The notes: generated from the letters alone by a model not told the origin. Numbered from the stretch's first letter, positions 1-64,000 are shown. The stretch is DNA of 64,000 nt from an uncultured Verrucomicrobiae bacterium (GCA_963746345.1 CAVVAN010000002.1:213202-277201), one strand, 5' to 3'. Numbers and translations: made by a program.

Positions 1-124
1 GGCCGACGACGACCTCGTCATGATGTTGGTATCTTGCGTGCCCGCCCCCGCCGCCCACCGGAACGATGCATCCGCTGGTGGCGAGGAGAGTGATGACGCC
101 GCTAATTAACAGGATTTTTTTCAT
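1..124 (-). CDS. lipoprotein, N-terminal fragment (runs off window)
   Basis: ATG at 122-124 (minus) reads MKKILLISGVITLLATSGC..., a signal peptide plus lipobox Cys. Too short and partial for the ORF track. Confidence 0.45.
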   Translation of the reverse strand, partial: MKKILLISGVITLLATSGCIVPVGGGGGHARYQHHDEVVVG

Positions 125-178
125 ATTAAGTTTGTATCGCTTTCTGGAGTAATGTTACGCGCTGGGCGGGATTTCTCC

Positions 179-195
179 ATGGGGTATAACCCTAC
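179..195 (-). promoter_or_regulatory. dyad motif copy A (ATGGGGTATAACCCTAC)
   Basis: One of six related GGGGT-N-ACCC dyads. Lies about 55 nt upstream of the start at 124. Confidence 0.45.
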
Positions 196-229
196 GTTCC
201 GGCGGAATCTTTCAGCATCTCATTTGGAG

Positions 230-1315
230 TCAGTTTGGGGTGGCCGCATCGGCGTAAGCGCCGCCAAAATGGATTTTTGCACCGTCGGATTGGTAAGATT
301 TCCCAAGGTGGCCGCCGCGATTGAATACGGTCAATTGTTCCGGCGCAAATGTGGCGCGCAGCCAGGCCAGATCTTCGTCAGTCAGAAGAAAATCATTTTC
401 ATTGACGATGATGCGGATGTCCGGGTTGGCGCGCAGTCCGGCGTCATACGTCCGCAAGTCGCCGGCTTTTTGCAACGCTTCCGCCGCAGTCAATCCAAGG
501 CCGTGGGTCTGATAATAGGGAGCCGCAAATTTCTCAAAATAATCTTCGTAGGAATACTGAAGGATTTCCTGATAGACCGGCTCACGCCGGAAATTGTGGA
601 TCGCGTGTTGCAGGACGCCCTGATTGTTCCGCCGCTGGCTGCTGTAAATGATGTCCCGCAGCATGAATCGAAATGTCATGCCGATGAGAAACTTGGATTC
701 GATGGCATTGAACGGCAGGGAGGATCGCGGCGTGAGGGTGAGTTTGCTCAAGGCGGCGACTTTGAGAAAAGTGTTTTCGATGTTGTCGGTTCGATTGGTT
801 TCCGGCCAACTCAATGGCGCGCGGTAAAATTCGTCCAGCTTGGAAATTCCCTGTGCCAATCGAACGGGGGTATTGATGGCGACGATGCGGTCAAATTTAA
901 TCAACGGCGATTGGTTCGTCGGTTCGGTGGCGGCGATGTATAAAGAATCAAACGCGCCCATGGAATATCCCATCAATGCCCTGTCGCCCAAACGCGCCGG
1001 GTATAATTTATTCAAACGGTGATCAATTTCGGTGAGAGCGACGTGCAAGTCGTGGCCATCCACCGGCAGATAAGCGGGCATTGCGGCGGTCGAAGCGTTT
1101 TCCATGAACTCGGAGTTGAACGGGCTGCTGACGTTCACGACGGAGAAGCCGTTTTTATAAATCAATTCGGCCAGCGCCAGGGAAGTTTCGGCCAGACGAT
1201 GCGAACCGAGACCGGGAACGATATAAACCACGGGCGCTTTTCCCGGTTGCAGCCAGAACGTGAATTTTAATTTCCGGCCCGTCGCTGGAATCGAAAGCCG
1301 ACCGCGTTTTGCCAC
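230..1315 (-). CDS. alpha/beta-hydrolase domain protein (probably the C-terminal part of a longer MlaA-fused ORF)
   Basis: 361 aa ORF. It has PVVYIVPGLGSH and a GYSMG nucleophile-elbow motif. The upstream reading frame continues into fragment 1155-1667 after a frame change. Confidence 0.6.
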   Translation of the reverse strand: MAKRGRLSIPATGRKLKFTFWLQPGKAPVVYIVPGLGSHRLAETSLALAELIYKNGFSVVNVSSPFNSEFMENASTAAMPAYLPVDGHDLHVALTEIDHRLNKLYPARLGDRALMGYSMGAFDSLYIAATEPTNQSPLIKFDRIVAINTPVRLAQGISKLDEFYRAPLSWPETNRTDNIENTFLKVAALSKLTLTPRSSLPFNAIESKFLIGMTFRFMLRDIIYSSQRRNNQGVLQHAIHNFRREPVYQEILQYSYEDYFEKFAAPYYQTHGLGLTAAEALQKAGDLRTYDAGLRANPDIRIIVNENDFLLTDEDLAWLRATFAPEQLTVFNRGGHLGKSYQSDGAKIHFGGAYADAATPN

Positions 1316-2179
1316 GGCTTGGAAAATCAGGGTCTTGGTAGGTGAAGAAAACGGATTCGAGGGTTTCCAGCGAGGCTTCGTCCTGTTTTCCTTTCACCTG
1401 AAAATCCGCCACCCGGTTTTCCCGCGCAAAAGTCCAGGCATATTGAATCTCGGAATACGGATCCATTTCGGCCTGGCTGAAGCGCACATATTCGTCCACG
1501 GTGTCGGACAAATCGTTATACATGACCGCGTAGGTGAAATAAGTGTAAGGGCCGAGATAAGTCAGCGGATTGTTCGCCTCGAAATTTATAGGGCGCGATA
1601 TAGAGCAGCGGATTGGCCGCAGTGTCGGCGGCGAAGCCGAGGGTGTCGCGTTCATTGCTCGGCCCAAGAATCGGCAGCATCAAAAAACATTCCGGCTTCC
1701 AGCCCCATTTGCCGAACGTCTGGCCAAAATCCGCGTCTGATTTTGGAATCTTCCATTTTGTTCGCCACGTCCAAGAACCCGGCCACGCCGACAGTGGTAT
1801 TGCAAACGAAGCGATAAGATTCATCGCGCGCGCCGCGCCATTTTCCCTGAAGCAGATTGTTGATCAATCTTCCAGGGTAAGTGAGGTTGCGGCCAAAATT
1901 TCCAATGCCGGTGCGAATCGGTTTCACGACGACGAACCGATAAACTTTGCTTGTCGGCTTGATGACATCGGTCATCAGCCATTTGTTGAAACCCCACATC
2001 ACGCGGTTGAACGGTTCAAGTGGATCAGGAACGGATTTCGGGAGAACAACAATTCCTACTGTCGGCGAATTTGTGGAGACAACTGCCAATCCCTGCGCGT
2101 GTGCGAACAGCGAAGAACACAATGACAGAACCACCAGCGCCAAAGTATAAATTCTCCGGCGTAATCCGATTTTCTTCAT
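1155..2179 (-). CDS. mlaA: MlaA/VacJ-family lipoprotein domain, broken by frameshifts in this assembly
   Basis: Three overlapping fragments (1652-2179, 1516-1824, 1155-1667) read collinearly. They cover a signal peptide, then DPLEPFNR..GNFGRNL..NNLLQGK..NTTVGVAGFLDVA..DFGQTFGKWG..LPILGPSNERD. Confidence 0.75.
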
Positions 2180-2191
2180 GTTGAATTTATT

Positions 2192-2449
2192 TTACGCCTT
2201 GTTGTGAAATCCGTGAACTCGCATGACTTCGCGCTCCGCCAGCAATTGCTTCTCGGCCTCGAGCCAATGTTGCACCTCGTGACCTTGCGGCGAACCTTGG
2301 TTCACATAACTGAAGTAGGCACGTCTGGCCACTTCGTCCGGCGCGGGGACAAAATTAATTTCGTTTTGGTTCAAGATCGCAGCCGCAGTTGGCCGCACTC
2401 CGCCGGCAAGCCTTTGCTTTTGTTCTTCAGAGAATTTATTGTTTTTCAT
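2192..2449 (-). CDS. DUF2934 family protein
   Basis: 85 aa with RRAYFSYVNQGSPQGHEVQHWLEAEKQL, the typical DUF2934 signature. Confidence 0.65.
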   Translation of the reverse strand: MKNNKFSEEQKQRLAGGVRPTAAAILNQNEINFVPAPDEVARRAYFSYVNQGSPQGHEVQHWLEAEKQLLAEREVMRVHGFHNKA

Positions 2450-2456
2450 AGGCGTG

Positions 2457-2612
2457 CTAAATTCTGCCCAGCAAAAGCAGGATAAGCAGAATCGCCAGAA
2501 GCAATCCCAATCCGCCGCTCGGATAATAACCCCAATTCTTGCTATGCGGCCATGTGGGAAATGCGCCGACCAACATAAGTATGAGCAGCACCAGTAAAAT
2601 AGTTCCTAACAT
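2457..2612 (-). CDS. DUF3309 family small membrane protein
   Basis: Hand-translated 51 aa: MLGTILLVLLILMLVGAFPTWPHSKNWGYYPSGGLGLLLAILLILLLLGRI. Below the ORF-track size cutoff. Confidence 0.7.
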   Translation of the reverse strand: MLGTILLVLLILMLVGAFPTWPHSKNWGYYPSGGLGLLLAILLILLLLGRI

Positions 2613-2648
2613 AAATTTCCTTTCAATGTGTGAATGTGGTTCGCTTGA

Positions 2649-3068
2649 TTATTTTCCGTGATCGTCGCGGCGGTCGTCCTTGCGATTGTCTTTCTGGCCG
2701 CGCGGTGAAGAATGTCCCGGATATTGCCGGACAATCTCCGCGTGATGATTCGCCGGCGAGTCGTGGAAATTCATCCGCACCGACGGCGAGGCAAACAGCA
2801 CGCTCACCGAAACACCGCGCGGCGCCGGGCGCGAAACAAACGCGCCACCATCCATATAAAAGTATTGGTGACGGCTGCCGCTGTAATAAACTTCGTAGTC
2901 GGGGTAATAAACGTAATCGTCTTCCACAGCCACAACAGGCGGCGCGACATAAACTCCGGCGCGCGGCCCGTCAATATAACCCACGCATCCGGTCAGCGTT
3001 CCAAAAAATGCGGCGCACAACACAAGTCCAACTGTCTTTGTATTGAAGAAAAGTTTTTTATTAATCAT
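2649..3068 (-). CDS. lipoprotein, Tyr/Pro-rich
   Basis: Internal ATG at 3068 gives MINKKLFFNTKTVGLVLCAAFFGTLTGC (lipobox). The longer 2649-3491 ORF overlaps the next gene and is rejected. Confidence 0.6.
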   Translation of the reverse strand: MINKKLFFNTKTVGLVLCAAFFGTLTGCVGYIDGPRAGVYVAPPVVAVEDDYVYYPDYEVYYSGSRHQYFYMDGGAFVSRPAPRGVSVSVLFASPSVRMNFHDSPANHHAEIVRQYPGHSSPRGQKDNRKDDRRDDHGK

Positions 3069-3100
3069 GCAGTGAGAATAATCTAAAGGTTTGAAGACGC

Positions 3101-3119
3101 TATGGGGTGTAACCCTACC
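3101..3119 (-). promoter_or_regulatory. dyad motif copy B (TATGGGGTGTAACCCTACC)
   Basis: 33 nt upstream of the start at 3068. Identical to copy F. Confidence 0.5.
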
Positions 3120-3133
3120 TGCGGATTTGCGAA

Positions 3134-3466
3134 TCAGCTTTCGTCCTGATTGCGCCGCTGCGGGCGGAACGCAGTCCAGATTGTGGAAACCAAACCCGCG
3201 CCTTTGATAAAGGTTTTCAGCCACGATGGTTTTTCTGCGGCGGGCGCGGATTCTTTTTTTAGCCGGAAGGATGCGAGTCCGGCAATCAAAATTGAGACAG
3301 CGGACGCAAGTGAAGTGATTGTTCGCGCCTGATTTGCCAGCGAATGAACTTTGTCTTTGATCGTTTCCAGTTCCTGAACCAGTTGCGCGCGATTGAGTTC
3401 GCTTTCCGCGATCAAAAGTTGTTTGCGAGATTCGAGCGGATTCATGCGAGGATTTTTTCCAGACAT
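3134..3466 (-). CDS. YqjK-like membrane protein
   Basis: 110 aa. N-terminal RKQLLIAESELNRAQL coiled segment plus one TM. Sits in the third position of a yqjD-yqjE-yqjK-like trio. Confidence 0.45.
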   Translation of the reverse strand: MSGKNPRMNPLESRKQLLIAESELNRAQLVQELETIKDKVHSLANQARTITSLASAVSILIAGLASFRLKKESAPAAEKPSWLKTFIKGAGLVSTIWTAFRPQRRNQDES

Positions 3467-3487
3467 TCGCGATCTTTGCGGAGTTGA

Positions 3488-3832
3488 TCAAGCGAGGCGG
3501 AAAGCGTCTGCCAGTTTCGCAGCAATCCGGTGAGCCGCCGCTAAAGACAAATTCCAGACGCCACGTAAAGTGCGGTCAATATCAGAAGAACTGCCAACTG
3601 GCGACCAGGTCCAAAGCAAAACCACGATGGCCGCAGTGAGCGTGAGTCCCGCGAGCAGTCCGAACGCCGCGACGCCTAGCGCCAGAAGAAAGGCGTGCAG
3701 GAGACGTTCGCGTTCCTCCTGCACTTCCACCGCCAGCAGTTCGAGCCGGTTTTCCCCGATGGTCAGCAGCCGACGCGCGAAATGTTTCGAGGTCGCGGCC
3801 AGTTGTCCGAGGCTGACGGTGGATTCTTCCAT
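3488..3832 (-). CDS. YqjE-like / phage holin superfamily III (Holin-X) membrane protein
   Basis: From the ATG at 3832: MEESTVSLGQLAATSKHFARRLLTIGENRLELLAVEVQEERERLL followed by a TM hairpin. The C-terminal tail looks odd and may carry a frameshift. Confidence 0.55.
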   Translation of the reverse strand: MEESTVSLGQLAATSKHFARRLLTIGENRLELLAVEVQEERERLLHAFLLALGVAAFGLLAGLTLTAAIVVLLWTWSPVGSSSDIDRTLRGVWNLSLAAAHRIAAKLADAFRLA

Positions 3833-3839
3833 AACGAAA

Positions 3840-4145
3840 TCACTCGCGGTTGCAAGCGCAGCGGCGGGCGACGAGAAATCCGATGAGCGCGCCGACGCCG
3901 ACGCCGATGGCGATGGCTTGATACGGATTTTCGCGGATGGTTTCGTCCGTGACCTTCGCACCTGCGACGGCTTTGTCGCGGACATTACCGGCGATTTCCT
4001 TGGCGCGTTCGAGCGCGGCGGAGAGGCGGTTGCGGGCTTCCCCGACTTTTTCCCCGGCCACGTCTGCGGTGGCTGCCATCAACGCGCGCGCGTCTTCGGC
4101 GAGTGATCCGATGTCATGGCTGGCTGCTTGTGTGTGTTTGTTCAT
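3840..4145 (-). CDS. DUF883 (ElaB/YqjD) family membrane-anchored stress protein
   Basis: 101 aa. ENPYQAIAIGVGVGALIGFLVARR C-terminal anchor and an Ala/Glu-rich N-terminus. Confidence 0.75.
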   Translation of the reverse strand: MNKHTQAASHDIGSLAEDARALMAATADVAGEKVGEARNRLSAALERAKEIAGNVRDKAVAGAKVTDETIRENPYQAIAIGVGVGALIGFLVARRCACNRE

Positions 4146-4522
4146 ATTTTTCTGTCGTTTTTATTTGTTTGTTTTTTGAATGGTAAATTTTCCGCGTCGG
4201 CGAGATGAGCCGCCGCCGGTGAACTGGCCACTTTCAAAATTGAATTTCTTCCGCCGAACGGATTCGGCACGGACTCGCGCGCACGCGGGTCGCAAATCCA
4301 TTGGCCGTCCACAACGAGGCAATATTCATAAGTGCCGGGCGCGAGAGTGGTTTCCTTCCACCAATTGCCGACGCCGGAGGAATGCAGCGTCTTGGCTTCG
4401 GGCTGCCAATGATTGAATGTCCCAGCGAGGCAAACGGTTTTGGCCGTTGGGTGATTGAATTCAAAACGAACCGGAACGAGCTGCGTGGCAGGAGCGTTGT
4501 CGTGGTTATGATTGTGTTTCAT
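4142..4522 (-). CDS. glycogen-binding (CBM48 / AMPK beta-like) domain protein
   Basis: VRFEFNHPTAKTVCLAGTFNHWQP...GTYEYCLVVDGQWICDP. Its stop overlaps the next start in ATGA at 4142-4145. Confidence 0.65.
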   Translation of the reverse strand: MKHNHNHDNAPATQLVPVRFEFNHPTAKTVCLAGTFNHWQPEAKTLHSSGVGNWWKETTLAPGTYEYCLVVDGQWICDPRARESVPNPFGGRNSILKVASSPAAAHLADAENLPFKKQTNKNDRKI

Positions 4523-4615
4523 TATTGGTAAATTATTTGGGCGGTTGATTTTTGATTTTGGGAAAAATGTTTTCGTTCCACATCACCATCATGCGCGAAA
4601 AAACTTTGCGGACGC

Positions 4616-4634
4616 TATGGGGTGAAACCCTACC
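4616..4634 (-). promoter_or_regulatory. dyad motif copy C (TATGGGGTGAAACCCTACC)
   Basis: 94 nt upstream of the start at 4522. Shares the GACGC flank with copy B. Confidence 0.5.
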
Positions 4635-4674
4635 GAAGATTTCCGTGAATGCAGTCCGGCACAGCGAGCCGGAA

Positions 4675-5360
4675 TTATACGATGGTCAACTGGACGCTGC
4701 TCTCGATGATGCCCGCGCTGATGGCGTAGCGGGTGAGTCCGGCGGTGTCGTGGATGTCGAGCTTCTCCATGAGATGCTCGCGATGCTTCTCGACGGTCTT
4801 GATGCCGATGCCGAGTTCCGACGCCGTTTCCTTGTTGGCCTTGCCTTCGGCGATGAGTTGCAGCACTTCCATCTCGCGCGAAGTCAGTTCGGCGATTTTC
4901 TTTTTCGAACCGCCCGCGCGGTTCGGCGATTGCGGATTGAGACGATCAATGCGCTTGGAAATGGAGGGGCTGAAAAATGTTTTTCCCTTTTGCACTTCCC
5001 GGATCGCCCGGCACACTTCGTGGGCGGAGGTTTGCTTGAGCAGAAATCCCATCGCGCCGGAATCGGTCGCGTTTTTGACATACGCGTCATCACTGTGCGC
5101 GGAGAGCATGAGCACTTTGGTGCGTGGGAACGGCTTTGAGAATCTGGCGCGTGGCTTCCAGGCCATTGAGCAGCGGCATGGCGATGTCCATCAACACCAC
5201 GTCGGGACGAAGTTTTTTGACCAGCGCGACGGCCGGCGCGTCCGTCCTGCGCTTCGCCGACGATTTCAAAATCGTCTTCGAGTTCGAGCATCTTGCGAAA
5301 ACCTTCGCGCACGATCATGTGGTCTTCCGCGAGCAGAACAGTGATTCGTTTCATGGGCAT
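4675..5360 (-). CDS. NarL/FixJ-type response regulator (REC + LuxR HTH), split by two frame changes
   Basis: 4884-5360 gives [26 protein letters not shown]. The middle REC segment is in the third frame. 4675-5166 gives TKVLMLSAHSDD...LTSREMEVLQLIAEGKANKE. Confidence 0.85.
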
Positions 5361-5385
5361 TTAAGTGTGGTGTTGCCGGATTTTT

Positions 5386-6531
5386 TCAACGCGTCTTTTC
5401 GGGCGTGTGGCGAATGGAATTTTCACTTCGATGGTGGTGCCTTTGCCCGGAGAGGATTCGACGCAAAAAGTGCCGCCGACCATTTCCACCCGTTCCCTCA
5501 TGCCGAGCAGTCCGAGGCGTTTTCTGCCCTTGGCATTGCAACACGCGTTCCACTTGAAAAGATTTGCCGTCGTCTTTTATTTTCATGCAGATGCCGTCCG
5601 GCAGTTTCTGGATGCTCACTTCCACCCGGCTGGCTTGCGCATGGCGGGCCACATTGGTGAGCGCTTCCTGCGCGACGCGATAAAGCACCGTGCGCTTGGT
5701 TGCTGTCCAATTGTTCCACTCCCGCAAAGGCCGTCAATTGAACGTGCGAATGCCCGTCCGCTTGGAAAAAATTTTCACGAACGAATGCAGCGCGGGAATC
5801 AGTCCGAGATCGTCCAGCACCGCCGGGCGCAATTCGCGCGCGAACTGATGCACGATGTCCACGGATTTTTCCACCAGCCGTTGCGTGCGGGCGATGTTGC
5901 GGTCGAGACCCTTGGTGTTGAGCGCGGCCTCCTTTTTCAAGGTCGCCAGCCGGACGTTGATGCCCGTCAAAGTCTGGGCGATGACATCGTGCAGTTCGCG
6001 GCTGATTTTTTTCCGCTCATCCTCCTGCGCCGAAAGAATCTGGCGGGACAAACGCCGCAACTGTTCCTGCAGGTGGTCCGACTGTTCCAGCAACTTGCGA
6101 GTAATGGTGTTCGCTTTTTTTGAGCGCCTCCTCCGCCGCCTTGCGCTGGGAGATTTCCAGGCTCAATTCCAGGTTCGAGGCGGCCAGTTCCACCGTGCGC
6201 TGGCTCAACGCCTCGACGAATTTTTTCAGCTGGGCGGCGGCTTCCCGCGCGCTGCGATGCGTTTTCTCAATCGGAGTGATCGCCGCGGCAAAGAAAATTC
6301 CCGCCTGCTTGATGAGCGCGGCGCGTTTGCCGGCCGGGCTGCCCGGCAACAATTCTGCTGACCAGATGTCTGCTCGTGGAGCTTGGCCAGGTCCAGCGTC
6401 TGCAATCCGGCGGCCAGAGCCTGGCTGCCCAGTCCGCGCGCCGAATCCAGGCTTGCCGCCGTGCCCTGCTTCAAATGTGTTCGCAACGCGGCCTGATAGC
6501 GTCGCGACAAATTGATGAGCTTGTGTTTCAT
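5386..6531 (-). CDS. sensor histidine kinase, RsbU_N-like N-domain + HisKA_3 + HATPase_c (frameshifted)
   Basis: MKHKLINLSRRYQAALRTHLKQG.., SAQEDERKKISRELHDVIAQ (H-box), ARELRPAVLDDLGL and VAQEALTNVARHA. The pieces lie in several frames. Confidence 0.8.
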
Positions 6532-7230
6532 GCGTTCCTGAATTCGCGCGCGACCCGCCGCACGGATTTCGCCGACTTTGCCACCAGCCGTTGCGTGCTG
6601 GCGATTTCATTTTTGAGACCCTTGGTGTTGAGCTCGCGCCTCCTGTTTCAAGGAAAGCAGCCGGACATTGATGCCCAACAAGAGTCTGCGCGATTTCATC
6701 TTGAAGTTCGCGGCTGATGCTTTTGCGCTCGTCCTCCTGCGCCGCCAGCACCCGATGCGTCAGTTGCCGCAAACGCTTCCTGCAACTGGAGCGATTCCTT
6801 CAAACATTTGTTGTAATGCTGTCCGCTTTTCTCGAGGGCGGCTTCCATGACTTTGCGCCGGATGACTGCCGCGTTGCAATTGGCGGTTGGAGGCGGCCAG
6901 TTCTTCCGTGCGCTGGTCCAATGTTTCCTTCAGCCGGTTCAAGTGAACATTGCCCTGCCGCGCGGCGCGATGCGTTTCCTCAATCGGAATGTTGGCCTCG
7001 GTAAAAAAAATTCCGGCGAGTCTGGTCAGCGCATTTTTCCTGTCGGACAATTCGAGCGTGGCAAGCGCGTGCTCGTGAATCCGCGCAAGCTCCAAAGTCT
7101 CCAGACCGAGCGCGACGGCTTGGCGTCCGAGTCCCAGCGCCGGCTGCAAGCTCGCCTGCGGGCCTTGCTTTAGGTGTTTTTCCAAAGCCGCCGCGTATCG
7201 TTGTGACAATCCGATTAATCTTTTTTCCAT
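6528..7230 (-). pseudogene. degenerate paralog of the adjacent kinase: RsbU_N-like + DHp only, H-box His replaced by Gln, no ATPase domain
   Basis: MEKRLIGLSQRYAAALEKHLKQG.., AAQEDERKSISRELQDEIAQ (CAA at 6701-6703). Ends ...VAREFRNA with its TGA overlapping the ATG of the next kinase. Also contains frame breaks. Confidence 0.6.
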
Positions 7231-7326
7231 GTTGTCATGCTGGGTTCGGTGGGGCTGTGCGGAAAGCTTTATCTTCCGATATTAATCACAACCCACCTCA
7301 CTATCCGCCAACTTCATCGGTTTAGA

Positions 7327-7345
7327 TATGGGGTGTTCTACCCAT
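7327..7345 (-). promoter_or_regulatory. dyad motif copy D (TATGGGGTGTTCTACCCAT)
   Basis: 97 nt upstream of the start at 7230. Overlaps the stop codon of the hybrid kinase. Confidence 0.45.
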
Positions 7346-9116
7346 TTGAGATTTTTGCATCCAAATTATCACGGATGATTTGGGCGAGTTTTTGCGCCTG
7401 AAACGGTTTGGTGAGAAAGTTGACGCCTTCTTCCAGCGGAAAATCTTTTCCGGCGATTTCGGCGCTGTAACCGCTGGTGTAAATCACGTTCAATTTTGGG
7501 TTCTCCTTCAAAATCCGTTCGCCCAGTTCTTTTCCATTGATTCCGCCGGGCATGACCAGGTCGGTCAGCAACAACTTGATTTCATCGCGGTGCTGTTTCC
7601 ACATTTCAAGGGCTTCGACGCCGTTGAAGGCTTCCAGCACCCGATAGCCGAGTTGCGAAAGTGTTTTGTGGACGGAGGCGCGCAGGAACGCGTCATCTTC
7701 AACGAGCAAAATGGTTTCATCGCCACCGCGCACGGGAGCCGACACGGGTAATTCGTTTTTTTGTTCGGACATTTTGGCAAGTCGCGGAAGATAAATGCGG
7801 AATGTCGTTCCCTGGCCGACTTCGCTATAGACATTGATCCAGCCTTGATGCTGTTGGACGATGCCGAAGACGGTGGCCAACCCGAGGCCGGTGCCTTTGC
7901 CGACTTCCTTGGTGGTGAAGAACGGTTCGAAAATTCGCGGCAGATTTTCTGCGGGTATGCCGCAGCCGGTGTCGCTCACGCTCAAGCAGACGAACGAGCC
8001 GGGCCGGGCCAGGGCTGATTGAGCACGAACGGATTCGTCAAATTCCGCCGCGGAAGTTTCAATGACAAGCCGTCCGCCCTTGGGCATGGCGTCGCGGGCG
8101 TTCACCGCGAGGTTCATCAGCACTTGATCCATCATGCCGGCATCGGCGTGGATGAATAGCGGTTGCATGGCAAATTTGAATTGCATATTGACATCTTCGC
8201 CAAGGGTGCGCCGCAGCATCTTGGTCATGTTGTTGATGGATTCGTTCAAATCCAGATCGCGCAATTGCAGGATTTCTTTCCGGCTGAACAAAAGCAACTG
8301 GCGGGTGAGCGTGGCGGCGCGTTGTGTCGCCGCGCTGATCTCATTGGCAAAATCCAATTGCGCCGGGGAAGAATCGGAGGCGTTTTTCAACAAGTCGGCC
8401 TGCATTTGGATGACGGCCAGAATGTTGTTGAAATCATGCGCCACGCCGCCGGCCAACTGGCCGATTGCCTCCATCTTTTGCGACTGGCGGAATTGCGCCT
8501 CCAATTTCCGGCGTTCGGTGATGTCGCGGATGTTGCATTGGATGAATCTCTTTTTGTCTACGAAATAGCTGTTACTGATGAACTCAACCTCGACGCGCCG
8601 CCCGTCCTTCGTTTCCAATGGCAGGCCTTCGTAGTGGATGCGGTCTTTGTGTTGCAATTCGGCGAAGGTGATTTTGGAGGCGACCTCTCCTTTGAACGGG
8701 CCGATTTCCCACAGTTTTCTCATTAGAAATTCCTCCTGTGAATAGCCGAGCAATTCTTTCATGAATGGATTTGCGTCCACGACTTGCCCGGTCTCGGCAT
8801 CGAGAATAAGAATGCCGTCCTGCGCCGTTTCAAAGAGCCGACGGTAACGGACTTCGGAAGCAAGAATCGCCTGCACGCTCCGCAACATCTCCTGTTCCGT
8901 CCGTATATTGGCCTCATCGGTGCGCGTATTGGCTTCCTCTGTCCGCGTGTTCGCCTGGTCTGTGCGTGTGTTAGCCTGATCCGTGCGCGTATTGGCTTCG
9001 TCCGTTCTTGTGTTGGCTTGCTCTGTCCGCGCGTCAGCCTGTTTCGTCCGCGTATTGGCCTGATCCAGCCACGCTTCATTGCCATCCACATTTTCGATTT
9101 GAGGATCACTTTCCAT
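7338..9116 (-). CDS. hybrid sensor histidine kinase (heptad-repeat N-term, PAS, HisKA, HATPase_c, REC)
   Basis: Intact ORF with [10 protein letters not shown], the kinase N/G boxes, then ETILLVEDD...[10 protein letters not shown]. The likely start is MESDPQ at 9116 rather than 9287. Confidence 0.85.
8892..9062 (-). repeat. 21-nt tandem repeat encoding (Q/E)ANTRT(D/E) heptads, about 8 units
   Basis: Protein reads [57 protein letters not shown]. Confidence 0.85.
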
Positions 9117-9220
9117 AATTTTGCTCCCATTCCAATTAATTTCCCCGCACAAAATTTGACTTACAAAAGCCAAAAAATACGAATCATGATATAAGAAGTA
9201 GCGGAAAAATCGTGCGACCG

Positions 9221-9242
9221 ATATGGGGTGTTCACCCCATAT
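9221..9242 (-). promoter_or_regulatory. dyad motif copy E (perfect palindrome ATATGGGGTG-TT-CACCCCATAT)
   Basis: 105 nt upstream of the start at 9116. This is the most symmetric copy. Confidence 0.5.
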
Positions 9243-9419
9243 GGAATTTCTTGAATTCAACCGGCGCAGCGGGACGGAATTGTGCAACGCCCGAATGGAT
9301 TCCGATTAAAAAAATGAAAGCCCGGTGAACACCGGAGGAAAAATGTTCGCCGGGCGATGCCGGTCCGAACAAAATTCCATTTCGTCCGGGCTGTGCAAAT
9401 GATTCTTGAGCGTGATAAA

Positions 9420-9605
9420 TTATTTCCCTTGATACTTCGATGGATTGCGAATTCGGTCGAGTCGTTCGGCTTCACGCTCATTCAAAACCGTCTGCCGCTC
9501 TCTTCGCTTAATGACTTGCGCGATGGTTTTGGGAAACAGGCAAATGCGCTTCAGTATTTTCATAAACGGATGACCGTTGAGAGCAGATGCTTCGGCTCTG
9601 CTCAC
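9420..9605 (-). CDS. hypothetical small protein
   Basis: 61 aa. Its start overlaps the upstream stop in ATGA. No family recognised. Confidence 0.35.
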   Translation of the reverse strand: MSRAEASALNGHPFMKILKRICLFPKTIAQVIKRRERQTVLNEREAERLDRIRNPSKYQGK

Positions 9606-9820
9606 AAGGTCGGCCTGGGTTTTACGAGCAGTAATACAATTCCGCCGACCAGCGCCAGCGCCCCGACGGCGGGCGGGATGAAATGATTATCCGTGGTGGC
9701 AATGTGCATCCCAAGAAAGTTGATCGGCTCGCCCGGCGTCGTGAAGCTCAAACCTGAATAGGCGAGCACCACAATGCCGAGTGTGATCAGAAGGAGCGCA
9801 ACGATGGTTTTTGTGTTCAT
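9602..9820 (-). CDS. small two-TM membrane protein
   Basis: 72 aa with hydrophobic N- and C-terminal helices (IVALLLITLGIVVLAY ... AVGALALVGGIVLLLV). Confidence 0.5.
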   Translation of the reverse strand: MNTKTIVALLLITLGIVVLAYSGLSFTTPGEPINFLGMHIATTDNHFIPPAVGALALVGGIVLLLVKPRPTL

Positions 9821-9847
9821 ATTGAATCTATAATTTGATTTTTTTGG

Positions 9848-9997
9848 CTAAAGCACTGGCTTCCTGCCGGAGATAACCCGAAGCAAAACCGCAACAATGG
9901 CCAGAACAAGAAGAATGTGAATCAAGCCGCCCGCAGTGCCGGTGATTAGTCCCAACACCCACAGAACGATTAGGATTATTGCAAGCGTGTATAACAT
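9848..9997 (-). CDS. lmo0937-family small membrane protein
   Basis: Hand-translated 49 aa: MLYTLAIILIVLWVLGLITGTAGGLIHILLVLAIVAVLLRVISGRKPVL. The track ORF 9828-10028 in another frame is rejected. Confidence 0.7.
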   Translation of the reverse strand: MLYTLAIILIVLWVLGLITGTAGGLIHILLVLAIVAVLLRVISGRKPVL

Positions 9998-10053
9998 AAA
10001 ATTTTGATTTGCCGACTGACGCGCTCACGCGTCAGCCAGCGATGATTCGCCAG

Positions 10054-10365
10054 TTAATTACTCGTTGCCATTGCCGGTTCTTTCGGCGTGACTTTGTCGC
10101 TATGGATGGGTTTGGTCACAACATCGTGAACGGTGCTCACAGTCGTTGAGGCGACTTCACCAACTGCTTTGATCGCGCCGCCAGCAACAGCCGCGACAGC
10201 TTTCTCAGCTCCGACGCCCACTTCTTTGACGTCTTTAACCGTCGTTGCGACAACGTGAGCGGCGGCATCCACCGTCGTCTTGGCGATGTCTCCTGTGCCT
10301 TTGATTGCGTCAACGCTCTTATCTTTCACTGTCTCAATTACTCCCGTTTGTGTTTGTGTATTCAT
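10054..10365 (-). CDS. hypothetical Ala/Val/Thr-rich repeat protein (stress-cluster associated)
   Basis: From the internal ATG: MNTQTQTGVIETVKDKSVDAIKGTGDIAKTTVDAAAHVVATTVKDVKEVG... Confidence 0.45.
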   Translation of the reverse strand: MNTQTQTGVIETVKDKSVDAIKGTGDIAKTTVDAAAHVVATTVKDVKEVGVGAEKAVAAVAGGAIKAVGEVASTTVSTVHDVVTKPIHSDKVTPKEPAMATSN

Positions 10366-10431
10366 ATTTAATTTTCTTTCGTTTGATTTGCCGGCTGATG
10401 CTTTCGCACCAGCCAGCAATAAGTTGATGGT

Positions 10432-11208
10432 TTAGTTCGCGGCCACGGGCACGGCGACGGTCATGTTGTTGATCACGCTGGTCACGCCGTTGATGTCGGT
10501 GGCGAGTTTGGTGACGAGGCTCTTTTCAGCGTCGTTTTTGGCAATGCCGCTCAAGGTGACAACGCCATCCGTGGTCGTTACTCCGGTATGTATGGCACTG
10601 GTCGAACGATGCGACATCAATGACGATTTGACTTCAGCCGTGATGGAGGCGTCATCAATTTTGTCGCCGATGGTTGCATCGGGCGTTGCCGGAGTCGCGG
10701 CAATCGTCATGTCGTTCTTGACCTCTTTGACATTGTCAACGTCCTTGGCGTATTCGGTGGTGAGTTCCTTTTGCGCCATGCTGCTCGCTTCACCTTGCAA
10801 GGTGACGACGCCGTCTTTCGTATACACGGTGGTTCCGGTGGCGCTCACATTGCGATGGAACAACAGCGCGGTTTTCACTTTCATGGTGATCCAGGCGTCG
10901 GAATGTTCAGCCGGTTGTTCGCCGCTGACCACGAGTTGATTGTCCACGCTTTTGACGCCGGGCAGGCTCGCCACGGTGTCTTCGGCCAGGGATTTATGCG
11001 ACGCGTCGGCGACCGTGCCGGTCAGGGTGACGACGCCGTCTTTGGAGTCAGTCTTGATGGAATCGTCCTTGAGGTAGGTTTTGAACATATAGGACTTCGC
11101 GGCGGACGACTCGATGCGGCTGTCCGTGTCGGCGGCGCGCAGCGGCGAGCTGGTGATTAATATTGTGCTCACAGCGGCTGCGAGCGTTAAGGGGAACATG
11201 GATTTCAT
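10432..11208 (-). CDS. periplasmic BON-domain protein (OsmY-like, three BON repeats)
   Basis: Signal peptide MKSMFPLTLAAAVSTILITSSPLRA, then three repeats of the form DGVVTLxGxAxSxAxKxLAxxxAxxxxGVKxVxNxM. Confidence 0.85.
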   Translation of the reverse strand: MKSMFPLTLAAAVSTILITSSPLRAADTDSRIESSAAKSYMFKTYLKDDSIKTDSKDGVVTLTGTVADASHKSLAEDTVASLPGVKSVDNQLVVSGEQPAEHSDAWITMKVKTALLFHRNVSATGTTVYTKDGVVTLQGEASSMAQKELTTEYAKDVDNVKEVKNDMTIAATPATPDATIGDKIDDASITAEVKSSLMSHRSTSAIHTGVTTTDGVVTLSGIAKNDAEKSLVTKLATDINGVTSVINNMTVAVPVAAN

Positions 11209-11282
11209 TTTATTTCTTTCGTTTGTTGCGTTGTTGGTTTTTAACACTTGAACCACGCTAGATGATGCGCTCCTTTCTTCGC

Positions 11283-11301
11283 TATGGGGTGTAACCCTAC
11301 C
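11283..11301 (-). promoter_or_regulatory. dyad motif copy F (TATGGGGTGTAACCCTACC)
   Basis: 75 nt upstream of the BON start. Confidence 0.5.
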
Positions 11302-11506
11302 ATGTGTTTTAGAATATGGCCGATTCCCGCACCCCTCGTTTTGATTTAATTCAAGAACTTAAAAGCCAAGATATAGTTTTCAAACCGGTTAATTCCGTTG
11401 AATTTCAACAACAGTCGTGGAATCTAATGAAATAAACCTGCCGGAAGAAAAATTAGCCCGAAACTATTCAGTGGACTATATGTGTATCTAATTATAACTA
11501 TTAGTA

Positions 11507-11596
<90 letters not shown>

Positions 11597-11651
11597 GTTA
11601 TGTTGATTTAATTGGTTGAAATGCTGGTTTCCACATTTCTCAATTTGCATT

Positions 11652-11676
11652 TTCTATACTGGTGTTCTATACTATA
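11652..11676 (+). repeat. tandem TTCTATACT repeats (candidate integrase arm-type sites), left
   Basis: TTCTATACTGGTGTTCTATACTATA. Repeated with one mismatch at 32518-32542. Confidence 0.6.
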
Positions 11677-11679
11677 CGC

Positions 11680-12795
11680 ATGAAGACCAATTTATCGGAT
11701 AATACAGACGCACGTTGGCAAAAAACACCCGTGGCAAATCTCGTCCGCCACGTTCAATCAGGAAACTATTATGCGCGAATTCGGGTTCGCGGCAAGCTGA
11801 TTTGGAAGTCGCTCAAAACCGACCGAATCAGCGTCGCCAAACTGCGGTTAGGCGATTTCCACAAAGAGGAGCGGCAACGCGCAGCTGCGCAGACGGCGGT
11901 TGCGCGGGGAAAAATGACTTTTGCCGACGCCCTGCAAACCTACCGCGAGCGGCTAAACGGCGACCAGTCTCTCAAAGAGCGAAGCAAAGCATACCGTGAG
12001 GAACGAATTACGGCTTTGCTCAAATCCTGGCCCGATCTCAATCAGATGGATGTTGCCCAAATCTCCAAAGCCGATGGCTTGGCCTGGGCCGCGCGATTCG
12101 GAAAAACCGCCAGTCCGTCGGCTTTCAACAATACCATCGGAACATTCAAGTTGGTTTTGGACATCGCGGTTGAGGCGGGCGCGCGTTACGACAATCCCGC
12201 CGTTCACATCAAACGGAAAAAAATCCGGCTGAAGCAATTGCAGCTTCCGAGTCAAAAGCAGTTCGTTGAATTGATAAACACAATCAGGAACGGGGATGGT
12301 GGCTGGGCGGAACGGTGCGCCGACCTTGTGGAGTTCTTGGCATACAGCGGATGCCGAAAAGGTGAAGCCGCACGCGTTAATGGTCGGGACTGTGATTTTG
12401 AAAAAGGCGAATTCACAGTTTTGGGCGACCCTGCCACCGGAACCAAGAATTGGGAAATTCGCCGCGTTCCCATGATTCCCGATATGCGCCGACTGTTGCA
12501 GCGGCTGCAAAAAGAGCGTGGTGAAACAGAATTTTCAAGCAAACCAGTCATGCTTATTCACGAGTGTCAGGGTGCGATTGATACGGCCTGCACGAAGCTG
12601 AGCATCGTCCGCATCACACATCACGATTTGCGCCACCTGTTCGCCACGCGGTGTATTGAATCTGGCGTTGACATCCCGACCGTTAGCCGCTGGCTTGGCC
12701 ACAAGGACGGCGGCGCACTGGCGATGAAAGTTTATGGGCATCTGCGCGACAGTCATTCTACTGCAATGGCGCAAAAAGTTCGATTTGTCGAGTAA
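11680..12795 (+). CDS. int: tyrosine-type site-specific integrase
   Basis: GCRKGEA (Arg), HDLRH, WLGH and VYGHL (Tyr) catalytic boxes. Lies next to the tRNA. The ATG at 11680 is preferred over the GTG at 11662. Confidence 0.85.
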   Translation: MKTNLSDNTDARWQKTPVANLVRHVQSGNYYARIRVRGKLIWKSLKTDRISVAKLRLGDFHKEERQRAAAQTAVARGKMTFADALQTYRERLNGDQSLKERSKAYREERITALLKSWPDLNQMDVAQISKADGLAWAARFGKTASPSAFNNTIGTFKLVLDIAVEAGARYDNPAVHIKRKKIRLKQLQLPSQKQFVELINTIRNGDGGWAERCADLVEFLAYSGCRKGEAARVNGRDCDFEKGEFTVLGDPATGTKNWEIRRVPMIPDMRRLLQRLQKERGETEFSSKPVMLIHECQGAIDTACTKLSIVRITHHDLRHLFATRCIESGVDIPTVSRWLGHKDGGALAMKVYGHLRDSHSTAMAQKVRFVE

Positions 12796-12875
12796 GTGAA
12801 TTTTGCTTCCGCTGCGTCGGGCTGCAAACCGCCTCTAAAAACGAGCGCGAGGCAGAGGTTGAGTTTGGGGTTCAC
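12753..12875 (-). pseudogene. orphan leader remnant (VNPKLNLCLALVF...) abutting the int 3' end
   Basis: GTG overlaps the stop of the 668-aa gene. Only the conserved leader block is present, and the ORF then runs into the int gene. Confidence 0.45.
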
Positions 12876-14878
12876 GGTTTGGTCGCTCGCACGGCACGAA
12901 TTAACAGATCGTCTCCGCCATTGTAGAATCGAAAATCGGCGCCACCATTTTGACGGCCCGCAAAAAGGGCGTCGTTCACTTGAAACCGGGCTGATTTCCA
13001 TTGTCCTGTGTTGGTTCTATGGACGTAATTTGGATGCGCTTTGTAAACTCCCCTCACCGCTGCTTGTAGATCGTTGGAATCGTATTCCAGCCCAATATCG
13101 CCGGTTCCAACGTCCAGATATTCTAACTCGATCTCCAGATTGCTATGGGGCGGGAGTCGGAATTTTTTATCCTTTGCCAAATAAAAAAATTGTGGGGGCG
13201 TATGTTTTGGCAAAAACCAGCATGACGTTCCATCATGTTCGACAATTTTGAAGTCTCCGTCACCAGCACCGACTGGCGTCAAGCCATCAGATGTTCCAGG
13301 ACGCCCGACAATTGTTGAGATGTCAGTATAGGTCTCCGCCGGATTTCCAAGATGATAGTAATTGCGAATCGTTGCGAACTGGTCCTTCGGCAACAGAAAT
13401 ACATACCGGTCGGGAAAAGCCAGTTCGCTCCGATTGACTTGCCGCGTGACTGCGGCATAACCACGGTCTCCACGGCCAAAATCCCCGGCGATACAGGTGA
13501 GATTGCAGAATACCGGGACCTTGGGATTGGGAGTCATCAACGCAAGCTCATGGGCCAGTTGTTCTTCGCTTCTAACTGCAACCGTTCCCAATTTTGGCGC
13601 AAAGCCGGCTTGGATCGCTCCACCTTCACCGATGACTCCGTCCAGTCCGCAGGTTTGCAAATACATGTTGTATTTCACGCTTGGATTTGGTGCCAGCCAC
13701 ATAATAACGGTATGAAAACCTGCATCTACGCACCAATCACGAGAAAGCTTGCACCATGCTGGAAATAATTCGGCGTTGAAATCGCGAATATGTATGAATT
13801 GAACGCCGGTTGGTCCGGCCATGAGTTCGTCGTTGTCTGTCATTCTTGAGTAAAACCAATCCAATAATGGAGAATTTAACTCCTGTAACGTAGGACTTAA
13901 CTCCATTGCGACCGGGACGGTTCCGTGAGGAGTCCCTTGCCAAAGATCGCGCCAAAGATGATAGATGGGATTTTGGTCGAAAAAGATATTATCTCCATCG
14001 CTGAATATGATTGAAACATAGACCTTCCCCTTTTGAGCTACAACGGCCCGACCAGGAGCCTGCGTGTAAGTCTTATCAGGAAAGCTCGACCAGAAACTTC
14101 CATTCGCATACAGATTGCTTACCACATAACCAATGCCGAATGGATTGGAGACTATGTTGGCCAAATCACCCGTATTTGCATACCCCATCAACGAAGTTCC
14201 AACCCCGTAACCCGTGGTCTGAAAAATCTTTTGCACTTCCGACCGTTCACCATCGAAATCGAGCCAGAAAACAAAACCTTTGCTTGCAACTGCATAATCA
14301 ATCAAGGGCGTATTCAGGGCCGTTGCAAAAACTACTTGTTTGTTGCAGTTGGGCATCAGGTTGGCAAGCGCCCAGTTGTAGGCCTCCGTTCGATTGCCCC
14401 ACCTCGTCCTGAAATCCTCCGTTTCACCTTTCCAGTCAAATTCAGCCGTAAGCTGATTCCTAACGGCTTCCGTCACAGGGATGCCGTTTTGCTGGGCCGA
14501 GGCCATCAAAGCTAAATAAAAAGTCCAATCCTTTTCAGGGTCGTATAGGAACATTTTTTTGATTTGAGACTGATATTTTTTGAAAAGCGATCTTAACCCG
14601 GCATTCTCTCCACCTGGCAATTTTAAAACTTCAAACGGCTTGCCGCTATATTTCAACTGCTCCCAATCCCATTCGCTGATGGCAACATAGACCTCAGCGG
14701 ATTCTTGGTTGACCATGCCTTCCAACGCCCAGCTTGTCATGATGCCTGATTTGTCTTTGCTGCAATCGGCGACATAGACCTTCGGTGCTGCCGGCATTTT
14801 CGGAAACAACCCACTGGCTGCAAATATCGGCCGCACACTTAATGTGAGCACGAGGCAGAGGATGATTTTTGGTTTCAT
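12872..14878 (-). CDS. secreted protein, putative glycoside-hydrolase-like (paralog of 16430-17980) with extra C-terminal beta-rich domain
   Basis: 668 aa with the MKPKIILCLVLTLS leader. Long collinear similarity to the 524-aa ORF. The GIGYVVSNLYANGSFWSSF motif is reminiscent of GxGYxYP-family proteins, with low certainty. Confidence 0.6.
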   Translation of the reverse strand: MKPKIILCLVLTLSVRPIFAASGLFPKMPAAPKVYVADCSKDKSGIMTSWALEGMVNQESAEVYVAISEWDWEQLKYSGKPFEVLKLPGGENAGLRSLFKKYQSQIKKMFLYDPEKDWTFYLALMASAQQNGIPVTEAVRNQLTAEFDWKGETEDFRTRWGNRTEAYNWALANLMPNCNKQVVFATALNTPLIDYAVASKGFVFWLDFDGERSEVQKIFQTTGYGVGTSLMGYANTGDLANIVSNPFGIGYVVSNLYANGSFWSSFPDKTYTQAPGRAVVAQKGKVYVSIIFSDGDNIFFDQNPIYHLWRDLWQGTPHGTVPVAMELSPTLQELNSPLLDWFYSRMTDNDELMAGPTGVQFIHIRDFNAELFPAWCKLSRDWCVDAGFHTVIMWLAPNPSVKYNMYLQTCGLDGVIGEGGAIQAGFAPKLGTVAVRSEEQLAHELALMTPNPKVPVFCNLTCIAGDFGRGDRGYAAVTRQVNRSELAFPDRYVFLLPKDQFATIRNYYHLGNPAETYTDISTIVGRPGTSDGLTPVGAGDGDFKIVEHDGTSCWFLPKHTPPQFFYLAKDKKFRLPPHSNLEIELEYLDVGTGDIGLEYDSNDLQAAVRGVYKAHPNYVHRTNTGQWKSARFQVNDALFAGRQNGGADFRFYNGGDDLLIRAVRATKP

Positions 14879-14888
14879 GGTTCAACTT

Positions 14889-15854
14889 TTACGGCTTCCA
14901 AAGTGCAGTTGGACAACCGCCAAAAGTCTTTTCCCAGCCAGTGGTCCCCGGCAGGTAATAGACAATTGCTTTACTATCGCCATCGAACGCGTGGTAAATA
15001 TCTATGCCTTTGTAACCATGGTATTCACCATGTCCGGGAGCATTGCCACGGAAATAAACTCCCTTCAGACTGACGCAGGAGTCGAACGCCCAGATTTCAA
15101 TGTTGGTGACGCTGGCGGAGAGCGTGACACTGGTCAGGCTGGAGCAAGCAGCGAAGGCCTCTTTCTTGATAGTGGTTACGCCCACGGGGATGGTAATGCC
15201 GGTCAATTTGGGGCAATTCCACAAAGCATAATCCGCTATTTTGGTGACGGTGTTGGGAATGGCATAATTTCCGGCTTTGCCGGCCGGATATTGAACCAGT
15301 TCAGTTTTGTTCTTGTTGAACAAAACCCCGTCCACACTGCTGTAAGCGGTATTGTTTGAATCCACGATTATACTTTTCAAGCCGAAACAGCCGCCAAACG
15401 CAAGCCTTCCAATGCTGGCGACATTTTTGGGAATCTTGATACTGCTCAGTTTGTCGCAGAAATGAAATGCCCCCCGCCCAATACCAATGATGCCATTGCC
15501 AAGAACAATATTTGTCAGGCTGCTGTGGGAATCAACGGCTGAAAATGCTTCCTCCCCGATGTTGGTGACGCTGTCGGGAATTACCACGCTGGTCACTACG
15601 GGGGCGGCCCAGAACGCACGGGATCCGATGCTGGTGACGGCCAGGCCGTTGATGTTGCTTGGAATGATCAACGCGCCACTTGCCCCCATGTAGCGCATGA
15701 TGGTGGCAGTGACGCCATCGGTGTTGGTCGAATAATTGAATGGGCCTTGTGCCGCCTTGGACGACCGGTTTGGGAAATTGGCGGAGGTAGAGCAACCACC
15801 GCTGGCAAGCCCGCTCAAAACAAGAGCGAGGCAGAGGGTGATTTTAGGTGTCAT
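14889..15854 (-). CDS. BspA-type leucine-rich-repeat lipoprotein
   Basis: MTPKITLCLALVLSGLASGGCS, then repeated IPxSVTxIGxxAFxxCxxLxSI units. C-terminal YYLPGTTGW..FGGCPT motif. Confidence 0.75.
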   Translation of the reverse strand: MTPKITLCLALVLSGLASGGCSTSANFPNRSSKAAQGPFNYSTNTDGVTATIMRYMGASGALIIPSNINGLAVTSIGSRAFWAAPVVTSVVIPDSVTNIGEEAFSAVDSHSSLTNIVLGNGIIGIGRGAFHFCDKLSSIKIPKNVASIGRLAFGGCFGLKSIIVDSNNTAYSSVDGVLFNKNKTELVQYPAGKAGNYAIPNTVTKIADYALWNCPKLTGITIPVGVTTIKKEAFAACSSLTSVTLSASVTNIEIWAFDSCVSLKGVYFRGNAPGHGEYHGYKGIDIYHAFDGDSKAIVYYLPGTTGWEKTFGGCPTALWKP

Positions 15855-16326
15855 GGTTTGAAATATGCCTACGCCTAGACGCTCGCAACTGTTTCCACAA
15901 TCGCATAGCGACCATGAGAAGCACAATGCTGAACAACGGCGAGATAAAAAATGGGATCTCCCGAAAAGCCTCCCACACACCATAGTCGTTAGACTCGAAT
16001 CCGAACGTAATCAGCCGGGGTTTATGGTGTGTCATATAGAATATCAGGCCAAAGCCGAGGATGACAAAGGCCAACACGACGCAACAGGCCGCTTTCGCCA
16101 AGATATTTCGTTCAGAGTTTTTGACTTCCATATCGTTGGCAACCCAGATGATTACAGCCAAAATAGCAATGCCAGTCACGTCGAAATAGCCGGCCTTGCC
16201 TAAAAAAGTCAGAACGACAAAAACAAGACCGAGAAGCAAAACAACGGATGGCAATCGGCGGTTGCCGTTCACAAAGGACAACAGATTTCCACCGATCCAT
16301 GCGATGAGAGCTATAAAGAAGAACAT
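15844..16326 (-). CDS. polytopic membrane protein, hypothetical
   Basis: MFFFIALIAWIGGNLL... with 4-5 hydrophobic helices. A TTG at 16356 is an alternative start. Confidence 0.5.
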   Translation of the reverse strand: MFFFIALIAWIGGNLLSFVNGNRRLPSVVLLLGLVFVVLTFLGKAGYFDVTGIAILAVIIWVANDMEVKNSERNILAKAACCVVLAFVILGFGLIFYMTHHKPRLITFGFESNDYGVWEAFREIPFFISPLFSIVLLMVAMRLWKQLRASRRRHISNHDT

Positions 16327-16348
16327 GACGCGTGTTATTTCCTGTCGC

Positions 16349-16408
16349 CTAACCAAGCAAACTGCCGCTCAAAACGAGCGCGAGGCAGAAGATGAGTTTG
16401 GGTTTCAT
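16349..16408 (-). pseudogene. orphan leader mini-ORF MKPKLIFCLALVLSGSLLG-stop
   Basis: Full conserved leader followed by TAG. It is one frame off from the downstream membrane ORF, so it is either a remnant or an assembly frameshift. Confidence 0.4.
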
Positions 16409-16429
16409 TGAACCGATAATTCTAATTTT

Positions 16430-17980
16430 TCATGGATTTGCCGGAAGATGACAGTAATCACGTATTGTGGCGAATATGTCTTTCGGCAGCATAAACACAA
16501 ACCGGCCTGGATAAACCGCGTTAAGCCGGTCAATTTGTTGTTTGATTTTTGTGTAGCCATTAAAATTATCCTTTGTGTAGCCGGCCACAATGCACTTGAA
16601 CCCCAAAAACATGGGGGATCTTTGGCTTGGTTTTACTTGTGACAGCCAGTCAAATATTTCGTTTGGATTCCATGACCCGCGTCCTTCATCCATTACTGGC
16701 GTTCCGGCGTCATATCGAACCCATCTGGCGTCACCAGCGTTTAGAATTCCAGTCAGGCCGCAGGCGTTGATGTAGGTGGTGTATTTTGCGCTTGGATATA
16801 TGGTATGCCACAAAAAACCAGTTCGGAATCCAGCACCGTCCATCCATGATTTGTTCAATTTGCACCATGCGGGAAAAAGATTTTCGTTGAAATCCTCGCC
16901 GTAAATGAACTGAAGGCCATAAGCCACAAGTTCATCATTCGTTGTCATATTTGAGTAATACCAATCCAGTAATGGGGTATTGAACTCCTGCATGGAAGGG
17001 CTGCTGGTGGTGCCGACCGGAACTGTCCCGCGTGCGGGATCATGCCAAAGATTCCAGATCGCATTTTGGGCGAACTGGAGGTTGTCGCCGTCACTCCAGG
17101 TAATGGTTACATAAATTTTGCCCGGCACCGCCTTGGTGGCTTTTCCAGGAATTTGTTTATAGGTCTTGTCAGGAAAACTCGACCAGAAACTTCCATTCGC
17201 ATAAAGATCGCTCGCGACATAGCCAAAGCCGAATGGATTGCAGACCTTGTTCGCTTCATCGCCCGTGTTGGCATATCCCATCATTGAAGTGCCAACGCCG
17301 TAACCGCCGGCCCTAAATATCTTCTCCACCATTGACCTGTCACTGTTAAAATCCATGCCGAACACAAAACCCTTGCTGGCGACCACATAATCAACTAGCG
17401 GTAATTGGCTCCCGACAGCAAAAACGACCTGCTTGTTGCAACCGGGCATCAGATTTGCAAGCGCCCAGTCGTAAGCTGCCATTTGTTTGGGAAACCTGCC
17501 TCGGAAATCCTCGACTTTCCCTTGCCAATGAAATTCCGAAGTCAGCTCGTCTCTTACCTGTTCGCTTACCGGAATTCCACCCTGTTGGGCCGCTGACATC
17601 AACGCCAGATAGCAGGTCCAATCCCGACTGGGATCATAAACAATCATCCGCTTCACGCGGTCTTGGTATTTATTGAAAAGCGTTCTCAAGCCGGAATCGT
17701 TTCCGGCCAATGGTTCAAGCAGCTCAAACGGTTTGCCGCAATCCTTGAGTTGCTCCATGTGGCGCTCCTTCTCCTTTTCGATGACGTAAACCTCCGCGCT
17801 CGTTTGATTGATCAGGCCTTGCAACGCCCAAGCCGATGTCCTGGCTTCCGCGCTGTCATTACGGCAATCCACGACATAAACATTCGTTGCTGCCGGCATT
17901 TTGGGAAACAACCCGCTGGCGGCCAAGACCGGCCGCACGCTCAAAACGAGCGCGAGGCAGAGGAGGAGTTTAGGTTTCAT
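16430..17980 (-). CDS. secreted protein, paralog of 12872-14878
   Basis: MKPKLLLCLALVLSVRPVLAASGLFPKMPAA..., collinear with the 668-aa protein through about 500 aa. Confidence 0.6.
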   Translation of the reverse strand: MKPKLLLCLALVLSVRPVLAASGLFPKMPAATNVYVVDCRNDSAEARTSAWALQGLINQTSAEVYVIEKEKERHMEQLKDCGKPFELLEPLAGNDSGLRTLFNKYQDRVKRMIVYDPSRDWTCYLALMSAAQQGGIPVSEQVRDELTSEFHWQGKVEDFRGRFPKQMAAYDWALANLMPGCNKQVVFAVGSQLPLVDYVVASKGFVFGMDFNSDRSMVEKIFRAGGYGVGTSMMGYANTGDEANKVCNPFGFGYVASDLYANGSFWSSFPDKTYKQIPGKATKAVPGKIYVTITWSDGDNLQFAQNAIWNLWHDPARGTVPVGTTSSPSMQEFNTPLLDWYYSNMTTNDELVAYGLQFIYGEDFNENLFPAWCKLNKSWMDGAGFRTGFLWHTIYPSAKYTTYINACGLTGILNAGDARWVRYDAGTPVMDEGRGSWNPNEIFDWLSQVKPSQRSPMFLGFKCIVAGYTKDNFNGYTKIKQQIDRLNAVYPGRFVFMLPKDIFATIRDYCHLPANP

Positions 17981-18004
17981 GGTTTGGTAGCTGTGGAATT
18001 GCAA

Positions 18005-19084
18005 TTATTGTTTCGGTAGCGCATCGAGGATTTGATTCAACTCAGCAATTTTTTTGTCCCATTCTTTCCACACTGGATCAGTTCCTGACCACATATTAAC
18101 GCCTGCCGCACCATGACTTTTCCATAATATGACATTGGTTCCATTTTTTAATACCTCACGGCCACCGAAGAGAAGCATGTCTGAACGCGGGAACTCCAAT
18201 TTCAGATTTAGCAATGAATTGATTGCTCTCGCCGCCTTATCGCAAATTCGCATTGTGGTTATGCCGTCCCCCAACCCACCTGGGTCATCAGCCAAATCTT
18301 TTTCTTCAAGATAGGGGCGCAATACTGAAACCATAGCCGGATCGTGGCTTTCACTCAGCATCCATACAGCATTACACCACATCTGCCCTTTTAGTTGTGG
18401 ATTAACGGAAGTATTCGTCAAGGAGGGGAAAATTGTCAGCACGGATTTACTGAGACGTGGTGGAATTGTGGTGTTGGTTGCCCAAAGCGAATAATGCCGG
18501 TCGAGCACCGAAAGCGCATTTTCGATCACGATCCAGGAAACTTGTTTAGGCGCGGCAGCTTTGTAAACTGTCGTAGCGGTAGAAGCGTTTTTCTCAATCA
18601 TTTCGATGACCGGCTCAAGCAACGAATCATCCCAAATTCCGGGTAGTGGTGAAAATAAATCCATAATCGCTATCTCGCCTCGTGTCGCTAATGCCTCACG
18701 ATAAAAAGAAATCACAGTGGCATCATGTGGCCAGCGTCGATTTACGAGATCCATCAATGCGGTAAATTGGAAGCCAGGCAGGCTGTCGTCCAGTTGCCGC
18801 TGCTTTATCGCTGCCAACACCTGTTCCCGCGTGACAACTATTGCCACCTCTGGATCGCGAAGCAGCTTGACCAGCCGATCATTTTCAGGCTGGGTCAAAT
18901 ATGGCGAAAAATCTCCGCCACGTCGGGAAAAGTTCGGCAGATTGGTATGAACACTATCCGGGCTGGTTTTTGCCAGCAATGCGCATAACTCCTGTTGTTC
19001 CGTTTTAAGCAGCTCGTCCGCGTGAACCGCGTAACCGATGCAACTCAAAACGAGCGCGAGGCAGAGGACGAGTTTGGGTTTCAT
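18005..19084 (-). CDS. secreted hypothetical protein (helical)
   Basis: 359 aa, leader MKPKLVLCLALVLS. No family recognised. Confidence 0.5.
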   Translation of the reverse strand: MKPKLVLCLALVLSCIGYAVHADELLKTEQQELCALLAKTSPDSVHTNLPNFSRRGGDFSPYLTQPENDRLVKLLRDPEVAIVVTREQVLAAIKQRQLDDSLPGFQFTALMDLVNRRWPHDATVISFYREALATRGEIAIMDLFSPLPGIWDDSLLEPVIEMIEKNASTATTVYKAAAPKQVSWIVIENALSVLDRHYSLWATNTTIPPRLSKSVLTIFPSLTNTSVNPQLKGQMWCNAVWMLSESHDPAMVSVLRPYLEEKDLADDPGGLGDGITTMRICDKAARAINSLLNLKLEFPRSDMLLFGGREVLKNGTNVILWKSHGAAGVNMWSGTDPVWKEWDKKIAELNQILDALPKQ

Positions 19085-19087
19085 AAA

Positions 19088-19990
19088 TCAAAGATCATTA
19101 TCCGGGTCTGAATCTACAATTTCGCCTTTGGTGTTATAGAACGCTCCATCTTTCTCAACGTAGAGCCATGAGAAGTTGCTGCCCCAATCATCCTGGGCTA
19201 AAGTTAGGATTCCATTGCCAAAGGCGACCTTGATTATGCTTCCGGTCGCCAACTGAAGTTTGCTTAACTTGGAAAGAGATTCGTCGAAGTGAATCGTGAT
19301 GACTTCTCCGGGCTTCTCGTAAGGAATCCATCCAAGCGCCGTGGGCAAAGGTTTTATGAGTTTGACGGTGATTGACCGCAATATACCAGATGTCTTGTGA
19401 ATGCGAATGACCTTGCCTTCAATACCGAAGATGTGTGAAGTAATTTTGCCATTCGTTCCTTTTTCATTCAATCCATATCCATTAAACGAATCAGCTTCTT
19501 CTTGCTGCTCAATCGTGAAATAATCGAAACCGTCTTCAATGTAGGCAAAGCGCAGCGTTTTGGTGTCGAGAACAAAATCAGTCTCGGCAAGACGTCCCCA
19601 AGGCACTTTCACAAACAGCATTTTGTCGTTCAACCAAGTGTGATGAACTTCGTAGGCGCCATGGTCAAGCAATTCCACGCAAACGCACCGATTTGTGTCG
19701 GCAGAATTAAAAATGTAAAGCCGTGTATTCCATGGCGCGTCACGCGTCCAGACCGGCCTTTCTTCAGCCAGTAAGGGCGAACCATTTTCTCTTTTGTCCT
19801 CTGGTTCCACAACCGATTTAGCCAATTGCTCATTCGTGAGATAAATCCGTTCGATTTTGATTTTTTGCAAATTCTCCGAAGACGGTTTTGAATAAGTGAC
19901 GTTTTCCTGCCGGGTCGGTTTGACAGTTGAGCAGCCAAATAACCCGCCGCTCAAAAAAAGCGCGAGGCAGAGGAGGAGTTTGAATTTCAC
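19088..19990 (-). CDS. hypothetical lipoprotein
   Basis: GTG start gives VKFKLLLCLALFLSGGLFGCST (lipobox). Confidence 0.5.
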   Translation of the reverse strand: MKFKLLLCLALFLSGGLFGCSTVKPTRQENVTYSKPSSENLQKIKIERIYLTNEQLAKSVVEPEDKRENGSPLLAEERPVWTRDAPWNTRLYIFNSADTNRCVCVELLDHGAYEVHHTWLNDKMLFVKVPWGRLAETDFVLDTKTLRFAYIEDGFDYFTIEQQEEADSFNGYGLNEKGTNGKITSHIFGIEGKVIRIHKTSGILRSITVKLIKPLPTALGWIPYEKPGEVITIHFDESLSKLSKLQLATGSIIKVAFGNGILTLAQDDWGSNFSWLYVEKDGAFYNTKGEIVDSDPDNDL

Positions 19991-19995
19991 AGTGA

Positions 19996-20079
19996 TTAAA
20001 CACCGAAGCGGCCATTTGTTGCGGTGGGATCGCGGTCTCTCAAAACGAAGGCGAGGGAGAGGATGATTTTTGAGTCCAT
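19996..20079 (-). pseudogene. degenerate orphan leader (MDSKIILSLAFVLRD...)
   Basis: Leader-like DNA block between two genes. The upstream gene terminates inside it in another frame. Confidence 0.4.
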
Positions 20080-20540
20080 GGCCTAACAATAATTTTCAAA
20101 TTTATGAATTTATCATCAGAACAACTGTCAAAAGCGATTCGCAACGGCGTGCCGTTTGTGACGCCGAATGGCCAAGATTGCGAAATGCCAAGCGAATTGC
20201 GCTGTTCGATGGTTGGCTCACGCAACCGTAGAATTTGTATGGTTTTTTCATCAAACTCACCTTTTACTACACGCTCCACCTGTAGTGTCATATCATACTT
20301 CCAATGTTTTGGCATAGGCGCACCCACCGAGAGATTTTCCGGCACATTATAATCCGCGCGCGCCCAAACTTTTGTGCAGGTGGCATCCAGCACGATCCGG
20401 CTTGAAGATTCTAATTCGGATGATTGTGCAGCTGCTAATGCGGTGAACGATTGTGTGCCCATGCCACGACAGCCGGTGAACATCAAAAGCAAACCGCCGC
20501 TCAAAACGAACGCGAGGCAGAGGAGGAGTTTTAAGTTCAA
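20040..20540 (-). CDS. hypothetical lipoprotein
   Basis: TTG start gives LNLKLLLCLAFVLSGGLLLMFTGC. The last 13 codons are read from leader-like DNA. Confidence 0.45.
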   Translation of the reverse strand: MNLKLLLCLAFVLSGGLLLMFTGCRGMGTQSFTALAAAQSSELESSSRIVLDATCTKVWARADYNVPENLSVGAPMPKHWKYDMTLQVERVVKGEFDEKTIQILRLREPTIEQRNSLGISQSWPFGVTNGTPLRIAFDSCSDDKFINLKIIVRPWTQKSSSPSPSF

Positions 20541-20544
20541 GCTT

Positions 20545-21477
20545 TCATTCTCCCTGATGCGATGCAATCAAACTTTGTAATTTAATTGCCGCCGCTTTCT
20601 CTTTTTCCGTATTTGGAAATCCTTCTGGAATGTATGGGTTCAAACGATTGAGATCAGATACATCAAGCGCACGCAGCGGCACCCCCAGTTTTTGCAGGTC
20701 GGTGGTGGTAAATTGAAATAAGCCTTTCAACGGCATGGCACCTACTTTGAAATCCGAAAAACCAAATACTCCATCTCCTCTTTGAATTTTGACTTCGGCC
20801 ACACCAAAGGAATTATTCGGATCGTCTTTGGCCAATGCAACCTCAAGCGAACCTTTGCTGGATGAGATTTTGATTTTTTTATCGTCACTCAAATAGGCCA
20901 GACTGGTCATTTTTGCCACAGAGCCTTGAATGATAAATCGCAAGTCAAAAACCACCGCTGGTGGAACATTGGTGCCGATAAAATTCATTTGAAAGTCTGC
21001 ATTGGTTCTATCCACACTCTGATACAATCCCCACTGGACCGTTCCCCCGTTGAAATAAGCCAATTCTCCAGAATTATCTTGGTCGCAGATGACACACAGG
21101 TGGTCCGCCATCAACAAATAGGGCAGACCGTCCGGTGTCTGGAGCAAAACGGTTGCATGTTCCCGGTTGGCGGCGATTTGCATGTTGATTAACGGATGAC
21201 CGGGGCGCGAAAGTTGGGCCTTAAATGAAAATCGGTCTATCAGTTTAGGTGCGATGATATTCGCATAATTAAAGGTCGGTGAGTCTGACGAGGTTTGCCC
21301 TTGAGCGACTGGAATTATTAACTTTGGCCTCGATGCCAGCACCAAGGTTTTCGTTTCAAAAAGATTATTCAGAATGTTTGTTGCCGTTGGGTCGCCATGA
21401 GCTCTTTGTGGAGCAAAAAGAACTAACGAAGCACCGCTCAAAACGAGCGCGAGGCCGAGGATAAGTTTTGATTTCAT
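20545..21477 (-). CDS. secreted hypothetical protein
   Basis: MKSKLILGLALVLSGASLVLF leader, 310 aa. Confidence 0.5.
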   Translation of the reverse strand: MKSKLILGLALVLSGASLVLFAPQRAHGDPTATNILNNLFETKTLVLASRPKLIIPVAQGQTSSDSPTFNYANIIAPKLIDRFSFKAQLSRPGHPLINMQIAANREHATVLLQTPDGLPYLLMADHLCVICDQDNSGELAYFNGGTVQWGLYQSVDRTNADFQMNFIGTNVPPAVVFDLRFIIQGSVAKMTSLAYLSDDKKIKISSSKGSLEVALAKDDPNNSFGVAEVKIQRGDGVFGFSDFKVGAMPLKGLFQFTTTDLQKLGVPLRALDVSDLNRLNPYIPEGFPNTEKEKAAAIKLQSLIASHQGE

Positions 21478-21490
21478 GGTTTGCTCCAAC

Positions 21491-22162
21491 CTATTTAACT
21501 CGTTTCAGGACTATTATGGCTGCCTGCACTGGATGTCCGCTCGCCAATCCTTCCTCCTTGAAAGAAACAGAATCAACAATCCAACCCTGCTGCTCATAGT
21601 TCTTTAATTGCGTTCTCCAAGGGAAAGCATACAACGATGAATAGCCATTGTTGTTCAAACCGGGATAATCAAGCCTCTGGACAGATTTGTATTCACAATT
21701 CTGCGCTTTCAGAAAATCCCACAACTTGATTTCATAAAACGAACCACCACCTAGCAAAGGCCTTTTGCCATCCGGCCCAATCACATAAGGAATCTCTTCA
21801 AAGATAAAACAAATATCCGGTCTCTTCATTAATTCATTTGACGCAATAAAATCAACCTTCCAAGTGTGATCATCTTTTTTCAGTGTGATCTGCGGCTTGA
21901 GACTTTCCGGTTGAATCGAATCAACATTCTTTTCGTGCTTCATGTCAAGCCAGACAAGAGAATAGGGAGAAAAGTCACCTTGCTTTGAGGTGATGGTGAT
22001 GTGAAAAGCTTTTCCGCCTTGCGCAGCATTGTTGGAAACCGAAAAAACGTAAGTGCCCTGATCCAAATTATTGGTAGTGACAGGAATGTCTGCCATATAC
22101 GCAGATGCGGTCAAACCGCCGCCCAAAACGAGTGCGAGGCAGAGGAGGAATTTGGGTTTCAT
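21491..22162 (-). CDS. secreted hypothetical protein
   Basis: MKPKFLLCLALVLGGGLTASAY leader. Confidence 0.5.
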   Translation of the reverse strand: MKPKFLLCLALVLGGGLTASAYMADIPVTTNNLDQGTYVFSVSNNAAQGGKAFHITITSKQGDFSPYSLVWLDMKHEKNVDSIQPESLKPQITLKKDDHTWKVDFIASNELMKRPDICFIFEEIPYVIGPDGKRPLLGGGSFYEIKLWDFLKAQNCEYKSVQRLDYPGLNNNGYSSLYAFPWRTQLKNYEQQGWIVDSVSFKEEGLASGHPVQAAIIVLKRVK

Positions 22163-22181
22163 GGGTTGGAATTCCATTATG

Positions 22182-23129
22182 TCAGTTGGCCAAAGCGTGT
22201 CCGTGAGTGTATTTGTAGAGACTCGAAGGCACAACAACCCGATAGCTTATGTCATCCACGCTGACTTCGATTTGTCCCCAGCATCGTAAATCATCTCCAT
22301 ATCTTCCGAATTGGAATGTATCCGTTCTCTGCCAATGATTATCACTAAGGTGAAGATTAACACATGCGCCATTTATCACAGTGCCATCGGCGTCGAGAAT
22401 GCGAACGGCTGTTTTAGGTGAGTCCAGCCGCCACGCTGAAACATCACTGTAGAGCACCACTTCGCTCTCGGTGTCAAATGGATTGGCCTGTTTAAGCGAC
22501 AACTCCAAATGCTCTTTCCGAGACAAGTCAAACTCAACATTTTCCCAGCGCACGACATGATCGTGCTCAGTCAGCGATTTCATGGCGGCAACAAATTTGG
22601 GAGGGCCCGCATGAATCGAAGGCGGCGGCGGGTCTGCCGGGTTCCGATCAAATCCATAGGGAATTTCCACCCAATACCGTTCCGATCCTATCGAGACCTC
22701 AACCCAACAGTCTTCAAGCGCATTTGTGCCCCACGGAAAATAGGTCACCACTTGCGGAACTAGTTTCATGCCCGGATACGAGGCCGTGCTAACGCCAATT
22801 GGAGCATTCAGAAGTTCCATTCCTTCTGCCGTTGGCTCGACGATATCGCCATTCGCCCGATATAACTGCGCTGCGATGGCGTTAGTTTTAAAAAATCCAA
22901 ATCCCTGCACAATATTCATAATATCCAAACGCAGCCCGCGCGATACTTGATCGTCTCGTTCGCCTGAACTGACTAAAAAAAACGGCTCATTCGACAGATT
23001 TGTCGGGGATGGAAAATTGATATATTTCCAAATTGTTAATTTTCGCGGCTGGCTATTTGTTTTTGGTTCAACAGCGAATAAATGGGTGCTCAAAACGAGC
23101 GCGAGGCAGAGGATTGGTTTGGGGTTCAT
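22182..23129 (-). CDS. secreted hypothetical protein
   Basis: MNPKPILCLALVLSTHLFA leader, 315 aa. Confidence 0.5.
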   Translation of the reverse strand: MNPKPILCLALVLSTHLFAVEPKTNSQPRKLTIWKYINFPSPTNLSNEPFFLVSSGERDDQVSRGLRLDIMNIVQGFGFFKTNAIAAQLYRANGDIVEPTAEGMELLNAPIGVSTASYPGMKLVPQVVTYFPWGTNALEDCWVEVSIGSERYWVEIPYGFDRNPADPPPPSIHAGPPKFVAAMKSLTEHDHVVRWENVEFDLSRKEHLELSLKQANPFDTESEVVLYSDVSAWRLDSPKTAVRILDADGTVINGACVNLHLSDNHWQRTDTFQFGRYGDDLRCWGQIEVSVDDISYRVVVPSSLYKYTHGHALAN

Positions 23130-23135
23130 GGTTTG

Positions 23136-23624
23136 TTATCTTTCATCGGCAAATTCCTTCAAATTAAAAATATAATCAGAAGGCCCTCCATCAAATTCAC
23201 CGTAGCTCTCTTCGACTCTAAATTCAGATGTTTCAAGAAATTTGACTGCGACGCCAAATTCAAAAACGATGCATTTAGCCCTCAACGGTTTTGGAATTTC
23301 ATCAAATATTGTCCCTCCCGTTAATTGTCGTGCCTCGACCGATGTGTCGCCAATGACTTTATGGCTGCCCTTTATGCTGGCGTCATTGATTTCCAGATTC
23401 CCGGAATAAATATAATGCTTGTCCTTTGGTATCACGACGACAGTGAAAAACACTACTTCATTGTTCGTAAAATTGATGTGCGCCGTTTTAATTTTGAGGA
23501 AAGAAAAATCGGTTTTAAGGTTCGCGTGATTGATTTGAATTTCGGCTACATAGCCGTAGGCGCGTTGTGTGGCAAAAGAGCAGAAAAAAACAAGCGCGAG
23601 GCAGAGGATGAGCTTGGGTTTCAT
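23136..23624 (-). CDS. secreted hypothetical protein
   Basis: MKPKLILCLALVFFCSFATQRAYG leader. First gene of the array. Confidence 0.5.
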   Translation of the reverse strand: MKPKLILCLALVFFCSFATQRAYGYVAEIQINHANLKTDFSFLKIKTAHINFTNNEVVFFTVVVIPKDKHYIYSGNLEINDASIKGSHKVIGDTSVEARQLTGGTIFDEIPKPLRAKCIVFEFGVAVKFLETSEFRVEESYGEFDGGPSDYIFNLKEFADER

Positions 23625-23654
23625 GGCGTGCTTATTGTAACTCTGACGCAAAAT

Positions 23655-23901
23655 TCAACCAGCCTGTTCATTATTTTGCCCAAAAGCTTCAGGTAATACC
23701 GGCCTCGGCTTGGGGTAATGCCATCCGTCTGCAGCCTTCAGCCTACATCGTTCACGCTGCCGCTTCCACCTTCGCCGTCGCTTTTTTCCGTATTCCTCCA
23801 CCAAAGGCAATTTCATCAATGCCCGTTTCGCATACGTCCGATGCGCCGCTTGGCTGTTGTGTCCCAGATTTTCCATGGGAATCGCTTCGGATATACGTTG
23901 T
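23655..23901 (-). pseudogene. tyrosine recombinase C-terminal remnant
   Basis: ..ENLGHNSQAAHRTYAKRA.. is box II with the catalytic Tyr. Everything N-terminal is missing, and the hipA stop abuts it. Confidence 0.55.
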
Positions 23902-25146
23902 TTATTCTTTGAATTTCTCCAACGTAGTTGTGCAGCGGCTTTGAATTAGCGTAGCTACAGCTTTGGTGGTGGGGTGCTCGGTGATCAAGTCGGGCGTTTT
24001 TGACAGGACTGTTTCCGCCAGTTCCTTCACATGTTGTTTCACCATCGGCTTGGCCAGTCCCGCTTCATCGGCCAGTTGATCAAAGTGTTTCGGCAACACC
24101 TTGTCGGAGGCATATTCACCGCCGATCTTCATCGCCATTTTTGGGGCAAGTTCCGGGTAATAGGCCGTGCTGAGAACATCGTAAAGCGGCGCGAGCCGCG
24201 TCTCGCGACCGTAAAGCAACGAAAAATTCTTTCCATGAGCATCATGGTTTCCGACCAGAAAATTGAAAATGACGGCATCCAGCAATCGTTGGAGGTCAAT
24301 CACCGGTGCACTGGACAATTCACGCAGCAACGCGAAACACTGTTTGAGCGAAGGCCCGCCTTCGTTCTGGTATTTATTGTCAGGACTGATGCCAAGCGCC
24401 TGGCAAAAATCTTCCTGATGTTCCCGTTCCAAATATTCGGGACCGTCTGGAGCATCCCGCAACGCGATCCGATCGTAACGCTGAATAATGAGATAATCAA
24501 TGTCCTCTACCTTGCCCACTTCGGCTTTGGCCGTGTGCAGACCAATCGCATGGGCGAGTTTCATGCAGAAAGCTTCATTGAACACGATACCTTCAAAACG
24601 CTCAATGGCCGGTTTTATAATATGAGTGCTGGGGGCTCCGCCAAGCGGGATGGAAATATGATCGTCGGCGACATGCACGGCAATTTTGTCCTGCGCACCA
24701 GCCAACGAAAGTCGAATGCCATCCTCTCCTGCCATTAGCGGACGTCGTGGCAACAACCTGAGAATTTCCGCCAGTTTTTCGCCGGTCAACGGGCGATAAC
24801 TGTAATTGCGTTCCGGCAGTTTTCCCCCCACCGGTATAAATGTCACGGCTCCGGCACATTCGCCACCGATTTGCTCCAGCATGGCAAAATCGTTTCTGGC
24901 ACTGATTCCGAGATTCTTTGCGATAATCTCGCGTTTACTTTCATCAGGTAGAACACCGGCAAAAAATCCCCGGCACTCGTTGCGGTTAAACCGCCCTTTT
25001 CTGAGTGGCAGCGAATGTGACAGCGGAATTGCGCCTGCATGGTTCAACCAGCTTTCGGCATAATGATATGCCATCTTGCCATTCTCATCCTGAATGAGCT
25101 GGCCCACCAAGTGCCGCCGTAAATAAACGTCTAATGTCCGTGGCAT
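23902..25146 (-). CDS. hipA: HipA-family Ser/Thr kinase toxin
   Basis: 414 aa with LSLAGAQDKIAV and VGNHDAHGKNFSLLY motifs. Stands 3 nt after hipB. Confidence 0.9.
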   Translation of the reverse strand: MPRTLDVYLRRHLVGQLIQDENGKMAYHYAESWLNHAGAIPLSHSLPLRKGRFNRNECRGFFAGVLPDESKREIIAKNLGISARNDFAMLEQIGGECAGAVTFIPVGGKLPERNYSYRPLTGEKLAEILRLLPRRPLMAGEDGIRLSLAGAQDKIAVHVADDHISIPLGGAPSTHIIKPAIERFEGIVFNEAFCMKLAHAIGLHTAKAEVGKVEDIDYLIIQRYDRIALRDAPDGPEYLEREHQEDFCQALGISPDNKYQNEGGPSLKQCFALLRELSSAPVIDLQRLLDAVIFNFLVGNHDAHGKNFSLLYGRETRLAPLYDVLSTAYYPELAPKMAMKIGGEYASDKVLPKHFDQLADEAGLAKPMVKQHVKELAETVLSKTPDLITEHPTTKAVATLIQSRCTTTLEKFKE

Positions 25147-25149
25147 ATT

Positions 25150-25380
25150 CTAAGTTCCTTTCTTGCCGCTCCCGGCGGGCGGAATCATCTCGATTTTGAT
25201 GCCCAGCGTATGCAGAACGGTAAGCACTTTGCCAAGCTGACAAGTGGGCTTCCCTTTCTCAAGATCAATGATGAAGCGCAAGCCTGTGCCGGAGGTCATG
25301 GCCAAATTCTTTTGGGTCACACCCATGCTTTTGCGGGTGCTACTGACCAATTCGCCAATTTTTTCAGGATTGTATTTCAT
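25150..25380 (-). CDS. hipB: HipB-like XRE-family antitoxin
   Basis: 76 aa HTH (MGVTQKNLAMTSGTGLRFIIDLEKGK). Confidence 0.8.
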   Translation of the reverse strand: MKYNPEKIGELVSSTRKSMGVTQKNLAMTSGTGLRFIIDLEKGKPTCQLGKVLTVLHTLGIKIEMIPPAGSGKKGT

Positions 25381-25392
25381 AGCTTAAATCAA

Positions 25393-25412
25393 ATGTTACC
25401 GTGCGGTAACAT
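25393..25412. promoter_or_regulatory. palindromic operator candidate 1 (ATGTTACCG-TG-CGGTAACAT)
   Basis: Perfect 9+9 dyad 13 nt upstream of the hipB ATG. Confidence 0.55.
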
Positions 25413-25445
25413 TATGTTCAATCATCGGCTAAATCAAGCGAATTA

Positions 25446-25459
25446 TTCCCGAACGGGAA
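25446..25459. promoter_or_regulatory. palindromic operator candidate 2 (TTCCCG-AA-CGGGAA)
   Basis: Same TTmCCG-N2-CGGkAA architecture as operator candidate 1. Confidence 0.5.
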
Positions 25460-25492
25460 CAAACACTCCTTGAAAGACAATATTGGGGGGGT

Positions 25493-25510
25493 TATTCCCG
25501 TTCGGGAATA
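25493..25510. promoter_or_regulatory. palindromic operator candidate 3 (TATTCCCG-TT-CGGGAATA)
   Basis: Perfect 8+8 dyad. Confidence 0.55.
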
Positions 25511-25550
25511 TAAACTGATGCCCACGATTTAATCATATCCAGGTCAGATT

Positions 25551-25913
25551 TCAGCCATTGTTTTTGGCAATGGGCGTAATGACGATGGACGAGACGAAAA
25601 CCGCGATGCGCTCCAGTTCAGCATAACGTTTGGGCAGGATGCCAATGGCGGCGAGTTTATTTTCGCGGAGTTTGTCGGCGAGGAATCCGAGTCGCCAGCC
25701 GAGGACGACGACATCGGCGGTGGAGAACGCGAGCGATAATTTTTGCGGCGGTGCGTCCTTGTCGTTACCAGCATCGGAATTTAGTTCAAGGGTGTAATCA
25801 ATCAACTGGCTGGCGTTGAAACCACGGCGATGATGTTTATCTTTGTGAAATTCAATGCAAGCGGCGTAAGAGTTGGAGGACTCGTAACAGCTATCATCAA
25901 GGAAGGTGGACAT
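25551..25913 (-). CDS. hypothetical protein downstream of relaxase
   Basis: 120 aa ORF, 21 nt after the relaxase stop. No family recognised. Confidence 0.4.
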   Translation of the reverse strand: MSTFLDDSCYESSNSYAACIEFHKDKHHRRGFNASQLIDYTLELNSDAGNDKDAPPQKLSLAFSTADVVVLGWRLGFLADKLRENKLAAIGILPKRYAELERIAVFVSSIVITPIAKNNG

Positions 25914-25934
25914 AATTTTTTGAGGGTTGAGGGT

Positions 25935-28900
25935 TTAGTGGCCGATGCCCCGCGAATGGCGGGGCGGCGGCACGTTTAGTTTGATGTTGGGGCGCACCTG
26001 TGGCATCCGGTTGGCCACGGGTGAAATCATTTCGGCCTGCTTTGCGGCCTGCTTCGCGTTTTCGGTCGGTTCGACCTTCGCAGCCTGCTTGCCGGCCTCG
26101 GCCGGTGTGGGCTGTTCCATTTTCACAGGTTGGCCCTGCACTAGCACCCAGCGGCGGAAATCTTTAACAACCTTTGCGAGTAGTTGAACGGGCGACAGGC
26201 GGGTGTGGCGCTGCGGACGATCCTCGCGACCGGCGGCCACCGAACGCATGGGGCGCACCGTGCGAAAGTCATTGTGAATAGCCACCGCTGGCGATACAGG
26301 CGTCTCTGATTTGCGGGTGAAGCCGAGCTTGGCCAGGTTATCGCGCAACGCCTGCAACTCAATAGCGGCCTTGCGTTCGTGCGAATCCGTGACCCGGCGG
26401 GCAAGCAACTCCGAATCATCGGTGAAGACATGGACGCGCTCGCGGCCACGCGAGATCGAAACGTAAAATTGTTCGCGGTTGACGGCAGGAAATGATTTTG
26501 ACGAGGCGACCAGCAGCACTTCATCCACCGTCTTGCCCTGCGACGAATGCGACGTGACCGCGTAACCGTGCGTGAAGGTGTTGAACCCGACAGGCAGCGT
26601 GCGGCCATCGGCAAGCGCAATGCGGCCATCCTGAACCGCCTTCACCTGCACCCGTTCGCCATTGATGAATTCTTTGCCGTGGTTGGCCTGGAGCAGCAGC
26701 CAGTCACCAGCAGCGACCTTCAGTTCACGGGATTCACCCACGTCGAATGACGCGGCGGACGTGGACGGAATGAAATCCACTTCCGTGCCATCGGAACGGC
26801 GCACGCACAGGCCGGTTTCAGCCACGGCGACGACCTCGACCGTTTCGCCATGTTCAAATTTTTTGGTGCGGCGGATAAAGCGGAGACGCTGGCCGGGTTC
26901 AAACTGGCTGGCATTTTTCTTTTGGGCCACCGTCCATGACAGCGAATCGAACACCGGAAACGTCTGGTCGTCCGGGGCAAGCTGGTGGTCGTCCCGCAGG
27001 GACTCGCGCACCTTTTCGGTGACGGCCTCAATCTCCGCCCACGTTGGTGAGACGAGCAGCGCGGATTTGCCCTGCTTCGTGGCGGACACATACGCATCGG
27101 CAGCACGCTGGTAAAGCTGGCCGTTGTCCGTGTGATGGCCGTCCGCAAGAACTTCCGTCACGGCCCCAAGTTCAACCAACTTGGCAAATGCCTTGTCCGT
27201 TTGTTTGGCGGCAGCGAGTTCAACAATTTCCCGGAACGCGGCGGGTTTCTGGCGGCGGATGGTCGTCAGTTCGCTGAAACGGTATGATGAATACTGCTCG
27301 ATGATGCGGAGTGCATCACCACGCTGGACGGATGAATGCTGGCCGGTGTCGCCGGACAAAACGACCCGGCAGTTGTTGCGGCGGACGATTTCAAACAACC
27401 GGGCCATGTCATCAAGACCCACGGCCCCCGCTTCATCCAGCACCACCACTGCACCCGGCGAAAGCTGCCGATGCACTTCGGGATCAGCCAGCAGTTTTTG
27501 CAGCGTCATGGTTTTGCCCAGATAGGACACCTCGTTGCGAAGCGTGGCGGCGGCGGAAGCGGTCGGCGCGCAGAAATAGGCGTCATAGCCCCCGTGACAA
27601 AGTGCGGTTGCCAGTTCGACCAAGGCGGTGCTTTTGCCCGAACCCGCCAACCCACGGAAGCCGGTGAACTGGTCGGGGCTGGTGAGAATGTGCGCCAGAG
27701 CCTTGCGCTGGTCAGGGCCGAGGCGGTCAGGCGGTTCGTAACGGTGGGTGATCGGCTTGACGGCATCAATCCCGGCATTGACGGTGCGAATCAGGGAAAG
27801 CTCCTTCGTCAAAATCTCCCGCGTGGAAAACTCCGAACCCACGCGCACCAGTTTGTCGTCAGCAGCCAGATTATCCTTCAGCCGTCCCAAGTCCAATTGA
27901 CCGCAGCCTTTCGCCAATGCCGCTTCCAAAATCTTGTGCTGCGGAGCGACCGAGCGGCGTTCAAAGACGTGACCGAGACCGTGCGCGAGGGCATCATCCG
28001 GCCTGACGTATTGGGCGAAGGCTTTGGGCTTACCATCGGCAGCGGCGACCACTTGACGCAATACACGCTTTTCAAAGAACCCAATCTCGCCAAGTTGCTG
28101 ATCACGCACCTGTTCATCAGATACACCCTTCAACTTTTTTGGACGCGACTGGTGGACGACATGGGCAACTTCCTTTTTAGTCAGCTTGCGACCGAGTTTG
28201 GTTTCCTGACGTTTAACGGCCATGTCCCGTTGTTGTGACCGTTTGGAAAACCGTTCAATCAGTTTGGCATCCACACCCTCAATCTCGAATGCCGAGCCAG
28301 TGCGCCGCGTGACATAACCGATTTGATGCAGACGCTTGGCCAGTTCATTGCGATAAACTGCCGTGCCGTAGTTGATGGCCCCGAACATATCGCCCGTTTG
28401 CAATGCCTTCCAACGCCCTTCCTTCTTGTCCCAGGTTGCGTTGAACAGGACGAAGTGCGTATGCAACTGCGGATCAAGTGAGCGTGACGTGGTATGCAGA
28501 AAGGCCGCACCAACCAAATTGCCGGTGACACGATCCTGTTCCTGAATGCCACCCTTGCGAACCCTTGAAGCGGCGAACGATTCCAATTCCCGCATGGCCA
28601 TCATGGACGCTTCCTTGTGTGCCTGAATGATGCGCCGGTCATTCATGGTCACAGCCAGAATCGAAACCGATTTGGGCGGTGAACAAACGAAGTCGAAATA
28701 AATCCTGCGCTCCCTGAAATGCTGCGGTGTCAACTGCTCACCAGTCAACGGATGCTGATTGTCACAAAGCCGGAGGAACGTATCACGGGTGACAACTCCA
28801 CCCGTTTTCAATCCCAACCGTTCAGCCCCGATGCCCAGCCATTGACCGTGTTGCGTCTCATTCTGCGTGTAATAATCGTTGTGGGAAAAATGCTCGTCAA

Positions 28901-28949
28901 AATACGATTCCGCACCCGCCCGATTCTTCTGTGGTATGCCGCTAAACAT
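25935..28949 (-). CDS. MOBF (TrwC/TraI-type) conjugative relaxase-helicase
   Basis: 1004 aa intact. The N-terminus is collinear with the TrwC relaxase (SPPKSVS, HTTSRSLDPQLHTHFVLFN). Also has a GLAGSGKST Walker A and a C-terminal helicase region. Confidence 0.9.
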   Translation of the reverse strand: MFSGIPQKNRAGAESYFDEHFSHNDYYTQNETQHGQWLGIGAERLGLKTGGVVTRDTFLRLCDNQHPLTGEQLTPQHFRERRIYFDFVCSPPKSVSILAVTMNDRRIIQAHKEASMMAMRELESFAASRVRKGGIQEQDRVTGNLVGAAFLHTTSRSLDPQLHTHFVLFNATWDKKEGRWKALQTGDMFGAINYGTAVYRNELAKRLHQIGYVTRRTGSAFEIEGVDAKLIERFSKRSQQRDMAVKRQETKLGRKLTKKEVAHVVHQSRPKKLKGVSDEQVRDQQLGEIGFFEKRVLRQVVAAADGKPKAFAQYVRPDDALAHGLGHVFERRSVAPQHKILEAALAKGCGQLDLGRLKDNLAADDKLVRVGSEFSTREILTKELSLIRTVNAGIDAVKPITHRYEPPDRLGPDQRKALAHILTSPDQFTGFRGLAGSGKSTALVELATALCHGGYDAYFCAPTASAAATLRNEVSYLGKTMTLQKLLADPEVHRQLSPGAVVVLDEAGAVGLDDMARLFEIVRRNNCRVVLSGDTGQHSSVQRGDALRIIEQYSSYRFSELTTIRRQKPAAFREIVELAAAKQTDKAFAKLVELGAVTEVLADGHHTDNGQLYQRAADAYVSATKQGKSALLVSPTWAEIEAVTEKVRESLRDDHQLAPDDQTFPVFDSLSWTVAQKKNASQFEPGQRLRFIRRTKKFEHGETVEVVAVAETGLCVRRSDGTEVDFIPSTSAASFDVGESRELKVAAGDWLLLQANHGKEFINGERVQVKAVQDGRIALADGRTLPVGFNTFTHGYAVTSHSSQGKTVDEVLLVASSKSFPAVNREQFYVSISRGRERVHVFTDDSELLARRVTDSHERKAAIELQALRDNLAKLGFTRKSETPVSPAVAIHNDFRTVRPMRSVAAGREDRPQRHTRLSPVQLLAKVVKDFRRWVLVQGQPVKMEQPTPAEAGKQAAKVEPTENAKQAAKQAEMISPVANRMPQVRPNIKLNVPPPRHSRGIGH

Positions 28950-28973
28950 AAATCACCACGTTACGCAAAAATC

Positions 28974-29017
28974 CGCCAACAGGTTGTGATGAATTCGTCA
29001 CAACCTGCCATTCCAGT
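28974..29017 (-). repeat. oriT-like hairpin unit 1 (inverted orientation)
   Basis: CAGGTTGTGATGAATTCGTCACAACCTG near-palindrome plus a GGCGGATTTTTGCG flank. Lies 40 nt upstream of the relaxase start. Confidence 0.5.
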
Positions 29018-29338
29018 TTCACCTAGAATTCCCGTCATCATGGTTGAAACGATAGCACCAAGTTCAAAGCGGATTGCACCCCACGGAGCGCAAACGTCAA
29101 CCATGCCTATGATACGGTTTGGGCGAAGTGAAATGCCGTATAAATCAAAACATCGGATGCCATTGGTGAATGAAATGAATGGGCGGTTTCTGACAGTGGA
29201 AACCAGATTATCTGCCATGACACTTACCCCGCCTCGCGCCGTGGAGCGCGCTGCCGGAAGCCGGCTCGCTGGACTGCTCGCCGCCAAGCCTGCCGGAAGA
29301 ACAGCCGTTGAGCCAATGAAAGGAACAGGAAAAACATT

Positions 29339-29749
29339 ATGAGCAAACGCATTGATTACGAACAGATCGCCGCAAAGTTGGATTATCCGACGCTGGATAA
29401 AAAACTGGAACAACTGGCGCAACACGAGCCGCCGAAAAACCGGAAGACCGCCATTGATTTGTTGGAGCCGTTACGCGAGCGGCTGCTGGCCTTGCAGCGC
29501 AAGGGCTGGAGCAGCAAACAACTGGTGGACGAATTAAAAGCCGCCGGAGTGCCGGTCAATCCGGCACGCTTGCGCGAATGCCTGAACCACTGGACGAAAG
29601 GCGGCAAGGCAGCCGCCAAGCGGCATGGAGCCAAGCGCGACAAACGCGCTGCCGCGCCAACCACGCCACCGGCGGCGGCAAATGCTGGTGGACGGAGCAA
29701 AAGTGCATCCGGCGACGGCCAGCCGAAACTTGGACTGGCGCAATACTGA
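29339..29749 (+). CDS. hypothetical basic protein, candidate relaxosome/DNA-binding accessory
   Basis: 136 aa, divergent from the relaxase, with a Lys/Ala/Arg-rich tail. No family recognised. Confidence 0.4.
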   Translation: MSKRIDYEQIAAKLDYPTLDKKLEQLAQHEPPKNRKTAIDLLEPLRERLLALQRKGWSSKQLVDELKAAGVPVNPARLRECLNHWTKGGKAAAKRHGAKRDKRAAAPTTPPAAANAGGRSKSASGDGQPKLGLAQY

Positions 29750-30588
29750 CGATGGGTTGAACACAGTTGCGTTGAAATCCTGACGGCGGTGCGAGTCGCA
29801 CTTCCCACCAATGGACGCTCGCAGGCCCGTTACTGGCATGGGGCGTTGCGACATCGGCAAGCCTCATGCCAGCAACCCGCCTGTTTCGCTTCATCCAAAA
29901 TCAGCCGGTTCGTGACGCCGACCGTCCCGCCGACCGGAGCGGACGTGAACGAATTTTATTGGGTGTCCGCTCCGAACGTCGTGCCGTTCGTCATCACCAA
30001 CCGGACAGGAAAACGTAATCGCGCCGGTCGTGTGCCGGTGGTTTGTTCGTTCCTTGCCGCGTGCCACGGTCACAGGTTGTCCGCCAAAAGCAAAGGCGGC
30101 TTTTAGGGTGGCGTCACTGGTTTGGCGGAAGGGTGTCCGAACCTTTGTTGCCGCCTCGCGCGGTCGAGCGTCGCTGTCCTGCTTATTGGGCGCTCTGGCT
30201 GCCGCGCCGGGCAGCATGGCGATGCTCCGCGCATCGCCTGCCGGTTTTCCGTCCCGCAAGTTTCGTGGTTCGTGGTGCGTTGCCCTGCCGCTTCATTTTT
30301 TGTTGAACGCCTGCTCCATCGTCCTGTCAAACCTTCACCTATCATAGGTCAGGTTTTTTGCCTGCAAAGCGAAAGCGCCCCTCAATTGAGGCTTCCTTGG
30401 TGAGAGTTTGACCGCCGGTCTGCGGTCGGCTCGATGACCCCACAAAAAATACTTCCCCAGGTGCGGACTGTTTCCGCCTTGGGGAAATCTGTCGAAACGC
30501 ACTTTTGTTCCGGCCTTTGGCCACATTGTGCGTTCCGAGATCGGCACAGGTGAAACCATGAAGCATCGCGGCAAACACCCAAGCGCGA

Positions 30589-30629
30589 GTTGTTATGAAA
30601 TCATAACAACCCGCCAAACACATTTGCGA
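30589..30629 (+). repeat. oriT-like hairpin unit 2
   Basis: GTTGTTATGAAATCATAACAAC perfect dyad plus a ..CATTTGCGA flank. Confidence 0.45.
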
Positions 30630-31024
30630 CCAAACCGGAGGAATGAGCGCGGCCAAGCCGGACTTGACCGGCTGGCTGACTGGTCAGTGAGCCATACATC
30701 TTGTGTAACCTGTTACACACGCTTCATCCCTTCCGTATGCTATAAACGTGCCGGTGAAAAATCGCGGCCAGAAAGCTGTGCGATTTCCGCACTGGCCGAT
30801 GACGGATTTGCGCTAAAACCGGAGAAACGAATATGGACAGGCTGACTTTTAACCGGCGATCCGTCCTCACGCTACGGCGACCATTTCGCGCGTTCATGGG
30901 TTGCTTGGAGACAGCCCGCGACCCTCGCAATTGGCATGGGAAATTTTGTTTCATTGTGAAACAAAATTCGCTCCGGTTTTTGCTAAAAACTAATCCTGAA
31001 AATCGGGCAGATGCCGGGGCAAAA

Positions 31025-31065
31025 GTTGTAATGAATTCATTACAACCTGTCCGGCGGATTTGCGG
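31025..31065 (+). repeat. oriT-like hairpin unit 3
   Basis: GTTGTAATGAATTCATTACAAC perfect 22-nt palindrome plus CTGTCCGGCGGATTTGCGG. Homologous to the reverse complement of unit 1. Confidence 0.5.
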
Positions 31066-31140
31066 TAAAAACAGAAACTGCACTTTGTTCATATAGCGAA
31101 CAACGCAGAACAAATTGCATGAGATTTTGACTCGGTTGCA

Positions 31141-31443
31141 ATGAAGAAGCTGAATTTGATTGGACTACAGGTCAACAAACTGCGCCAGCGCAACGGCTGG
31201 TCGCAGGAGAAATTTGCCGTCAAATTACAGATCGCCGGCTGGCACAACGCCACCCGCAGCACCGTTTCCAAAATCGAAGGCGGCTCGACGGGCATCGCCG
31301 AATACGATCTGCTGTTCATTGCCGCCGCGCTGCGCGTCCAACTTGCCCACTTGTATCCTGAAATTGATTGGAAACGCCCAATGGATGAAACCGTCCACCG
31401 ATTCATCCCCCAGGAACTGCACGGCCTCGAACCCGAATCTTGA
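31141..31443 (+). CDS. XRE-family HTH transcriptional regulator
   Basis: LRQRNGWSQEKFAVKLQIAG...STVSKIEGG. Confidence 0.7.
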   Translation: MKKLNLIGLQVNKLRQRNGWSQEKFAVKLQIAGWHNATRSTVSKIEGGSTGIAEYDLLFIAAALRVQLAHLYPEIDWKRPMDETVHRFIPQELHGLEPES

Positions 31444-31459
31444 CCAAAAGGAGAGTATT

Positions 31460-31672
31460 ATGGAAACCATCCCAAAAACCGAAGAAGAACCCAAACCAAC
31501 GCCACCCGAACGGCTGGCGTATTCGATTCAAGAAGCCGCCGACATGCTCGGCGTCAATTATTTCAGCGTTTACCGGCTCATCCAGCGTGGCAAACTCAAA
31601 GTGTGCCGGGCGCTGCGCGGCAAACTGCTCGTCCCGCGCACCGAACTGTTGAAGCTGCTGGCAACCGAATGA
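31460..31672 (+). CDS. xis: excisionase-type (HTH_17/MerR-like) DNA-binding protein
   Basis: AAAGGAG RBS, then METIPK...YSIQEAADMLGVNYFSVYRLIQRGKLKV. Confidence 0.65.
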   Translation: METIPKTEEEPKPTPPERLAYSIQEAADMLGVNYFSVYRLIQRGKLKVCRALRGKLLVPRTELLKLLATE

Positions 31673-31679
31673 GGCATCT

Positions 31680-32264
31680 ATGAGCAATCCATTTGAACAC
31701 CGTCGCCCGACCGAACTGGAGGACAAGGCCCACGCCGAGGCTGTCCGACACTTTGCCGATCATCTGAAACAGTTTCCCGCCAGCCGCGAAGCGGTTGAAC
31801 GGCTGGAGCGGGACACTGCCAAAATCGCTTTGGCAGCGAACATGACCGCATCCAAGCCGACGCCCAAAGAGAACGTCATTCAGGCCGACGACGGCGCGCA
31901 GTGGCACAAGGGCGTTGATCTCATGGAAAACATCCATCTCTGCCACCGGCCAATCTCCTACGGGGCGGAATATGCGGTGGTGGAGCATTCCCCGGCAAGC
32001 GGCTCAAATGAAATTTTGAACCGGGGCTGGAACGCCACCGAGGTCGTGAAGGAGTTCGCGCAGCGGCAACGGCAGGCGTTGCAGCTTTGGACGGAGGACA
32101 TGACCGCGCAGGTGAAGGAATTTCTGGCGGAGAAATTTCCCGGCCAGGACTTGAGCCGAGTCGCTGACGCATTCATCCACAAATGCACGACGCAGGTTGT
32201 CTCCCAAAAGCACACTCTCACTCACGGCCACGAGCAAAATCACAGTCGGGGCGTGAGAGTTTGA
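31680..32264 (+). CDS. hypothetical protein
   Basis: 194 aa ORF, 8 nt after xis. No family recognised. Confidence 0.45.
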   Translation: MSNPFEHRRPTELEDKAHAEAVRHFADHLKQFPASREAVERLERDTAKIALAANMTASKPTPKENVIQADDGAQWHKGVDLMENIHLCHRPISYGAEYAVVEHSPASGSNEILNRGWNATEVVKEFAQRQRQALQLWTEDMTAQVKEFLAEKFPGQDLSRVADAFIHKCTTQVVSQKHTLTHGHEQNHSRGVRV

Positions 32265-32276
32265 TCCACATGGCAT

Positions 32277-32495
32277 TTACAACGGCCAAATGATTGATGC
32301 GGTGCCGCCGCTTTTCTTGCCGCCCTTTACCATGCCTTTAGACTTGCCGCAGGAGGGACATTTTCTTTCGCCACCGTGAATTTGTTCGCTGACGATGAAG
32401 ACCTTCCCGCAGCCGGGTTCGGGACACGCAAAGGCGATGTTGTTACCTTCCCAATCTTCGGTTTGAGCAGCAGGATTTAGTTCTCTTGTGTTCAA
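32277..32495 (-). CDS. zinc-ribbon small protein
   Basis: 72 aa with CPEPGC...CPSC pairs. Confidence 0.45.
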   Translation of the reverse strand: MNTRELNPAAQTEDWEGNNIAFACPEPGCGKVFIVSEQIHGGERKCPSCGKSKGMVKGGKKSGGTASIIWPL

Positions 32496-32517
32496 GTTGA
32501 ATTGTAGAGGCGAATTT

Positions 32518-32542
32518 TTCTATACTGCTGTTCTATACTATA
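32518..32542 (+). repeat. tandem TTCTATACT repeats, right copy
   Basis: TTCTATACTGCTGTTCTATACTATA, 124 nt inside attR. Confidence 0.6.
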
Positions 32543-32666
32543 TGCACTTTTTGCAGCCAAACGCGACCAAGCATAGCAAAAGCTGAAATGAATAAAACCA
32601 TTGTGGACATTGAGCGAATCAGTGTTTGCACCCTGGAGCTAAACATAGCAAAAAGTGGGTTTTACA

Positions 32667-32707
32667 ATTTCGAGTCAGGTGCCTTTAACCACTCAGCCAC
32701 CCTTCCG
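32667..32707. repeat. att repeat, right copy (orphan tRNA-Ser 5' half)
   Basis: 41/41 identical to 11557-11597. No 3' half follows it. Confidence 0.9.
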
Positions 32708-32879
32708 ACTCTTCACTTGCATCCACCCACAAGCTCGACGCTCCGTTGAGATAAATTAACGCACGTTTTTTGGCGACGGGCAAGCTGATTCAAAAATTAT
32801 CAAGCCGATTGATTAACTGGTAGTGGCCTCTTTTGAAATCTAATTTTTCTCTGCCGATTGTCCATGCGATAATCGGTGG

Positions 32880-32999
32880 ATGAGAAACAAAAGAAAATAC
32901 CCGTCGCGAGATCAGAATCAACGAGCTTACGACGTGGTTCAACGTGTAATCAAACTAACAGAAAAGCCCCGGCCTAAAAAGCCGAGGCAGAAAAATTAA
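32880..32999 (+). CDS. candidate small basic protein (39 aa)
   Basis: MRNKRKYPSRDQNQRAYDVVQRVIKLTEKPRPKKPRQKN, followed by a terminator. Speculative. Confidence 0.25.
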   Translation: MRNKRKYPSRDQNQRAYDVVQRVIKLTEKPRPKKPRQKN

Positions 33000-33010
33000 C
33001 AACAAATCCA

Positions 33011-33036
33011 CCCGCTGTTAAATGCGGGTTTTTATT
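33011..33036 (+). terminator. rho-independent terminator
   Basis: CCCGC-tgttaaat-GCGGG followed by TTTTTATTTT. Confidence 0.6.
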
Positions 33037-33062
33037 TTATTATTTTATGGCTTCAAAAAAAA

Positions 33063-33401
33063 TCAAACAGCGCGCGAAAATCCAACCGGCTTCTGCCAGT
33101 CACCTTGAGCCACAAGCAAAACAGCACCATGAGGTATCATTAGTCTCGCAACGGATTTTGGATGGTGTTCGATTGGAAATGGAATCTTCACACAAAGATA
33201 TTGGCCGTCGCAGGATTCAAATTCGCAATGCAAAGTCAATATCGCGCCGTCATCAAGAAGCGTCATTGAGCCGTTGCTTTTCTTTAGCTGTTTTAATATC
33301 GAAGAAGTTAAATCTTTTGATGCAAGAGATAAAACGGTGTTCAGCTTCAGGGGGTTCGGCTTCATAATCGGTTTTGTTTGGTGGTTATCGGTTGACTGCA
33401 A
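33063..33401 (-). CDS. hypothetical protein
   Basis: 112 aa. Preferred over the overlapping plus-strand ORF on composition. An internal start MKPNPLKL is possible. Confidence 0.35.
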   Translation of the reverse strand: MQSTDNHQTKPIMKPNPLKLNTVLSLASKDLTSSILKQLKKSNGSMTLLDDGAILTLHCEFESCDGQYLCVKIPFPIEHHPKSVARLMIPHGAVLLVAQGDWQKPVGFSRAV

Positions 33402-33439
33402 TTGCCGCCGGACTCGTGGTGGGGTTCGGCGGCAAAATC

Positions 33440-33784
33440 TTAATGAGACAAAAGCTTAGTCTTAATATCGGACGTGTCGCTTAACACATTCGAGAATCCA
33501 TCAAGAGTCATCTTGCCTTGCAGTTGCTGCATTTCGGCTAATTCGCTGATTTCGGAATGAACATTCTTTAGGCTGACGATGGTATTGGAGAAATAAAATT
33601 GCGACATGCCATTCATGTCGTTGAGGCTTGGTAAAACAGAAAGCCTGTCTGAAATCGCCGCCTGATTGCTGATAACCATGTCCAACTTCTGCGACAGAGC
33701 ATCAATCTTAGCGCTATCAGTGTTCGTTTTATTGCAGCCGCAAAAAATCGCGGCACAAGTCAGTAGGGTGAGAATTTTCTTCAT
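33440..33784 (-). CDS. hypothetical lipoprotein
   Basis: MKKILTLLTCAAIFCGC lipobox. Confidence 0.5.
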   Translation of the reverse strand: MKKILTLLTCAAIFCGCNKTNTDSAKIDALSQKLDMVISNQAAISDRLSVLPSLNDMNGMSQFYFSNTIVSLKNVHSEISELAEMQQLQGKMTLDGFSNVLSDTSDIKTKLLSH

Positions 33785-33919
33785 AATCCAAATAGGTGAA
33801 TAGGTTTGCCAGAGACAAGCCGTAGAAAACACGTTGGAGCAATGAGGTCAACACACTTTTCCGTCTAGTTACTAACCCACAATTCACAACCTCAATAAAC
33901 CTATTGATTTAACTGGTAA

Positions 33920-34744
33920 ATGAACCGATTAAGCACAGATGAGCGCGCCCGAATCATTTCCTGCCTGATTGAAGGCTGTTCGCTTCGGGCAACTGTCAGG
34001 CTGACTGGATTTTCCAGAAAAGGCGTCTCGCGCATCATGGCCGATGTCGGTGAGGCGTGCGCCAAATATCACGACAAGGTGATGGTCAGGTTGCCATGTA
34101 AAACCATCCAAGTGGACGAAGTGTGGAGCTTCACATACTGCAAACAGGCCAATATCCCGGAACAGTTCAAGGACATGCACGGCATCGGCGACACTTGGAC
34201 ATGGATTGCCATTGATGCGGATACGAAGCTCGTTCCCTGCTGGTATTCTGGCGACCGTAGCGCGGCCAGTGCCGCACGCTTCATCCACGATCTCAAGAAT
34301 CGCATGGCAAATCGCGTTCAACTGACCAGCGACGGATACCGGCCATATCGTGAAGCCGTTGAAGATGCGTTTGGCGCGGACGTTGACTACGCGATGCTGA
34401 TAAAACTCTACGGAAAACAGGAGCGGTTTGATTCACGCTATTCTCCGCCAGTTTGCATCGGAGTTCGGAGACGTAAAATAACCGGCAAGCCGGTTCGTGC
34501 GCTCATTTCAACTTCATTCGTCGAGCGCCAGAACATGACTTTAAGAATGCATAACCGCAGGTTCACGCGACTCACCAACGCTTTCAGCAAGAAGTTGGAG
34601 AACCACAGACATTCGCTGGCGTTGCACTTCATGCACTATAATTTTTGTCGGATTCATCAAACCTTGCGCGTGACGCCAGCGATGGAAGCGGGTCTGACAG
34701 ACCACGTTTGGGACAACGAGGAAATTGCGGCGTTACCATCCTAA
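33920..34744 (+). CDS. IS1-family transposase (single-ORF type)
   Basis: N-terminal HTH, then QVDEVWSF, LTSDGYRPY and VERQNMTLRMHNRRFTRLTNAFSKK. This is the IS1 InsB-like D, D, E-R-x-N pattern. Confidence 0.8.
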   Translation: MNRLSTDERARIISCLIEGCSLRATVRLTGFSRKGVSRIMADVGEACAKYHDKVMVRLPCKTIQVDEVWSFTYCKQANIPEQFKDMHGIGDTWTWIAIDADTKLVPCWYSGDRSAASAARFIHDLKNRMANRVQLTSDGYRPYREAVEDAFGADVDYAMLIKLYGKQERFDSRYSPPVCIGVRRRKITGKPVRALISTSFVERQNMTLRMHNRRFTRLTNAFSKKLENHRHSLALHFMHYNFCRIHQTLRVTPAMEAGLTDHVWDNEEIAALPS

Positions 34745-34765
34745 AACGCACAGATGATTGTGGAA

Positions 34766-35134
34766 TTACAGCTTGATGGATGACTGCGTGGAATGTTTAA
34801 TGTTTTCATGCCTAATCCCGACAACGACGAGCAAGCGATTAAAACCACGAAGCACTTTCAAGAGATACTTGTGAATGGTGGTTTGGTGAGTCGCACTGTT
34901 TTTAATGAGTCCGCCATGAAAATGAAGTTTGAGTGGACGCCGGACGGCCTTCGATTTAGGGAGGTTATTTTGAAGGCGTATGATTCGATAGCCAAAACCG
35001 AGGGGGAAAACACTTTGCGCGAGTTCTGCGGACTGGTTGCCTTTATCATCATGCGAGAACGCTAACGCCATTTTCTCACCAATGCGCATTGCTTTAACTG
35101 CATCGCTAACAGAACATTCTTCAACTAATTTCAT
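34766..35134 (-). CDS. hypothetical protein
   Basis: 122 aa ORF inside the IS-bounded element. Confidence 0.3.
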   Translation of the reverse strand: MKLVEECSVSDAVKAMRIGEKMALAFSHDDKGNQSAELAQSVFPLGFGYRIIRLQNNLPKSKAVRRPLKLHFHGGLIKNSATHQTTIHKYLLKVLRGFNRLLVVVGIRHENIKHSTQSSIKL

Positions 35135-35349
35135 CTCAAATCATCCTATTCGGATACGATGATTCAAGTCAAGAAAATAATTTTGAAACCAAAAGAGGCC
35201 ACTACCGATTAACTGTCCCGCTTGACACAAGCCGGATGGTTGTTAAAACTTAACCGTCCGACGCTTGCGATGCGGAGAATCTGAAGCGGCGCAACAGAAA
35301 GTTGATTTCATCCGCCACCGTCTGTTCATGAATTCAAGTTTCCCCAGCC

Positions 35350-36217
35350 ATGAAGAAACGTAAAATTTTTATTGTCGTTTTAATTCTTGCCGCTGTTACC
35401 GCCGGCATTTATTTCGCCACCATGCGCCAGCCTGGCGAAATCATTTTAACTGGAATTGTCACGACGGATGAAGTCATCGTGAGTCCGGAAATTCAAGGCC
35501 GCTTGCAAAATCTTTTCATCCGCGAAGGCGATGCCGTCACGAACGGCCAGTTGCTTGCGGAAATTCAGCCGCAAACGCAGCAGGCCGACGTGGCAATTTT
35601 ACGCCAGCAGCGAACAACAAGCCGCTGCATCGGTCGCGCAGGCCAAGGCCGATTTGGAAAATGCCCGGCTGAATTTCGAGCGCATCGGAAATCTTATATT
35701 CCAACAACGCGGAATCCGCGCAGGCTTACGACGCCGCGCGGACAACTTATGAATCCGCCAAGGCGCGCGTCGAATCGCTCGACAAACAAACACAAGCCGC
35801 GAACGCGCAAAAAGAAAAAGCCGCCGTGCAACTTGAGCTACACAAAAATTCTTGCGCCGACGAATGGCATCGTGGACACGCGCGCCGCGTTGCAGGGCGA
35901 AGTCGTCAATCCCGGCCAGGCCATCGTCACGCTCATCAATCAGGACGACCTTTGGGTGCGCGCGGACGTGGAGGAAACTTACATTGACCGCATCCATCTC
36001 GGCGACAAATTGCCGGTGCGCTTGCCGTCCGGCGCGACGCGCGAAGGGCACGGTTTTTTATCGCGGCGTGGACGCCGATTACGCGACGCAGCGCGACGTG
36101 AGCCGCACCAAGCGCGACATCAAAACTTTTGAAATCCGCCTGCGCTGCGACAATCGCGACCGCGGCCTGGCCGTGGGAATGACCGCCTACGTCACGATGC
36201 CGCTGAAAAATCCGTGA
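35350..36217 (+). CDS. HlyD-family membrane fusion protein (frameshifted in assembly)
   Basis: Reads across three frames: MKKRKIFIVVLIL..GIVTTDEVIVSPEIQGRL.., ..AQAKADLENARLNFER.., ..YTKILAPTNGIVD..VTLINQDDLWV.., ..GMTAYVTMPLK. Confidence 0.8.
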
Positions 36218-36220
36218 GCC

Positions 36221-37206
36221 ATGTTCGACGTCGAAGTTGAAAATCTGACCAAGCGCTTCGGCGATTTTGTCGCCGTGGACTCGCTGAATTTCACCGTCGA
36301 GCACGGCGAAATTTTTGGGCTGCTCGGGCCGAACGGCGCGGGCAAATCCACGTTGATCCGCATGTTGACGACGCTGGTGCCGCCGACTTCCGGCACGGCG
36401 CGCGTCAACGGCTTTGACATCGTCACGCGAAGCCGAATGACGTGCGCCAATCCATCGGCGTCATTCCGCAGGCGATGACGACCGACCTGGAATTGAGCGC
36501 GGTGGAAAACATGACGCATCTTCGCCAAACTTTACGGCATCCCGCGCGAAAAACGAAACCAAGATCATCCCGCAATTGCTCAAGGAAGTGGACCTGGAGC
36601 AATGGGCGGACAAGCCGGTGAAAATGTTTTCCGGCGGAATGCGGCGGCGGCTGGAAATCGCGCGCGGCCTGGTGCACGAGCCGAAGATTTTTTTCCTCGA
36701 CGAGCCGACCACCGGCCTGGACCCCGTTTCGCGCGTCGCCGTCTGGGAAATGCTCGCGCGGCTCAAACGCGAGCGCGACCTGACCATCCTCGTCACGACT
36801 CATTACATGGACGAGGCGGACAAATTGTGCGACCGCATCGCCATCGTTGACCACGGAAAACTGGTCGCGCTGGATTCGCCGCTGAAATTGAAAGCCTCCA
36901 TTCCCGGCAAAAATATTTTGGAAGTCAGTTTTTCCAACGCGCCGCAAAATTGGACGGAGACTTTGAAACACTTGCCGGAAGTGGCCGAGGTAAAAGCTGA
37001 GGAAAATATTTTTCGCATTTCCTCCAACAACGGCCCGCGCACGACGGTTGAATTGATTGGAAGCCGCGCGCAATGCAAATGTCACCGTCACTTCGCTTTC
37101 CGTCCAAAGCACGACGCTCGACGACGTTTTTGTGCATTACACCGGCCATCAATTGCGCGACACATCTGCAGGCACCGTCGGCGGCGGAAAGTCCGTTATT
37201 TCATGA
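36221..37206 (+). CDS. ABC transporter ATP-binding protein (frameshifted)
   Basis: [12 protein letters not shown] Walker [16 protein letters not shown] signature, [11 protein letters not shown] Walker B. The C-terminus was recovered in a third frame. Confidence 0.85.
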
Positions 37207-37219
37207 ATCGAAATTAAAT

Positions 37220-38333
37220 ATGCACCGAGTCTGGGCCATCATTGAACGCGACCTGCGCCGTTTCCGGCGCAGCCCGGTTTTGGTCATCGTCTCCATCATC
37301 ATGCCGCTGGTGCAACTGGTCGTGCTCGGCTATGCGTTTGGCGGAAAAATCAAGAATCTTGAAGTCGGCGTCGTGGACGAAGACCACGGCGTGCCGGCGA
37401 TCAAATTGCACGAAATGTTCCAGGCCGTCGCCGCCAACGCGAAAACGTTCACGCCCGTTTATTACAGCGACAAGGCGGCTGCGCATGCGCGATTTGCGCA
37501 ATGGCAAAATCAACGGCGTTCTGGACATTCCGCCGGAATTTTCGCGCAAAGTTCTGGCCGGGGCGAATCCGCGCATCGCGCTGGTCGAGGACAACACCGA
37601 TCAATTTTCCGCCTCCGCACTGGAAGGCACGTCTGAACGGAATGCTGCCGGCTTACAACCGCCGCCCGTCCAGCCGCGCACGACGGCGAATGCGACGCTG
37701 GCCGTCGTCGAAGTTTATCCTTACGTGCCTTACATCCAGTATTTGCTGCCGGGCATCATCGTGCTGGCGATTTTTGTCTCGGCGATGATCGGCGGCGGAA
37801 TCATTTTCATTGACGACAAGGCGCGCGGCTTGCACGAAGGCTATCTCGTCACGCCCATCCGGAAATTTGAATTGATCCTCGGCTTCACCCTCGCGGGCGC
37901 GGCCAAGGCGATCATCGCGGGAATTGTCCTGATCACGCTCGGCTCGATCATCGCGGGAATTCCCGACCCGCTGAATCCGTTGCGGATTGCAAGGATGTTC
38001 ATGCTGGTCGTCGCGACGGCGCTGGCGCTGATCAGCATGATGTTTTTGATCATGGTGCGCGTGAGCGATCCGCTGGTGCCGCGCGCGATTTTCGGGATGC
38101 TGAACACCGTTTTATATTTTCCCAGCGGCGCGGTTTATCCGACGCAATCGTTTCCGGCGTGGATGAAAGTGATCGCGGTCGTTGACCCGTTCACTTACGC
38201 GGTGCATGGATTCAAGCAACTCGTTTTGAAAAACACCGGCTTGATGGCCATCAGCGGCGATTTGCTTTTTCTTTTTGTTTTTACCGCGCTGGCGATGAGC
38301 GCGGCGACGCTTCTGTTTCGCCGGACACTGTGA
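37220..38333 (+). CDS. ABC-2 type transporter permease (frameshifted near 37480)
   Basis: MHRVWAIIERDLRRFRRSP.., then six TM segments in frame 37242-38333. Confidence 0.8.
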
Positions 38334-38418
38334 AATAGGATTTTCGTTTTGCGATTCACCAGCGTTGCGCTCGTATTTCCCGCTTTTGTCAGCGCGCCGC
38401 GTCGTTTAGATTCGGCGC

Positions 38419-41046
38419 ATGGTTTTTTTGTGCCGATGGCTTTTGATTTTTTTCGCGCTGGTTTTGGGCGGCACGCCGGTTTTTGCCGCGAGCGCGCGGG
38501 AAAACCGCGCTTTCGCCGCCGCCGCGAGCGCGTTTCAGGATGAAATGTGGAGTCGCGCGGAAATGGAGTTCGCGCAATTCGTCGCCAAATATCCAAAATC
38601 CACGAATGCGCCGGAAGCGGTGCTGATGCAGGCGCAGGCGGAATTCCAACAAGGAAAATTTGCGGAGACCATCGCGCTGTTGTCTGCGCAAAAAGCGGAG
38701 GCTGAAAAATTCGCCGACCAATACGTTTATTGGATCGGCGAATCGCAATTTAAGGGCGGGAATTTTTCCGCAGCGGCGGAAACTTTCATTTCGCTGGCGC
38801 AAAATTTTCCTGAATCGTCGTTGCGACTCCGCGCCGTGGTCGAGGCGGCGTCGGCGCAAGCGCAACTCAATCAGTGGTCGCAGGTCGTTGCGTTGCTTGA
38901 AGAACCGGACGGCGTGTTTTCCCGCGCGGTGCAAGTGGATTCGGCGAATGAGCTTGTTTCGCGCGGACGTCTGCTGCTGGCGCAGGCAAAGTTCGCGCAA
39001 AAAGATTTCAACGGCACAGCGGCGACTTTGCAATTGCTGTCCGCACAACCCTTGAAAATGGAACTAAACTGGCAGCGCGCCTATTTGCTTTGCCGGGTCC
39101 AACTCGAGGCGGACGACCTGAATGGAGCGCTGGCGACCACGACGAATCTGTTACAAATCGCACGGCTCGAAAACGACAACGATTTGAGCGCCGAGACCGC
39201 GGCATTGCGGGCTGACATTTTAGAAAAATTGAATCGCACGGACGAAGCCATTGCCGCGTATCAGGAAAATCTGACCAATAGCGCGCCAGTCGAACGTCAA
39301 CGGCAGGCTATTTTGAAAATCGCGGAACTGGCCATCGCGCAAAATCAATTTTCGGAGGCGGAGCAGGCGCTTGAAAAATTTCTCGCGCAATTTTCCGGCT
39401 CGCCGGCGGCGGATGTCGCGCTGCTGACGCTCGGTGAATTGCATTTGAAAGATTACGCCGCGCAACCGTCGGCGACGAATCATTTGCAGCAGGCGTCCGC
39501 GCTGTTCAATCAGTTTCTTGGCGCGTTCACGAACAGTCCGTGGCTCGGAAAGGCATTTTTGGATCGCGGCTGGTGCGAGTGGCTGACGAAAAATACAACC
39601 AACAGCCTGGCGGATTTTCAGTCGGCGGCGAATTTGTTACCGCTATCCGAAGATTTGGCCGTCGCAAAATTCAAAATCGGCGACGCGCTGTTCGCGCAAA
39701 ATGATTTTGCGGGCGCGCGGGAAAATTATCGCGCAGTGCTCGAAGATTTTACCAATTTGCCTCAAGTCAAGACGGTGATGGGCAGTCAGGCGCTTTACCA
39801 AACTTTGCGCGCGAGCTTGAAGTTGAATGACATGGATGCCGCGAGCAACGCGATGGCGCAGATTTTGAAAATTTATCCAACAAATAATCTGGCCGAAAAA
39901 AGTCTGCTGCTCGTGGGCGAAAGTTACGAGGATTTGAACCAGCCCTCCGCCGCGCGGGCGTTGTTTCAAGATTTTGAAAGGCAATCTCCCGATTCGGAAC
40001 TTCGCCCGCAAGTCGCGATAGCCATTGCGCATACCTACGAATTGGAGGGCGATTGGAGCGCGGCCATCGGCCAATACGAAGGCTGGCTGAAAAATTTTCC
40101 GACCAATGCGTTGTTGCCGCAGATGGAATATGCGCGGGCGCGGGCCAATTTTCAGTCGGGCAACGAGACAAATGCCTTTGTATTGTTCACGAATTTTGTC
40201 GCGCAATTTCCGACGAACGAGATCGCGCCGCAAGCGCAATGGTGGGTGGCCGATTATTATTTCCGTGGGTCCGACCCGGATCATTTCGTGAACGCGGAAC
40301 GAAATTACAAATTCATTTTTCAAAACACAAACTGGCAAAGTTCATCGCTGATTTATCCCGCGCAGATGATGGCCGGGCGCGCGGCGATCGGGCGGCTCGG
40401 TTATTCGGACGCCATCGGATATTTCACAGGATTGGTGGGTGACACGAATTGTCCGCCGGACCTGAACGCACAGGCGCGCTTTGCGTGGGGCGCCACGTTG
40501 ATGCAAATGAATTCAGTCGATACGAACAGCCCGCTGGCGAATTTCCAACTGGCCACGAATGTGTTCGCCCAGATTGTTCAAATGTATCCGACGAATGAAT
40601 TGAGCGCGCTCGCGTGGGGCGAAATCGGCGACTGCGATTTGCAATTGACCAATTTCGACGCCGCGACCAATGCCTACGCGCAAGTTGTCAACTCGTCATT
40701 TGCAAAAATTGCCGCGCGCAGCCAGTCGCAAATCGGCTGGGGCATTGCGCTCGAAAAAAAAGCGGCTTTGATGACAGGCAATGACCAGACCAATTCGCTC
40801 CAAATGGCCTTGAACAATTATCTTGATGTGCTTTACGGAAAAAATCTGCGCGACGGCGAAACGCCCGATGCGTTTTGGACGAAAAAAGCCGGCCTGCAGG
40901 CCGCCGCGCTGGCCGAAACGCTCGGCGAATGGCCGCAAGCCGTGAACATCTATCAACGTCTCGAAGAGTTGCTGCCACAGTTGAAAGATTCGCTGGAAAA
41001 GAAGATGGCCGACGCGCAGGGAAATTTACCGCCGCTGAAAAACTAA
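38419..41046 (+). CDS. secreted tetratricopeptide-repeat protein
   Basis: 875 aa intact, with a signal peptide and repeated A..A.Y..G.....A...F TPR-like units throughout. Confidence 0.7.
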   Translation: MVFLCRWLLIFFALVLGGTPVFAASARENRAFAAAASAFQDEMWSRAEMEFAQFVAKYPKSTNAPEAVLMQAQAEFQQGKFAETIALLSAQKAEAEKFADQYVYWIGESQFKGGNFSAAAETFISLAQNFPESSLRLRAVVEAASAQAQLNQWSQVVALLEEPDGVFSRAVQVDSANELVSRGRLLLAQAKFAQKDFNGTAATLQLLSAQPLKMELNWQRAYLLCRVQLEADDLNGALATTTNLLQIARLENDNDLSAETAALRADILEKLNRTDEAIAAYQENLTNSAPVERQRQAILKIAELAIAQNQFSEAEQALEKFLAQFSGSPAADVALLTLGELHLKDYAAQPSATNHLQQASALFNQFLGAFTNSPWLGKAFLDRGWCEWLTKNTTNSLADFQSAANLLPLSEDLAVAKFKIGDALFAQNDFAGARENYRAVLEDFTNLPQVKTVMGSQALYQTLRASLKLNDMDAASNAMAQILKIYPTNNLAEKSLLLVGESYEDLNQPSAARALFQDFERQSPDSELRPQVAIAIAHTYELEGDWSAAIGQYEGWLKNFPTNALLPQMEYARARANFQSGNETNAFVLFTNFVAQFPTNEIAPQAQWWVADYYFRGSDPDHFVNAERNYKFIFQNTNWQSSSLIYPAQMMAGRAAIGRLGYSDAIGYFTGLVGDTNCPPDLNAQARFAWGATLMQMNSVDTNSPLANFQLATNVFAQIVQMYPTNELSALAWGEIGDCDLQLTNFDAATNAYAQVVNSSFAKIAARSQSQIGWGIALEKKAALMTGNDQTNSLQMALNNYLDVLYGKNLRDGETPDAFWTKKAGLQAAALAETLGEWPQAVNIYQRLEELLPQLKDSLEKKMADAQGNLPPLKN

Positions 41047-41097
41047 CACGCCGTTTGACACGCCCGCCCGCCAAGTCTAGCTTCACATGGAGAAACA

Positions 41098-41445
41098 ATG
41101 ACTGAAACCATCACAACCGAATCCGTCGTCGGGCTTACTGCTCGCGCAGCGGAAGAATGCAAGTCGCTGCTCGCACTGCCGGAACACGCGGGTAAAAATT
41201 TTCGCGTTTATGTCGAGCAAGGCGGCTGCTCGGGAATGCAATACGGCATGGTCTTCGACGAGAAGCGCGACGGCGATTTGGTTGCCGAAGAAAATGGCGT
41301 GACGATTTTGGTTGATCCGATCAGCGCGAATTATCTGCGCGGGACGGTTGTGGATTTCAGCGACGCGCTGGTCGGCGGCGGTTTCAAGATTTCAAATCCA
41401 AATGCAAAACAGAGTTGCGGCTGCGGAAAATCCTTTGAGGCTTGA
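41098..41445 (+). CDS. HesB/IscA/ErpA-family iron-sulfur cluster insertion protein
   Basis: 115 aa with GCSGMQYGM and C-terminal CGCGKSF. Confidence 0.85.
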   Translation: MTETITTESVVGLTARAAEECKSLLALPEHAGKNFRVYVEQGGCSGMQYGMVFDEKRDGDLVAEENGVTILVDPISANYLRGTVVDFSDALVGGGFKISNPNAKQSCGCGKSFEA

Positions 41446-41477
41446 GCGGTACGATCAACCCGCGCAAGCCTGACAAC

Positions 41478-41512
41478 GCCGTTCAGTGTGATGCTGAACG
41501 GCTTTTTATTTT
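41478..41512 (+). terminator. rho-independent terminator
   Basis: GCCGTTCAG-tgtgatg-CTGAACGGC followed by TTTTTATTTT. Confidence 0.7.
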
Positions 41513-41545
41513 ACGCGCGGTGAAAAATTTTATTTAATAAGAAGA

Positions 41546-42937
41546 ATGATTGGCAACCTTCTCATGCCGGAGCTGGTCGAAATGATCAACAAACGGGATT
41601 TCAACGGTCTGCGTGAAATACTCTGCGGTTTTCCGCCCGCCGATGTCGCCGAAATTTTTGTTGATCTGAAGGCGGGCGACGAGGCCATCTGTTTGCGGAT
41701 GCTTCCGCGCGAACTGGCCGCCGAAGTGTTCGAGTATTTGCCGTTGAAAGACCAGGAAGAAGTTCTGCACGCGCTCGGTTCGGAAGAAGTCTCGCAAATC
41801 TTGAACGACCTTGCGCCCGATGACCGCACTCGGTTATTGGAAGAATTGCCGGCGTCGGCGACGCAAAAATTGTTGAACCTGCTCAATCCAGAAGAGCGGA
41901 AAATCGCGACGGAACTTCTCGGTTACCCAAAAAAATCCGTCGGACGGCGCATGAGGCCGGAATACGTCGCCATCCAGCAGAACTGGACGGTGGCCGAGGT
42001 GTTCGCGCATTTGCGCCGCGAAGAAAGCAAGCGCGAGGTGATGAACCAGCTTTACGTCACGGACGCCAAGGGACGGCTCGTGGATTTCGTGCCGTTGCGA
42101 AATGTCGTCGTCGCCGCGCCGCAAACTTCGGTTCTTGAACTGCTGCTGAACCAGCAGATTTTTCTGCGCGCCACGGACGATCAGGAAACGGCGGTCGTCG
42201 CGTTCAAGAAATATGACGTGACGATTTTGCCCGTCGTGGATTCGCAAGATGTGCTGCTTGGCGTTGTCACCGTTGACGACATTTTGGACGTTGCGGAAAA
42301 AGAAGCGACGGAAGACATCCAAAGACTCGGCGGCGTGCAGGCATTGGAAGCTCCCTATTTGAAAACCGGAATTTTTGAGATGGTCAAAAAGCGCGCGCCG
42401 TGGCTGGCGGTTTTGTTCATCGGCGAAATGTTCACGTCCGTGGCGATGCAAAATTACGGCGGCGAAATCCAGCAGGTCGTCGTGCTGGCGTTTTTTGTGC
42501 CGCTAATTCTTTCCAGCGGTGGCAATTCCGGTTCGCAGGCCACATCGCTCATCATCCGTGCGATGGCCGTGCGTGATGTTTTGTTGAGCGATTGGTGGCG
42601 CGTTTTTCGGCGCGAACTGGCCAGCGGTTTTTTGCTCGGCTGTATTCTGGCCAGCGTCGGAATGCTTCGCGTTTTTATTTGGCAATTTTTGCACCTCGCT
42701 GGACCGAATGGTTACGGGCCGCATTATCAATTGCTGGCCGCGACGATTGGCATCAGCTTGGTTTGCGTCGTGCTTTGGGGAAGTTTGGCTGGCGCGATGC
42801 TGCCGATGTTTTTGCGTCTGATAAAACTCGATCCGGCGGTTTGTTCTGCGCCATTTGTCGCCACGCTCGTGGACGTGACGGGCATTGTCATTTTTTTCAA
42901 CGTGGCGGCGTTTATTTTGCACGGCAAAGGGCTGTGA
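41546..42937 (+). CDS. mgtE: magnesium transporter MgtE
   Basis: 463 aa intact. MgtE N-domain, CBS pair, and a TM domain with SGGNSGSQA. Confidence 0.9.
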   Translation: MIGNLLMPELVEMINKRDFNGLREILCGFPPADVAEIFVDLKAGDEAICLRMLPRELAAEVFEYLPLKDQEEVLHALGSEEVSQILNDLAPDDRTRLLEELPASATQKLLNLLNPEERKIATELLGYPKKSVGRRMRPEYVAIQQNWTVAEVFAHLRREESKREVMNQLYVTDAKGRLVDFVPLRNVVVAAPQTSVLELLLNQQIFLRATDDQETAVVAFKKYDVTILPVVDSQDVLLGVVTVDDILDVAEKEATEDIQRLGGVQALEAPYLKTGIFEMVKKRAPWLAVLFIGEMFTSVAMQNYGGEIQQVVVLAFFVPLILSSGGNSGSQATSLIIRAMAVRDVLLSDWWRVFRRELASGFLLGCILASVGMLRVFIWQFLHLAGPNGYGPHYQLLAATIGISLVCVVLWGSLAGAMLPMFLRLIKLDPAVCSAPFVATLVDVTGIVIFFNVAAFILHGKGL

Positions 42938-42938
42938 A

Positions 42939-43640
42939 ATGACCTTGCTCATTGCCACGCGCAACGCGCACAAAGTTTCGGAAATTCGCGCAATCTTGGG
43001 AACGCAATTTCAACTTCTTACCCTCACCGATTTTCCCGCCGCGCCAAAAGCGATTGAAGATACGGACACATTTGCCGGAAACGCGACAAAAAAATCCGTT
43101 GAACTGGCAAAATGGCTTTCTGAAAATTCAAAAACACAAAATAAGAATTCAAAATTGGATTTTGTTTTGGCCGACGATTCCGGTTTGGAAGTGGACGCGC
43201 TCAACGGCGCGCCTGGAATCCATTCCGCGCGCTTTGCCGCAATGGATAAAAACGAAAATTCTTCCGACGCCGCAAATAATGCAAAATTGCTCCGGCTGCT
43301 CGAAAATGTTCCTTTGGCAAAACGAACGGCTCGGTTTCGTTGCGTTCTGGCATTGACGCCAATTTTGGAAAAGAAAATTGAAAGTGCGTCGCCGGTTTGT
43401 TACGCGGATGAATTTGAATCACAAACAGAATTGTTCAGCGGCGTTTGCGAAGGGAAAATTATTTTTGAACCGCGCGGGCAAAATGGTTTCGGCTACGACC
43501 CGCTGTTCGTGCCAAACGGATTTGAAAAAACTTTCGCAGAACTCGGCGACGATGTAAAAAACAAATTGAGCCATCGCGCGAAGGCGCTTGAAAAACTCAA
43601 AGAATTTTTTAACCACCAAGACACCAAGGCACAAAGTTAA
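42939..43640 (+). CDS. rdgB: dITP/XTP pyrophosphatase (RdgB/HAM1)
   Basis: MTLLIATRNAHKVSEIRAILG...GFGYDPLFVP...LSHRAKAL. The last codons are supplied by a REP-like hairpin arm. Confidence 0.85.
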   Translation: MTLLIATRNAHKVSEIRAILGTQFQLLTLTDFPAAPKAIEDTDTFAGNATKKSVELAKWLSENSKTQNKNSKLDFVLADDSGLEVDALNGAPGIHSARFAAMDKNENSSDAANNAKLLRLLENVPLAKRTARFRCVLALTPILEKKIESASPVCYADEFESQTELFSGVCEGKIIFEPRGQNGFGYDPLFVPNGFEKTFAELGDDVKNKLSHRAKALEKLKEFFNHQDTKAQS

Positions 43641-43672
43641 GAAAAAATTCTTGGTGTCTTTGTGCCTTGGTG
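43622..43672. terminator. 15-bp-stem hairpin between convergent genes (REP-like, bidirectional terminator candidate)
   Basis: CACCAAGGCACAAAG ... CTTTGTGCCTTGGTG. Confidence 0.55.
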
Positions 43673-43682
43673 GTTGAAGAAA

Positions 43683-44472
43683 TTATTTCAACAAACTGCC
43701 GATCTGAAGTTTTTTTCGCAGCAATCCATTGTCGGCGCACATCCGAAGTCTTCCGTCCGGCAATTTCTTCAAAAACATTTCACCGCCGGAACATTCCACC
43801 ATCAATCCGCCCGCCGCGATGTCCCACAGATTGATCGTGCGCTCGACATAAACATCCAGCCGTCCGCACGCGACGTAGGCCAGTTCCAGCGCCGCCGAAC
43901 CCATGATGCGGATTTTTTTTGCGCGGCGCGACAAACGGATTAAGTGTGGCAGGCTTTTCTCCAGATTTTCTTTGCTCTTGGAAAATCCCATCGCCACGAG
44001 CGAATCGCCCACGCGCGAGCGATTGCTGCAATGGACGACGCGTCCGTTCAATTTTGTTTTCCCGCCACGTGTCGCCGTCCAAAGCTCGTCCGTGAACGGA
44101 TCGTAAATCACGCCGATAATTGTTTTATAGGTTTTTTTTGTTTGCCATTGCAGCGCAATCGAAACCGCCGCGTGCGGCATCCCGAAAAAATAATTCACCG
44201 TGCCGTCAATCGGGTCAACCACCCAGCGATATTCAGCTTTTCGCGTCGCCCGAATCGCCTTCCTCGCCGAGCAGCGAAATCTGCGGAAACGCCGTGTGCA
44301 AAATTTTGGTGATTAGTTTCTGGCAACGCACGTCGAGTTCGAGCTTGATGTCGTGGGCTTCGGCGGAATTGACGCGCTTGGGCAGATGCCAGTTGTCTCG
44401 CATGATTTTTCCGGCGGCGCGCGCGGCTTTCACGGCAGCAGCCAGAGATTTATTCAGCGAAATTTTTTTCAT
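43683..44472 (-). CDS. inositol monophosphatase family protein (one frameshift near 44225)
   Basis: Fragments 44233-44472 and 43683-44222. Contains LLGEE and VDPIDGTVNY motifs. Confidence 0.8.
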
Positions 44473-44481
44473 GTCGTAAAA

Positions 44482-47312
44482 TCAACCTTGTAACGCTGCG
44501 AGCGCGGCTTTCGCGTGTTCACGTTTTGCCTGCCACTCGACGAGACGCTGCTTGTGTTCTTCCAAAACTGTCGCCGGAACTTTTTGCGCGAAGGTGGGGT
44601 TGTTGAGTTTTTGTTCGACTTTGGAGATTTCAGATTCGATTTTCTCCAATTCTTTTGTGAGACGGGTTTTTTCCGCCGCCACGTCAATCAAACCTTCCAG
44701 CGGCAAAAACAATTCGCCCAGTTCCGTGCGCGCAGCGGGAGTTCCTTTGGCCGGCTGATAATTTGCGTTTGCTTCCAGCGACTCGGCATTGAGCAGCATT
44801 TTCAGAACTTCAATGTCGTTTGGCGGAAAACTTCCGGTCGGTTTGAAAATGAATTTCACCTTTTTGTTCGATGCGATGTTTCCCACCCGCCGCAAATTGC
44901 GGCCTTGCCCGACCAATTCATTTCGTGCCTCAATCTGTTTCTCGTCGCTTTCGGTCAAGCCGTAATGTTTTTTGAAATCGTCGTCGAGCGGCATCGGCCA
45001 GGGCGCGAACATGATGGTTTTGCCGCCTTGATTTTCCGGCATGTCCGTAGCTGATAACCCATGCCGTGCCACAATTCTTCCGTGATGAACGGCAGGAACG
45101 GATGAAACAATCGCAGCGTGTGCGACAGGACAAAATCAATCACCGCCAGCGTGTTCGCTTTGCGCGCGGCGTCGGTGCCGATGCAACACCGCTTTGCTCG
45201 CCTCGACATACCAGTCGCAATATTCGCTCCAGAAAAACCGGTAGAGCGTCGCGGTGGCATCGCTGAATTTGTATTCGTTCAACGCGATGGTCACTTCGCG
45301 GATGGCGGCGTCCAGCTTGAGCAAAATCCATTTGTCATCGCGGCGTAAGCAACGTGCGGTTCGATTTCGCCCTGCACTTCGCCGCCCTGCATCTGGCGGA
45401 AGCGGCAGGCGTTCCAGAGCTTGTTGCAGAAATTGCGGCCCAGCTCGACGTTCTGTTCATCGAACAAAATATCCTGGCCCAGCGGCGCGCTGCGCATCAC
45501 GCCGAAGCGCAACGCATCCGCGCCGTATTTCGCGATGAGGTCGAGCGGGTCGGGCGAATTGCCGAGGCTCTTGGACATCTTGCGCCCCTGCTTGTCGCGG
45601 ATGATGCCGGTGAAATAAACATTCTGGAACGGCAGCTCGCCCATGAATTCGTAACCGGCCATGATCATGCGCGCGACCCAGAAGAAAATGATGTCCGGCC
45701 CGGTGACGAGGTCGGTGGTCGGATAAAATTTCTTCAACGTCTCGGTCTGCTCCGGCCAGCCCATCGTCGCAAACGGCCAGAGCCAGGAACTGAACCAGGT
45801 GTCGAGCACGTCGGGGTCTTGGGTGAAACCAAATTTTTCCAACTCGCTGACAATAAATGCTTCTGCTGTAGGATCAATGGCAACATGACGAAATTCTTTA
45901 TTCCCGCTATAAAATTATTCAGCCGGGATAACCAACAACAATATCTTTGCGCTCGCCTTTTTCTAATTTGCGCAAATATGAATCTATTTCGAGAGCCACT
46001 TTCTCTGAAGCTGGCAAATATGCCTTTGATAAAACCAAACCGGAATCCGATGTCCCCACCAAAGCTGGCGGCTGATGCACCAATCCTGAATGCTGGCCAT
46101 CCAATGGTCATAAACTTTCGCCCAGCGCTCGGGATGAAATTTCATTTCGCCCTTCGCGACGACTGCGCGTGATTTTTCCATGCTCGGATATTTCAAAAAC
46201 CATTGTTCGCTCAAGCGCGGCTCAATCGGCACATCGGCGCGCTCGCTGAAACCGACGTTGTTCGTGTAAGGCTCTTCCTTTTCGAGCACGCCAAGTTCCG
46301 TGAGTTTTTCCACCGCAACTTTGCGCGCCTTGAAACGGTCCAGGCCGTTCAAATCCGCGCCCGCCAGCGTCGTTCATGTGTGCCGTCGGCGTCGATGACT
46401 TCAATGAGCGGCAGCTTGTGGCGCATGCCGATGTCAAAGTCCGCCTTGTCGTGCGCGGGCGTCACTTTCAGCACGCCGGTGCCGAATTCAAAATCCACAT
46501 GCTCGTCGCCGATGATCGGAATGAGTTTCTGTTCGCGCGGCAATTCCGCCGGCAGCGGACGCACGACGTGTTTGCCGATGAGATGCGCGTAACGCGGGTC
46601 TTTCGGATTCACGGCCACGGCGGTGTCGCCAGGAATCGTTTCCGGCCGCGTCGTGGCAATCGTCAAAAAAGTTCCGGGCGCTTCCGCCACTTCCACCTTG
46701 AAATAATAGAGGAAACCTTTTTGCTCCTTCATCACCACTTCCTCGTCGGACAACGCCGTGAGCGACGCGGGACACCAGTTCACCATGCGTTTGCCGCGAT
46801 AGATCAGGCCTTTTTTGTAAAGCTCCACGAACACCTTCTGCACGCAGCGCGAATATTCCGGGTCCATCGTGAAGCGTTCGCGCGTCCAGTCGCACGACGC
46901 GCCGAGCTTCTTCAGCTGCTGGATGATGATGCCGCCGTGCTTTTCCTTCCATTCCCAGACGCGCTCGAGAAATTTCTCGCGGCCAAGATCGTCGCGATGT
47001 TTGATTTTCCTTCCTTCTTGAGCGCGCGCTCCACGACGGTCTGCGTGGCGATGCCCGCGTGATCGGTGCCGGGCAGCCAGAGAACTTCCTTGCCGTCCAT
47101 GCGCGCCTTGCGGGCGAGAATGTCCTGGATGGTGTTGTTGAGCACGTGGCCCATGCGTGAGCACGCCGGTGACATTCGGCGGCGGGATGACGATGGAATA
47201 CGCCGGCTTCGGCGATTTCGCATTGGCGACGAAAAATTTTCCGTCGAGCCAGAATTGATACCATTTGTCCTCGACGGACTGCGGTTCGTAAGCTTTGGAA
47301 ATTTCAGATCAT
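44482..47312 (-). CDS. valS: valine--tRNA ligase, broken into at least seven pieces
   Basis: [52 protein letters not shown] and [14 protein letters not shown] motifs, plus the C-terminal coiled coil. All are collinear but in shifting frames. Confidence 0.9.
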
Positions 47313-47336
47313 GGTTTAAAACCACATGAGACGCAG

Positions 47337-47380
47337 ATGACGCAGATAAAAATGTTTCTAATTAACTGAATCTGCGTCAT
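47337..47380. repeat. REP-like hairpin (ATGACGCAGAT ... ATCTGCGTCAT) plus GCGCCTCTGCGG tail
   Basis: 11-bp arms with a 22-nt loop, between valS and cimA. The related CGCAGAGGCG motif recurs inside the methyltransferase gene. Confidence 0.5.
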
Positions 47381-47399
47381 TGCGCCTCTGCGGTGAAAT

Positions 47400-48963
47400 T
47401 CATTTCTTTAACAGGGCAAATTCCATCAGTCCACCAGCGCCTGCAAGCTGGCTTCGATGATGTTTTCGCTCACGCCGACCGTGCCCCATTCGCGCTTGCC
47501 GTCGGTGGATTCGATCAGAACGCGGGTTTTGGCGGCGGTGCCGGTCGTCGGAATCGAGAATGCGCACCTTGTAATCGGTCAACGTGATTTTTTTAAGCTT
47601 CGGGAAAAATTTCGCCAGCGCCTCGCGCAACGCGGCATCGAGCGCATTCACCGGGCCGTCGCCTTCGGCGACGGTTGTGATGCGTTTTGCCTTCCACGCG
47701 CACTTTGATCGTCGCTTCGCAAATGGATTCCTTCGTGTCGCGCCGCATCGAAACGTGATAAGCATCCACGTCGAACGGCGGCTCTCGTGCTTGCCAAGTG
47801 CTTCTGCGGATCAGCAACGCCAGCGAACCTTCGGCGGCTTCAAATTCGTAGCCTTCGTGTTCCAGTTCCTTGACGCGTTCAGGATCGCCTTCAACTCCGG
47901 CGTGTCGTTCGTGAGCTTGAAGCCGAGTTCCTGCGCCTTCATCACGATGTTGCTGCGGCCGGCGAGGTCGCTGATGAGCACGTTGCGCGCGTTGCCGACG
48001 AGGTCGGGATCAATGTGCTCGTAACTCGACGCGAGTTTCTGCACGGCGTTGACGTGCGTGCCGCCCTTGTGCGCGAACGCCGCCGAGCCGACCCACGGCA
48101 GGCGCGGATTGTGCCGCATGTTCGCGACTTCATCCACGAACCGCGGAAAGTTCCTTGAGCTTCGCCAACGATTTCGCCGGCACGCAAGTTTTTTTCAACT
48201 TCAACGCGACGCACGGAATCACGCTGGTCAGATTGCAATTGCCCGTGCGCTCGCCGTAACCGTTGATCGTGCCCTGCACATGCACCGCGCCGGCTTCGAG
48301 CGCGGCCAGCGCGTTCGCCACGCCGAGGCCGATGTCGTCGTGCGTGTGGATGCCGACTTTGCAATTCAATTTGCCCAGCGCAGTTTTCGTGATGGCGGCG
48401 ATTTCGTCCGGCAGACAGCCGCCGTTCGTGTCGCACAGCACGACAAAATCCGCGCCGGCTTTTTCCGCCGCCTGCCACGTGGCGAGCGCGTATTCGGGAT
48501 CAAGCTTGTAACCGTCGAACGCGTGCTCGGCGTCGTAGATGACGAATTTGCCGTGGTCTTTCAGGAAACGCACGGTGTCGCCGATCATCGCGAGATTTTC
48601 TTCCGGCGTGCAGCGCAAAACTTCCTTCACATGCAGCATGGAAGTCTTGCCGTAAATCGTGACGACGGGCGTTCGCGCCTCGATGAGCAGGCGCACCTGG
48701 TCGTCCTGTTCGACCGGCGTATTTTTTTTGCGCGTCGAGCCGAACGCCGCGAGCTTCGCGTTCTTGAATTTCTTCTTTTTGGCCTGCGCGAAAAATTCGA
48801 TGTCCTTGGGATTGCTGCCCGGCCAGCCGCCTTCAATGTAATGAACCCCAAAAGAATCGAGCTTCTCGGCGATGCGGAGTTTGTCCGCGACCGAGAAATT
48901 GATGCCTTCGCCCTGCGAACCGTCGCGCAAGGTCGTGTCATAGATTTCAACTTGGGGTTTCAT
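47400..48963 (-). CDS. cimA: (R)-citramalate synthase / LeuA-family (frameshifted)
   Basis: [38 protein letters not shown].. The C-terminal LeuA-dimer-type regulatory domain lies in fragments 47811-48137 and 47400-47765. Confidence 0.8.
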
Positions 48964-49080
48964 AAATTGCCGTAAAAACGGACGGATACTATCTCTGAAA
49001 ATGATTCGGCTGGCAAATTGGAAAACGCAATCGAACTTGCGCTCTTGAATTTTGCCGCGCGGTTTGCTAATTTAATTTCC

Positions 49081-49302
49081 GTGAGCACCGTTGCCGAAAT
49101 CGAATCTGCCATCAGCACCTTGCCGGACAAGGATGCTTGGACGGTTGCTGGCTGGCTTCAAAAACATCTCGACGCAAAGTGGGACAAGCAGATGGACGAG
49201 GACATCGCCGCCGGACGGCTCGACAAACTTGCAGAACAGGCCATGGAACAATACCGCGCCGGTCGGGTGAAGCCGCTCGATGAAGTCATTGACCACCCCT
49301 GA
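49081..49302 (+). CDS. putative antitoxin (addiction-module component)
   Basis: GTG start gives VSTVAEIESAISTLPDKDAWTVAGWLQKHL.. Overlaps the downstream toxin-like ORF. Confidence 0.45.
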   Translation: MSTVAEIESAISTLPDKDAWTVAGWLQKHLDAKWDKQMDEDIAAGRLDKLAEQAMEQYRAGRVKPLDEVIDHP

Positions 49303-49540
49303 ATTCTGGCAGATGTATGCCGACTTGCCGCCCGAAGTGCGGGCTGCGGCGCGCAAAGTCTATAAACTCTGGCAGCAAAATCCGCGGCACGGCTCGCTTC
49401 AATTTCAAAAACGCGGACGCTTTTGGCGCGTGAGCGTCGGGCTTGGCTATCGCGCCTTGGCGTTGCCGGTGGCAGAAGGCTACTTGTGGTTTTGGATCGG
49501 GCCGCATGACGAATACGAACGGCTATTGAGAAAACAATGA
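49280..49540 (+). CDS. RelE/ParE-superfamily-like toxin
   Basis: PEFWQMYADLPPEVRAAARKVYKLWQQNPRHGSLQFQKRG..WRVSVGLGYRALA...WFWIGPHDEYERLL pattern, recalled from widespread small toxin-like proteins. Confidence 0.5.
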   Translation: MKSLTTPEFWQMYADLPPEVRAAARKVYKLWQQNPRHGSLQFQKRGRFWRVSVGLGYRALALPVAEGYLWFWIGPHDEYERLLRKQ

Positions 49541-49695
49541 AAACGAAATTGACGCAACGCCGGATCAAGGCGCGCAAATCAAGTGCGTGCGCGATGTGCA
49601 AGCCGTGGAAACAGGGCTGGGCGGACAAAAAAACCGTCGGCGACATCCGGCAGGCTGAGCGCGCCGGGCAACAACTTCACGAAGCAGGCTTTTGA
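49537..49695 (+). CDS. candidate small Cys-containing basic protein (52 aa)
   Basis: ATGA overlap with the toxin stop. Reads MKTKLTQRRIKARKSSACAMCKPWKQGWADKKT... Confidence 0.3.
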   Translation: MKTKLTQRRIKARKSSACAMCKPWKQGWADKKTVGDIRQAERAGQQLHEAGF

Positions 49696-49734
49696 ATTTA
49701 GAAGAAAATGATGGCGGGAAAATTCGCATCTAAT

Positions 49735-50109
49735 TCATTTTACTCTGAACCAAACAATGAGGAGTAAAACAATGCTAACAAAAACGAACGTGTGGGCTAT
49801 CCAATAAAGTCGCCGATGCGAGCGGTCTAATTCTCGTGGGCCAAATGTCCAAAATCTACGCTGCTGATAAAGTGGCCACCGCGCCAGAAATAAAACAACT
49901 ACACCAAATGCACCGAATGCCAACCCACATAAAAATAATCGAAAAGGGTCTGCATTTGTCAGAGTCGTAACAATTGGCAAAAGCATACCAGCGATTATTG
50001 CAATTGCGGGCACAAGAAAAATTGTGGACAGCAATCCAACTATTTCTTCCGGCAGATGCCAGTTTGATTGTTTCTTACTCACAGTTAAAAATTTATTATC
50101 CGAAATCAT
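49735..50109 (-). CDS. membrane protein, hypothetical
   Basis: From MISDNKFL..., with three hydrophobic helices. The N-terminal extension to 50280 is rejected because it overlaps the CPXCG remnant. Confidence 0.45.
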   Translation of the reverse strand: MISDNKFLTVSKKQSNWHLPEEIVGLLSTIFLVPAIAIIAGMLLPIVTTLTNADPFRLFLCGLAFGAFGVVVLFLARWPLYQQRRFWTFGPRELDRSHRRLYWIAHTFVFVSIVLLLIVWFRVK

Positions 50110-50159
50110 TTTGTCCAGAGCCGAATTGCGCTTTCGTGAAACGCGGTTAGATTTTGCGC

Positions 50160-50243
50160 GTGGAAGTTTGCGAATCCATTTCCTGTCCGTTTTGCGGGCA
50201 GGCGTCCGAGGTGGCCATTCAAAATTCGTTTTCTTTCTTATAA
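50160..50243 (+). pseudogene. truncated CPXCG-motif gene remnant
   Basis: VEVCESISCPFCGQASEVAI then junk and a stop. The 60-nt core matches 59388-59447 with 6 mismatches. Confidence 0.5.
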
Positions 50244-50361
50244 AATGCAAAGATTTTGCCCCGTCAATTGCATATCGCATTAAGCCAATAACTATTCTTC
50301 GTGTTTTTCAGCAAAAAAGCAGCCGTTTTATCGGCGGCACATTTCAAGCTTAAAAGGAGGC

Positions 50362-50884
50362 ATGAAAACTACAAAAATAATTGCATTATCAATCGGCATT
50401 ACTGCTCTGGCAACGGTTGCGGCCGTGTCAGGGCCGTCGGTAACAATCCAGGTCGGCGTGCCCGCACCTCCTCCGATAGTCGTGGCGCCAGCGCCCGCAG
50501 TGACGGTGGATGTCGGCGTTCCTGACACTTATTGCTTGTAGTTGAGATTTTAGGAACAAACGCAATGGTGTGACGGTGGATGTCGGCGTTCCTGACACTT
50601 ATTGCTGGGACGGTTACGAATATGTCGGTGTCGTCGGCGGTGGATATTTTTATCTGGGACCCGGCGATGTCTGGCTGCCTCTGGACGCGCCTCGCCTAGC
50701 GCGCTGGCATGAGTGGGAAGGAGGCCACGCGGATTGGCGCGTTCATGCCATCCGCAACGAACGCTATCGTAACGACGCCCACGGCCATGCAGTGCCACTG
50801 CACGATAGCCATGCCGTTCAGACTCATGACGTTGACCATAGCCACGACTATGATCACAACAAGGATCACGACCACGATCATTGA
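50362..50884 (+). pseudogene. secreted His/Asp-rich protein interrupted by a 70-bp duplication
   Basis: AAGGAGG RBS and a signal peptide. The ORF stops at 50539-50541 and resumes at 50570 one frame off. A 37-nt exact direct repeat lies at 50500-50536 and 50570-50606. Confidence 0.6.
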
Positions 50885-51071
50885 ATGACGTCGTCTTGAC
50901 GTAAGTTCAAAGTTTGTGTCGGGAAAATGAGAGAGAGGAAAAAGTGAGTGCCTCTCTCTCTGATTTTTATGGGTGGCTGGTCTTGCGAAGCATGTCACAA
51001 AATTGTTGCAAAAATCCGGTTGCCTCATGACGAGATTTTGCGAACCTCAGGAAAGAAACCATCAACCATGA

Positions 51072-51467
51072 ATGATTATGAGTAAAAGCAACGAAGGTCC
51101 CAAGCCCGGCCATTTCTGTTGGAACGAACTCATCACGAGCAGCGTGCCTACGGCCAAAATTTTTTACAGCAGCTTGCTTGGCTGGAAGACAAAAGCTTTC
51201 GGCAAGGGCGTGGATTACACAATCATCTTGAAAGGCAAGGACAAGCCCCAAGGCATCGGCGGCATGATGAAATGCCCCAAGCCCGGACAATCCGCGCAAT
51301 GGATTCCCTACATCCTCGTTGATGACGTGGATGCGACGGTGAAGAAAGCCGCAAAGCTGCGCGGCAAAGTTTGCATGCCGCCGATGGATGTGCCGACCGT
51401 GGGACGCATCGCCGTTCTGTCCGACCCGCACGGCGCTACATTTGGAATCATCAAGCCGGCGATGTAA
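51072..51467 (+). CDS. VOC (glyoxalase/bleomycin-resistance) family protein
   Basis: GHFCWNELITSS...FYSSLLGWK...GRIAVLSDPHGATFGII. Confidence 0.75.
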   Translation: MIMSKSNEGPKPGHFCWNELITSSVPTAKIFYSSLLGWKTKAFGKGVDYTIILKGKDKPQGIGGMMKCPKPGQSAQWIPYILVDDVDATVKKAAKLRGKVCMPPMDVPTVGRIAVLSDPHGATFGIIKPAM

Positions 51468-51877
51468 AATTATTTCGTCACCGAGTCGCGCAAGACTTGA
51501 AATAAAAAATTCAAAACGCCGCCCTTCGCGTTCTGTGGGTGTGTTTTACACTTCGGGCAAAAGCGCCAAAATCAGCATTGGCGCTTGTCCTTTGAAATGT
51601 CCAGTTCGTCAAATTCCCCGCCGGTGTTTAGCGACGAAATATCGCCGCCAGCATTAAGATCACGGCGCAAACGGCTCCCCCTTGTTGAACCACAACGCCG
51701 TCTGCCAGCATGGGCGTGAATAGCAATAAGTGCATAATTGTCCTTTCTTTTGGGAACGTAACGACTTTAGACCTCGTTAATTTCCGATGTCAAGGATTTG
51801 AATTTGCGAATTATTCACCATCCGCATCGCGCACGGTGGCCGTGTACAAACACCTTGAATCTGCTGGCGAAATTTTT

Positions 51878-52243
51878 CTAAAGCCCGAGCAATTCGCCCG
51901 CCTCCACCATGCTCTTGCACGTGGCGATTTGCGGACGATGCGGGTAATGGAAGATGGAAAAAATATTCAGCCCGATGTCCTTGGCCGGATCGGGAATCAC
52001 GCGAACAATCAAACCCACGCCGCTGCGGTCAATCAATTCCATCGTGCGCCCGATTTCCGCCATGCACTCCAGATCCATTGACTCCAATCCCGACAAATTC
52101 ACCAGCACACGGAAGTCCGGCGAGAGTTCAGCCATCAACGCCTCCAAATCCGGCTGCTGCTGCGTGAAGTCCTCCGGACGCACCCGTCCGATGTAGGTGA
52201 CATACAATAATTGCCTGACCTTGTTTGATGTGACAAGCACCAT
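51878..52243 (-). CDS. STAS-like (SpoIIAA-like) domain protein
   Basis: 121 aa with a beta-alpha pattern. Weak recognition only. Confidence 0.35.
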   Translation of the reverse strand: MVLVTSNKVRQLLYVTYIGRVRPEDFTQQQPDLEALMAELSPDFRVLVNLSGLESMDLECMAEIGRTMELIDRSGVGLIVRVIPDPAKDIGLNIFSIFHYPHRPQIATCKSMVEAGELLGL

Positions 52244-52453
52244 GAACGAATACTAACAACTCCGCGCCGAATTTCGAAAATTATTTTAATCGCCACACGC
52301 CTTCGCTGTGATATGAAATAAAAAACCGAGGTCGCGCAACACTTGAAGCTGCTGGCGGAGAATGTTTGGCCCCACGCAACCATCGGCAATGGCGAAAATA
52401 AAATCGCCGGAATGACTGCTCATTCCGGCGGGAGTCTCAATCATTTCTGTCGT

Positions 52454-53077
52454 TCACGTCGCCATGATGGTTACGGGCGTGCTCCAATCGCTCTGACCCG
52501 TGCTGCCGCCGATGGCCCGCGCCTGAATCATATAGACTTTTCCCGGCGTCAGGCTGCCCAGGATGATACGGCGCGCCTGCGGCGAGATGCCGCCACTGAT
52601 CCACGTCGTGCCGTTGTCCAAACTTAAGCGGCTTTCATAGGACCTGGCATTTGCAATCGGCGTCAGGCGCATCAACACCTGCGTCGTGGCCAGGTTGCTT
52701 ACCGACACAACCGTCGGCGTGGCCAGCGGAGTTTGTCCTGAAGGTGTGCTTACCGCCGCGAAGCCTGCGGAGAGCAGCGTCGAGAGGCTGTTCAACGCCA
52801 CGCTCTGGACATACGCCCCGATTTTGCGCAACGCATCCAGCAACGCCACGCGCGCCTCATCCCGCTCGGCGGTGAGTTGCGTGCTGCTGCTCTGCCCCAT
52901 GGCATTGACGGTATTTTGAAATGCCGTCAACAATGCCTGCAAGTCCGCGAGCGTGACCGGCAGGCTGGTGAACGCCATATTGTTTGTGAGACAAATAATG
53001 ACGACCTGAACGAACGCTATCAAATCATTGTCCGACAGCGTACTGAACGAATATGAAACACGATACCTTGCTTTCAT
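52454..53077 (-). CDS. hypothetical protein with C-terminal fibronectin-III-like domain
   Basis: C-terminal ..LTPGKVYMIQARAIGGSTGQSDWSTPV.. is Fn3-like. Confidence 0.45.
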   Translation of the reverse strand: MKARYRVSYSFSTLSDNDLIAFVQVVIICLTNNMAFTSLPVTLADLQALLTAFQNTVNAMGQSSSTQLTAERDEARVALLDALRKIGAYVQSVALNSLSTLLSAGFAAVSTPSGQTPLATPTVVSVSNLATTQVLMRLTPIANARSYESRLSLDNGTTWISGGISPQARRIILGSLTPGKVYMIQARAIGGSTGQSDWSTPVTIMAT

Positions 53078-53410
53078 GACTATATCTTTCTATTAACTAC
53101 GACTGATGACCCGGCATGGCGGATTGGCCATGCTATGACAAGTCATCGTTGACCGGCATTTAGCCAAAGCCATGCCAGCCACCGATTTTTAATTCATAAC
53201 TACCTTGTCTTTAATAAGATGTGCGAATTATTTTCTTTAGGATTTATTTTGCCGCAAGGCGAAAATTCGGATAGTCCCGCCTGCTCCGCCGAAAAATTGC
53301 GCCGGAAAAAAATATTTTTTTTCGCGCCCTCACCGGCGTTCCGCCGGAAATTTTCTGTCTCCACTTTGGACATCGGGACATGAGAAAAAGAATTGAGCCG
53401 GTCAAAAATG

Positions 53411-53663
53411 GCCGGGGAATCGGCAGAGTCCGGCGCAGATTCGGCAAAGTCTCACGCTAACCCGACCAAGTCTCGCGCAGATTCGGGAGGTTCACGCCGG
53501 GAATCGGCAGAGTCCCGCGCAAAGTCGGCAGGTTCCCGTCAGGATTCGGCAGAGTCCGGTGCCGACCCGATGGGTTTCAGCCGGGAATCGGGAGGGTCTG
53601 ACGCCAATCCGCCAGATTCCCGCGCCAACCGGGTGAAGTCTCCGGCGAATTTTGGCAGCGCCT
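53411..53663. repeat. degenerate 21-bp tandem array, about 12 units (weaker units extend left to about 53255)
   Basis: Units resemble CGCGCAGATTCGGCAGAGTCC. Parsed by hand. Confidence 0.7.
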
Positions 53664-53732
53664 GCGGATTTGTTGGATTTTTTTTGACCTCCACAATGCC
53701 ATTGTGGCCGAAGTAGAATATTGTCCTGACAG

Positions 53733-54473
53733 TCATGCCGGCGGATTTTTGTATCGGTCGTGATAGCGCACCCAATCCTGCGAGTGCTCGGGATTTTCGT
53801 CGCGGCCCTTGGCGGTCAGGTCTAGGAAATTGTAAGTCGTGTTCATCAAATCAATCCCGCGCTCGTAAGACGAATAGGTGTGATAAATATCGCCGTTCTT
53901 GTCGCGGTAAAACGCGCTCACCCCTTCGCGCTCGTCCATGTCCATTTTCAGCGGAGCATAATTGTAAATGGCCTTCCCGCTCTTGCGCTGCTCCGGCGTG
54001 AAGGAGACGTTGAAATCAAAATTGAAATCCGTCCCGAATGAGGAAAGCCATTTGAATTTCCAACCCATGCGCTTTTTGAACGGTTCAATTTCTTTACATG
54101 GCGCGTGGGAAACGACGGCGAACGCCGTGTCGCGCTGGCCGATGTGAAAGTTCACGCTGTCGAAATGATCCGCCCAAAACGAGCAATGCGCGCAACCTTC
54201 ACCCCATCCCGGCCCGAACATGAAATGATAGACGATGAGCTGGCTCTTGCCGGAGAATAAATCGGCGAGCGTCGCCTTGCCCGTCGGCCCCTCAAAAACA
54301 TATTCCTTTTCGACTTTGACCCACGGCAATTTACGGCGCTCAAGGTTCAATGCGTCGCGCACTTTCGAGAATTTCTTTTCTTTCAGCAGAAGTTTTTTGC
54401 GGGCGGCAAGCCATTGCTTCTGCGAAACCACTTTGCGGTTTTCGATTCCGCGGACGGTTTTGATTTTCGGCAT
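53733..54473 (-). CDS. DUF899 thioredoxin-like protein
   Basis: WLAARKKLLLKEKKF..RRKLPWVKVEKEYVFEGP..LIVYHFMFGPGWGEGCAHCSFWADHFD. Confidence 0.85.
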   Translation of the reverse strand: MPKIKTVRGIENRKVVSQKQWLAARKKLLLKEKKFSKVRDALNLERRKLPWVKVEKEYVFEGPTGKATLADLFSGKSQLIVYHFMFGPGWGEGCAHCSFWADHFDSVNFHIGQRDTAFAVVSHAPCKEIEPFKKRMGWKFKWLSSFGTDFNFDFNVSFTPEQRKSGKAIYNYAPLKMDMDEREGVSAFYRDKNGDIYHTYSSYERGIDLMNTTYNFLDLTAKGRDENPEHSQDWVRYHDRYKNPPA

Positions 54474-54629
54474 AATCTTCCTTGGTTTTGTTGTTTCGCT
54501 TGCAGAACAGTTTTGACGCGACCATCGCCCAAAAACTGGCGCAAATCAAGTGGGAGAATTTAATTGCGGCAAACACCAGCGCCGGAGAACTCGTGACAAT
54601 TTCATCAGGCGTGCTACCATAAGTTCGCC

Positions 54630-55303
54630 ATGAAAAAAGATGCGCAAACCCATCCGAAAATTCAAGTCACCAAAGACGGCCCGTATCTCGTCAGCGGCGA
54701 CCTGCCTTTGAGCGAGCAATGGATCGTCACCAACGACGAAGGCGATTCGCTGGATTATCGCGAAGGGAAAAAATTTCCGGCGCAGGCGCAATACGCGCTT
54801 TGCCGCTGCGGCCAGTCCGCCAGCAAACCGTTCTGCGACGGCACGCACGGCAAGGTCAAATTCGATGGCGCGGAAACCGCCAGCCATCAACCCTACTTGA
54901 ACAGGCCGAAACCATTGAAGGCCCCACGATGACGCTTACCGATCAGGAAAACCTCTGCGCCTTCGCCCGCTTCTGCGACCCGAAAGGCAGGATTTGGAAT
55001 CTCGTCACGCAAGACAGCCCCGAAGCGCAGGAAATTGTAAAATACGAGGCCGCGCATTGTCCCGCCGGACGGCTGGTGGTTTGGGATAAAAAAACCGGCA
55101 AAGCCATCGAGCCGGAATTTGAATCCTCGCTCGGGCTGATTGAAGACACGGAGAAAAAAGTCGGCGGCCCGATTTGGGTGCGCGGCGGCATTCCCGTCGT
55201 TTCCGCCGACGGGAAGACCTACGAGATTCGAAACCGGATGACCTTGTGCCGCTGCGGCAAATCAAACAACAAACCTTTCTGCGACGGCAACCACGCGGCC
55301 TGA
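54630..55303 (+). CDS. CDGSH iron-sulfur domain protein (one frameshift near 54900)
   Basis: Two CDGSH-type motifs: CRCGQSASKPFCDGTH and CRCGKSNNKPFCDGNH. Confidence 0.8.
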
Positions 55304-55304
55304 A

Positions 55305-56072
55305 TTATTTTAGCCGGTAATCGTTGCGACCAGCGCGCGTTATGAATCCGGCTTTAATTAAATTCTGCAATTTCTGACGAACCTTGTCGCGGATGTGGTC
55401 GTTCTCTGGATGCAATTCTTTGAAATGCGATTCAAACGCATACACATCCTGATTCGTAAATTCTTTTTTGCCCAATTTGCGAACGACGTTCAGCACGTCC
55501 AGCATCCAGCCGCGTTGTTCCACGGAAAAATTTTCAAATGGTTTTACTTTTTGAAATTGTTCACGCACTTCTGATGGCGAAGTAATTTGTTTTTCTTTGA
55601 CGACAACAATCCGCGCATCTGCTGGAATTCTGCGCAAATCAAAATTGCAACCGACCCAACCGGCACGGCGTGCGGTTGCGGCAAGTGGCGGACGTTTGAT
55701 GATTGCCGATGGCGGGAAAGCAAAATGCGGAACCAGAATCAAATTTCTCACCGACCATGAATCCAAATCGTAATGCAGGAAAAAATAAGTGGGCGCGCGG
55801 TCTTGCCGGATGGCGTCCATCATCGCGCCGTAAGCGCCGTCGGTTATCGAATTGCCGATGGGCGATTGCTTGCTTTTGAGTTGATACCAAAGCCCGCAGC
55901 TTGGACACCGATAATCATTCGCCTTTGTGCCGGGCTTTAACCACGTCAAATGAGACGATGAACAATTGGCGCAATAAAAATTATCTGCGCCCCACGCTTC
56001 GGTGACATTGCCGGCCTTTTGCGAACCGCTGGTGAAACGGTCGGCCAGTGAGCCAGTCATGGAAAGGATCAT
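55305..56072 (-). CDS. DpnI-like (Dam-replacing family) protein: PD-(D/E)XK domain with Gln at the catalytic Glu position + winged-helix domain
   Basis: 255 aa, collinear with my recollection of S. pneumoniae R.DpnI: SQKA..TE.W, YC.NC, DY.C..C...QLKSK, DGAY..MM, ARRAGW.GC, and a C-terminal FESHFKELHPENDHIRDKVRQKLQ. Confidence 0.75.
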   Translation of the reverse strand: MILSMTGSLADRFTSGSQKAGNVTEAWGADNFYCANCSSSHLTWLKPGTKANDYRCPSCGLWYQLKSKQSPIGNSITDGAYGAMMDAIRQDRAPTYFFLHYDLDSWSVRNLILVPHFAFPPSAIIKRPPLAATARRAGWVGCNFDLRRIPADARIVVVKEKQITSPSEVREQFQKVKPFENFSVEQRGWMLDVLNVVRKLGKKEFTNQDVYAFESHFKELHPENDHIRDKVRQKLQNLIKAGFITRAGRNDYRLK

Positions 56073-57202
56073 GATTCAATTAACCCCTCGCGTTCTAACA
56101 CGCGCCTTACATCTTCAAAAGCCATTTTAATTTTTCCTTTAGGAAATCGGATTTGTCCAAGCCCTTGAATGTTTGTAAATTCCTCACACCCTTCCTCCAA
56201 AATAATTATTGCCTTTGAAAAACCAAGTCTGCCCTGAAATAAACCTGCTTCGTGAATAACGTTCATACGAGCTTGTATTTTCCCGTCTTTCTGTTCGTCC
56301 TCGGCAGTCATGACCAAAAAGGCGATTGCCGCTTCATCCAACATCTGAGACAGGCGAGCGATATTACTGATTCCTGCGACCGGGACACGGTTAAACTCAT
56401 CCCATGGCATATTTAATCGGTCTTGGACAAAGTCTTTTAAATCCTTCCAAACCGACGATCCTCCGTGTCCAATAAAAACATTAGTTCCAATTCGCTCACT
56501 GCGTCGTTTTTTCTTCAGGCTGACCTCGATGTGTGAAGCCGCGCGTCGAGAAAGTTTAGCCAGTTTTTCACACAGATTGGCAGGTTGCTTGATTGTAAAT
56601 AAATGTGCCAGTATTCCGAAGTGGGGTGGCACGCGAGAACCTTCACTCGCTGCGACCGTGTCATGTGTAATAAATTGCCCACTAGGCTGCATTGCCCGGA
56701 CAATCGTGCTGGCGTCGAAAATTTTCGTTTCCTCCACTTGTTTTCTTAAACCTTCTAAAAAGGCATCGGGCTGATTTTCAATGGCAATGCTTGTTAATGA
56801 AAGAAACTCCCCTTTAGCGTGTTCAAATTCCTCTTCAATTTTATCAGCGGCATCAGCTGCATTGTTAAGTGATACCTCATCCACGCCAGCTTTTTGGCTG
56901 ATATACGAAGTTACATCCTCCTGTTTATATTCCCGCCAATCGCCGGTGGTATCGTTTATATAACTATCGTCCCGTAAGCCCCAATCGCGGCTGAAGTGTG
57001 CACCTGCTGGTGGAGTCTGGAAATTTGCATAATACACCCTAGCTTGATAACCAAGCCACGACCCACTCCATGATTTTCCGACCTCTTCAGCAGCGTTTTG
57101 TAGATTGGCCGCTAGAGATGAATGCTTTGATTGCTCCCAATGTTTACAGGTAGATTCAAGTCTATCCGCGATACCGAAGAGTTTGTCCTGAAGATCGCTC
57201 AT
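56069..57202 (-). CDS. protein with unknown about 235-aa N-terminal domain and C-terminal TIR-like (CAP12/PycTIR-type) domain
   Basis: The C-terminus reads NVFIGHGGSSVWKDLKDFV...AIAFLVMTAEDEQ...ARMNVIHEAGLFQGRLG...IILEEG. This is the pattern of the bacterial TIR-like nucleotide-binding family. Its stop overlaps the DpnI-like start (ATGA). Confidence 0.7.
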   Translation of the reverse strand: MSDLQDKLFGIADRLESTCKHWEQSKHSSLAANLQNAAEEVGKSWSGSWLGYQARVYYANFQTPPAGAHFSRDWGLRDDSYINDTTGDWREYKQEDVTSYISQKAGVDEVSLNNAADAADKIEEEFEHAKGEFLSLTSIAIENQPDAFLEGLRKQVEETKIFDASTIVRAMQPSGQFITHDTVAASEGSRVPPHFGILAHLFTIKQPANLCEKLAKLSRRAASHIEVSLKKKRRSERIGTNVFIGHGGSSVWKDLKDFVQDRLNMPWDEFNRVPVAGISNIARLSQMLDEAAIAFLVMTAEDEQKDGKIQARMNVIHEAGLFQGRLGFSKAIIILEEGCEEFTNIQGLGQIRFPKGKIKMAFEDVRRVLEREGLIES

Positions 57203-57259
57203 TTTATTTCTGCATTTTGATATTCATGAAATGACATCCAAAGAGCAAAGTCAAAACAA

Positions 57260-58756
57260 CTATTTTATTCTAAATATTTCCGTCTCACACCGGACAACGT
57301 GCGTTGTCTCGCGTTTCTTTCCGTTCGGCGTTTTTGCCCACGCTTCCTGCAAGCTCACGTCAACCGTCGTATGCACCACCGCGCCGCGCTGAACTTCTGC
57401 ACAAGACAGAAAAACAAATTTCGACTCGTGATAAATTCTTTCGGTTTCAATTTGCGGCACGTCGGCCATGCAACGTGATCCATTGATCGTTTCGGAAAAG
57501 AGATCAAGATCATTTTGAATAAAAACAAAAATTTCCGTTCGCACTTTGAAATAGCGCAACCAAATGGAAATGATTTGGCCGTCAATTCGTTTCACCGCGA
57601 GCATGGCGTGGGCTTCGTCCAATTCAATACCGACGCAGGCGCGTGATAATTTGATGGCGGCAATGGCCGTGGTGCCGCCGCCCAGAAAGGGGTCGAGCAC
57701 CAAATCGCCTTCGTTGGTGGAGGCCAGCAGGCAGCGTTCAATCAGCGCTACGGGCTTCTGCGTGGGATGTTTGCCGTGCGTTTTCTCGTCGTTCCCCGGC
57801 GCGGACATTGTCCAAACGTTATCCAACCGCAGAGGCGCAGAGGCGCAGAGGTCCTGCGGACTGCCACCGGATTCATTTTTAATTTCTTCTTCTCCGCGTC
57901 TCGGCGTCTCGGCGGTGAATTCTCTCCAGACGGTTTTCATCTGCTTGCCGGTCACTTTCCGCATTTCCTGATAATTGAAAACGTGTTTGCTCTTTTCATT
58001 TTTCGCGGCCCACAAAATGGTTTCCGTGGAATGCGTGAAATAGCGGCAGCTCAAGTTCGGCGGTGGATTGGGTTTTTCCCACGCGATGTCGTTGAGGATT
58101 TTGTAGCCGAGTTGTTGCATGGCGTAACCGATGGAAAAAATGACGTGATGCGTGCCGCTGACCCAAAGTGTGCCGTTGGGTTTGAGAACTTTTTGGCAGC
58201 GCGCCAGCCATTCGCGGTTGAATTCATGATTGAGTTCCGTGCCGCGCGAGATGTCCCAATCGCCTTTGTCCACTTTGACCATGCGTCCGGCGTGGCAGGT
58301 GATGCCGCCGTTGGAAAGGAAATACGGTGGGTCGGCAAAGATGGCGTCGAACCGGCCTTCGGGATATTTGGCGGCAATGGCGTCCAAAAGCTCCAAACAA
58401 TTTCCGTGATAAAGGCGCAGGAAAGGAGATTCGGATTTGAAGATAAGTGATGGACGCTCGCCCTCATCCCTGCCTTCTCCCCCGGGAGAAGGAGAATTAT
58501 CGTCAGGCTGTCTGCGATGCGAACCGTTGTCAGATTTTCGGAGCGCGCTCTTTGCTGTCCCCTCTCCTGATGGGAGAGGGTAAGGGTGAGGGGCCGGTGC
58601 AATCGAGCCGTCGTCGCGCAATTCAAAATGCGACGGAGAAATTATTTTCGCGTGAGGAAAATCGCTGGCTCGCGAGGACGCTCGCCCCACCAATTTAATT
58701 TTTGGCGGTGATTTGCGATAAAACGACTTTGGCTTGCTCTTGGACTTTTTCGGCAC
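57260..58756 (-). CDS. beta-class N6-adenine DNA methyltransferase, DpnA/MboIB (GATC)-like, with repeat-derived insertions and extra C-terminal region
   Basis: FADPPYFLSNGG, VDKGDWD, HEFNREW, NPPPNLSCRYFTHSTETILWA, GKHPTQKP and LDPFLGGGTT motifs, collinear with my recollection of M.DpnIIB. Confidence 0.8.
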   Translation of the reverse strand: MPKKSKSKPKSFYRKSPPKIKLVGRASSRASDFPHAKIISPSHFELRDDGSIAPAPHPYPLPSGEGTAKSALRKSDNGSHRRQPDDNSPSPGGEGRDEGERPSLIFKSESPFLRLYHGNCLELLDAIAAKYPEGRFDAIFADPPYFLSNGGITCHAGRMVKVDKGDWDISRGTELNHEFNREWLARCQKVLKPNGTLWVSGTHHVIFSIGYAMQQLGYKILNDIAWEKPNPPPNLSCRYFTHSTETILWAAKNEKSKHVFNYQEMRKVTGKQMKTVWREFTAETPRRGEEEIKNESGGSPQDLCASAPLRLDNVWTMSAPGNDEKTHGKHPTQKPVALIERCLLASTNEGDLVLDPFLGGGTTAIAAIKLSRACVGIELDEAHAMLAVKRIDGQIISIWLRYFKVRTEIFVFIQNDLDLFSETINGSRCMADVPQIETERIYHESKFVFLSCAEVQRGAVVHTTVDVSLQEAWAKTPNGKKRETTHVVRCETEIFRIK

Positions 58757-58974
58757 GCCCAGATCAATTGATCAGAAGTGCGGATCGGATCAAGCATGAA
58801 ACGTGCGGGAGATTTTTTTGCAAATGGCAAAATGCAAATCTTGAGAAGGAGAAAAATGCGAATTGCAATTTTGTTCCCAAGGGTAGGTATCAATTCCCCA
58901 GCAAAAATCAAATTCGGTCACCGGCATTTTTATTGCTCAAAAAAAGTCTTCGGCGTTTTCCGAATTCATTTCCA

Positions 58975-59304
58975 ATGGCAAAAAGTCTTAATAATTTGGA
59001 GTTGCTGCAAAGGGCCATCCGGCATGAGCACCAGTGTGAGGCTGTTCACCATCAAACTGTTCCCGTGCATGAAACGTTTGATGGAAAAACCATTTGGAAA
59101 GGCGATGTGGAAGTGTTCCATCTCAACGGCCATGCGGAGGCGAAAAAATGTTTTGCGTGGTGGCAGGACGAAAATGACAAGGGCGGGCGGTTTGTGACGG
59201 TGCTGGAAAAACAACTCATCAATACACCTGCATTGGCCGTCAAGTCCGCGATTTTTTTTGAGGCGCAACCAGCGCCGCCTTTTGACGTTGATTCACATTC
59301 TTAA
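58975..59304 (+). CDS. hypothetical protein
   Basis: From the internal ATG: MAKSLNNLELLQRAIRHEHQCEAV..., 109 aa. Confidence 0.4.
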   Translation: MAKSLNNLELLQRAIRHEHQCEAVHHQTVPVHETFDGKTIWKGDVEVFHLNGHAEAKKCFAWWQDENDKGGRFVTVLEKQLINTPALAVKSAIFFEAQPAPPFDVDSHS

Positions 59305-59387
59305 AAGAGACGGGCAATCGCGCTCCGATTTCTGCTCCCGCACGCTAGATCATTTGCACTTTGCCCAAGCGCGGTTAAATTCCTTTT

Positions 59388-59567
59388 GTGGAAATTTGCG
59401 AATCCATTTCCTGCCCGTTTTGCGGGCAATCATCCGAAGTGGCCATTGACACGAGCGTGCCGAGCCAGCGGTTCACGACGGATTGCGAGGTGTGCTGTCG
59501 TCCGTTCGAAGTGACGGTGACGTGCGAGCCGGGCGAAATTTTAAGTCTGGACGTGTCGGGAAATTGA
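59388..59567 (+). CDS. CPXCG motif-containing cysteine-rich protein
   Basis: Hand-translated from a GTG start: VEICESISCPFCGQSSEVAIDTSVPSQRFTTDCEVCCRPFEVTVTCEPGEILSLDVSGN. Confidence 0.65.
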   Translation: MEICESISCPFCGQSSEVAIDTSVPSQRFTTDCEVCCRPFEVTVTCEPGEILSLDVSGN

Positions 59568-59581
59568 GGCAATTTCGCGCG

Positions 59582-59887
59582 ATGCAATTTGAAAATCTCG
59601 TGTTCTGGATTTATGTCGTCCTGCTGCTGGTCGGCGGACTCATCGGTTTCCTCAAAGCGAACAGCAAAATTTCGCTCATCACGTCGGCGGTCGCGGCGGC
59701 ACTGCTGGTTTTGGCACGCGCGGGAATTTTCGAACCGGCATTTGCGCGCAGTCTGGCGAATGTCATCATGGCGGCGTTATTGATCGTTTTTGCCATCCGG
59801 CTGACGAAGACGAAAAAATTTATTCCGAGCGGTTTGATGCTGGTGCTGACGGTTTTGGCGCTGGCTTTGCGCAACATTCGCTTTTAA
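59582..59887 (+). CDS. TMEM14-family small membrane protein
   Basis: MQFENLVFWIYVVLLLVGGLIGFLKANSKISL..., with 4 TM helices. Confidence 0.6.
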   Translation: MQFENLVFWIYVVLLLVGGLIGFLKANSKISLITSAVAAALLVLARAGIFEPAFARSLANVIMAALLIVFAIRLTKTKKFIPSGLMLVLTVLALALRNIRF

Positions 59888-59957
59888 CCGCCGTTGACGC
59901 GCGGCGAAAGTGATTGCCCAAAGGCGTTTTCGCGCGTAAGTTTTCCGCCCTTTGGTC

Positions 59958-60034
59958 GCACCCATAGCTCAATTGGATAGAGCGGCTGACTACGGATCAG
60001 CAGGTTATAGGTTCAACTCCTATTGGGTGCACCA
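59958..60034 (+). tRNA. tRNA-Arg (anticodon ACG), CCA encoded
   Basis: GCACCCA acceptor, GCTGA-CTACGGA-TCAGC anticodon arm, TAGGTTCAACTCCTA T-arm. Confidence 0.9.
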
Positions 60035-60180
60035 GCCTTCGCTTGCAGCGTTTGGAGCTTTGATGCGGTTTCGGAAAATTCCCCGCTGCAAAAAAACTTT
60101 CATGGAATAGTTGCTCCGCGTTTGACATCGTATTTTTCGCCAGTAGTCTTTTTGAGCCATTCTACCAACGAACGCGTGGG

Positions 60181-61920
60181 ATGCGACTGATTTTGTGGCA
60201 GAAAAAGACGATTATCTTGTTGGATTTGCTGGTGGACCTCGGCTTCGTGAACGCCGAGCAGGTCGCCAAGGCGCGCCAGGAGGCTCAAGCTTCCGGCGTG
60301 GGCGTGGTGGATTTGTTGCTGGCGAACAAGGTCATCCGCCCGGCGGACGTGACGCAGGCCAAGGCCGCGCAGTTCGGCGCGGAAGTCGTGCAGCTTTCTG
60401 GGATGAAAATTGACGATGAAGTCATCGCCATCATTCCGCGCCACATCGCCAAAAAATATCGCGTCATTCCCGTTTTCAAATCCGAAGGACAAAGTCGCCG
60501 TGGCCATCGCCGATCCGTCCGACCTGAACACGATTGATTCGCTCACGCATTTGCTGAACGCGGAAATTGAATTGCGCGTTGCGTCCGAGCAGGACATCGA
60601 AGCCGCGCTGAATAAATATTACGGCGGCGCAAACAAGGCAACGACCGACGTGCGTTCAAGGACGTATCCAGGAACTGACCCAAAGCGAAGTGGAAATTCC
60701 GACCGGCGCGCTTGACGACGACGGCGCGGCGGTGGACGCGGACGCGCCCTTCATCCGGCTCGTGAACCAGATCATCGTTGATGCGTTCAAGGTGCGCGCG
60801 TCGGACATTCATCTGGAGCCGCTGAGCAAAACGCTTCCGCCTGCGCTACCGCATTGACGGCGTGATGCAGGAAATGAAAAGCCCGCCCAAACGGTTGCAG
60901 GCCGTCCATCATCGCGCGCCTGAAAATCCAGTCCAACATGTCCATCGCCGAACAGCGCATCCCGCAGGACGGACGCATCCAGATCGCAAGGTCGGCGACA
61001 AGCTGATTGACTTGCGCGTGTCGTGCCTGCCGACCAATCACGGCGAAAGCATCGTCATGCGTATTTTGGACAAGGAAGGTCTGCAAGCTCGGCCTGCCCG
61101 AACTCGGATTTTTCACCGACGACCAGCAGACCTTCGAGCGGCTGATCGCGCTTGCCGGACGGCATTCTGCTCGTCACCGGCCCGACCGGTTCCGGCAAAA
61201 CGACCACGCTTTATTCCTGCCTGAATTTCATCAACCGGCCCGACCGCAAAATCATCACGGTCGAAGACCCGGTCGAATATATTCTGGCCGGCATCAACCA
61301 GGTGCAGGTCAACGAAACGGTCGGCCTGACCTTCGCCGCCGCGTTGCGCGCCATGCTGCGCCAGGCGCCCAACGTCATCATGATCGGGGAAATTCGCGAC
61401 ATGGAAACGGCGACCATCGCCATCAACGCGTCGCTCACCGGCCATCTGGTTTTCTCCACGCTGCACACCAACGACGCGCCCGGCGCCGTCACGCGTCTGG
61501 TGGACATCGGCGTCAAACCGTTTTTGGTCGCCTCCTCCACGCGCTGCCTCATGGCGCAGCGGCTGGTGCGCAAAATCTGCAAGAAATGCGCCGCAGCCGT
61601 ATGAGCCGACCGACGCGGAAATGCGCGCGCTGGGCATCGACGCCGGACAATGTTGAAAGGCGCGACGTTCATGAAAGGCAAGGGCTGCAACAATTGCAAC
61701 AACACCGGCAACCGCGGGCGCTTCGGCATTTTTGAAATTTTTGTCATCGACGACGAGGCGCGCAAATTGATTTACGACCGCGTGCCGTCCGTCCGTGCTG
61801 CGCGCCGCGCGCGCGCGAAATGGGCATGCGCACCCTGCGCGAGGACGGCGTCCGCAAAGTCATGGCCGGCTTGACCACGCCGAGGAAGTCATCCGCGCCA
61901 CGGTGGGCGATGCTGAATGA
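60181..61920 (+). CDS. pilB: type IV pilus assembly ATPase PilB/GspE family (several frameshifts)
   Basis: N-terminal MshEN-type domain, ..[16 protein letters not shown].., [13 protein letters not shown] Walker A, IMIGEIRD and a CxxC..CNNC zinc motif, spread over three frames. Confidence 0.85.
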
Positions 61921-61948
61921 TGAACGACAATGATTAGAATATTGTTCT

Positions 61949-63078
61949 ATGTCCTACTCAATGTCAGATTTGTTGCAGTTGGTGGTGTCCGAAGGCGCGT
62001 CCGATTTGCACATCCGCGTCGGCGTGCCGCCGGTCGATCCGCGTGCACGGCATTTTGCACCGCGTCGAAGGGCCGGCGCTCAAGCCGGAGGACACCGAGG
62101 AATTGATGCGCAGCATCACCTCCGAGGAACACATCCAGAAGCGTGCGCGAACGCGGCGGCGCGGACTTCGGTTTTGCCTTCGGCGAAGCGGCGCGTTTCC
62201 GCGTCAGCGTGTTCAAGGAAAAGGGAAATTTCGGCATGGTGCTGCGGCAGATTCCCAGCAAGCTGCTGACGATGGAGCAGATCGGCATTGCCGCCGATCG
62301 CGAAGGAACTGCTTTACAAGCCGCGCGGCCTGGTCCTGGTGACCGGCCCGACCGGCTCCGGCAAAACCACCACGCTGGCCTCGATGATCAACATCATCAA
62401 CGAGGAGCGCGACGAGGCGCACATCATCACCATCGAAGACCCGATCGAATATTATCACAAGCACAAAAAGGCCGTTGGTCACCCAGCGCGAAATCGGCGT
62501 GGACGTGCCGAATTTCGCCGAGGCGTTGCGCCGCGCGTTGCGCCAGGACCCGGACGTGATTCTGGTCGGTGAAATGCGCGACTTGGAAACGATTGAAGCG
62601 GCCATCACCGCGGCGGAAACCGGCCACTTGGTTTTCGGCACGCTGCACACCACCGGCGCGGCCAAGACGATTGACCGTATCGTCAACGCCTTTCCGACCA
62701 ACCAGCAGGAAACGATCCGCATCCAGCTTTCCACCGTCATGCAGGCGGTGATTTCGCAATTGCTGATTCCGCGCATTGACAAGCCGGGCCGCGTCGCCGT
62801 CTTTGAAATCATGATCAACACGCCGTCCATCGCCGCGCTCATCCGCGACAACAAAACTTTCCGCATCCAGTCGGACATCCAGACCGGCGCGAAATACGGC
62901 ATGGTGACGCTGGACCGTTTCCTGATGGAAAAATACCAGCAGGGCATGATCGCCCGCGAAGAAGTCATCACCAAATCGCAGGACCCGACGACGATCATGG
63001 CAGAAATTGCAGGAACTGGAACTGGCGCAGTCCATCGCCAGCGGCCAGCGCGCCCAACAAACCGGCAAAATGATTTGA
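61949..63078 (+). CDS. pilT: twitching motility ATPase PilT (several frameshifts)
   Basis: [48 protein letters not shown] and AALIRDNK motifs. Confidence 0.85.
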
Positions 63079-63080
63079 AC

Positions 63081-64000
63081 ATGGCCGAAGAAATTTCCAG
63101 TCCGTTGTTGTCGCTCGATCAAGGAGCAGGGGCTGATTGACGATTTGCAATACGAAGAGGTCGTCGCCGAGATCAAGCGCAGCGGCACGCCGGTCATCCA
63201 GATGTTGCAGGACTTCGGCATCATGAAGCTGGACGACATCCTGCACGTCGATGGCCAACCATCTGGGCACGGAAGTGGTTTCGTTGCGCGACCGCGAATT
63301 TCACGCCGGAACTGCTTGAAGACGATTCCCGGCGAACGTCGCGCGGATGTATCAATGCGTGCCCGTCGGCGATGAACAACGGCACGTTGCAGATCGCGCT
63401 GGCCGATCCGCTCGACCCGGCGACGCGCGGATGAAATTCGGTTTTGCCATCAAGCGCGATGTGCAGGTCGTCGTGGCCGACCCGGCGGAAATCGAAAAGG
63501 CGATTGAGCGGTTTTACGGCAGGACGAAAGCGAAAGTTTTGCCGACATTCTCAAGGAACTCGGCTCGGACGAGGACATCGCGCGCGAAGTCGGCGAGGCC
63601 GGCGACGACGCCAAGGCCGCCGACGGACGCTGGCCAACGAAGCGCCCATCGTGAAGTTCGTCAACCTGGTCGTTGTACCAGGCCGTGCAGGACCGCGCGA
63701 GCGACATCCATTTCGAGCCGTTTGAAGACGGAATTCCAAATCCGTTACCGCGTGGACGGCGCGCTCTACGAAATGTCGCCGCCGCCGAAACATCTGGCGC
63801 TGCCGGTCATTTCGCGCATCAAGGTCATGGCGAACCTGAACATTTCCGAACGCCGGCTGCCGCAGGACGGGCGCATCAGCTTTCACATCGCCGGCAACGC
63901 AGATCGACTTGCGCGTGTCCACGCTGCCGACGCAGTTCGGCGAATCGGTCGTGTTGCGCGTGCTGGACCGCTCGGCGGTGAACCTGGAAATCGAATCGCT
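63081..64000 (+). CDS. second PilB/GspE-family ATPase, 5' part (frameshifted, runs off window)
   Basis: [11 protein letters not shown].., N-terminal GspE_N-like repeats, ..[42 protein letters not shown].. Confidence 0.75.

Follow-up and report, generated by a model that had tools for sequence, protein, structure and literature searches.

In Mycoplasma, the vsp, vlp, vsa and vpma loci are clusters of lipoprotein genes in which the 5' region and the signal peptide are conserved at the DNA level and constitute a substrate for recombination. An adjacent site-specific recombinase, together with inverted gene orientations, switches a single expression site in these loci and leads to phase variation, the mature parts of the lipoproteins being repeat-rich paralogues. 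The closest precedent for the genes described below is the erp lipoprotein genes (OspE/F-related, 'upstream homology box') carried by the cp32 prophages of Borrelia burgdorferi. The rAID-1 clusters of Bacteroidales, which are recombinase-associated immunity-gene arrays, combine an XerD-family recombinase with repetitive intergenic sequences and a skewed GC content (10.1101/471110). In phytoplasmas, the SAP11-like effector ATP_00189 carries the sequence-variable mosaic (SVM) signal (PMC6638208).

We analysed a window of 64,000 nt from an uncultured Verrucomicrobiae bacterium, in which the initial annotation had described a co-directional array of genes with 13 leader copies, including three orphans. 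All 13 copies of this block of about 45 nt (ATGAAACCCAAACTCATCCTCTGCCTCGCGCTCGTTTTGAGCGGC, MKPKLILCLALVLSG) were indeed recovered on the minus strand, spanning 12753-23624, with start codons at 12875, 14878, 15854, 16408, 17980, 19084, 19990, 20079, 20540, 21477, 22162, 23129 and 23624. A 20-nt core, with up to three mismatches allowed, matched 12 times, always within 12838-23606 (0.01 matches in shuffled sequence), and searches at both the DNA and the amino-acid level found zero copies outside the array in the remainder of the 64 kb. Ten leaders head intact open reading frames of 162-668 aa and three are orphans; the gaps between consecutive genes, first described as ranging from overlaps to about 20 nt, measured -4 to 24 nt. 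The array was confirmed to be AT-richer, with a GC content of 0.477 versus 0.548 in the remainder of the mobile element that carries it and 0.535 outside this element. It is the cargo region of an integrative mobilizable element of about 21 kb at a tRNA-Ser gene, with the following features:

11507-11597, minus strand: tRNA-Ser(CGA), left-hand 41-nt direct repeat of the element formed by its 5' 40 nt (11557-11597)
11662-12795, plus strand: tyrosine integrase of the mobile element (PF00589), convergent with the array
12753-12875, minus strand: terminal orphan (start 12875), leader and about 20 codons of an LRR-type gene truncated at the stop codon of the integrase
12872-14878, minus strand: cassette 10, the most divergent leader of the array and a 668-aa GxGYxYP-family protein
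14889-15854, minus strand: cassette 9, leader and a 321-aa BspA-type LRR protein (PF13306, LRR_5, 1e-37), possible lipobox SGGC
15844-16356, minus strand: 170-aa hydrophobic open reading frame without leader, in the +1 frame and immediately following the orphan leader at 16408, no Pfam match, probably a multi-pass membrane protein
16349-16408, minus strand: orphan leader, 19 codons, then stop
16430-17980, minus strand: cassette 8, leader and a 516-aa GxGYxYP-family protein, putative glycoside hydrolase (PF14323, PF20957, PF20958, PF16216)
18005-19084, minus strand: cassette 7, leader and a 359-aa protein without known family
19088-19990, minus strand: cassette 6, leader (GTG start) and a 300-aa predicted lipoprotein (LFGC lipobox)
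19996-20079, minus strand: degenerate orphan leader, 27 codons, then stop, overlapping the end of cassette 5
20040-20540, minus strand: cassette 5, leader (TTG start) and a 166-aa predicted lipoprotein (FTGC lipobox)
20545-21477, minus strand: cassette 4, leader preceded by GGAGCAAACC and a 310-aa protein without known family
21491-22162, minus strand: cassette 3, leader and a 223-aa protein without known family
22182-23129, minus strand: cassette 2, leader and a 315-aa protein
23136-23624, minus strand: cassette 1, leader (23580-23624) and a 162-aa secreted protein without Pfam family
23902-25146, minus strand: HipA-type toxin kinase, element backbone
25935-28949, minus strand: TrwC-family relaxase-helicase, mobilization module of the element
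32667-32707, no strand: 41-nt direct repeat, right copy (100% identity to the left one), far end of the element

The proteins of cassettes 8 and 10 are paralogues (56% identity) of the GxGYxYP family, in line with the glycoside-hydrolase-like pair proposed initially, except that the shorter member has 516 aa, the 524 aa given earlier being counted from an upstream TTG. The BspA-type LRR protein was also correctly recognised, as was the lack of a recognised family for the remaining array proteins: seven had no Pfam match, and scans of NCBIfam, PADLOC and PHROGs gave nothing meaningful further. The AlphaFold2 model of the cassette 2 protein was all-beta (pLDDT 88, pTM 0.84) and was read as two putative beta-sandwich (Ig-like) domains, its PDB matches being generic Ig-like ones only (TM about 0.2); its family comprises at least 124 clusters, every one annotated as hypothetical protein. 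Homologues were found for cassette 1 (58-69% in L043, L054 and L069), for cassette 5 (L005, L010, L068 and L072) and for cassette 8 (an orthologue at 70% in L076). Cassette 6 has orthologues (66-87%) with different neighbours at 16 metagenome loci (dN/dS 0.25-0.40), and the orphan leader at 20079 also lies upstream of the orthologue in L062.

The conserved block extends from the ATG to about +45, with high information content as far as that position and a decay to +60, slightly beyond the 40 nt initially estimated for what is indeed a block conserved at the nucleotide level. Upstream of the ATG, information content is zero, save for a weak AACC immediately before it, and no conserved promoter or Shine-Dalgarno sequence was found upstream of the leaders, except GGAG in a subset. 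In full, the consensus (MKPKLILCLALVLSGGLFGC) is that of a lipoprotein signal peptide; the block is coding sequence and specifies the n- and h-regions of a signal peptide of the ordinary Sec or lipoprotein (SPII) type. Residues 7-14 (LCLALVLS) are near-invariant, with a cysteine that is unusual within an h-region. The cleavage region is variable, being SPII-like in 82 of 179 leader open reading frames and not in the other 97.

Conservation of the leader at the nucleotide level is real, and at synonymous sites it goes far beyond amino-acid needs. The leucine codon CTC accounts for 16% in the mature parts versus about 95% at the leucine positions of the leader, with 85-98% at positions 5, 7, 9 and 11. 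Identical degenerate residues share the same codon at a frequency of 0.86-0.90 in the leader, versus 0.32-0.41 in the mature parts of homologues (30-60% identity). The first 58 loci were ascertained by an exact 20-mer, a bias that was mitigated by considering non-ascertained copies and a set ascertained through the cargo. The same-codon figure was 0.75 when non-homologous genes from different genomes were compared and neither of the two copies had come from the exact search, and the cargo-ascertained leaders showed CTC in 48/49, GCG in 48/50 and GTT in 47/48, with 47 of the 48 amino-acid-level leader matches also matching at the nucleotide level. Third codon positions moreover vary less than several non-synonymous positions in codons 2, 3, 5 and 6, which hints at selection on the nucleotides themselves.

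The leader is a lineage-wide feature of soil and peat Verrucomicrobiia (Limisphaerales / 'subdivision 3'), not one unique to the island in the window. Across about 75 fetched loci, mostly from Verrucomicrobiia MAGs, more than 230 further genes begin with it; nhmmer found 181 further matches in 58 genome loci, 158 of them at 25 bits or more. These other arrays are also co-directional, with up to 8 leaders per 8 kb, and that of L067 holds 13 in 11 kb. In a library of 1.8 billion proteins, at least 400 clusters (50% identity, E<=1e-3) carry the leader at their N-terminus, most without a Pfam domain. The initial proposal that the leader is specific to the island cargo does not hold: arrays elsewhere occupy ordinary chromosomal contexts, as in L061 and L067, flanked by UvrB, an oxidoreductase and hydrolases. 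The other secreted proteins and lipoproteins of the window (starts 2179, 3068, 11208, 33784 and 38419) do have ordinary, different signal peptides, and the leader does not serve this genome as a generic one. In L076, the array is carried by a second, different element (integrase/tRNA-Cys/TrbI). The mobile-element location of the window array offers a route for the movement of cassettes between species.

Cargo proteins proved to be non-homologous: 126 of them fell into 64 BLAST families, with Pfam families as distinct as GxGYxYP, LRR_5, HEAT, SLBB, serpin, M14 peptidase and Sel1, and about 85% without a domain. They evolve with a dN/dS of 0.12-0.4, indicating real genes. Distant relatives in the cassette 2 family have ordinary, degenerate signal peptides; the canonical leader sequence is thus not needed for export.

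Cassettes have been re-assorted between relatives, with breakpoints inside the leader, as seen in the sequence comparisons. Among 18 pairs of near-identical cargo genes in different contexts, 17 had an identity of 0.2-0.4 (random) upstream of the ATG, a mosaic with an identity of 0.67-1.00 (pooled 0.84) over nt 0-18, and an identity of at least 0.85 from +18 onwards (at least 0.93 in 16 pairs). These junction mosaics were scattered across nt 0-33, with no single fixed position. Within one MAG, an 804-nt duplicate (98.4% identity) spans one leader to +40 of the next, with 6 differences in the first leader versus 0.6% elsewhere in the unit. Homology blocks ended within -10 to +65 of a leader ATG in 28% of cases versus 3.7% expected, with peaks at -5 to +4 and +40 to +49. 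Homology blocks starting at gene starts could partly reflect a faster decay of intergenic DNA, but pairs with 97-100% identity are not accounted for in this way. The neighbours of cassette 6 orthologues differ in almost every contig, and those of cassette 2 likewise differ between contigs. The cassette content does vary between relatives. An orphan closes 14 of 25 arrays (56%), versus 21 orphans among 153 internal leaders (14%; p=1e-5), and 36 of 157 complete leader open reading frames are shorter than 60 aa.

The divergence of the leaders does not follow that of their cargo: over cargo nucleotide identities of 0.55-0.89, leader identity remains at 0.83-0.86, and it reaches only 0.94 where cargo identity is 0.97. 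Leaders are only marginally more alike within a locus or a MAG than between MAGs, with 8.0 differences per 45 nt within a locus, 7.3 within a MAG and 8.2 between MAGs (p about 0.05), and with 3.65 versus 4.10 in the n-region (p=0.016). Simple within-genome concerted evolution predicts genome-specific variants, so that such a small genome-specific signal calls for a horizontally shared pool or direct selection on nucleotides.

From these sequence comparisons, we consider it rather probable that the leader is a shared signal-peptide module, the spread and uniformity of which are due to leader-to-leader recombination, giving rise to modular cassette arrays. Hundreds of unrelated periplasmic or surface proteins, for the most part specific to the lineage, would have acquired the leader; their genes lie head-to-tail in compact co-directional arrays, AT-richer than their surroundings. 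Near-identity over about 25-45 nt would provide portable homology, allowing unequal crossing-over, gene conversion and leader-bounded insertion or deletion to duplicate, delete, swap and capture cassettes, and such exchange would never disrupt the reading frame or the export signal. Orphan leaders devoid of cargo, as typically found where an array ends on its 3' side, would be a by-product, and the same exchange would maintain uniformity at synonymous sites. The leader-mediated recombination or cassette exchange evoked in the initial annotation is thus supported by the 17 cargo pairs, the 804-nt duplicate, the shifting neighbours and the terminal orphans. Co-transcription with translational coupling is likely, we infer, because the stop codon often lies inside the next leader (ATGA overlap in 49 of 134 junctions, median gap 2 nt). 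We further infer that general homologous recombination, not a dedicated recombinase, is at work, and that the cargo forms a variable envelope or surface repertoire.

Rather unlikely, though the most probable of the alternatives, is the explanation in which the leader nucleotides are an expression element, a standardized initiation and early-elongation region for SD-poor, translationally coupled polycistrons, with recombination in the leader as a by-product. The ATGA overlap, an A/C-rich unstructured start and defined codons pacing SRP/Sec targeting would be its parts; in a variant, the leader would be the target of a trans-acting RNA or protein co-regulating the whole regulon. In line with this, the block starts exactly at the ATG, the overlap occurs at 37% of junctions with a short median gap, the first 25 nt or so are predicted to be unpaired in every fold, synonymous positions are better conserved than some non-synonymous ones, genome-specific drift is almost absent, and the upstream DNA lacks a conserved promoter or SD outside the GGAG subset. 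However, folding energies resemble those of shuffles (z -1.5 to +1.4), covariation in the hairpin is weak (4 true compensatory versus 9 disruptive changes) and the leader matches no Rfam family, leaving the RNA hairpin or control element initially suggested without support. Conservation from +19 to +45 lies beyond the reach of an initiation context, expression and export of the window's other genes do not depend on the leader sequence, degenerate leaders are tolerated in distant homologues of a cargo family, and orphans, terminal orphans and mosaic 5' parts are left without explanation. A role of the first 18 nt or so and of the ATGA overlap in translation initiation is nevertheless possible. 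The near-invariance of LCLALVLS, including the h-region cysteine, and the different signal peptides of the other secreted proteins and lipoproteins of the window would also fit a dedicated sorting signal, directing this set of proteins to a special destination or machinery, such as surface exposure or a lineage-specific secretion or lipoprotein-transport pathway. We find this very improbable: a function of the peptide leaves synonymous-site conservation unexplained, the cleavage region is not conserved (SPII-like in 82/179), so that the fate of the proteins after cleavage differs, signal peptides are removed and thus hold no information for sorting after translocation, the loci examined show no transport machinery alongside the arrays, and such a signal is unnecessary, the peptide having a normal Sec/SPII n- and h-region followed by cleavage regions that vary.

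An integron-like system, in which a dedicated recombinase (the adjacent tyrosine recombinase or an unlinked enzyme) would recognise the imperfect palindrome CGCTC-GTTTT-GAGCG in the leader and both excise and insert cassettes bounded by leaders, is very improbable. It would account for a co-directional array apparently without internal promoters, with one repeat per gene and N+1 leaders for N cassettes, for the tyrosine recombinase next to the array's 3' end, both in the window and in L076, and for a skewed GC content comparable with that of rAID-1 clusters. Nevertheless, the window integrase is part of the mobile element rather than of the array, being explained by the 41-nt direct repeats at tRNA-Ser that belong to the 21-kb element, and neither the 58 other leader loci nor L076 contain a homologue of it. 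No recombinase lies within 9-10 kb of the arrays in L061 and L067, no attC-like intergenic element exists in gaps of about 2 nt, GTTTTGA does not fit, by inspection, the integron core GTTRRRY, and the spread of mosaics over nt 0-33 is better explained by homologous exchange. Simple tandem duplication of one ancestral secreted-protein gene, with fast divergence of the mature parts and retention of the signal peptide, can draw on true paralogues among neighbours (the GxGYxYP pair at 56%, the duplicated 158-aa genes of L068), but is effectively refuted by leader identity decoupled from cargo identity and by unrelated cargo families and folds (GxGYxYP, LRR_5, HEAT, serpin, M14 peptidase, SLBB, beta-sandwich; 64 families among 126 proteins), the dN/dS values giving no sign of runaway divergence.

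These arrays can be compared with several known systems. Unlike the Mycoplasma loci, they hold unrelated cargo and have no linked recombinase, and switching by inversion is impossible because all genes are co-directional. The phytoplasma SVM signal (PF12113) is likewise a conserved N-terminal signal peptide on secreted proteins that are otherwise dissimilar, and the genomes concerned abound in mobile units. However, its definition is a peptide-level one, the small effectors that bear it are dispersed over potential mobile units, and compact tandem arrays, codon-level conservation and orphan leaders were not found described for it in the literature consulted. With mobile integron cassette arrays and rAID-1 clusters, the arrays share co-directional unrelated genes apparently without promoters of their own, one repeat per gene, skewed GC, content variable between relatives, a mobile-element location and repeats numbering cassettes plus one. 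By contrast, the leader repeat lies inside the 5' coding sequence, as a signal peptide, whereas an attC is intergenic and lies at the 3' end; a conserved IntI or XerD partner is absent, crossovers look scattered, and no leader cargo matches a known immunity family. The erp genes differ in that their conserved unit includes the upstream promoter and operator, whereas the leader arrays show no conservation upstream of the ATG, and in that each of their loci, an allelic site, holds one to three genes, whereas the leader arrays are long and co-directional, with ATGA overlaps and gaps of 0-20 nt. The cargo diversity of the leader is moreover far larger (at least 400 clusters), and its hosts are free-living soil Verrucomicrobia. 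In both systems, nevertheless, a single conserved lipoprotein leader precedes mature parts of many independent origins, recombination generates and reshuffles the genes, and mobile replicons carry them.

The minus-strand array at 12753-23624 of the window indeed carries a repeated leader, a block of about 45 nt with the consensus ATGAAACCCAAACTCATCCTCTGCCTCGCGCTCGTTTTGAGCGGC, present in 13 copies. Its 20-nt core CTCTGCCTCGCGCTCGTTTT, searched with at most 3 mismatches, occurs 12 times in the window, always within the array, versus 0.01 times in shuffled sequences; the 13th leader, starting at 14878, is a more divergent copy. Searches at both the DNA and the peptide level found no leader outside the array in the 64 kb. 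Intact ORFs of 162-668 aa follow 10 of the 13 leaders (cassettes 1-10), and the leaders starting at 12875, 16408 and 20079 are orphans, i.e., leaders that lack an intact cargo ORF. Gaps between consecutive genes range from -4 to 24 nt, and GC content is 0.477 in the array versus 0.535-0.548 elsewhere in the window. The leader array is a real, statistically overwhelming feature. The initial annotation had described this packing, an AT-richness visible by eye and the use of other signal peptides by the remaining secreted proteins of the window, all of which was confirmed: the signal peptides of other exported window proteins (e.g., MKKIGLRRRIYTLALVVLSLCSS, MINKKLFFNTKTVGLVLCAAFFGTLTGC and that of the BON protein) are unrelated to the leader. 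A diverged direct repeat of ~375 nt with 74.7% identity (5831-6203 and 6541-6916), detected by all-against-all BLAST, lies outside the array.

Sec/SPII signal peptides combine a positively charged n-region, a hydrophobic h-region of about 10-15 residues and, at the end, a lipobox, [LVI][ASTVI][GAS]C. The leader consensus contains such an n-region and h-region (MKPK followed by LILCLALVLSGGLF), with K4 invariant and L7, C8, L9, A10, L11 and L13 conserved in at least 90%. The lipobox reads LFGC in the consensus, and a relaxed regular expression was positive in 82 of 179 leader ORFs. In the window, it is clear in the cassettes starting at 19990 and 20540 and possible at 15854, the others having SPI-like or unclear cleavage regions. 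Past residue ~15, most window genes and the lipobox-negative leader ORFs indeed diverge into other cleavage regions. The full consensus, found as MKPKLILCLALVLSGGLFGCS(T/S) in most protein-library matches, therefore reads as a predicted lipoprotein signal peptide.

Conservation of this leader at the nucleotide level, as first proposed, was clearly supported. Among 167 aligned leaders, information content is close to 0 from -60 to -5 and climbs with the ATG; it then remains at 1.0-1.9 bits up to +45, third positions included, and has faded by +60. Within the same genes, CTC makes up 16% of leucine codons in the mature parts versus 85-98% at the leader leucine positions. The same codon is used at identical degenerate residues in 0.86-0.90 of cases in the leader versus 0.32-0.41 in mature parts of homologues at 30-60% identity, and this sharing still reached 0.75 between non-homologous genes of different genomes when neither copy had been ascertained by exact search. 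A second set of 16 metagenome loci, retrieved via a cargo protein instead of the leader, showed the same codon bias (CTC 48/49, GCG 48/50, GTT 47/48, AGC 44/45), and 47 of its 48 peptide-level leader matches also matched at the DNA level; leader conservation is therefore not an artefact of locus retrieval. Upstream of most leaders there is AACC only. A subset (P0040-P0046, P0095, P0108 and P0165; L065 at 9974; window 21478-21492) has a conserved upstream stretch, in-frame MKKVMLEQT (…TTGGAGCAAACC ATG), in which a GGAG motif resembling a Shine-Dalgarno sequence stands 6 nt ahead of the start codon.

The cargo headed by this leader is diverse. In line with the initial annotation, the two large window proteins are paralogues (GxGYxYP family in Pfam, 56% identity), although the second has 516 aa and not 524 as first given besides the 668 aa of the other, and a 321-aa protein is a BspA-type LRR_5 protein (Pfam). 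The remaining seven had no Pfam match and gave nothing meaningful with NCBIfam, PADLOC and PHROGs. A defence or phage reading of the cargo was discarded, PADLOC giving nothing, PHROGs matching only the LRR protein and NCBIfam nothing useful. More generally, when leader proteins with 90 aa or more were grouped by BLAST, 126 proteins gave 64 families, of which 41 have a single member. An origin by simple tandem duplication is excluded, and the claim of otherwise unrelated secreted proteins holds. A Pfam domain was found in only ~15 of 109 representative leader proteins of at least 100 aa (HEAT, SLBB, serpin, Sel1, LRR_5, peptidase M14, LysM, SNase), leaving ~85% of the leader-headed repertoire without any. 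The dN/dS ratios of 0.12-0.40 between cargo orthologues point to functional, moderately fast-evolving genes. Cassette 2 (22182-23129, minus strand) gave a confident all-beta structure model (pLDDT 88), which we read as two predicted beta-sandwich domains; no function could be assigned to it by fold search, since PDB matches were merely generic Ig-like. Directly behind orphan 16408, in the +1 frame, a leaderless 170-aa hydrophobic ORF (15844-16356, minus strand) is probably a multi-pass membrane protein, and similar leaderless membrane ORFs follow orphan leaders at 8403-9242 of locus L067; such an ORF may be a different cassette type, or may have displaced the original cargo.

The leader is a lineage-wide feature and not a local oddity. 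Exact matches to its 20-mer were found in the genomes of species representatives, in 58 stretches that almost all come from peat, bog and soil MAGs of the Verrucomicrobiia, Limisphaerales or 'subdivision 3'; the few other taxon labels are chance matches and probably mis-binned contigs. Locus L040 aligns with the window at 89-92% identity in four stretches (~2.4 kb) between 44.5 and 47.3 kb, and the window therefore belongs to this lineage. An nhmmer profile of the 13 window copies gave 181 further matches in the 58 loci (158 at 25 bits or more), almost always in co-directional arrays, with at most 8 per 8 kb. Searched exhaustively with a profile, a library of 1.84 billion representative proteins yielded 400 clusters with the leader at the N-terminus at E<=1e-3 (a count of at least 400, clusters being defined at 50% identity). 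The idea that the leader is specific to the cargo of this island was consequently abandoned. A search with aligned 40-aa N-termini returned only orphan ORFs of 26-69 aa, probably through length-biased picking of candidates, and so gave no information on cargo. In the literature searched, itself incompletely searchable, no description of this leader in Verrucomicrobia was found. Typical leader-array contigs (L002, L003, L004, L018, L025, L027, L028, L033, L045, L047, L050 and L051) have been assigned to MAGs with the labels Bifidobacteriaceae, Sulfotelmatobacter, Aquilonibacter or Terracidiphilus; these are most likely mis-binned short Verrucomicrobial contigs rather than cases of transfer.

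Array architecture fits insertion and deletion at the leaders. Over 134 consecutive gene junctions the median gap is 2 nt, and in 49 of them (37%) the upstream stop is the TGA within the ATGAAA of the next leader. Co-directionality extends to 13/13 window leaders and nearly all copies in other loci, L065 holding a solitary leader gene. GC content is 0.47 in leader arrays generally versus 0.55-0.57 in their flanks, and promoters and terminators inside the array were found at chance level only. Leader ORFs shorter than 60 aa account for 36 of 157 complete ones; many are frameshifted against the body downstream, or an unrelated gene comes after them. Where the 3' end of an array is visible, the last leader is an orphan in 14 of 25 cases, versus 21 orphans among 153 internal leaders (odds ratio 8, p=1e-5), and the window array likewise terminates in an orphan, 12875. 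If a unit bearing a leader inserted at a resident leader by a single crossover, N cassettes with N+1 leaders would result.

A conserved leader mini-ORF of 26-27 aa (e.g., MKPKLILGLALVLSGAFPGCVPDIKCR*) was also observed at the 3' end of arrays:
L008, 2914-2994, minus strand, leader mini-ORF
L019, 1383-1466, plus strand, leader mini-ORF
L033, 998-1078, minus strand, leader mini-ORF
L018, 2731-2814, plus strand, leader mini-ORF
L017, also at 4309, leader mini-ORF
In L008, L019 and L017, a histidine kinase of 683-788 aa comes immediately after this mini-ORF or a 19-aa variant of it. The mini-ORF could be a mere terminal remnant, or it could encode a tiny two-Cys lipopeptide like those described as DAG-RiPPs (PMC13056109). 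Many staggered self-matches at 1993-3022 of L017 (350-900 nt, 75-79% identity, offsets of ~70-620 nt) suggest a tandem repeat; the mini-ORF at 4309, ahead of the histidine kinase, lies ~1.3-2.3 kb further downstream.

Cassette movement was evidenced by comparison between relatives. One MAG contains a duplication of 804 nt (98.4% identity) that extends from position -5 of a leader to +40 of the following one, with 6 differences in the first leader versus 0.6% divergence in the remainder. Among 18 cargo pairs of 88-100% identity in different contexts, 17 show ungapped identity of 0.2-0.4 upstream of the ATG, 0.67-1.00 over nt 0-18 (pooled 0.84) and at least 0.85 from +18 (at least 0.93 in 16 pairs). 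Internal ends of homology blocks fall within -10..+65 of a leader ATG in 28% of cases versus 3.7% expected. The alignment of leaders and junctions that had been recommended for locating breakpoints thus placed them in the leader, with peaks at -5..+4 and +40..+49, and the proposal of leader-mediated cassette exchange gains comparative support. Leader identity is flat (0.83-0.86) across cargo nucleotide identities of 0.55-0.89 and reaches only 0.94 at cargo identity 0.97, so that leaders have a history different from that of the genes they head. In nearly all contigs, the genes next to the orthologues of cassette 6 (19088-19990, minus strand; 66-87% identity) are different ones, and the array hosting a cassette 2 orthologue at 79% identity has only two cassette types in common with the window. 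Exact-protein look-ups for strain variants of the window array gave two matches only, the source contig itself and a Logan contig of 7 kb that is 100% identical; cassette variation is therefore shown only between species-level relatives. This Logan contig (ERR10755945; L059/L078), identical to window 16601-23624, begins exactly at the first leader's ATG, which suggests that leader repeats break short-read assemblies.

The array of the window resides between two perfect 41-nt direct repeats, which bracket ~21 kb (11557-32707) containing a tyrosine integrase, the array, HipA and a TrwC relaxase-helicase:
11557-11597, left copy of the 41-nt perfect direct repeat, 5' part of tRNA-Ser(CGA)
11662-12795, tyrosine integrase (PF00589)
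25935-28949, TrwC relaxase-helicase, relaxase of the element
32667-32707, right copy of the 41-nt perfect direct repeat, far end of the ~21-kb element
With its integrase, relaxase and direct repeats at a tRNA gene, this region is an integrative mobilizable element whose cargo is the array. The repeat matches tRNA-Ser(CGA) in its 5' part, where a match to the 3' end would be usual; the integrase is located 5' of that tRNA gene, and a T4SS is not visible on the 21-kb element. An IS1/IS240-like DDE transposase fragment (33920-34744, plus strand) is found ~1.2 kb past the right repeat. Since the window integrase is explained by the tRNA-Ser att repeats, it belongs to the mobile element and not to the array. 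No homologue of it was found in the 58 leader loci or, by tblastn, in L076, and no recombinase was found near the L061 and L067 arrays, which are flanked by ordinary chromosomal genes (UvrB, GFO/IDH/MocA oxidoreductase, hydrolases). In L076 (10001-18400), a second array adjoins a different integrase and tRNA-Cys, with TrbI conjugation genes upstream. Arrays thus recur as cargo of mobile elements, and such carriage would help to pass cassettes and leaders between species. This L076 element is of conjugative type (TrbI, a 1587-aa helicase/methyltransferase, HTH genes, integrase, tRNA-Cys); the final gene of its array is a leaderless C-type lectin, and its integrase and array converge, as those of the window do.

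The constancy of synonymous sites in the leader may stem from recombination with conversion, from direct selection on the nucleotides, or from both. Leaders within one locus or MAG are only marginally more alike than leaders of different MAGs, and third codon positions are less variable than some replacement positions. Local concerted evolution as the sole cause was rejected on the former ground, and both observations together imply that a horizontally shared pool, or direct selection on DNA or RNA, is needed. They also speak for the main rival, direct selection on the leader nucleotide sequence for expression, which is compatible with the best explanation. By contrast, the breakpoints in the leader, the decoupling of leader and cargo and the terminal orphans favour recombination with conversion. 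Distant members of the cassette 2 family, moreover, have ordinary, degenerate signal peptides, so that the canonical leader is dispensable for export, which also weighs against direct selection.

An RNA hairpin or control element, another option of the initial annotation, gained no support: fold stability of the consensus and five window leaders gave z-scores of -1.5 to +1.4 against shuffles, manually assessed covariation of the CGCTC/GAGCG stem was weak (pair 30/42: 4 true compensatory, 9 disruptive and 15 wobble cases), and an Rfam scan detected tRNA only, with no match at the leader. Because the start region was unpaired in every fold computed, it is plausible that the first ~18 nt act in SD-independent, coupled initiation.

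Taken together, comparative data make it fairly probable that the leader is a Sec/SPII signal-peptide module which also provides portable homology for cassette shuffling. A further step is tentative and in our view rather doubtful, namely that the arrays constitute a natural system of cassette exchange in which recombination takes place at the signal-peptide coding sequence itself, with nucleotide constancy selected for exchangeability. Under such a system, any ORF landing behind a leader would become an exported protein in one step, and leader-to-leader recombination would duplicate or delete cassettes and pass them between arrays, genomes and conjugative elements, an integron-like gene capture with no need for attC and perhaps for a dedicated integrase. 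A signal-peptide coding sequence able to double as portable homology would make exported proteins exchangeable cassettes, and uncultured soil Verrucomicrobia would hold a horizontally shared pool of hundreds of envelope or surface proteins. If true, this would explain the build-up and turnover of a large, mostly unannotated lipoprotein and secreted repertoire in an abundant uncultured soil and peat lineage, and would tie it to conjugative and mobilizable elements. The 45-nt leader would then offer a simple DNA tag to retrieve this exported 'dark matter' from metagenomes, and a clean natural test case of synonymous-site selection versus concerted evolution.

With regard to known systems, integrons are characterised by an IntI-type tyrosine recombinase adjoining, divergent from and conserved with the array, and by attC sites, imperfect inverted repeats (57-141 bp, GTTRRRY core) that close every cassette on its 3' side. 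The leader arrays resemble them in their co-oriented, mostly promoterless, functionally unrelated cassettes and in a content that varies between relatives. Unlike in integrons, the window integrase and its array converge, this integrase is not conserved with arrays, junctions leave no room for attC (median gap 2 nt, 37% ATGA overlaps), and the sole repeat is the 5' coding leader, whose GTTTTGA does not match GTTRRRY by inspection. An integron or other site-specific reading was therefore rejected, with no attC, no conserved recombinase in the loci compared and an integrase that belongs to the mobile element. Mycoplasma-type phase-variable lipoprotein loci have an adjacent site-specific recombinase and oppositely oriented genes inverted onto one expression site, whereas here all window leaders and nearly all others are co-directional and a recombinase is not conserved. 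Bacteroidales rAID-1 arrays were compared for layout, GC skew and mobility (10.1101/471110). The leader arrays share with them a skewed GC content and residence on mobile elements (ICE/IME in the window and L076); unlike in rAID-1, Pfam revealed no immunity-protein family in the 10 window proteins or the 109 representatives, and PADLOC gave nothing. The likeness to integrons and rAID-1 thus concerns layout, GC skew and mobility, the defining attC, conserved recombinase and immunity-gene homology being missing here. With phytoplasma SVM signals (PMC6638208), the only likeness is a common signal peptide on dissimilar proteins. The closest precedent is Borrelia erp, in which a conserved leader likewise precedes independently derived mature parts, with evidence of recombination. 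All erp-type genes have in common an upstream homology box (promoter/operator), which is absent here, information being ~0 from -60 to -5 in the 167 leaders. The leader arrays also differ from erp in forming long, compact tandem arrays, in a much larger cargo diversity and in their free-living hosts.
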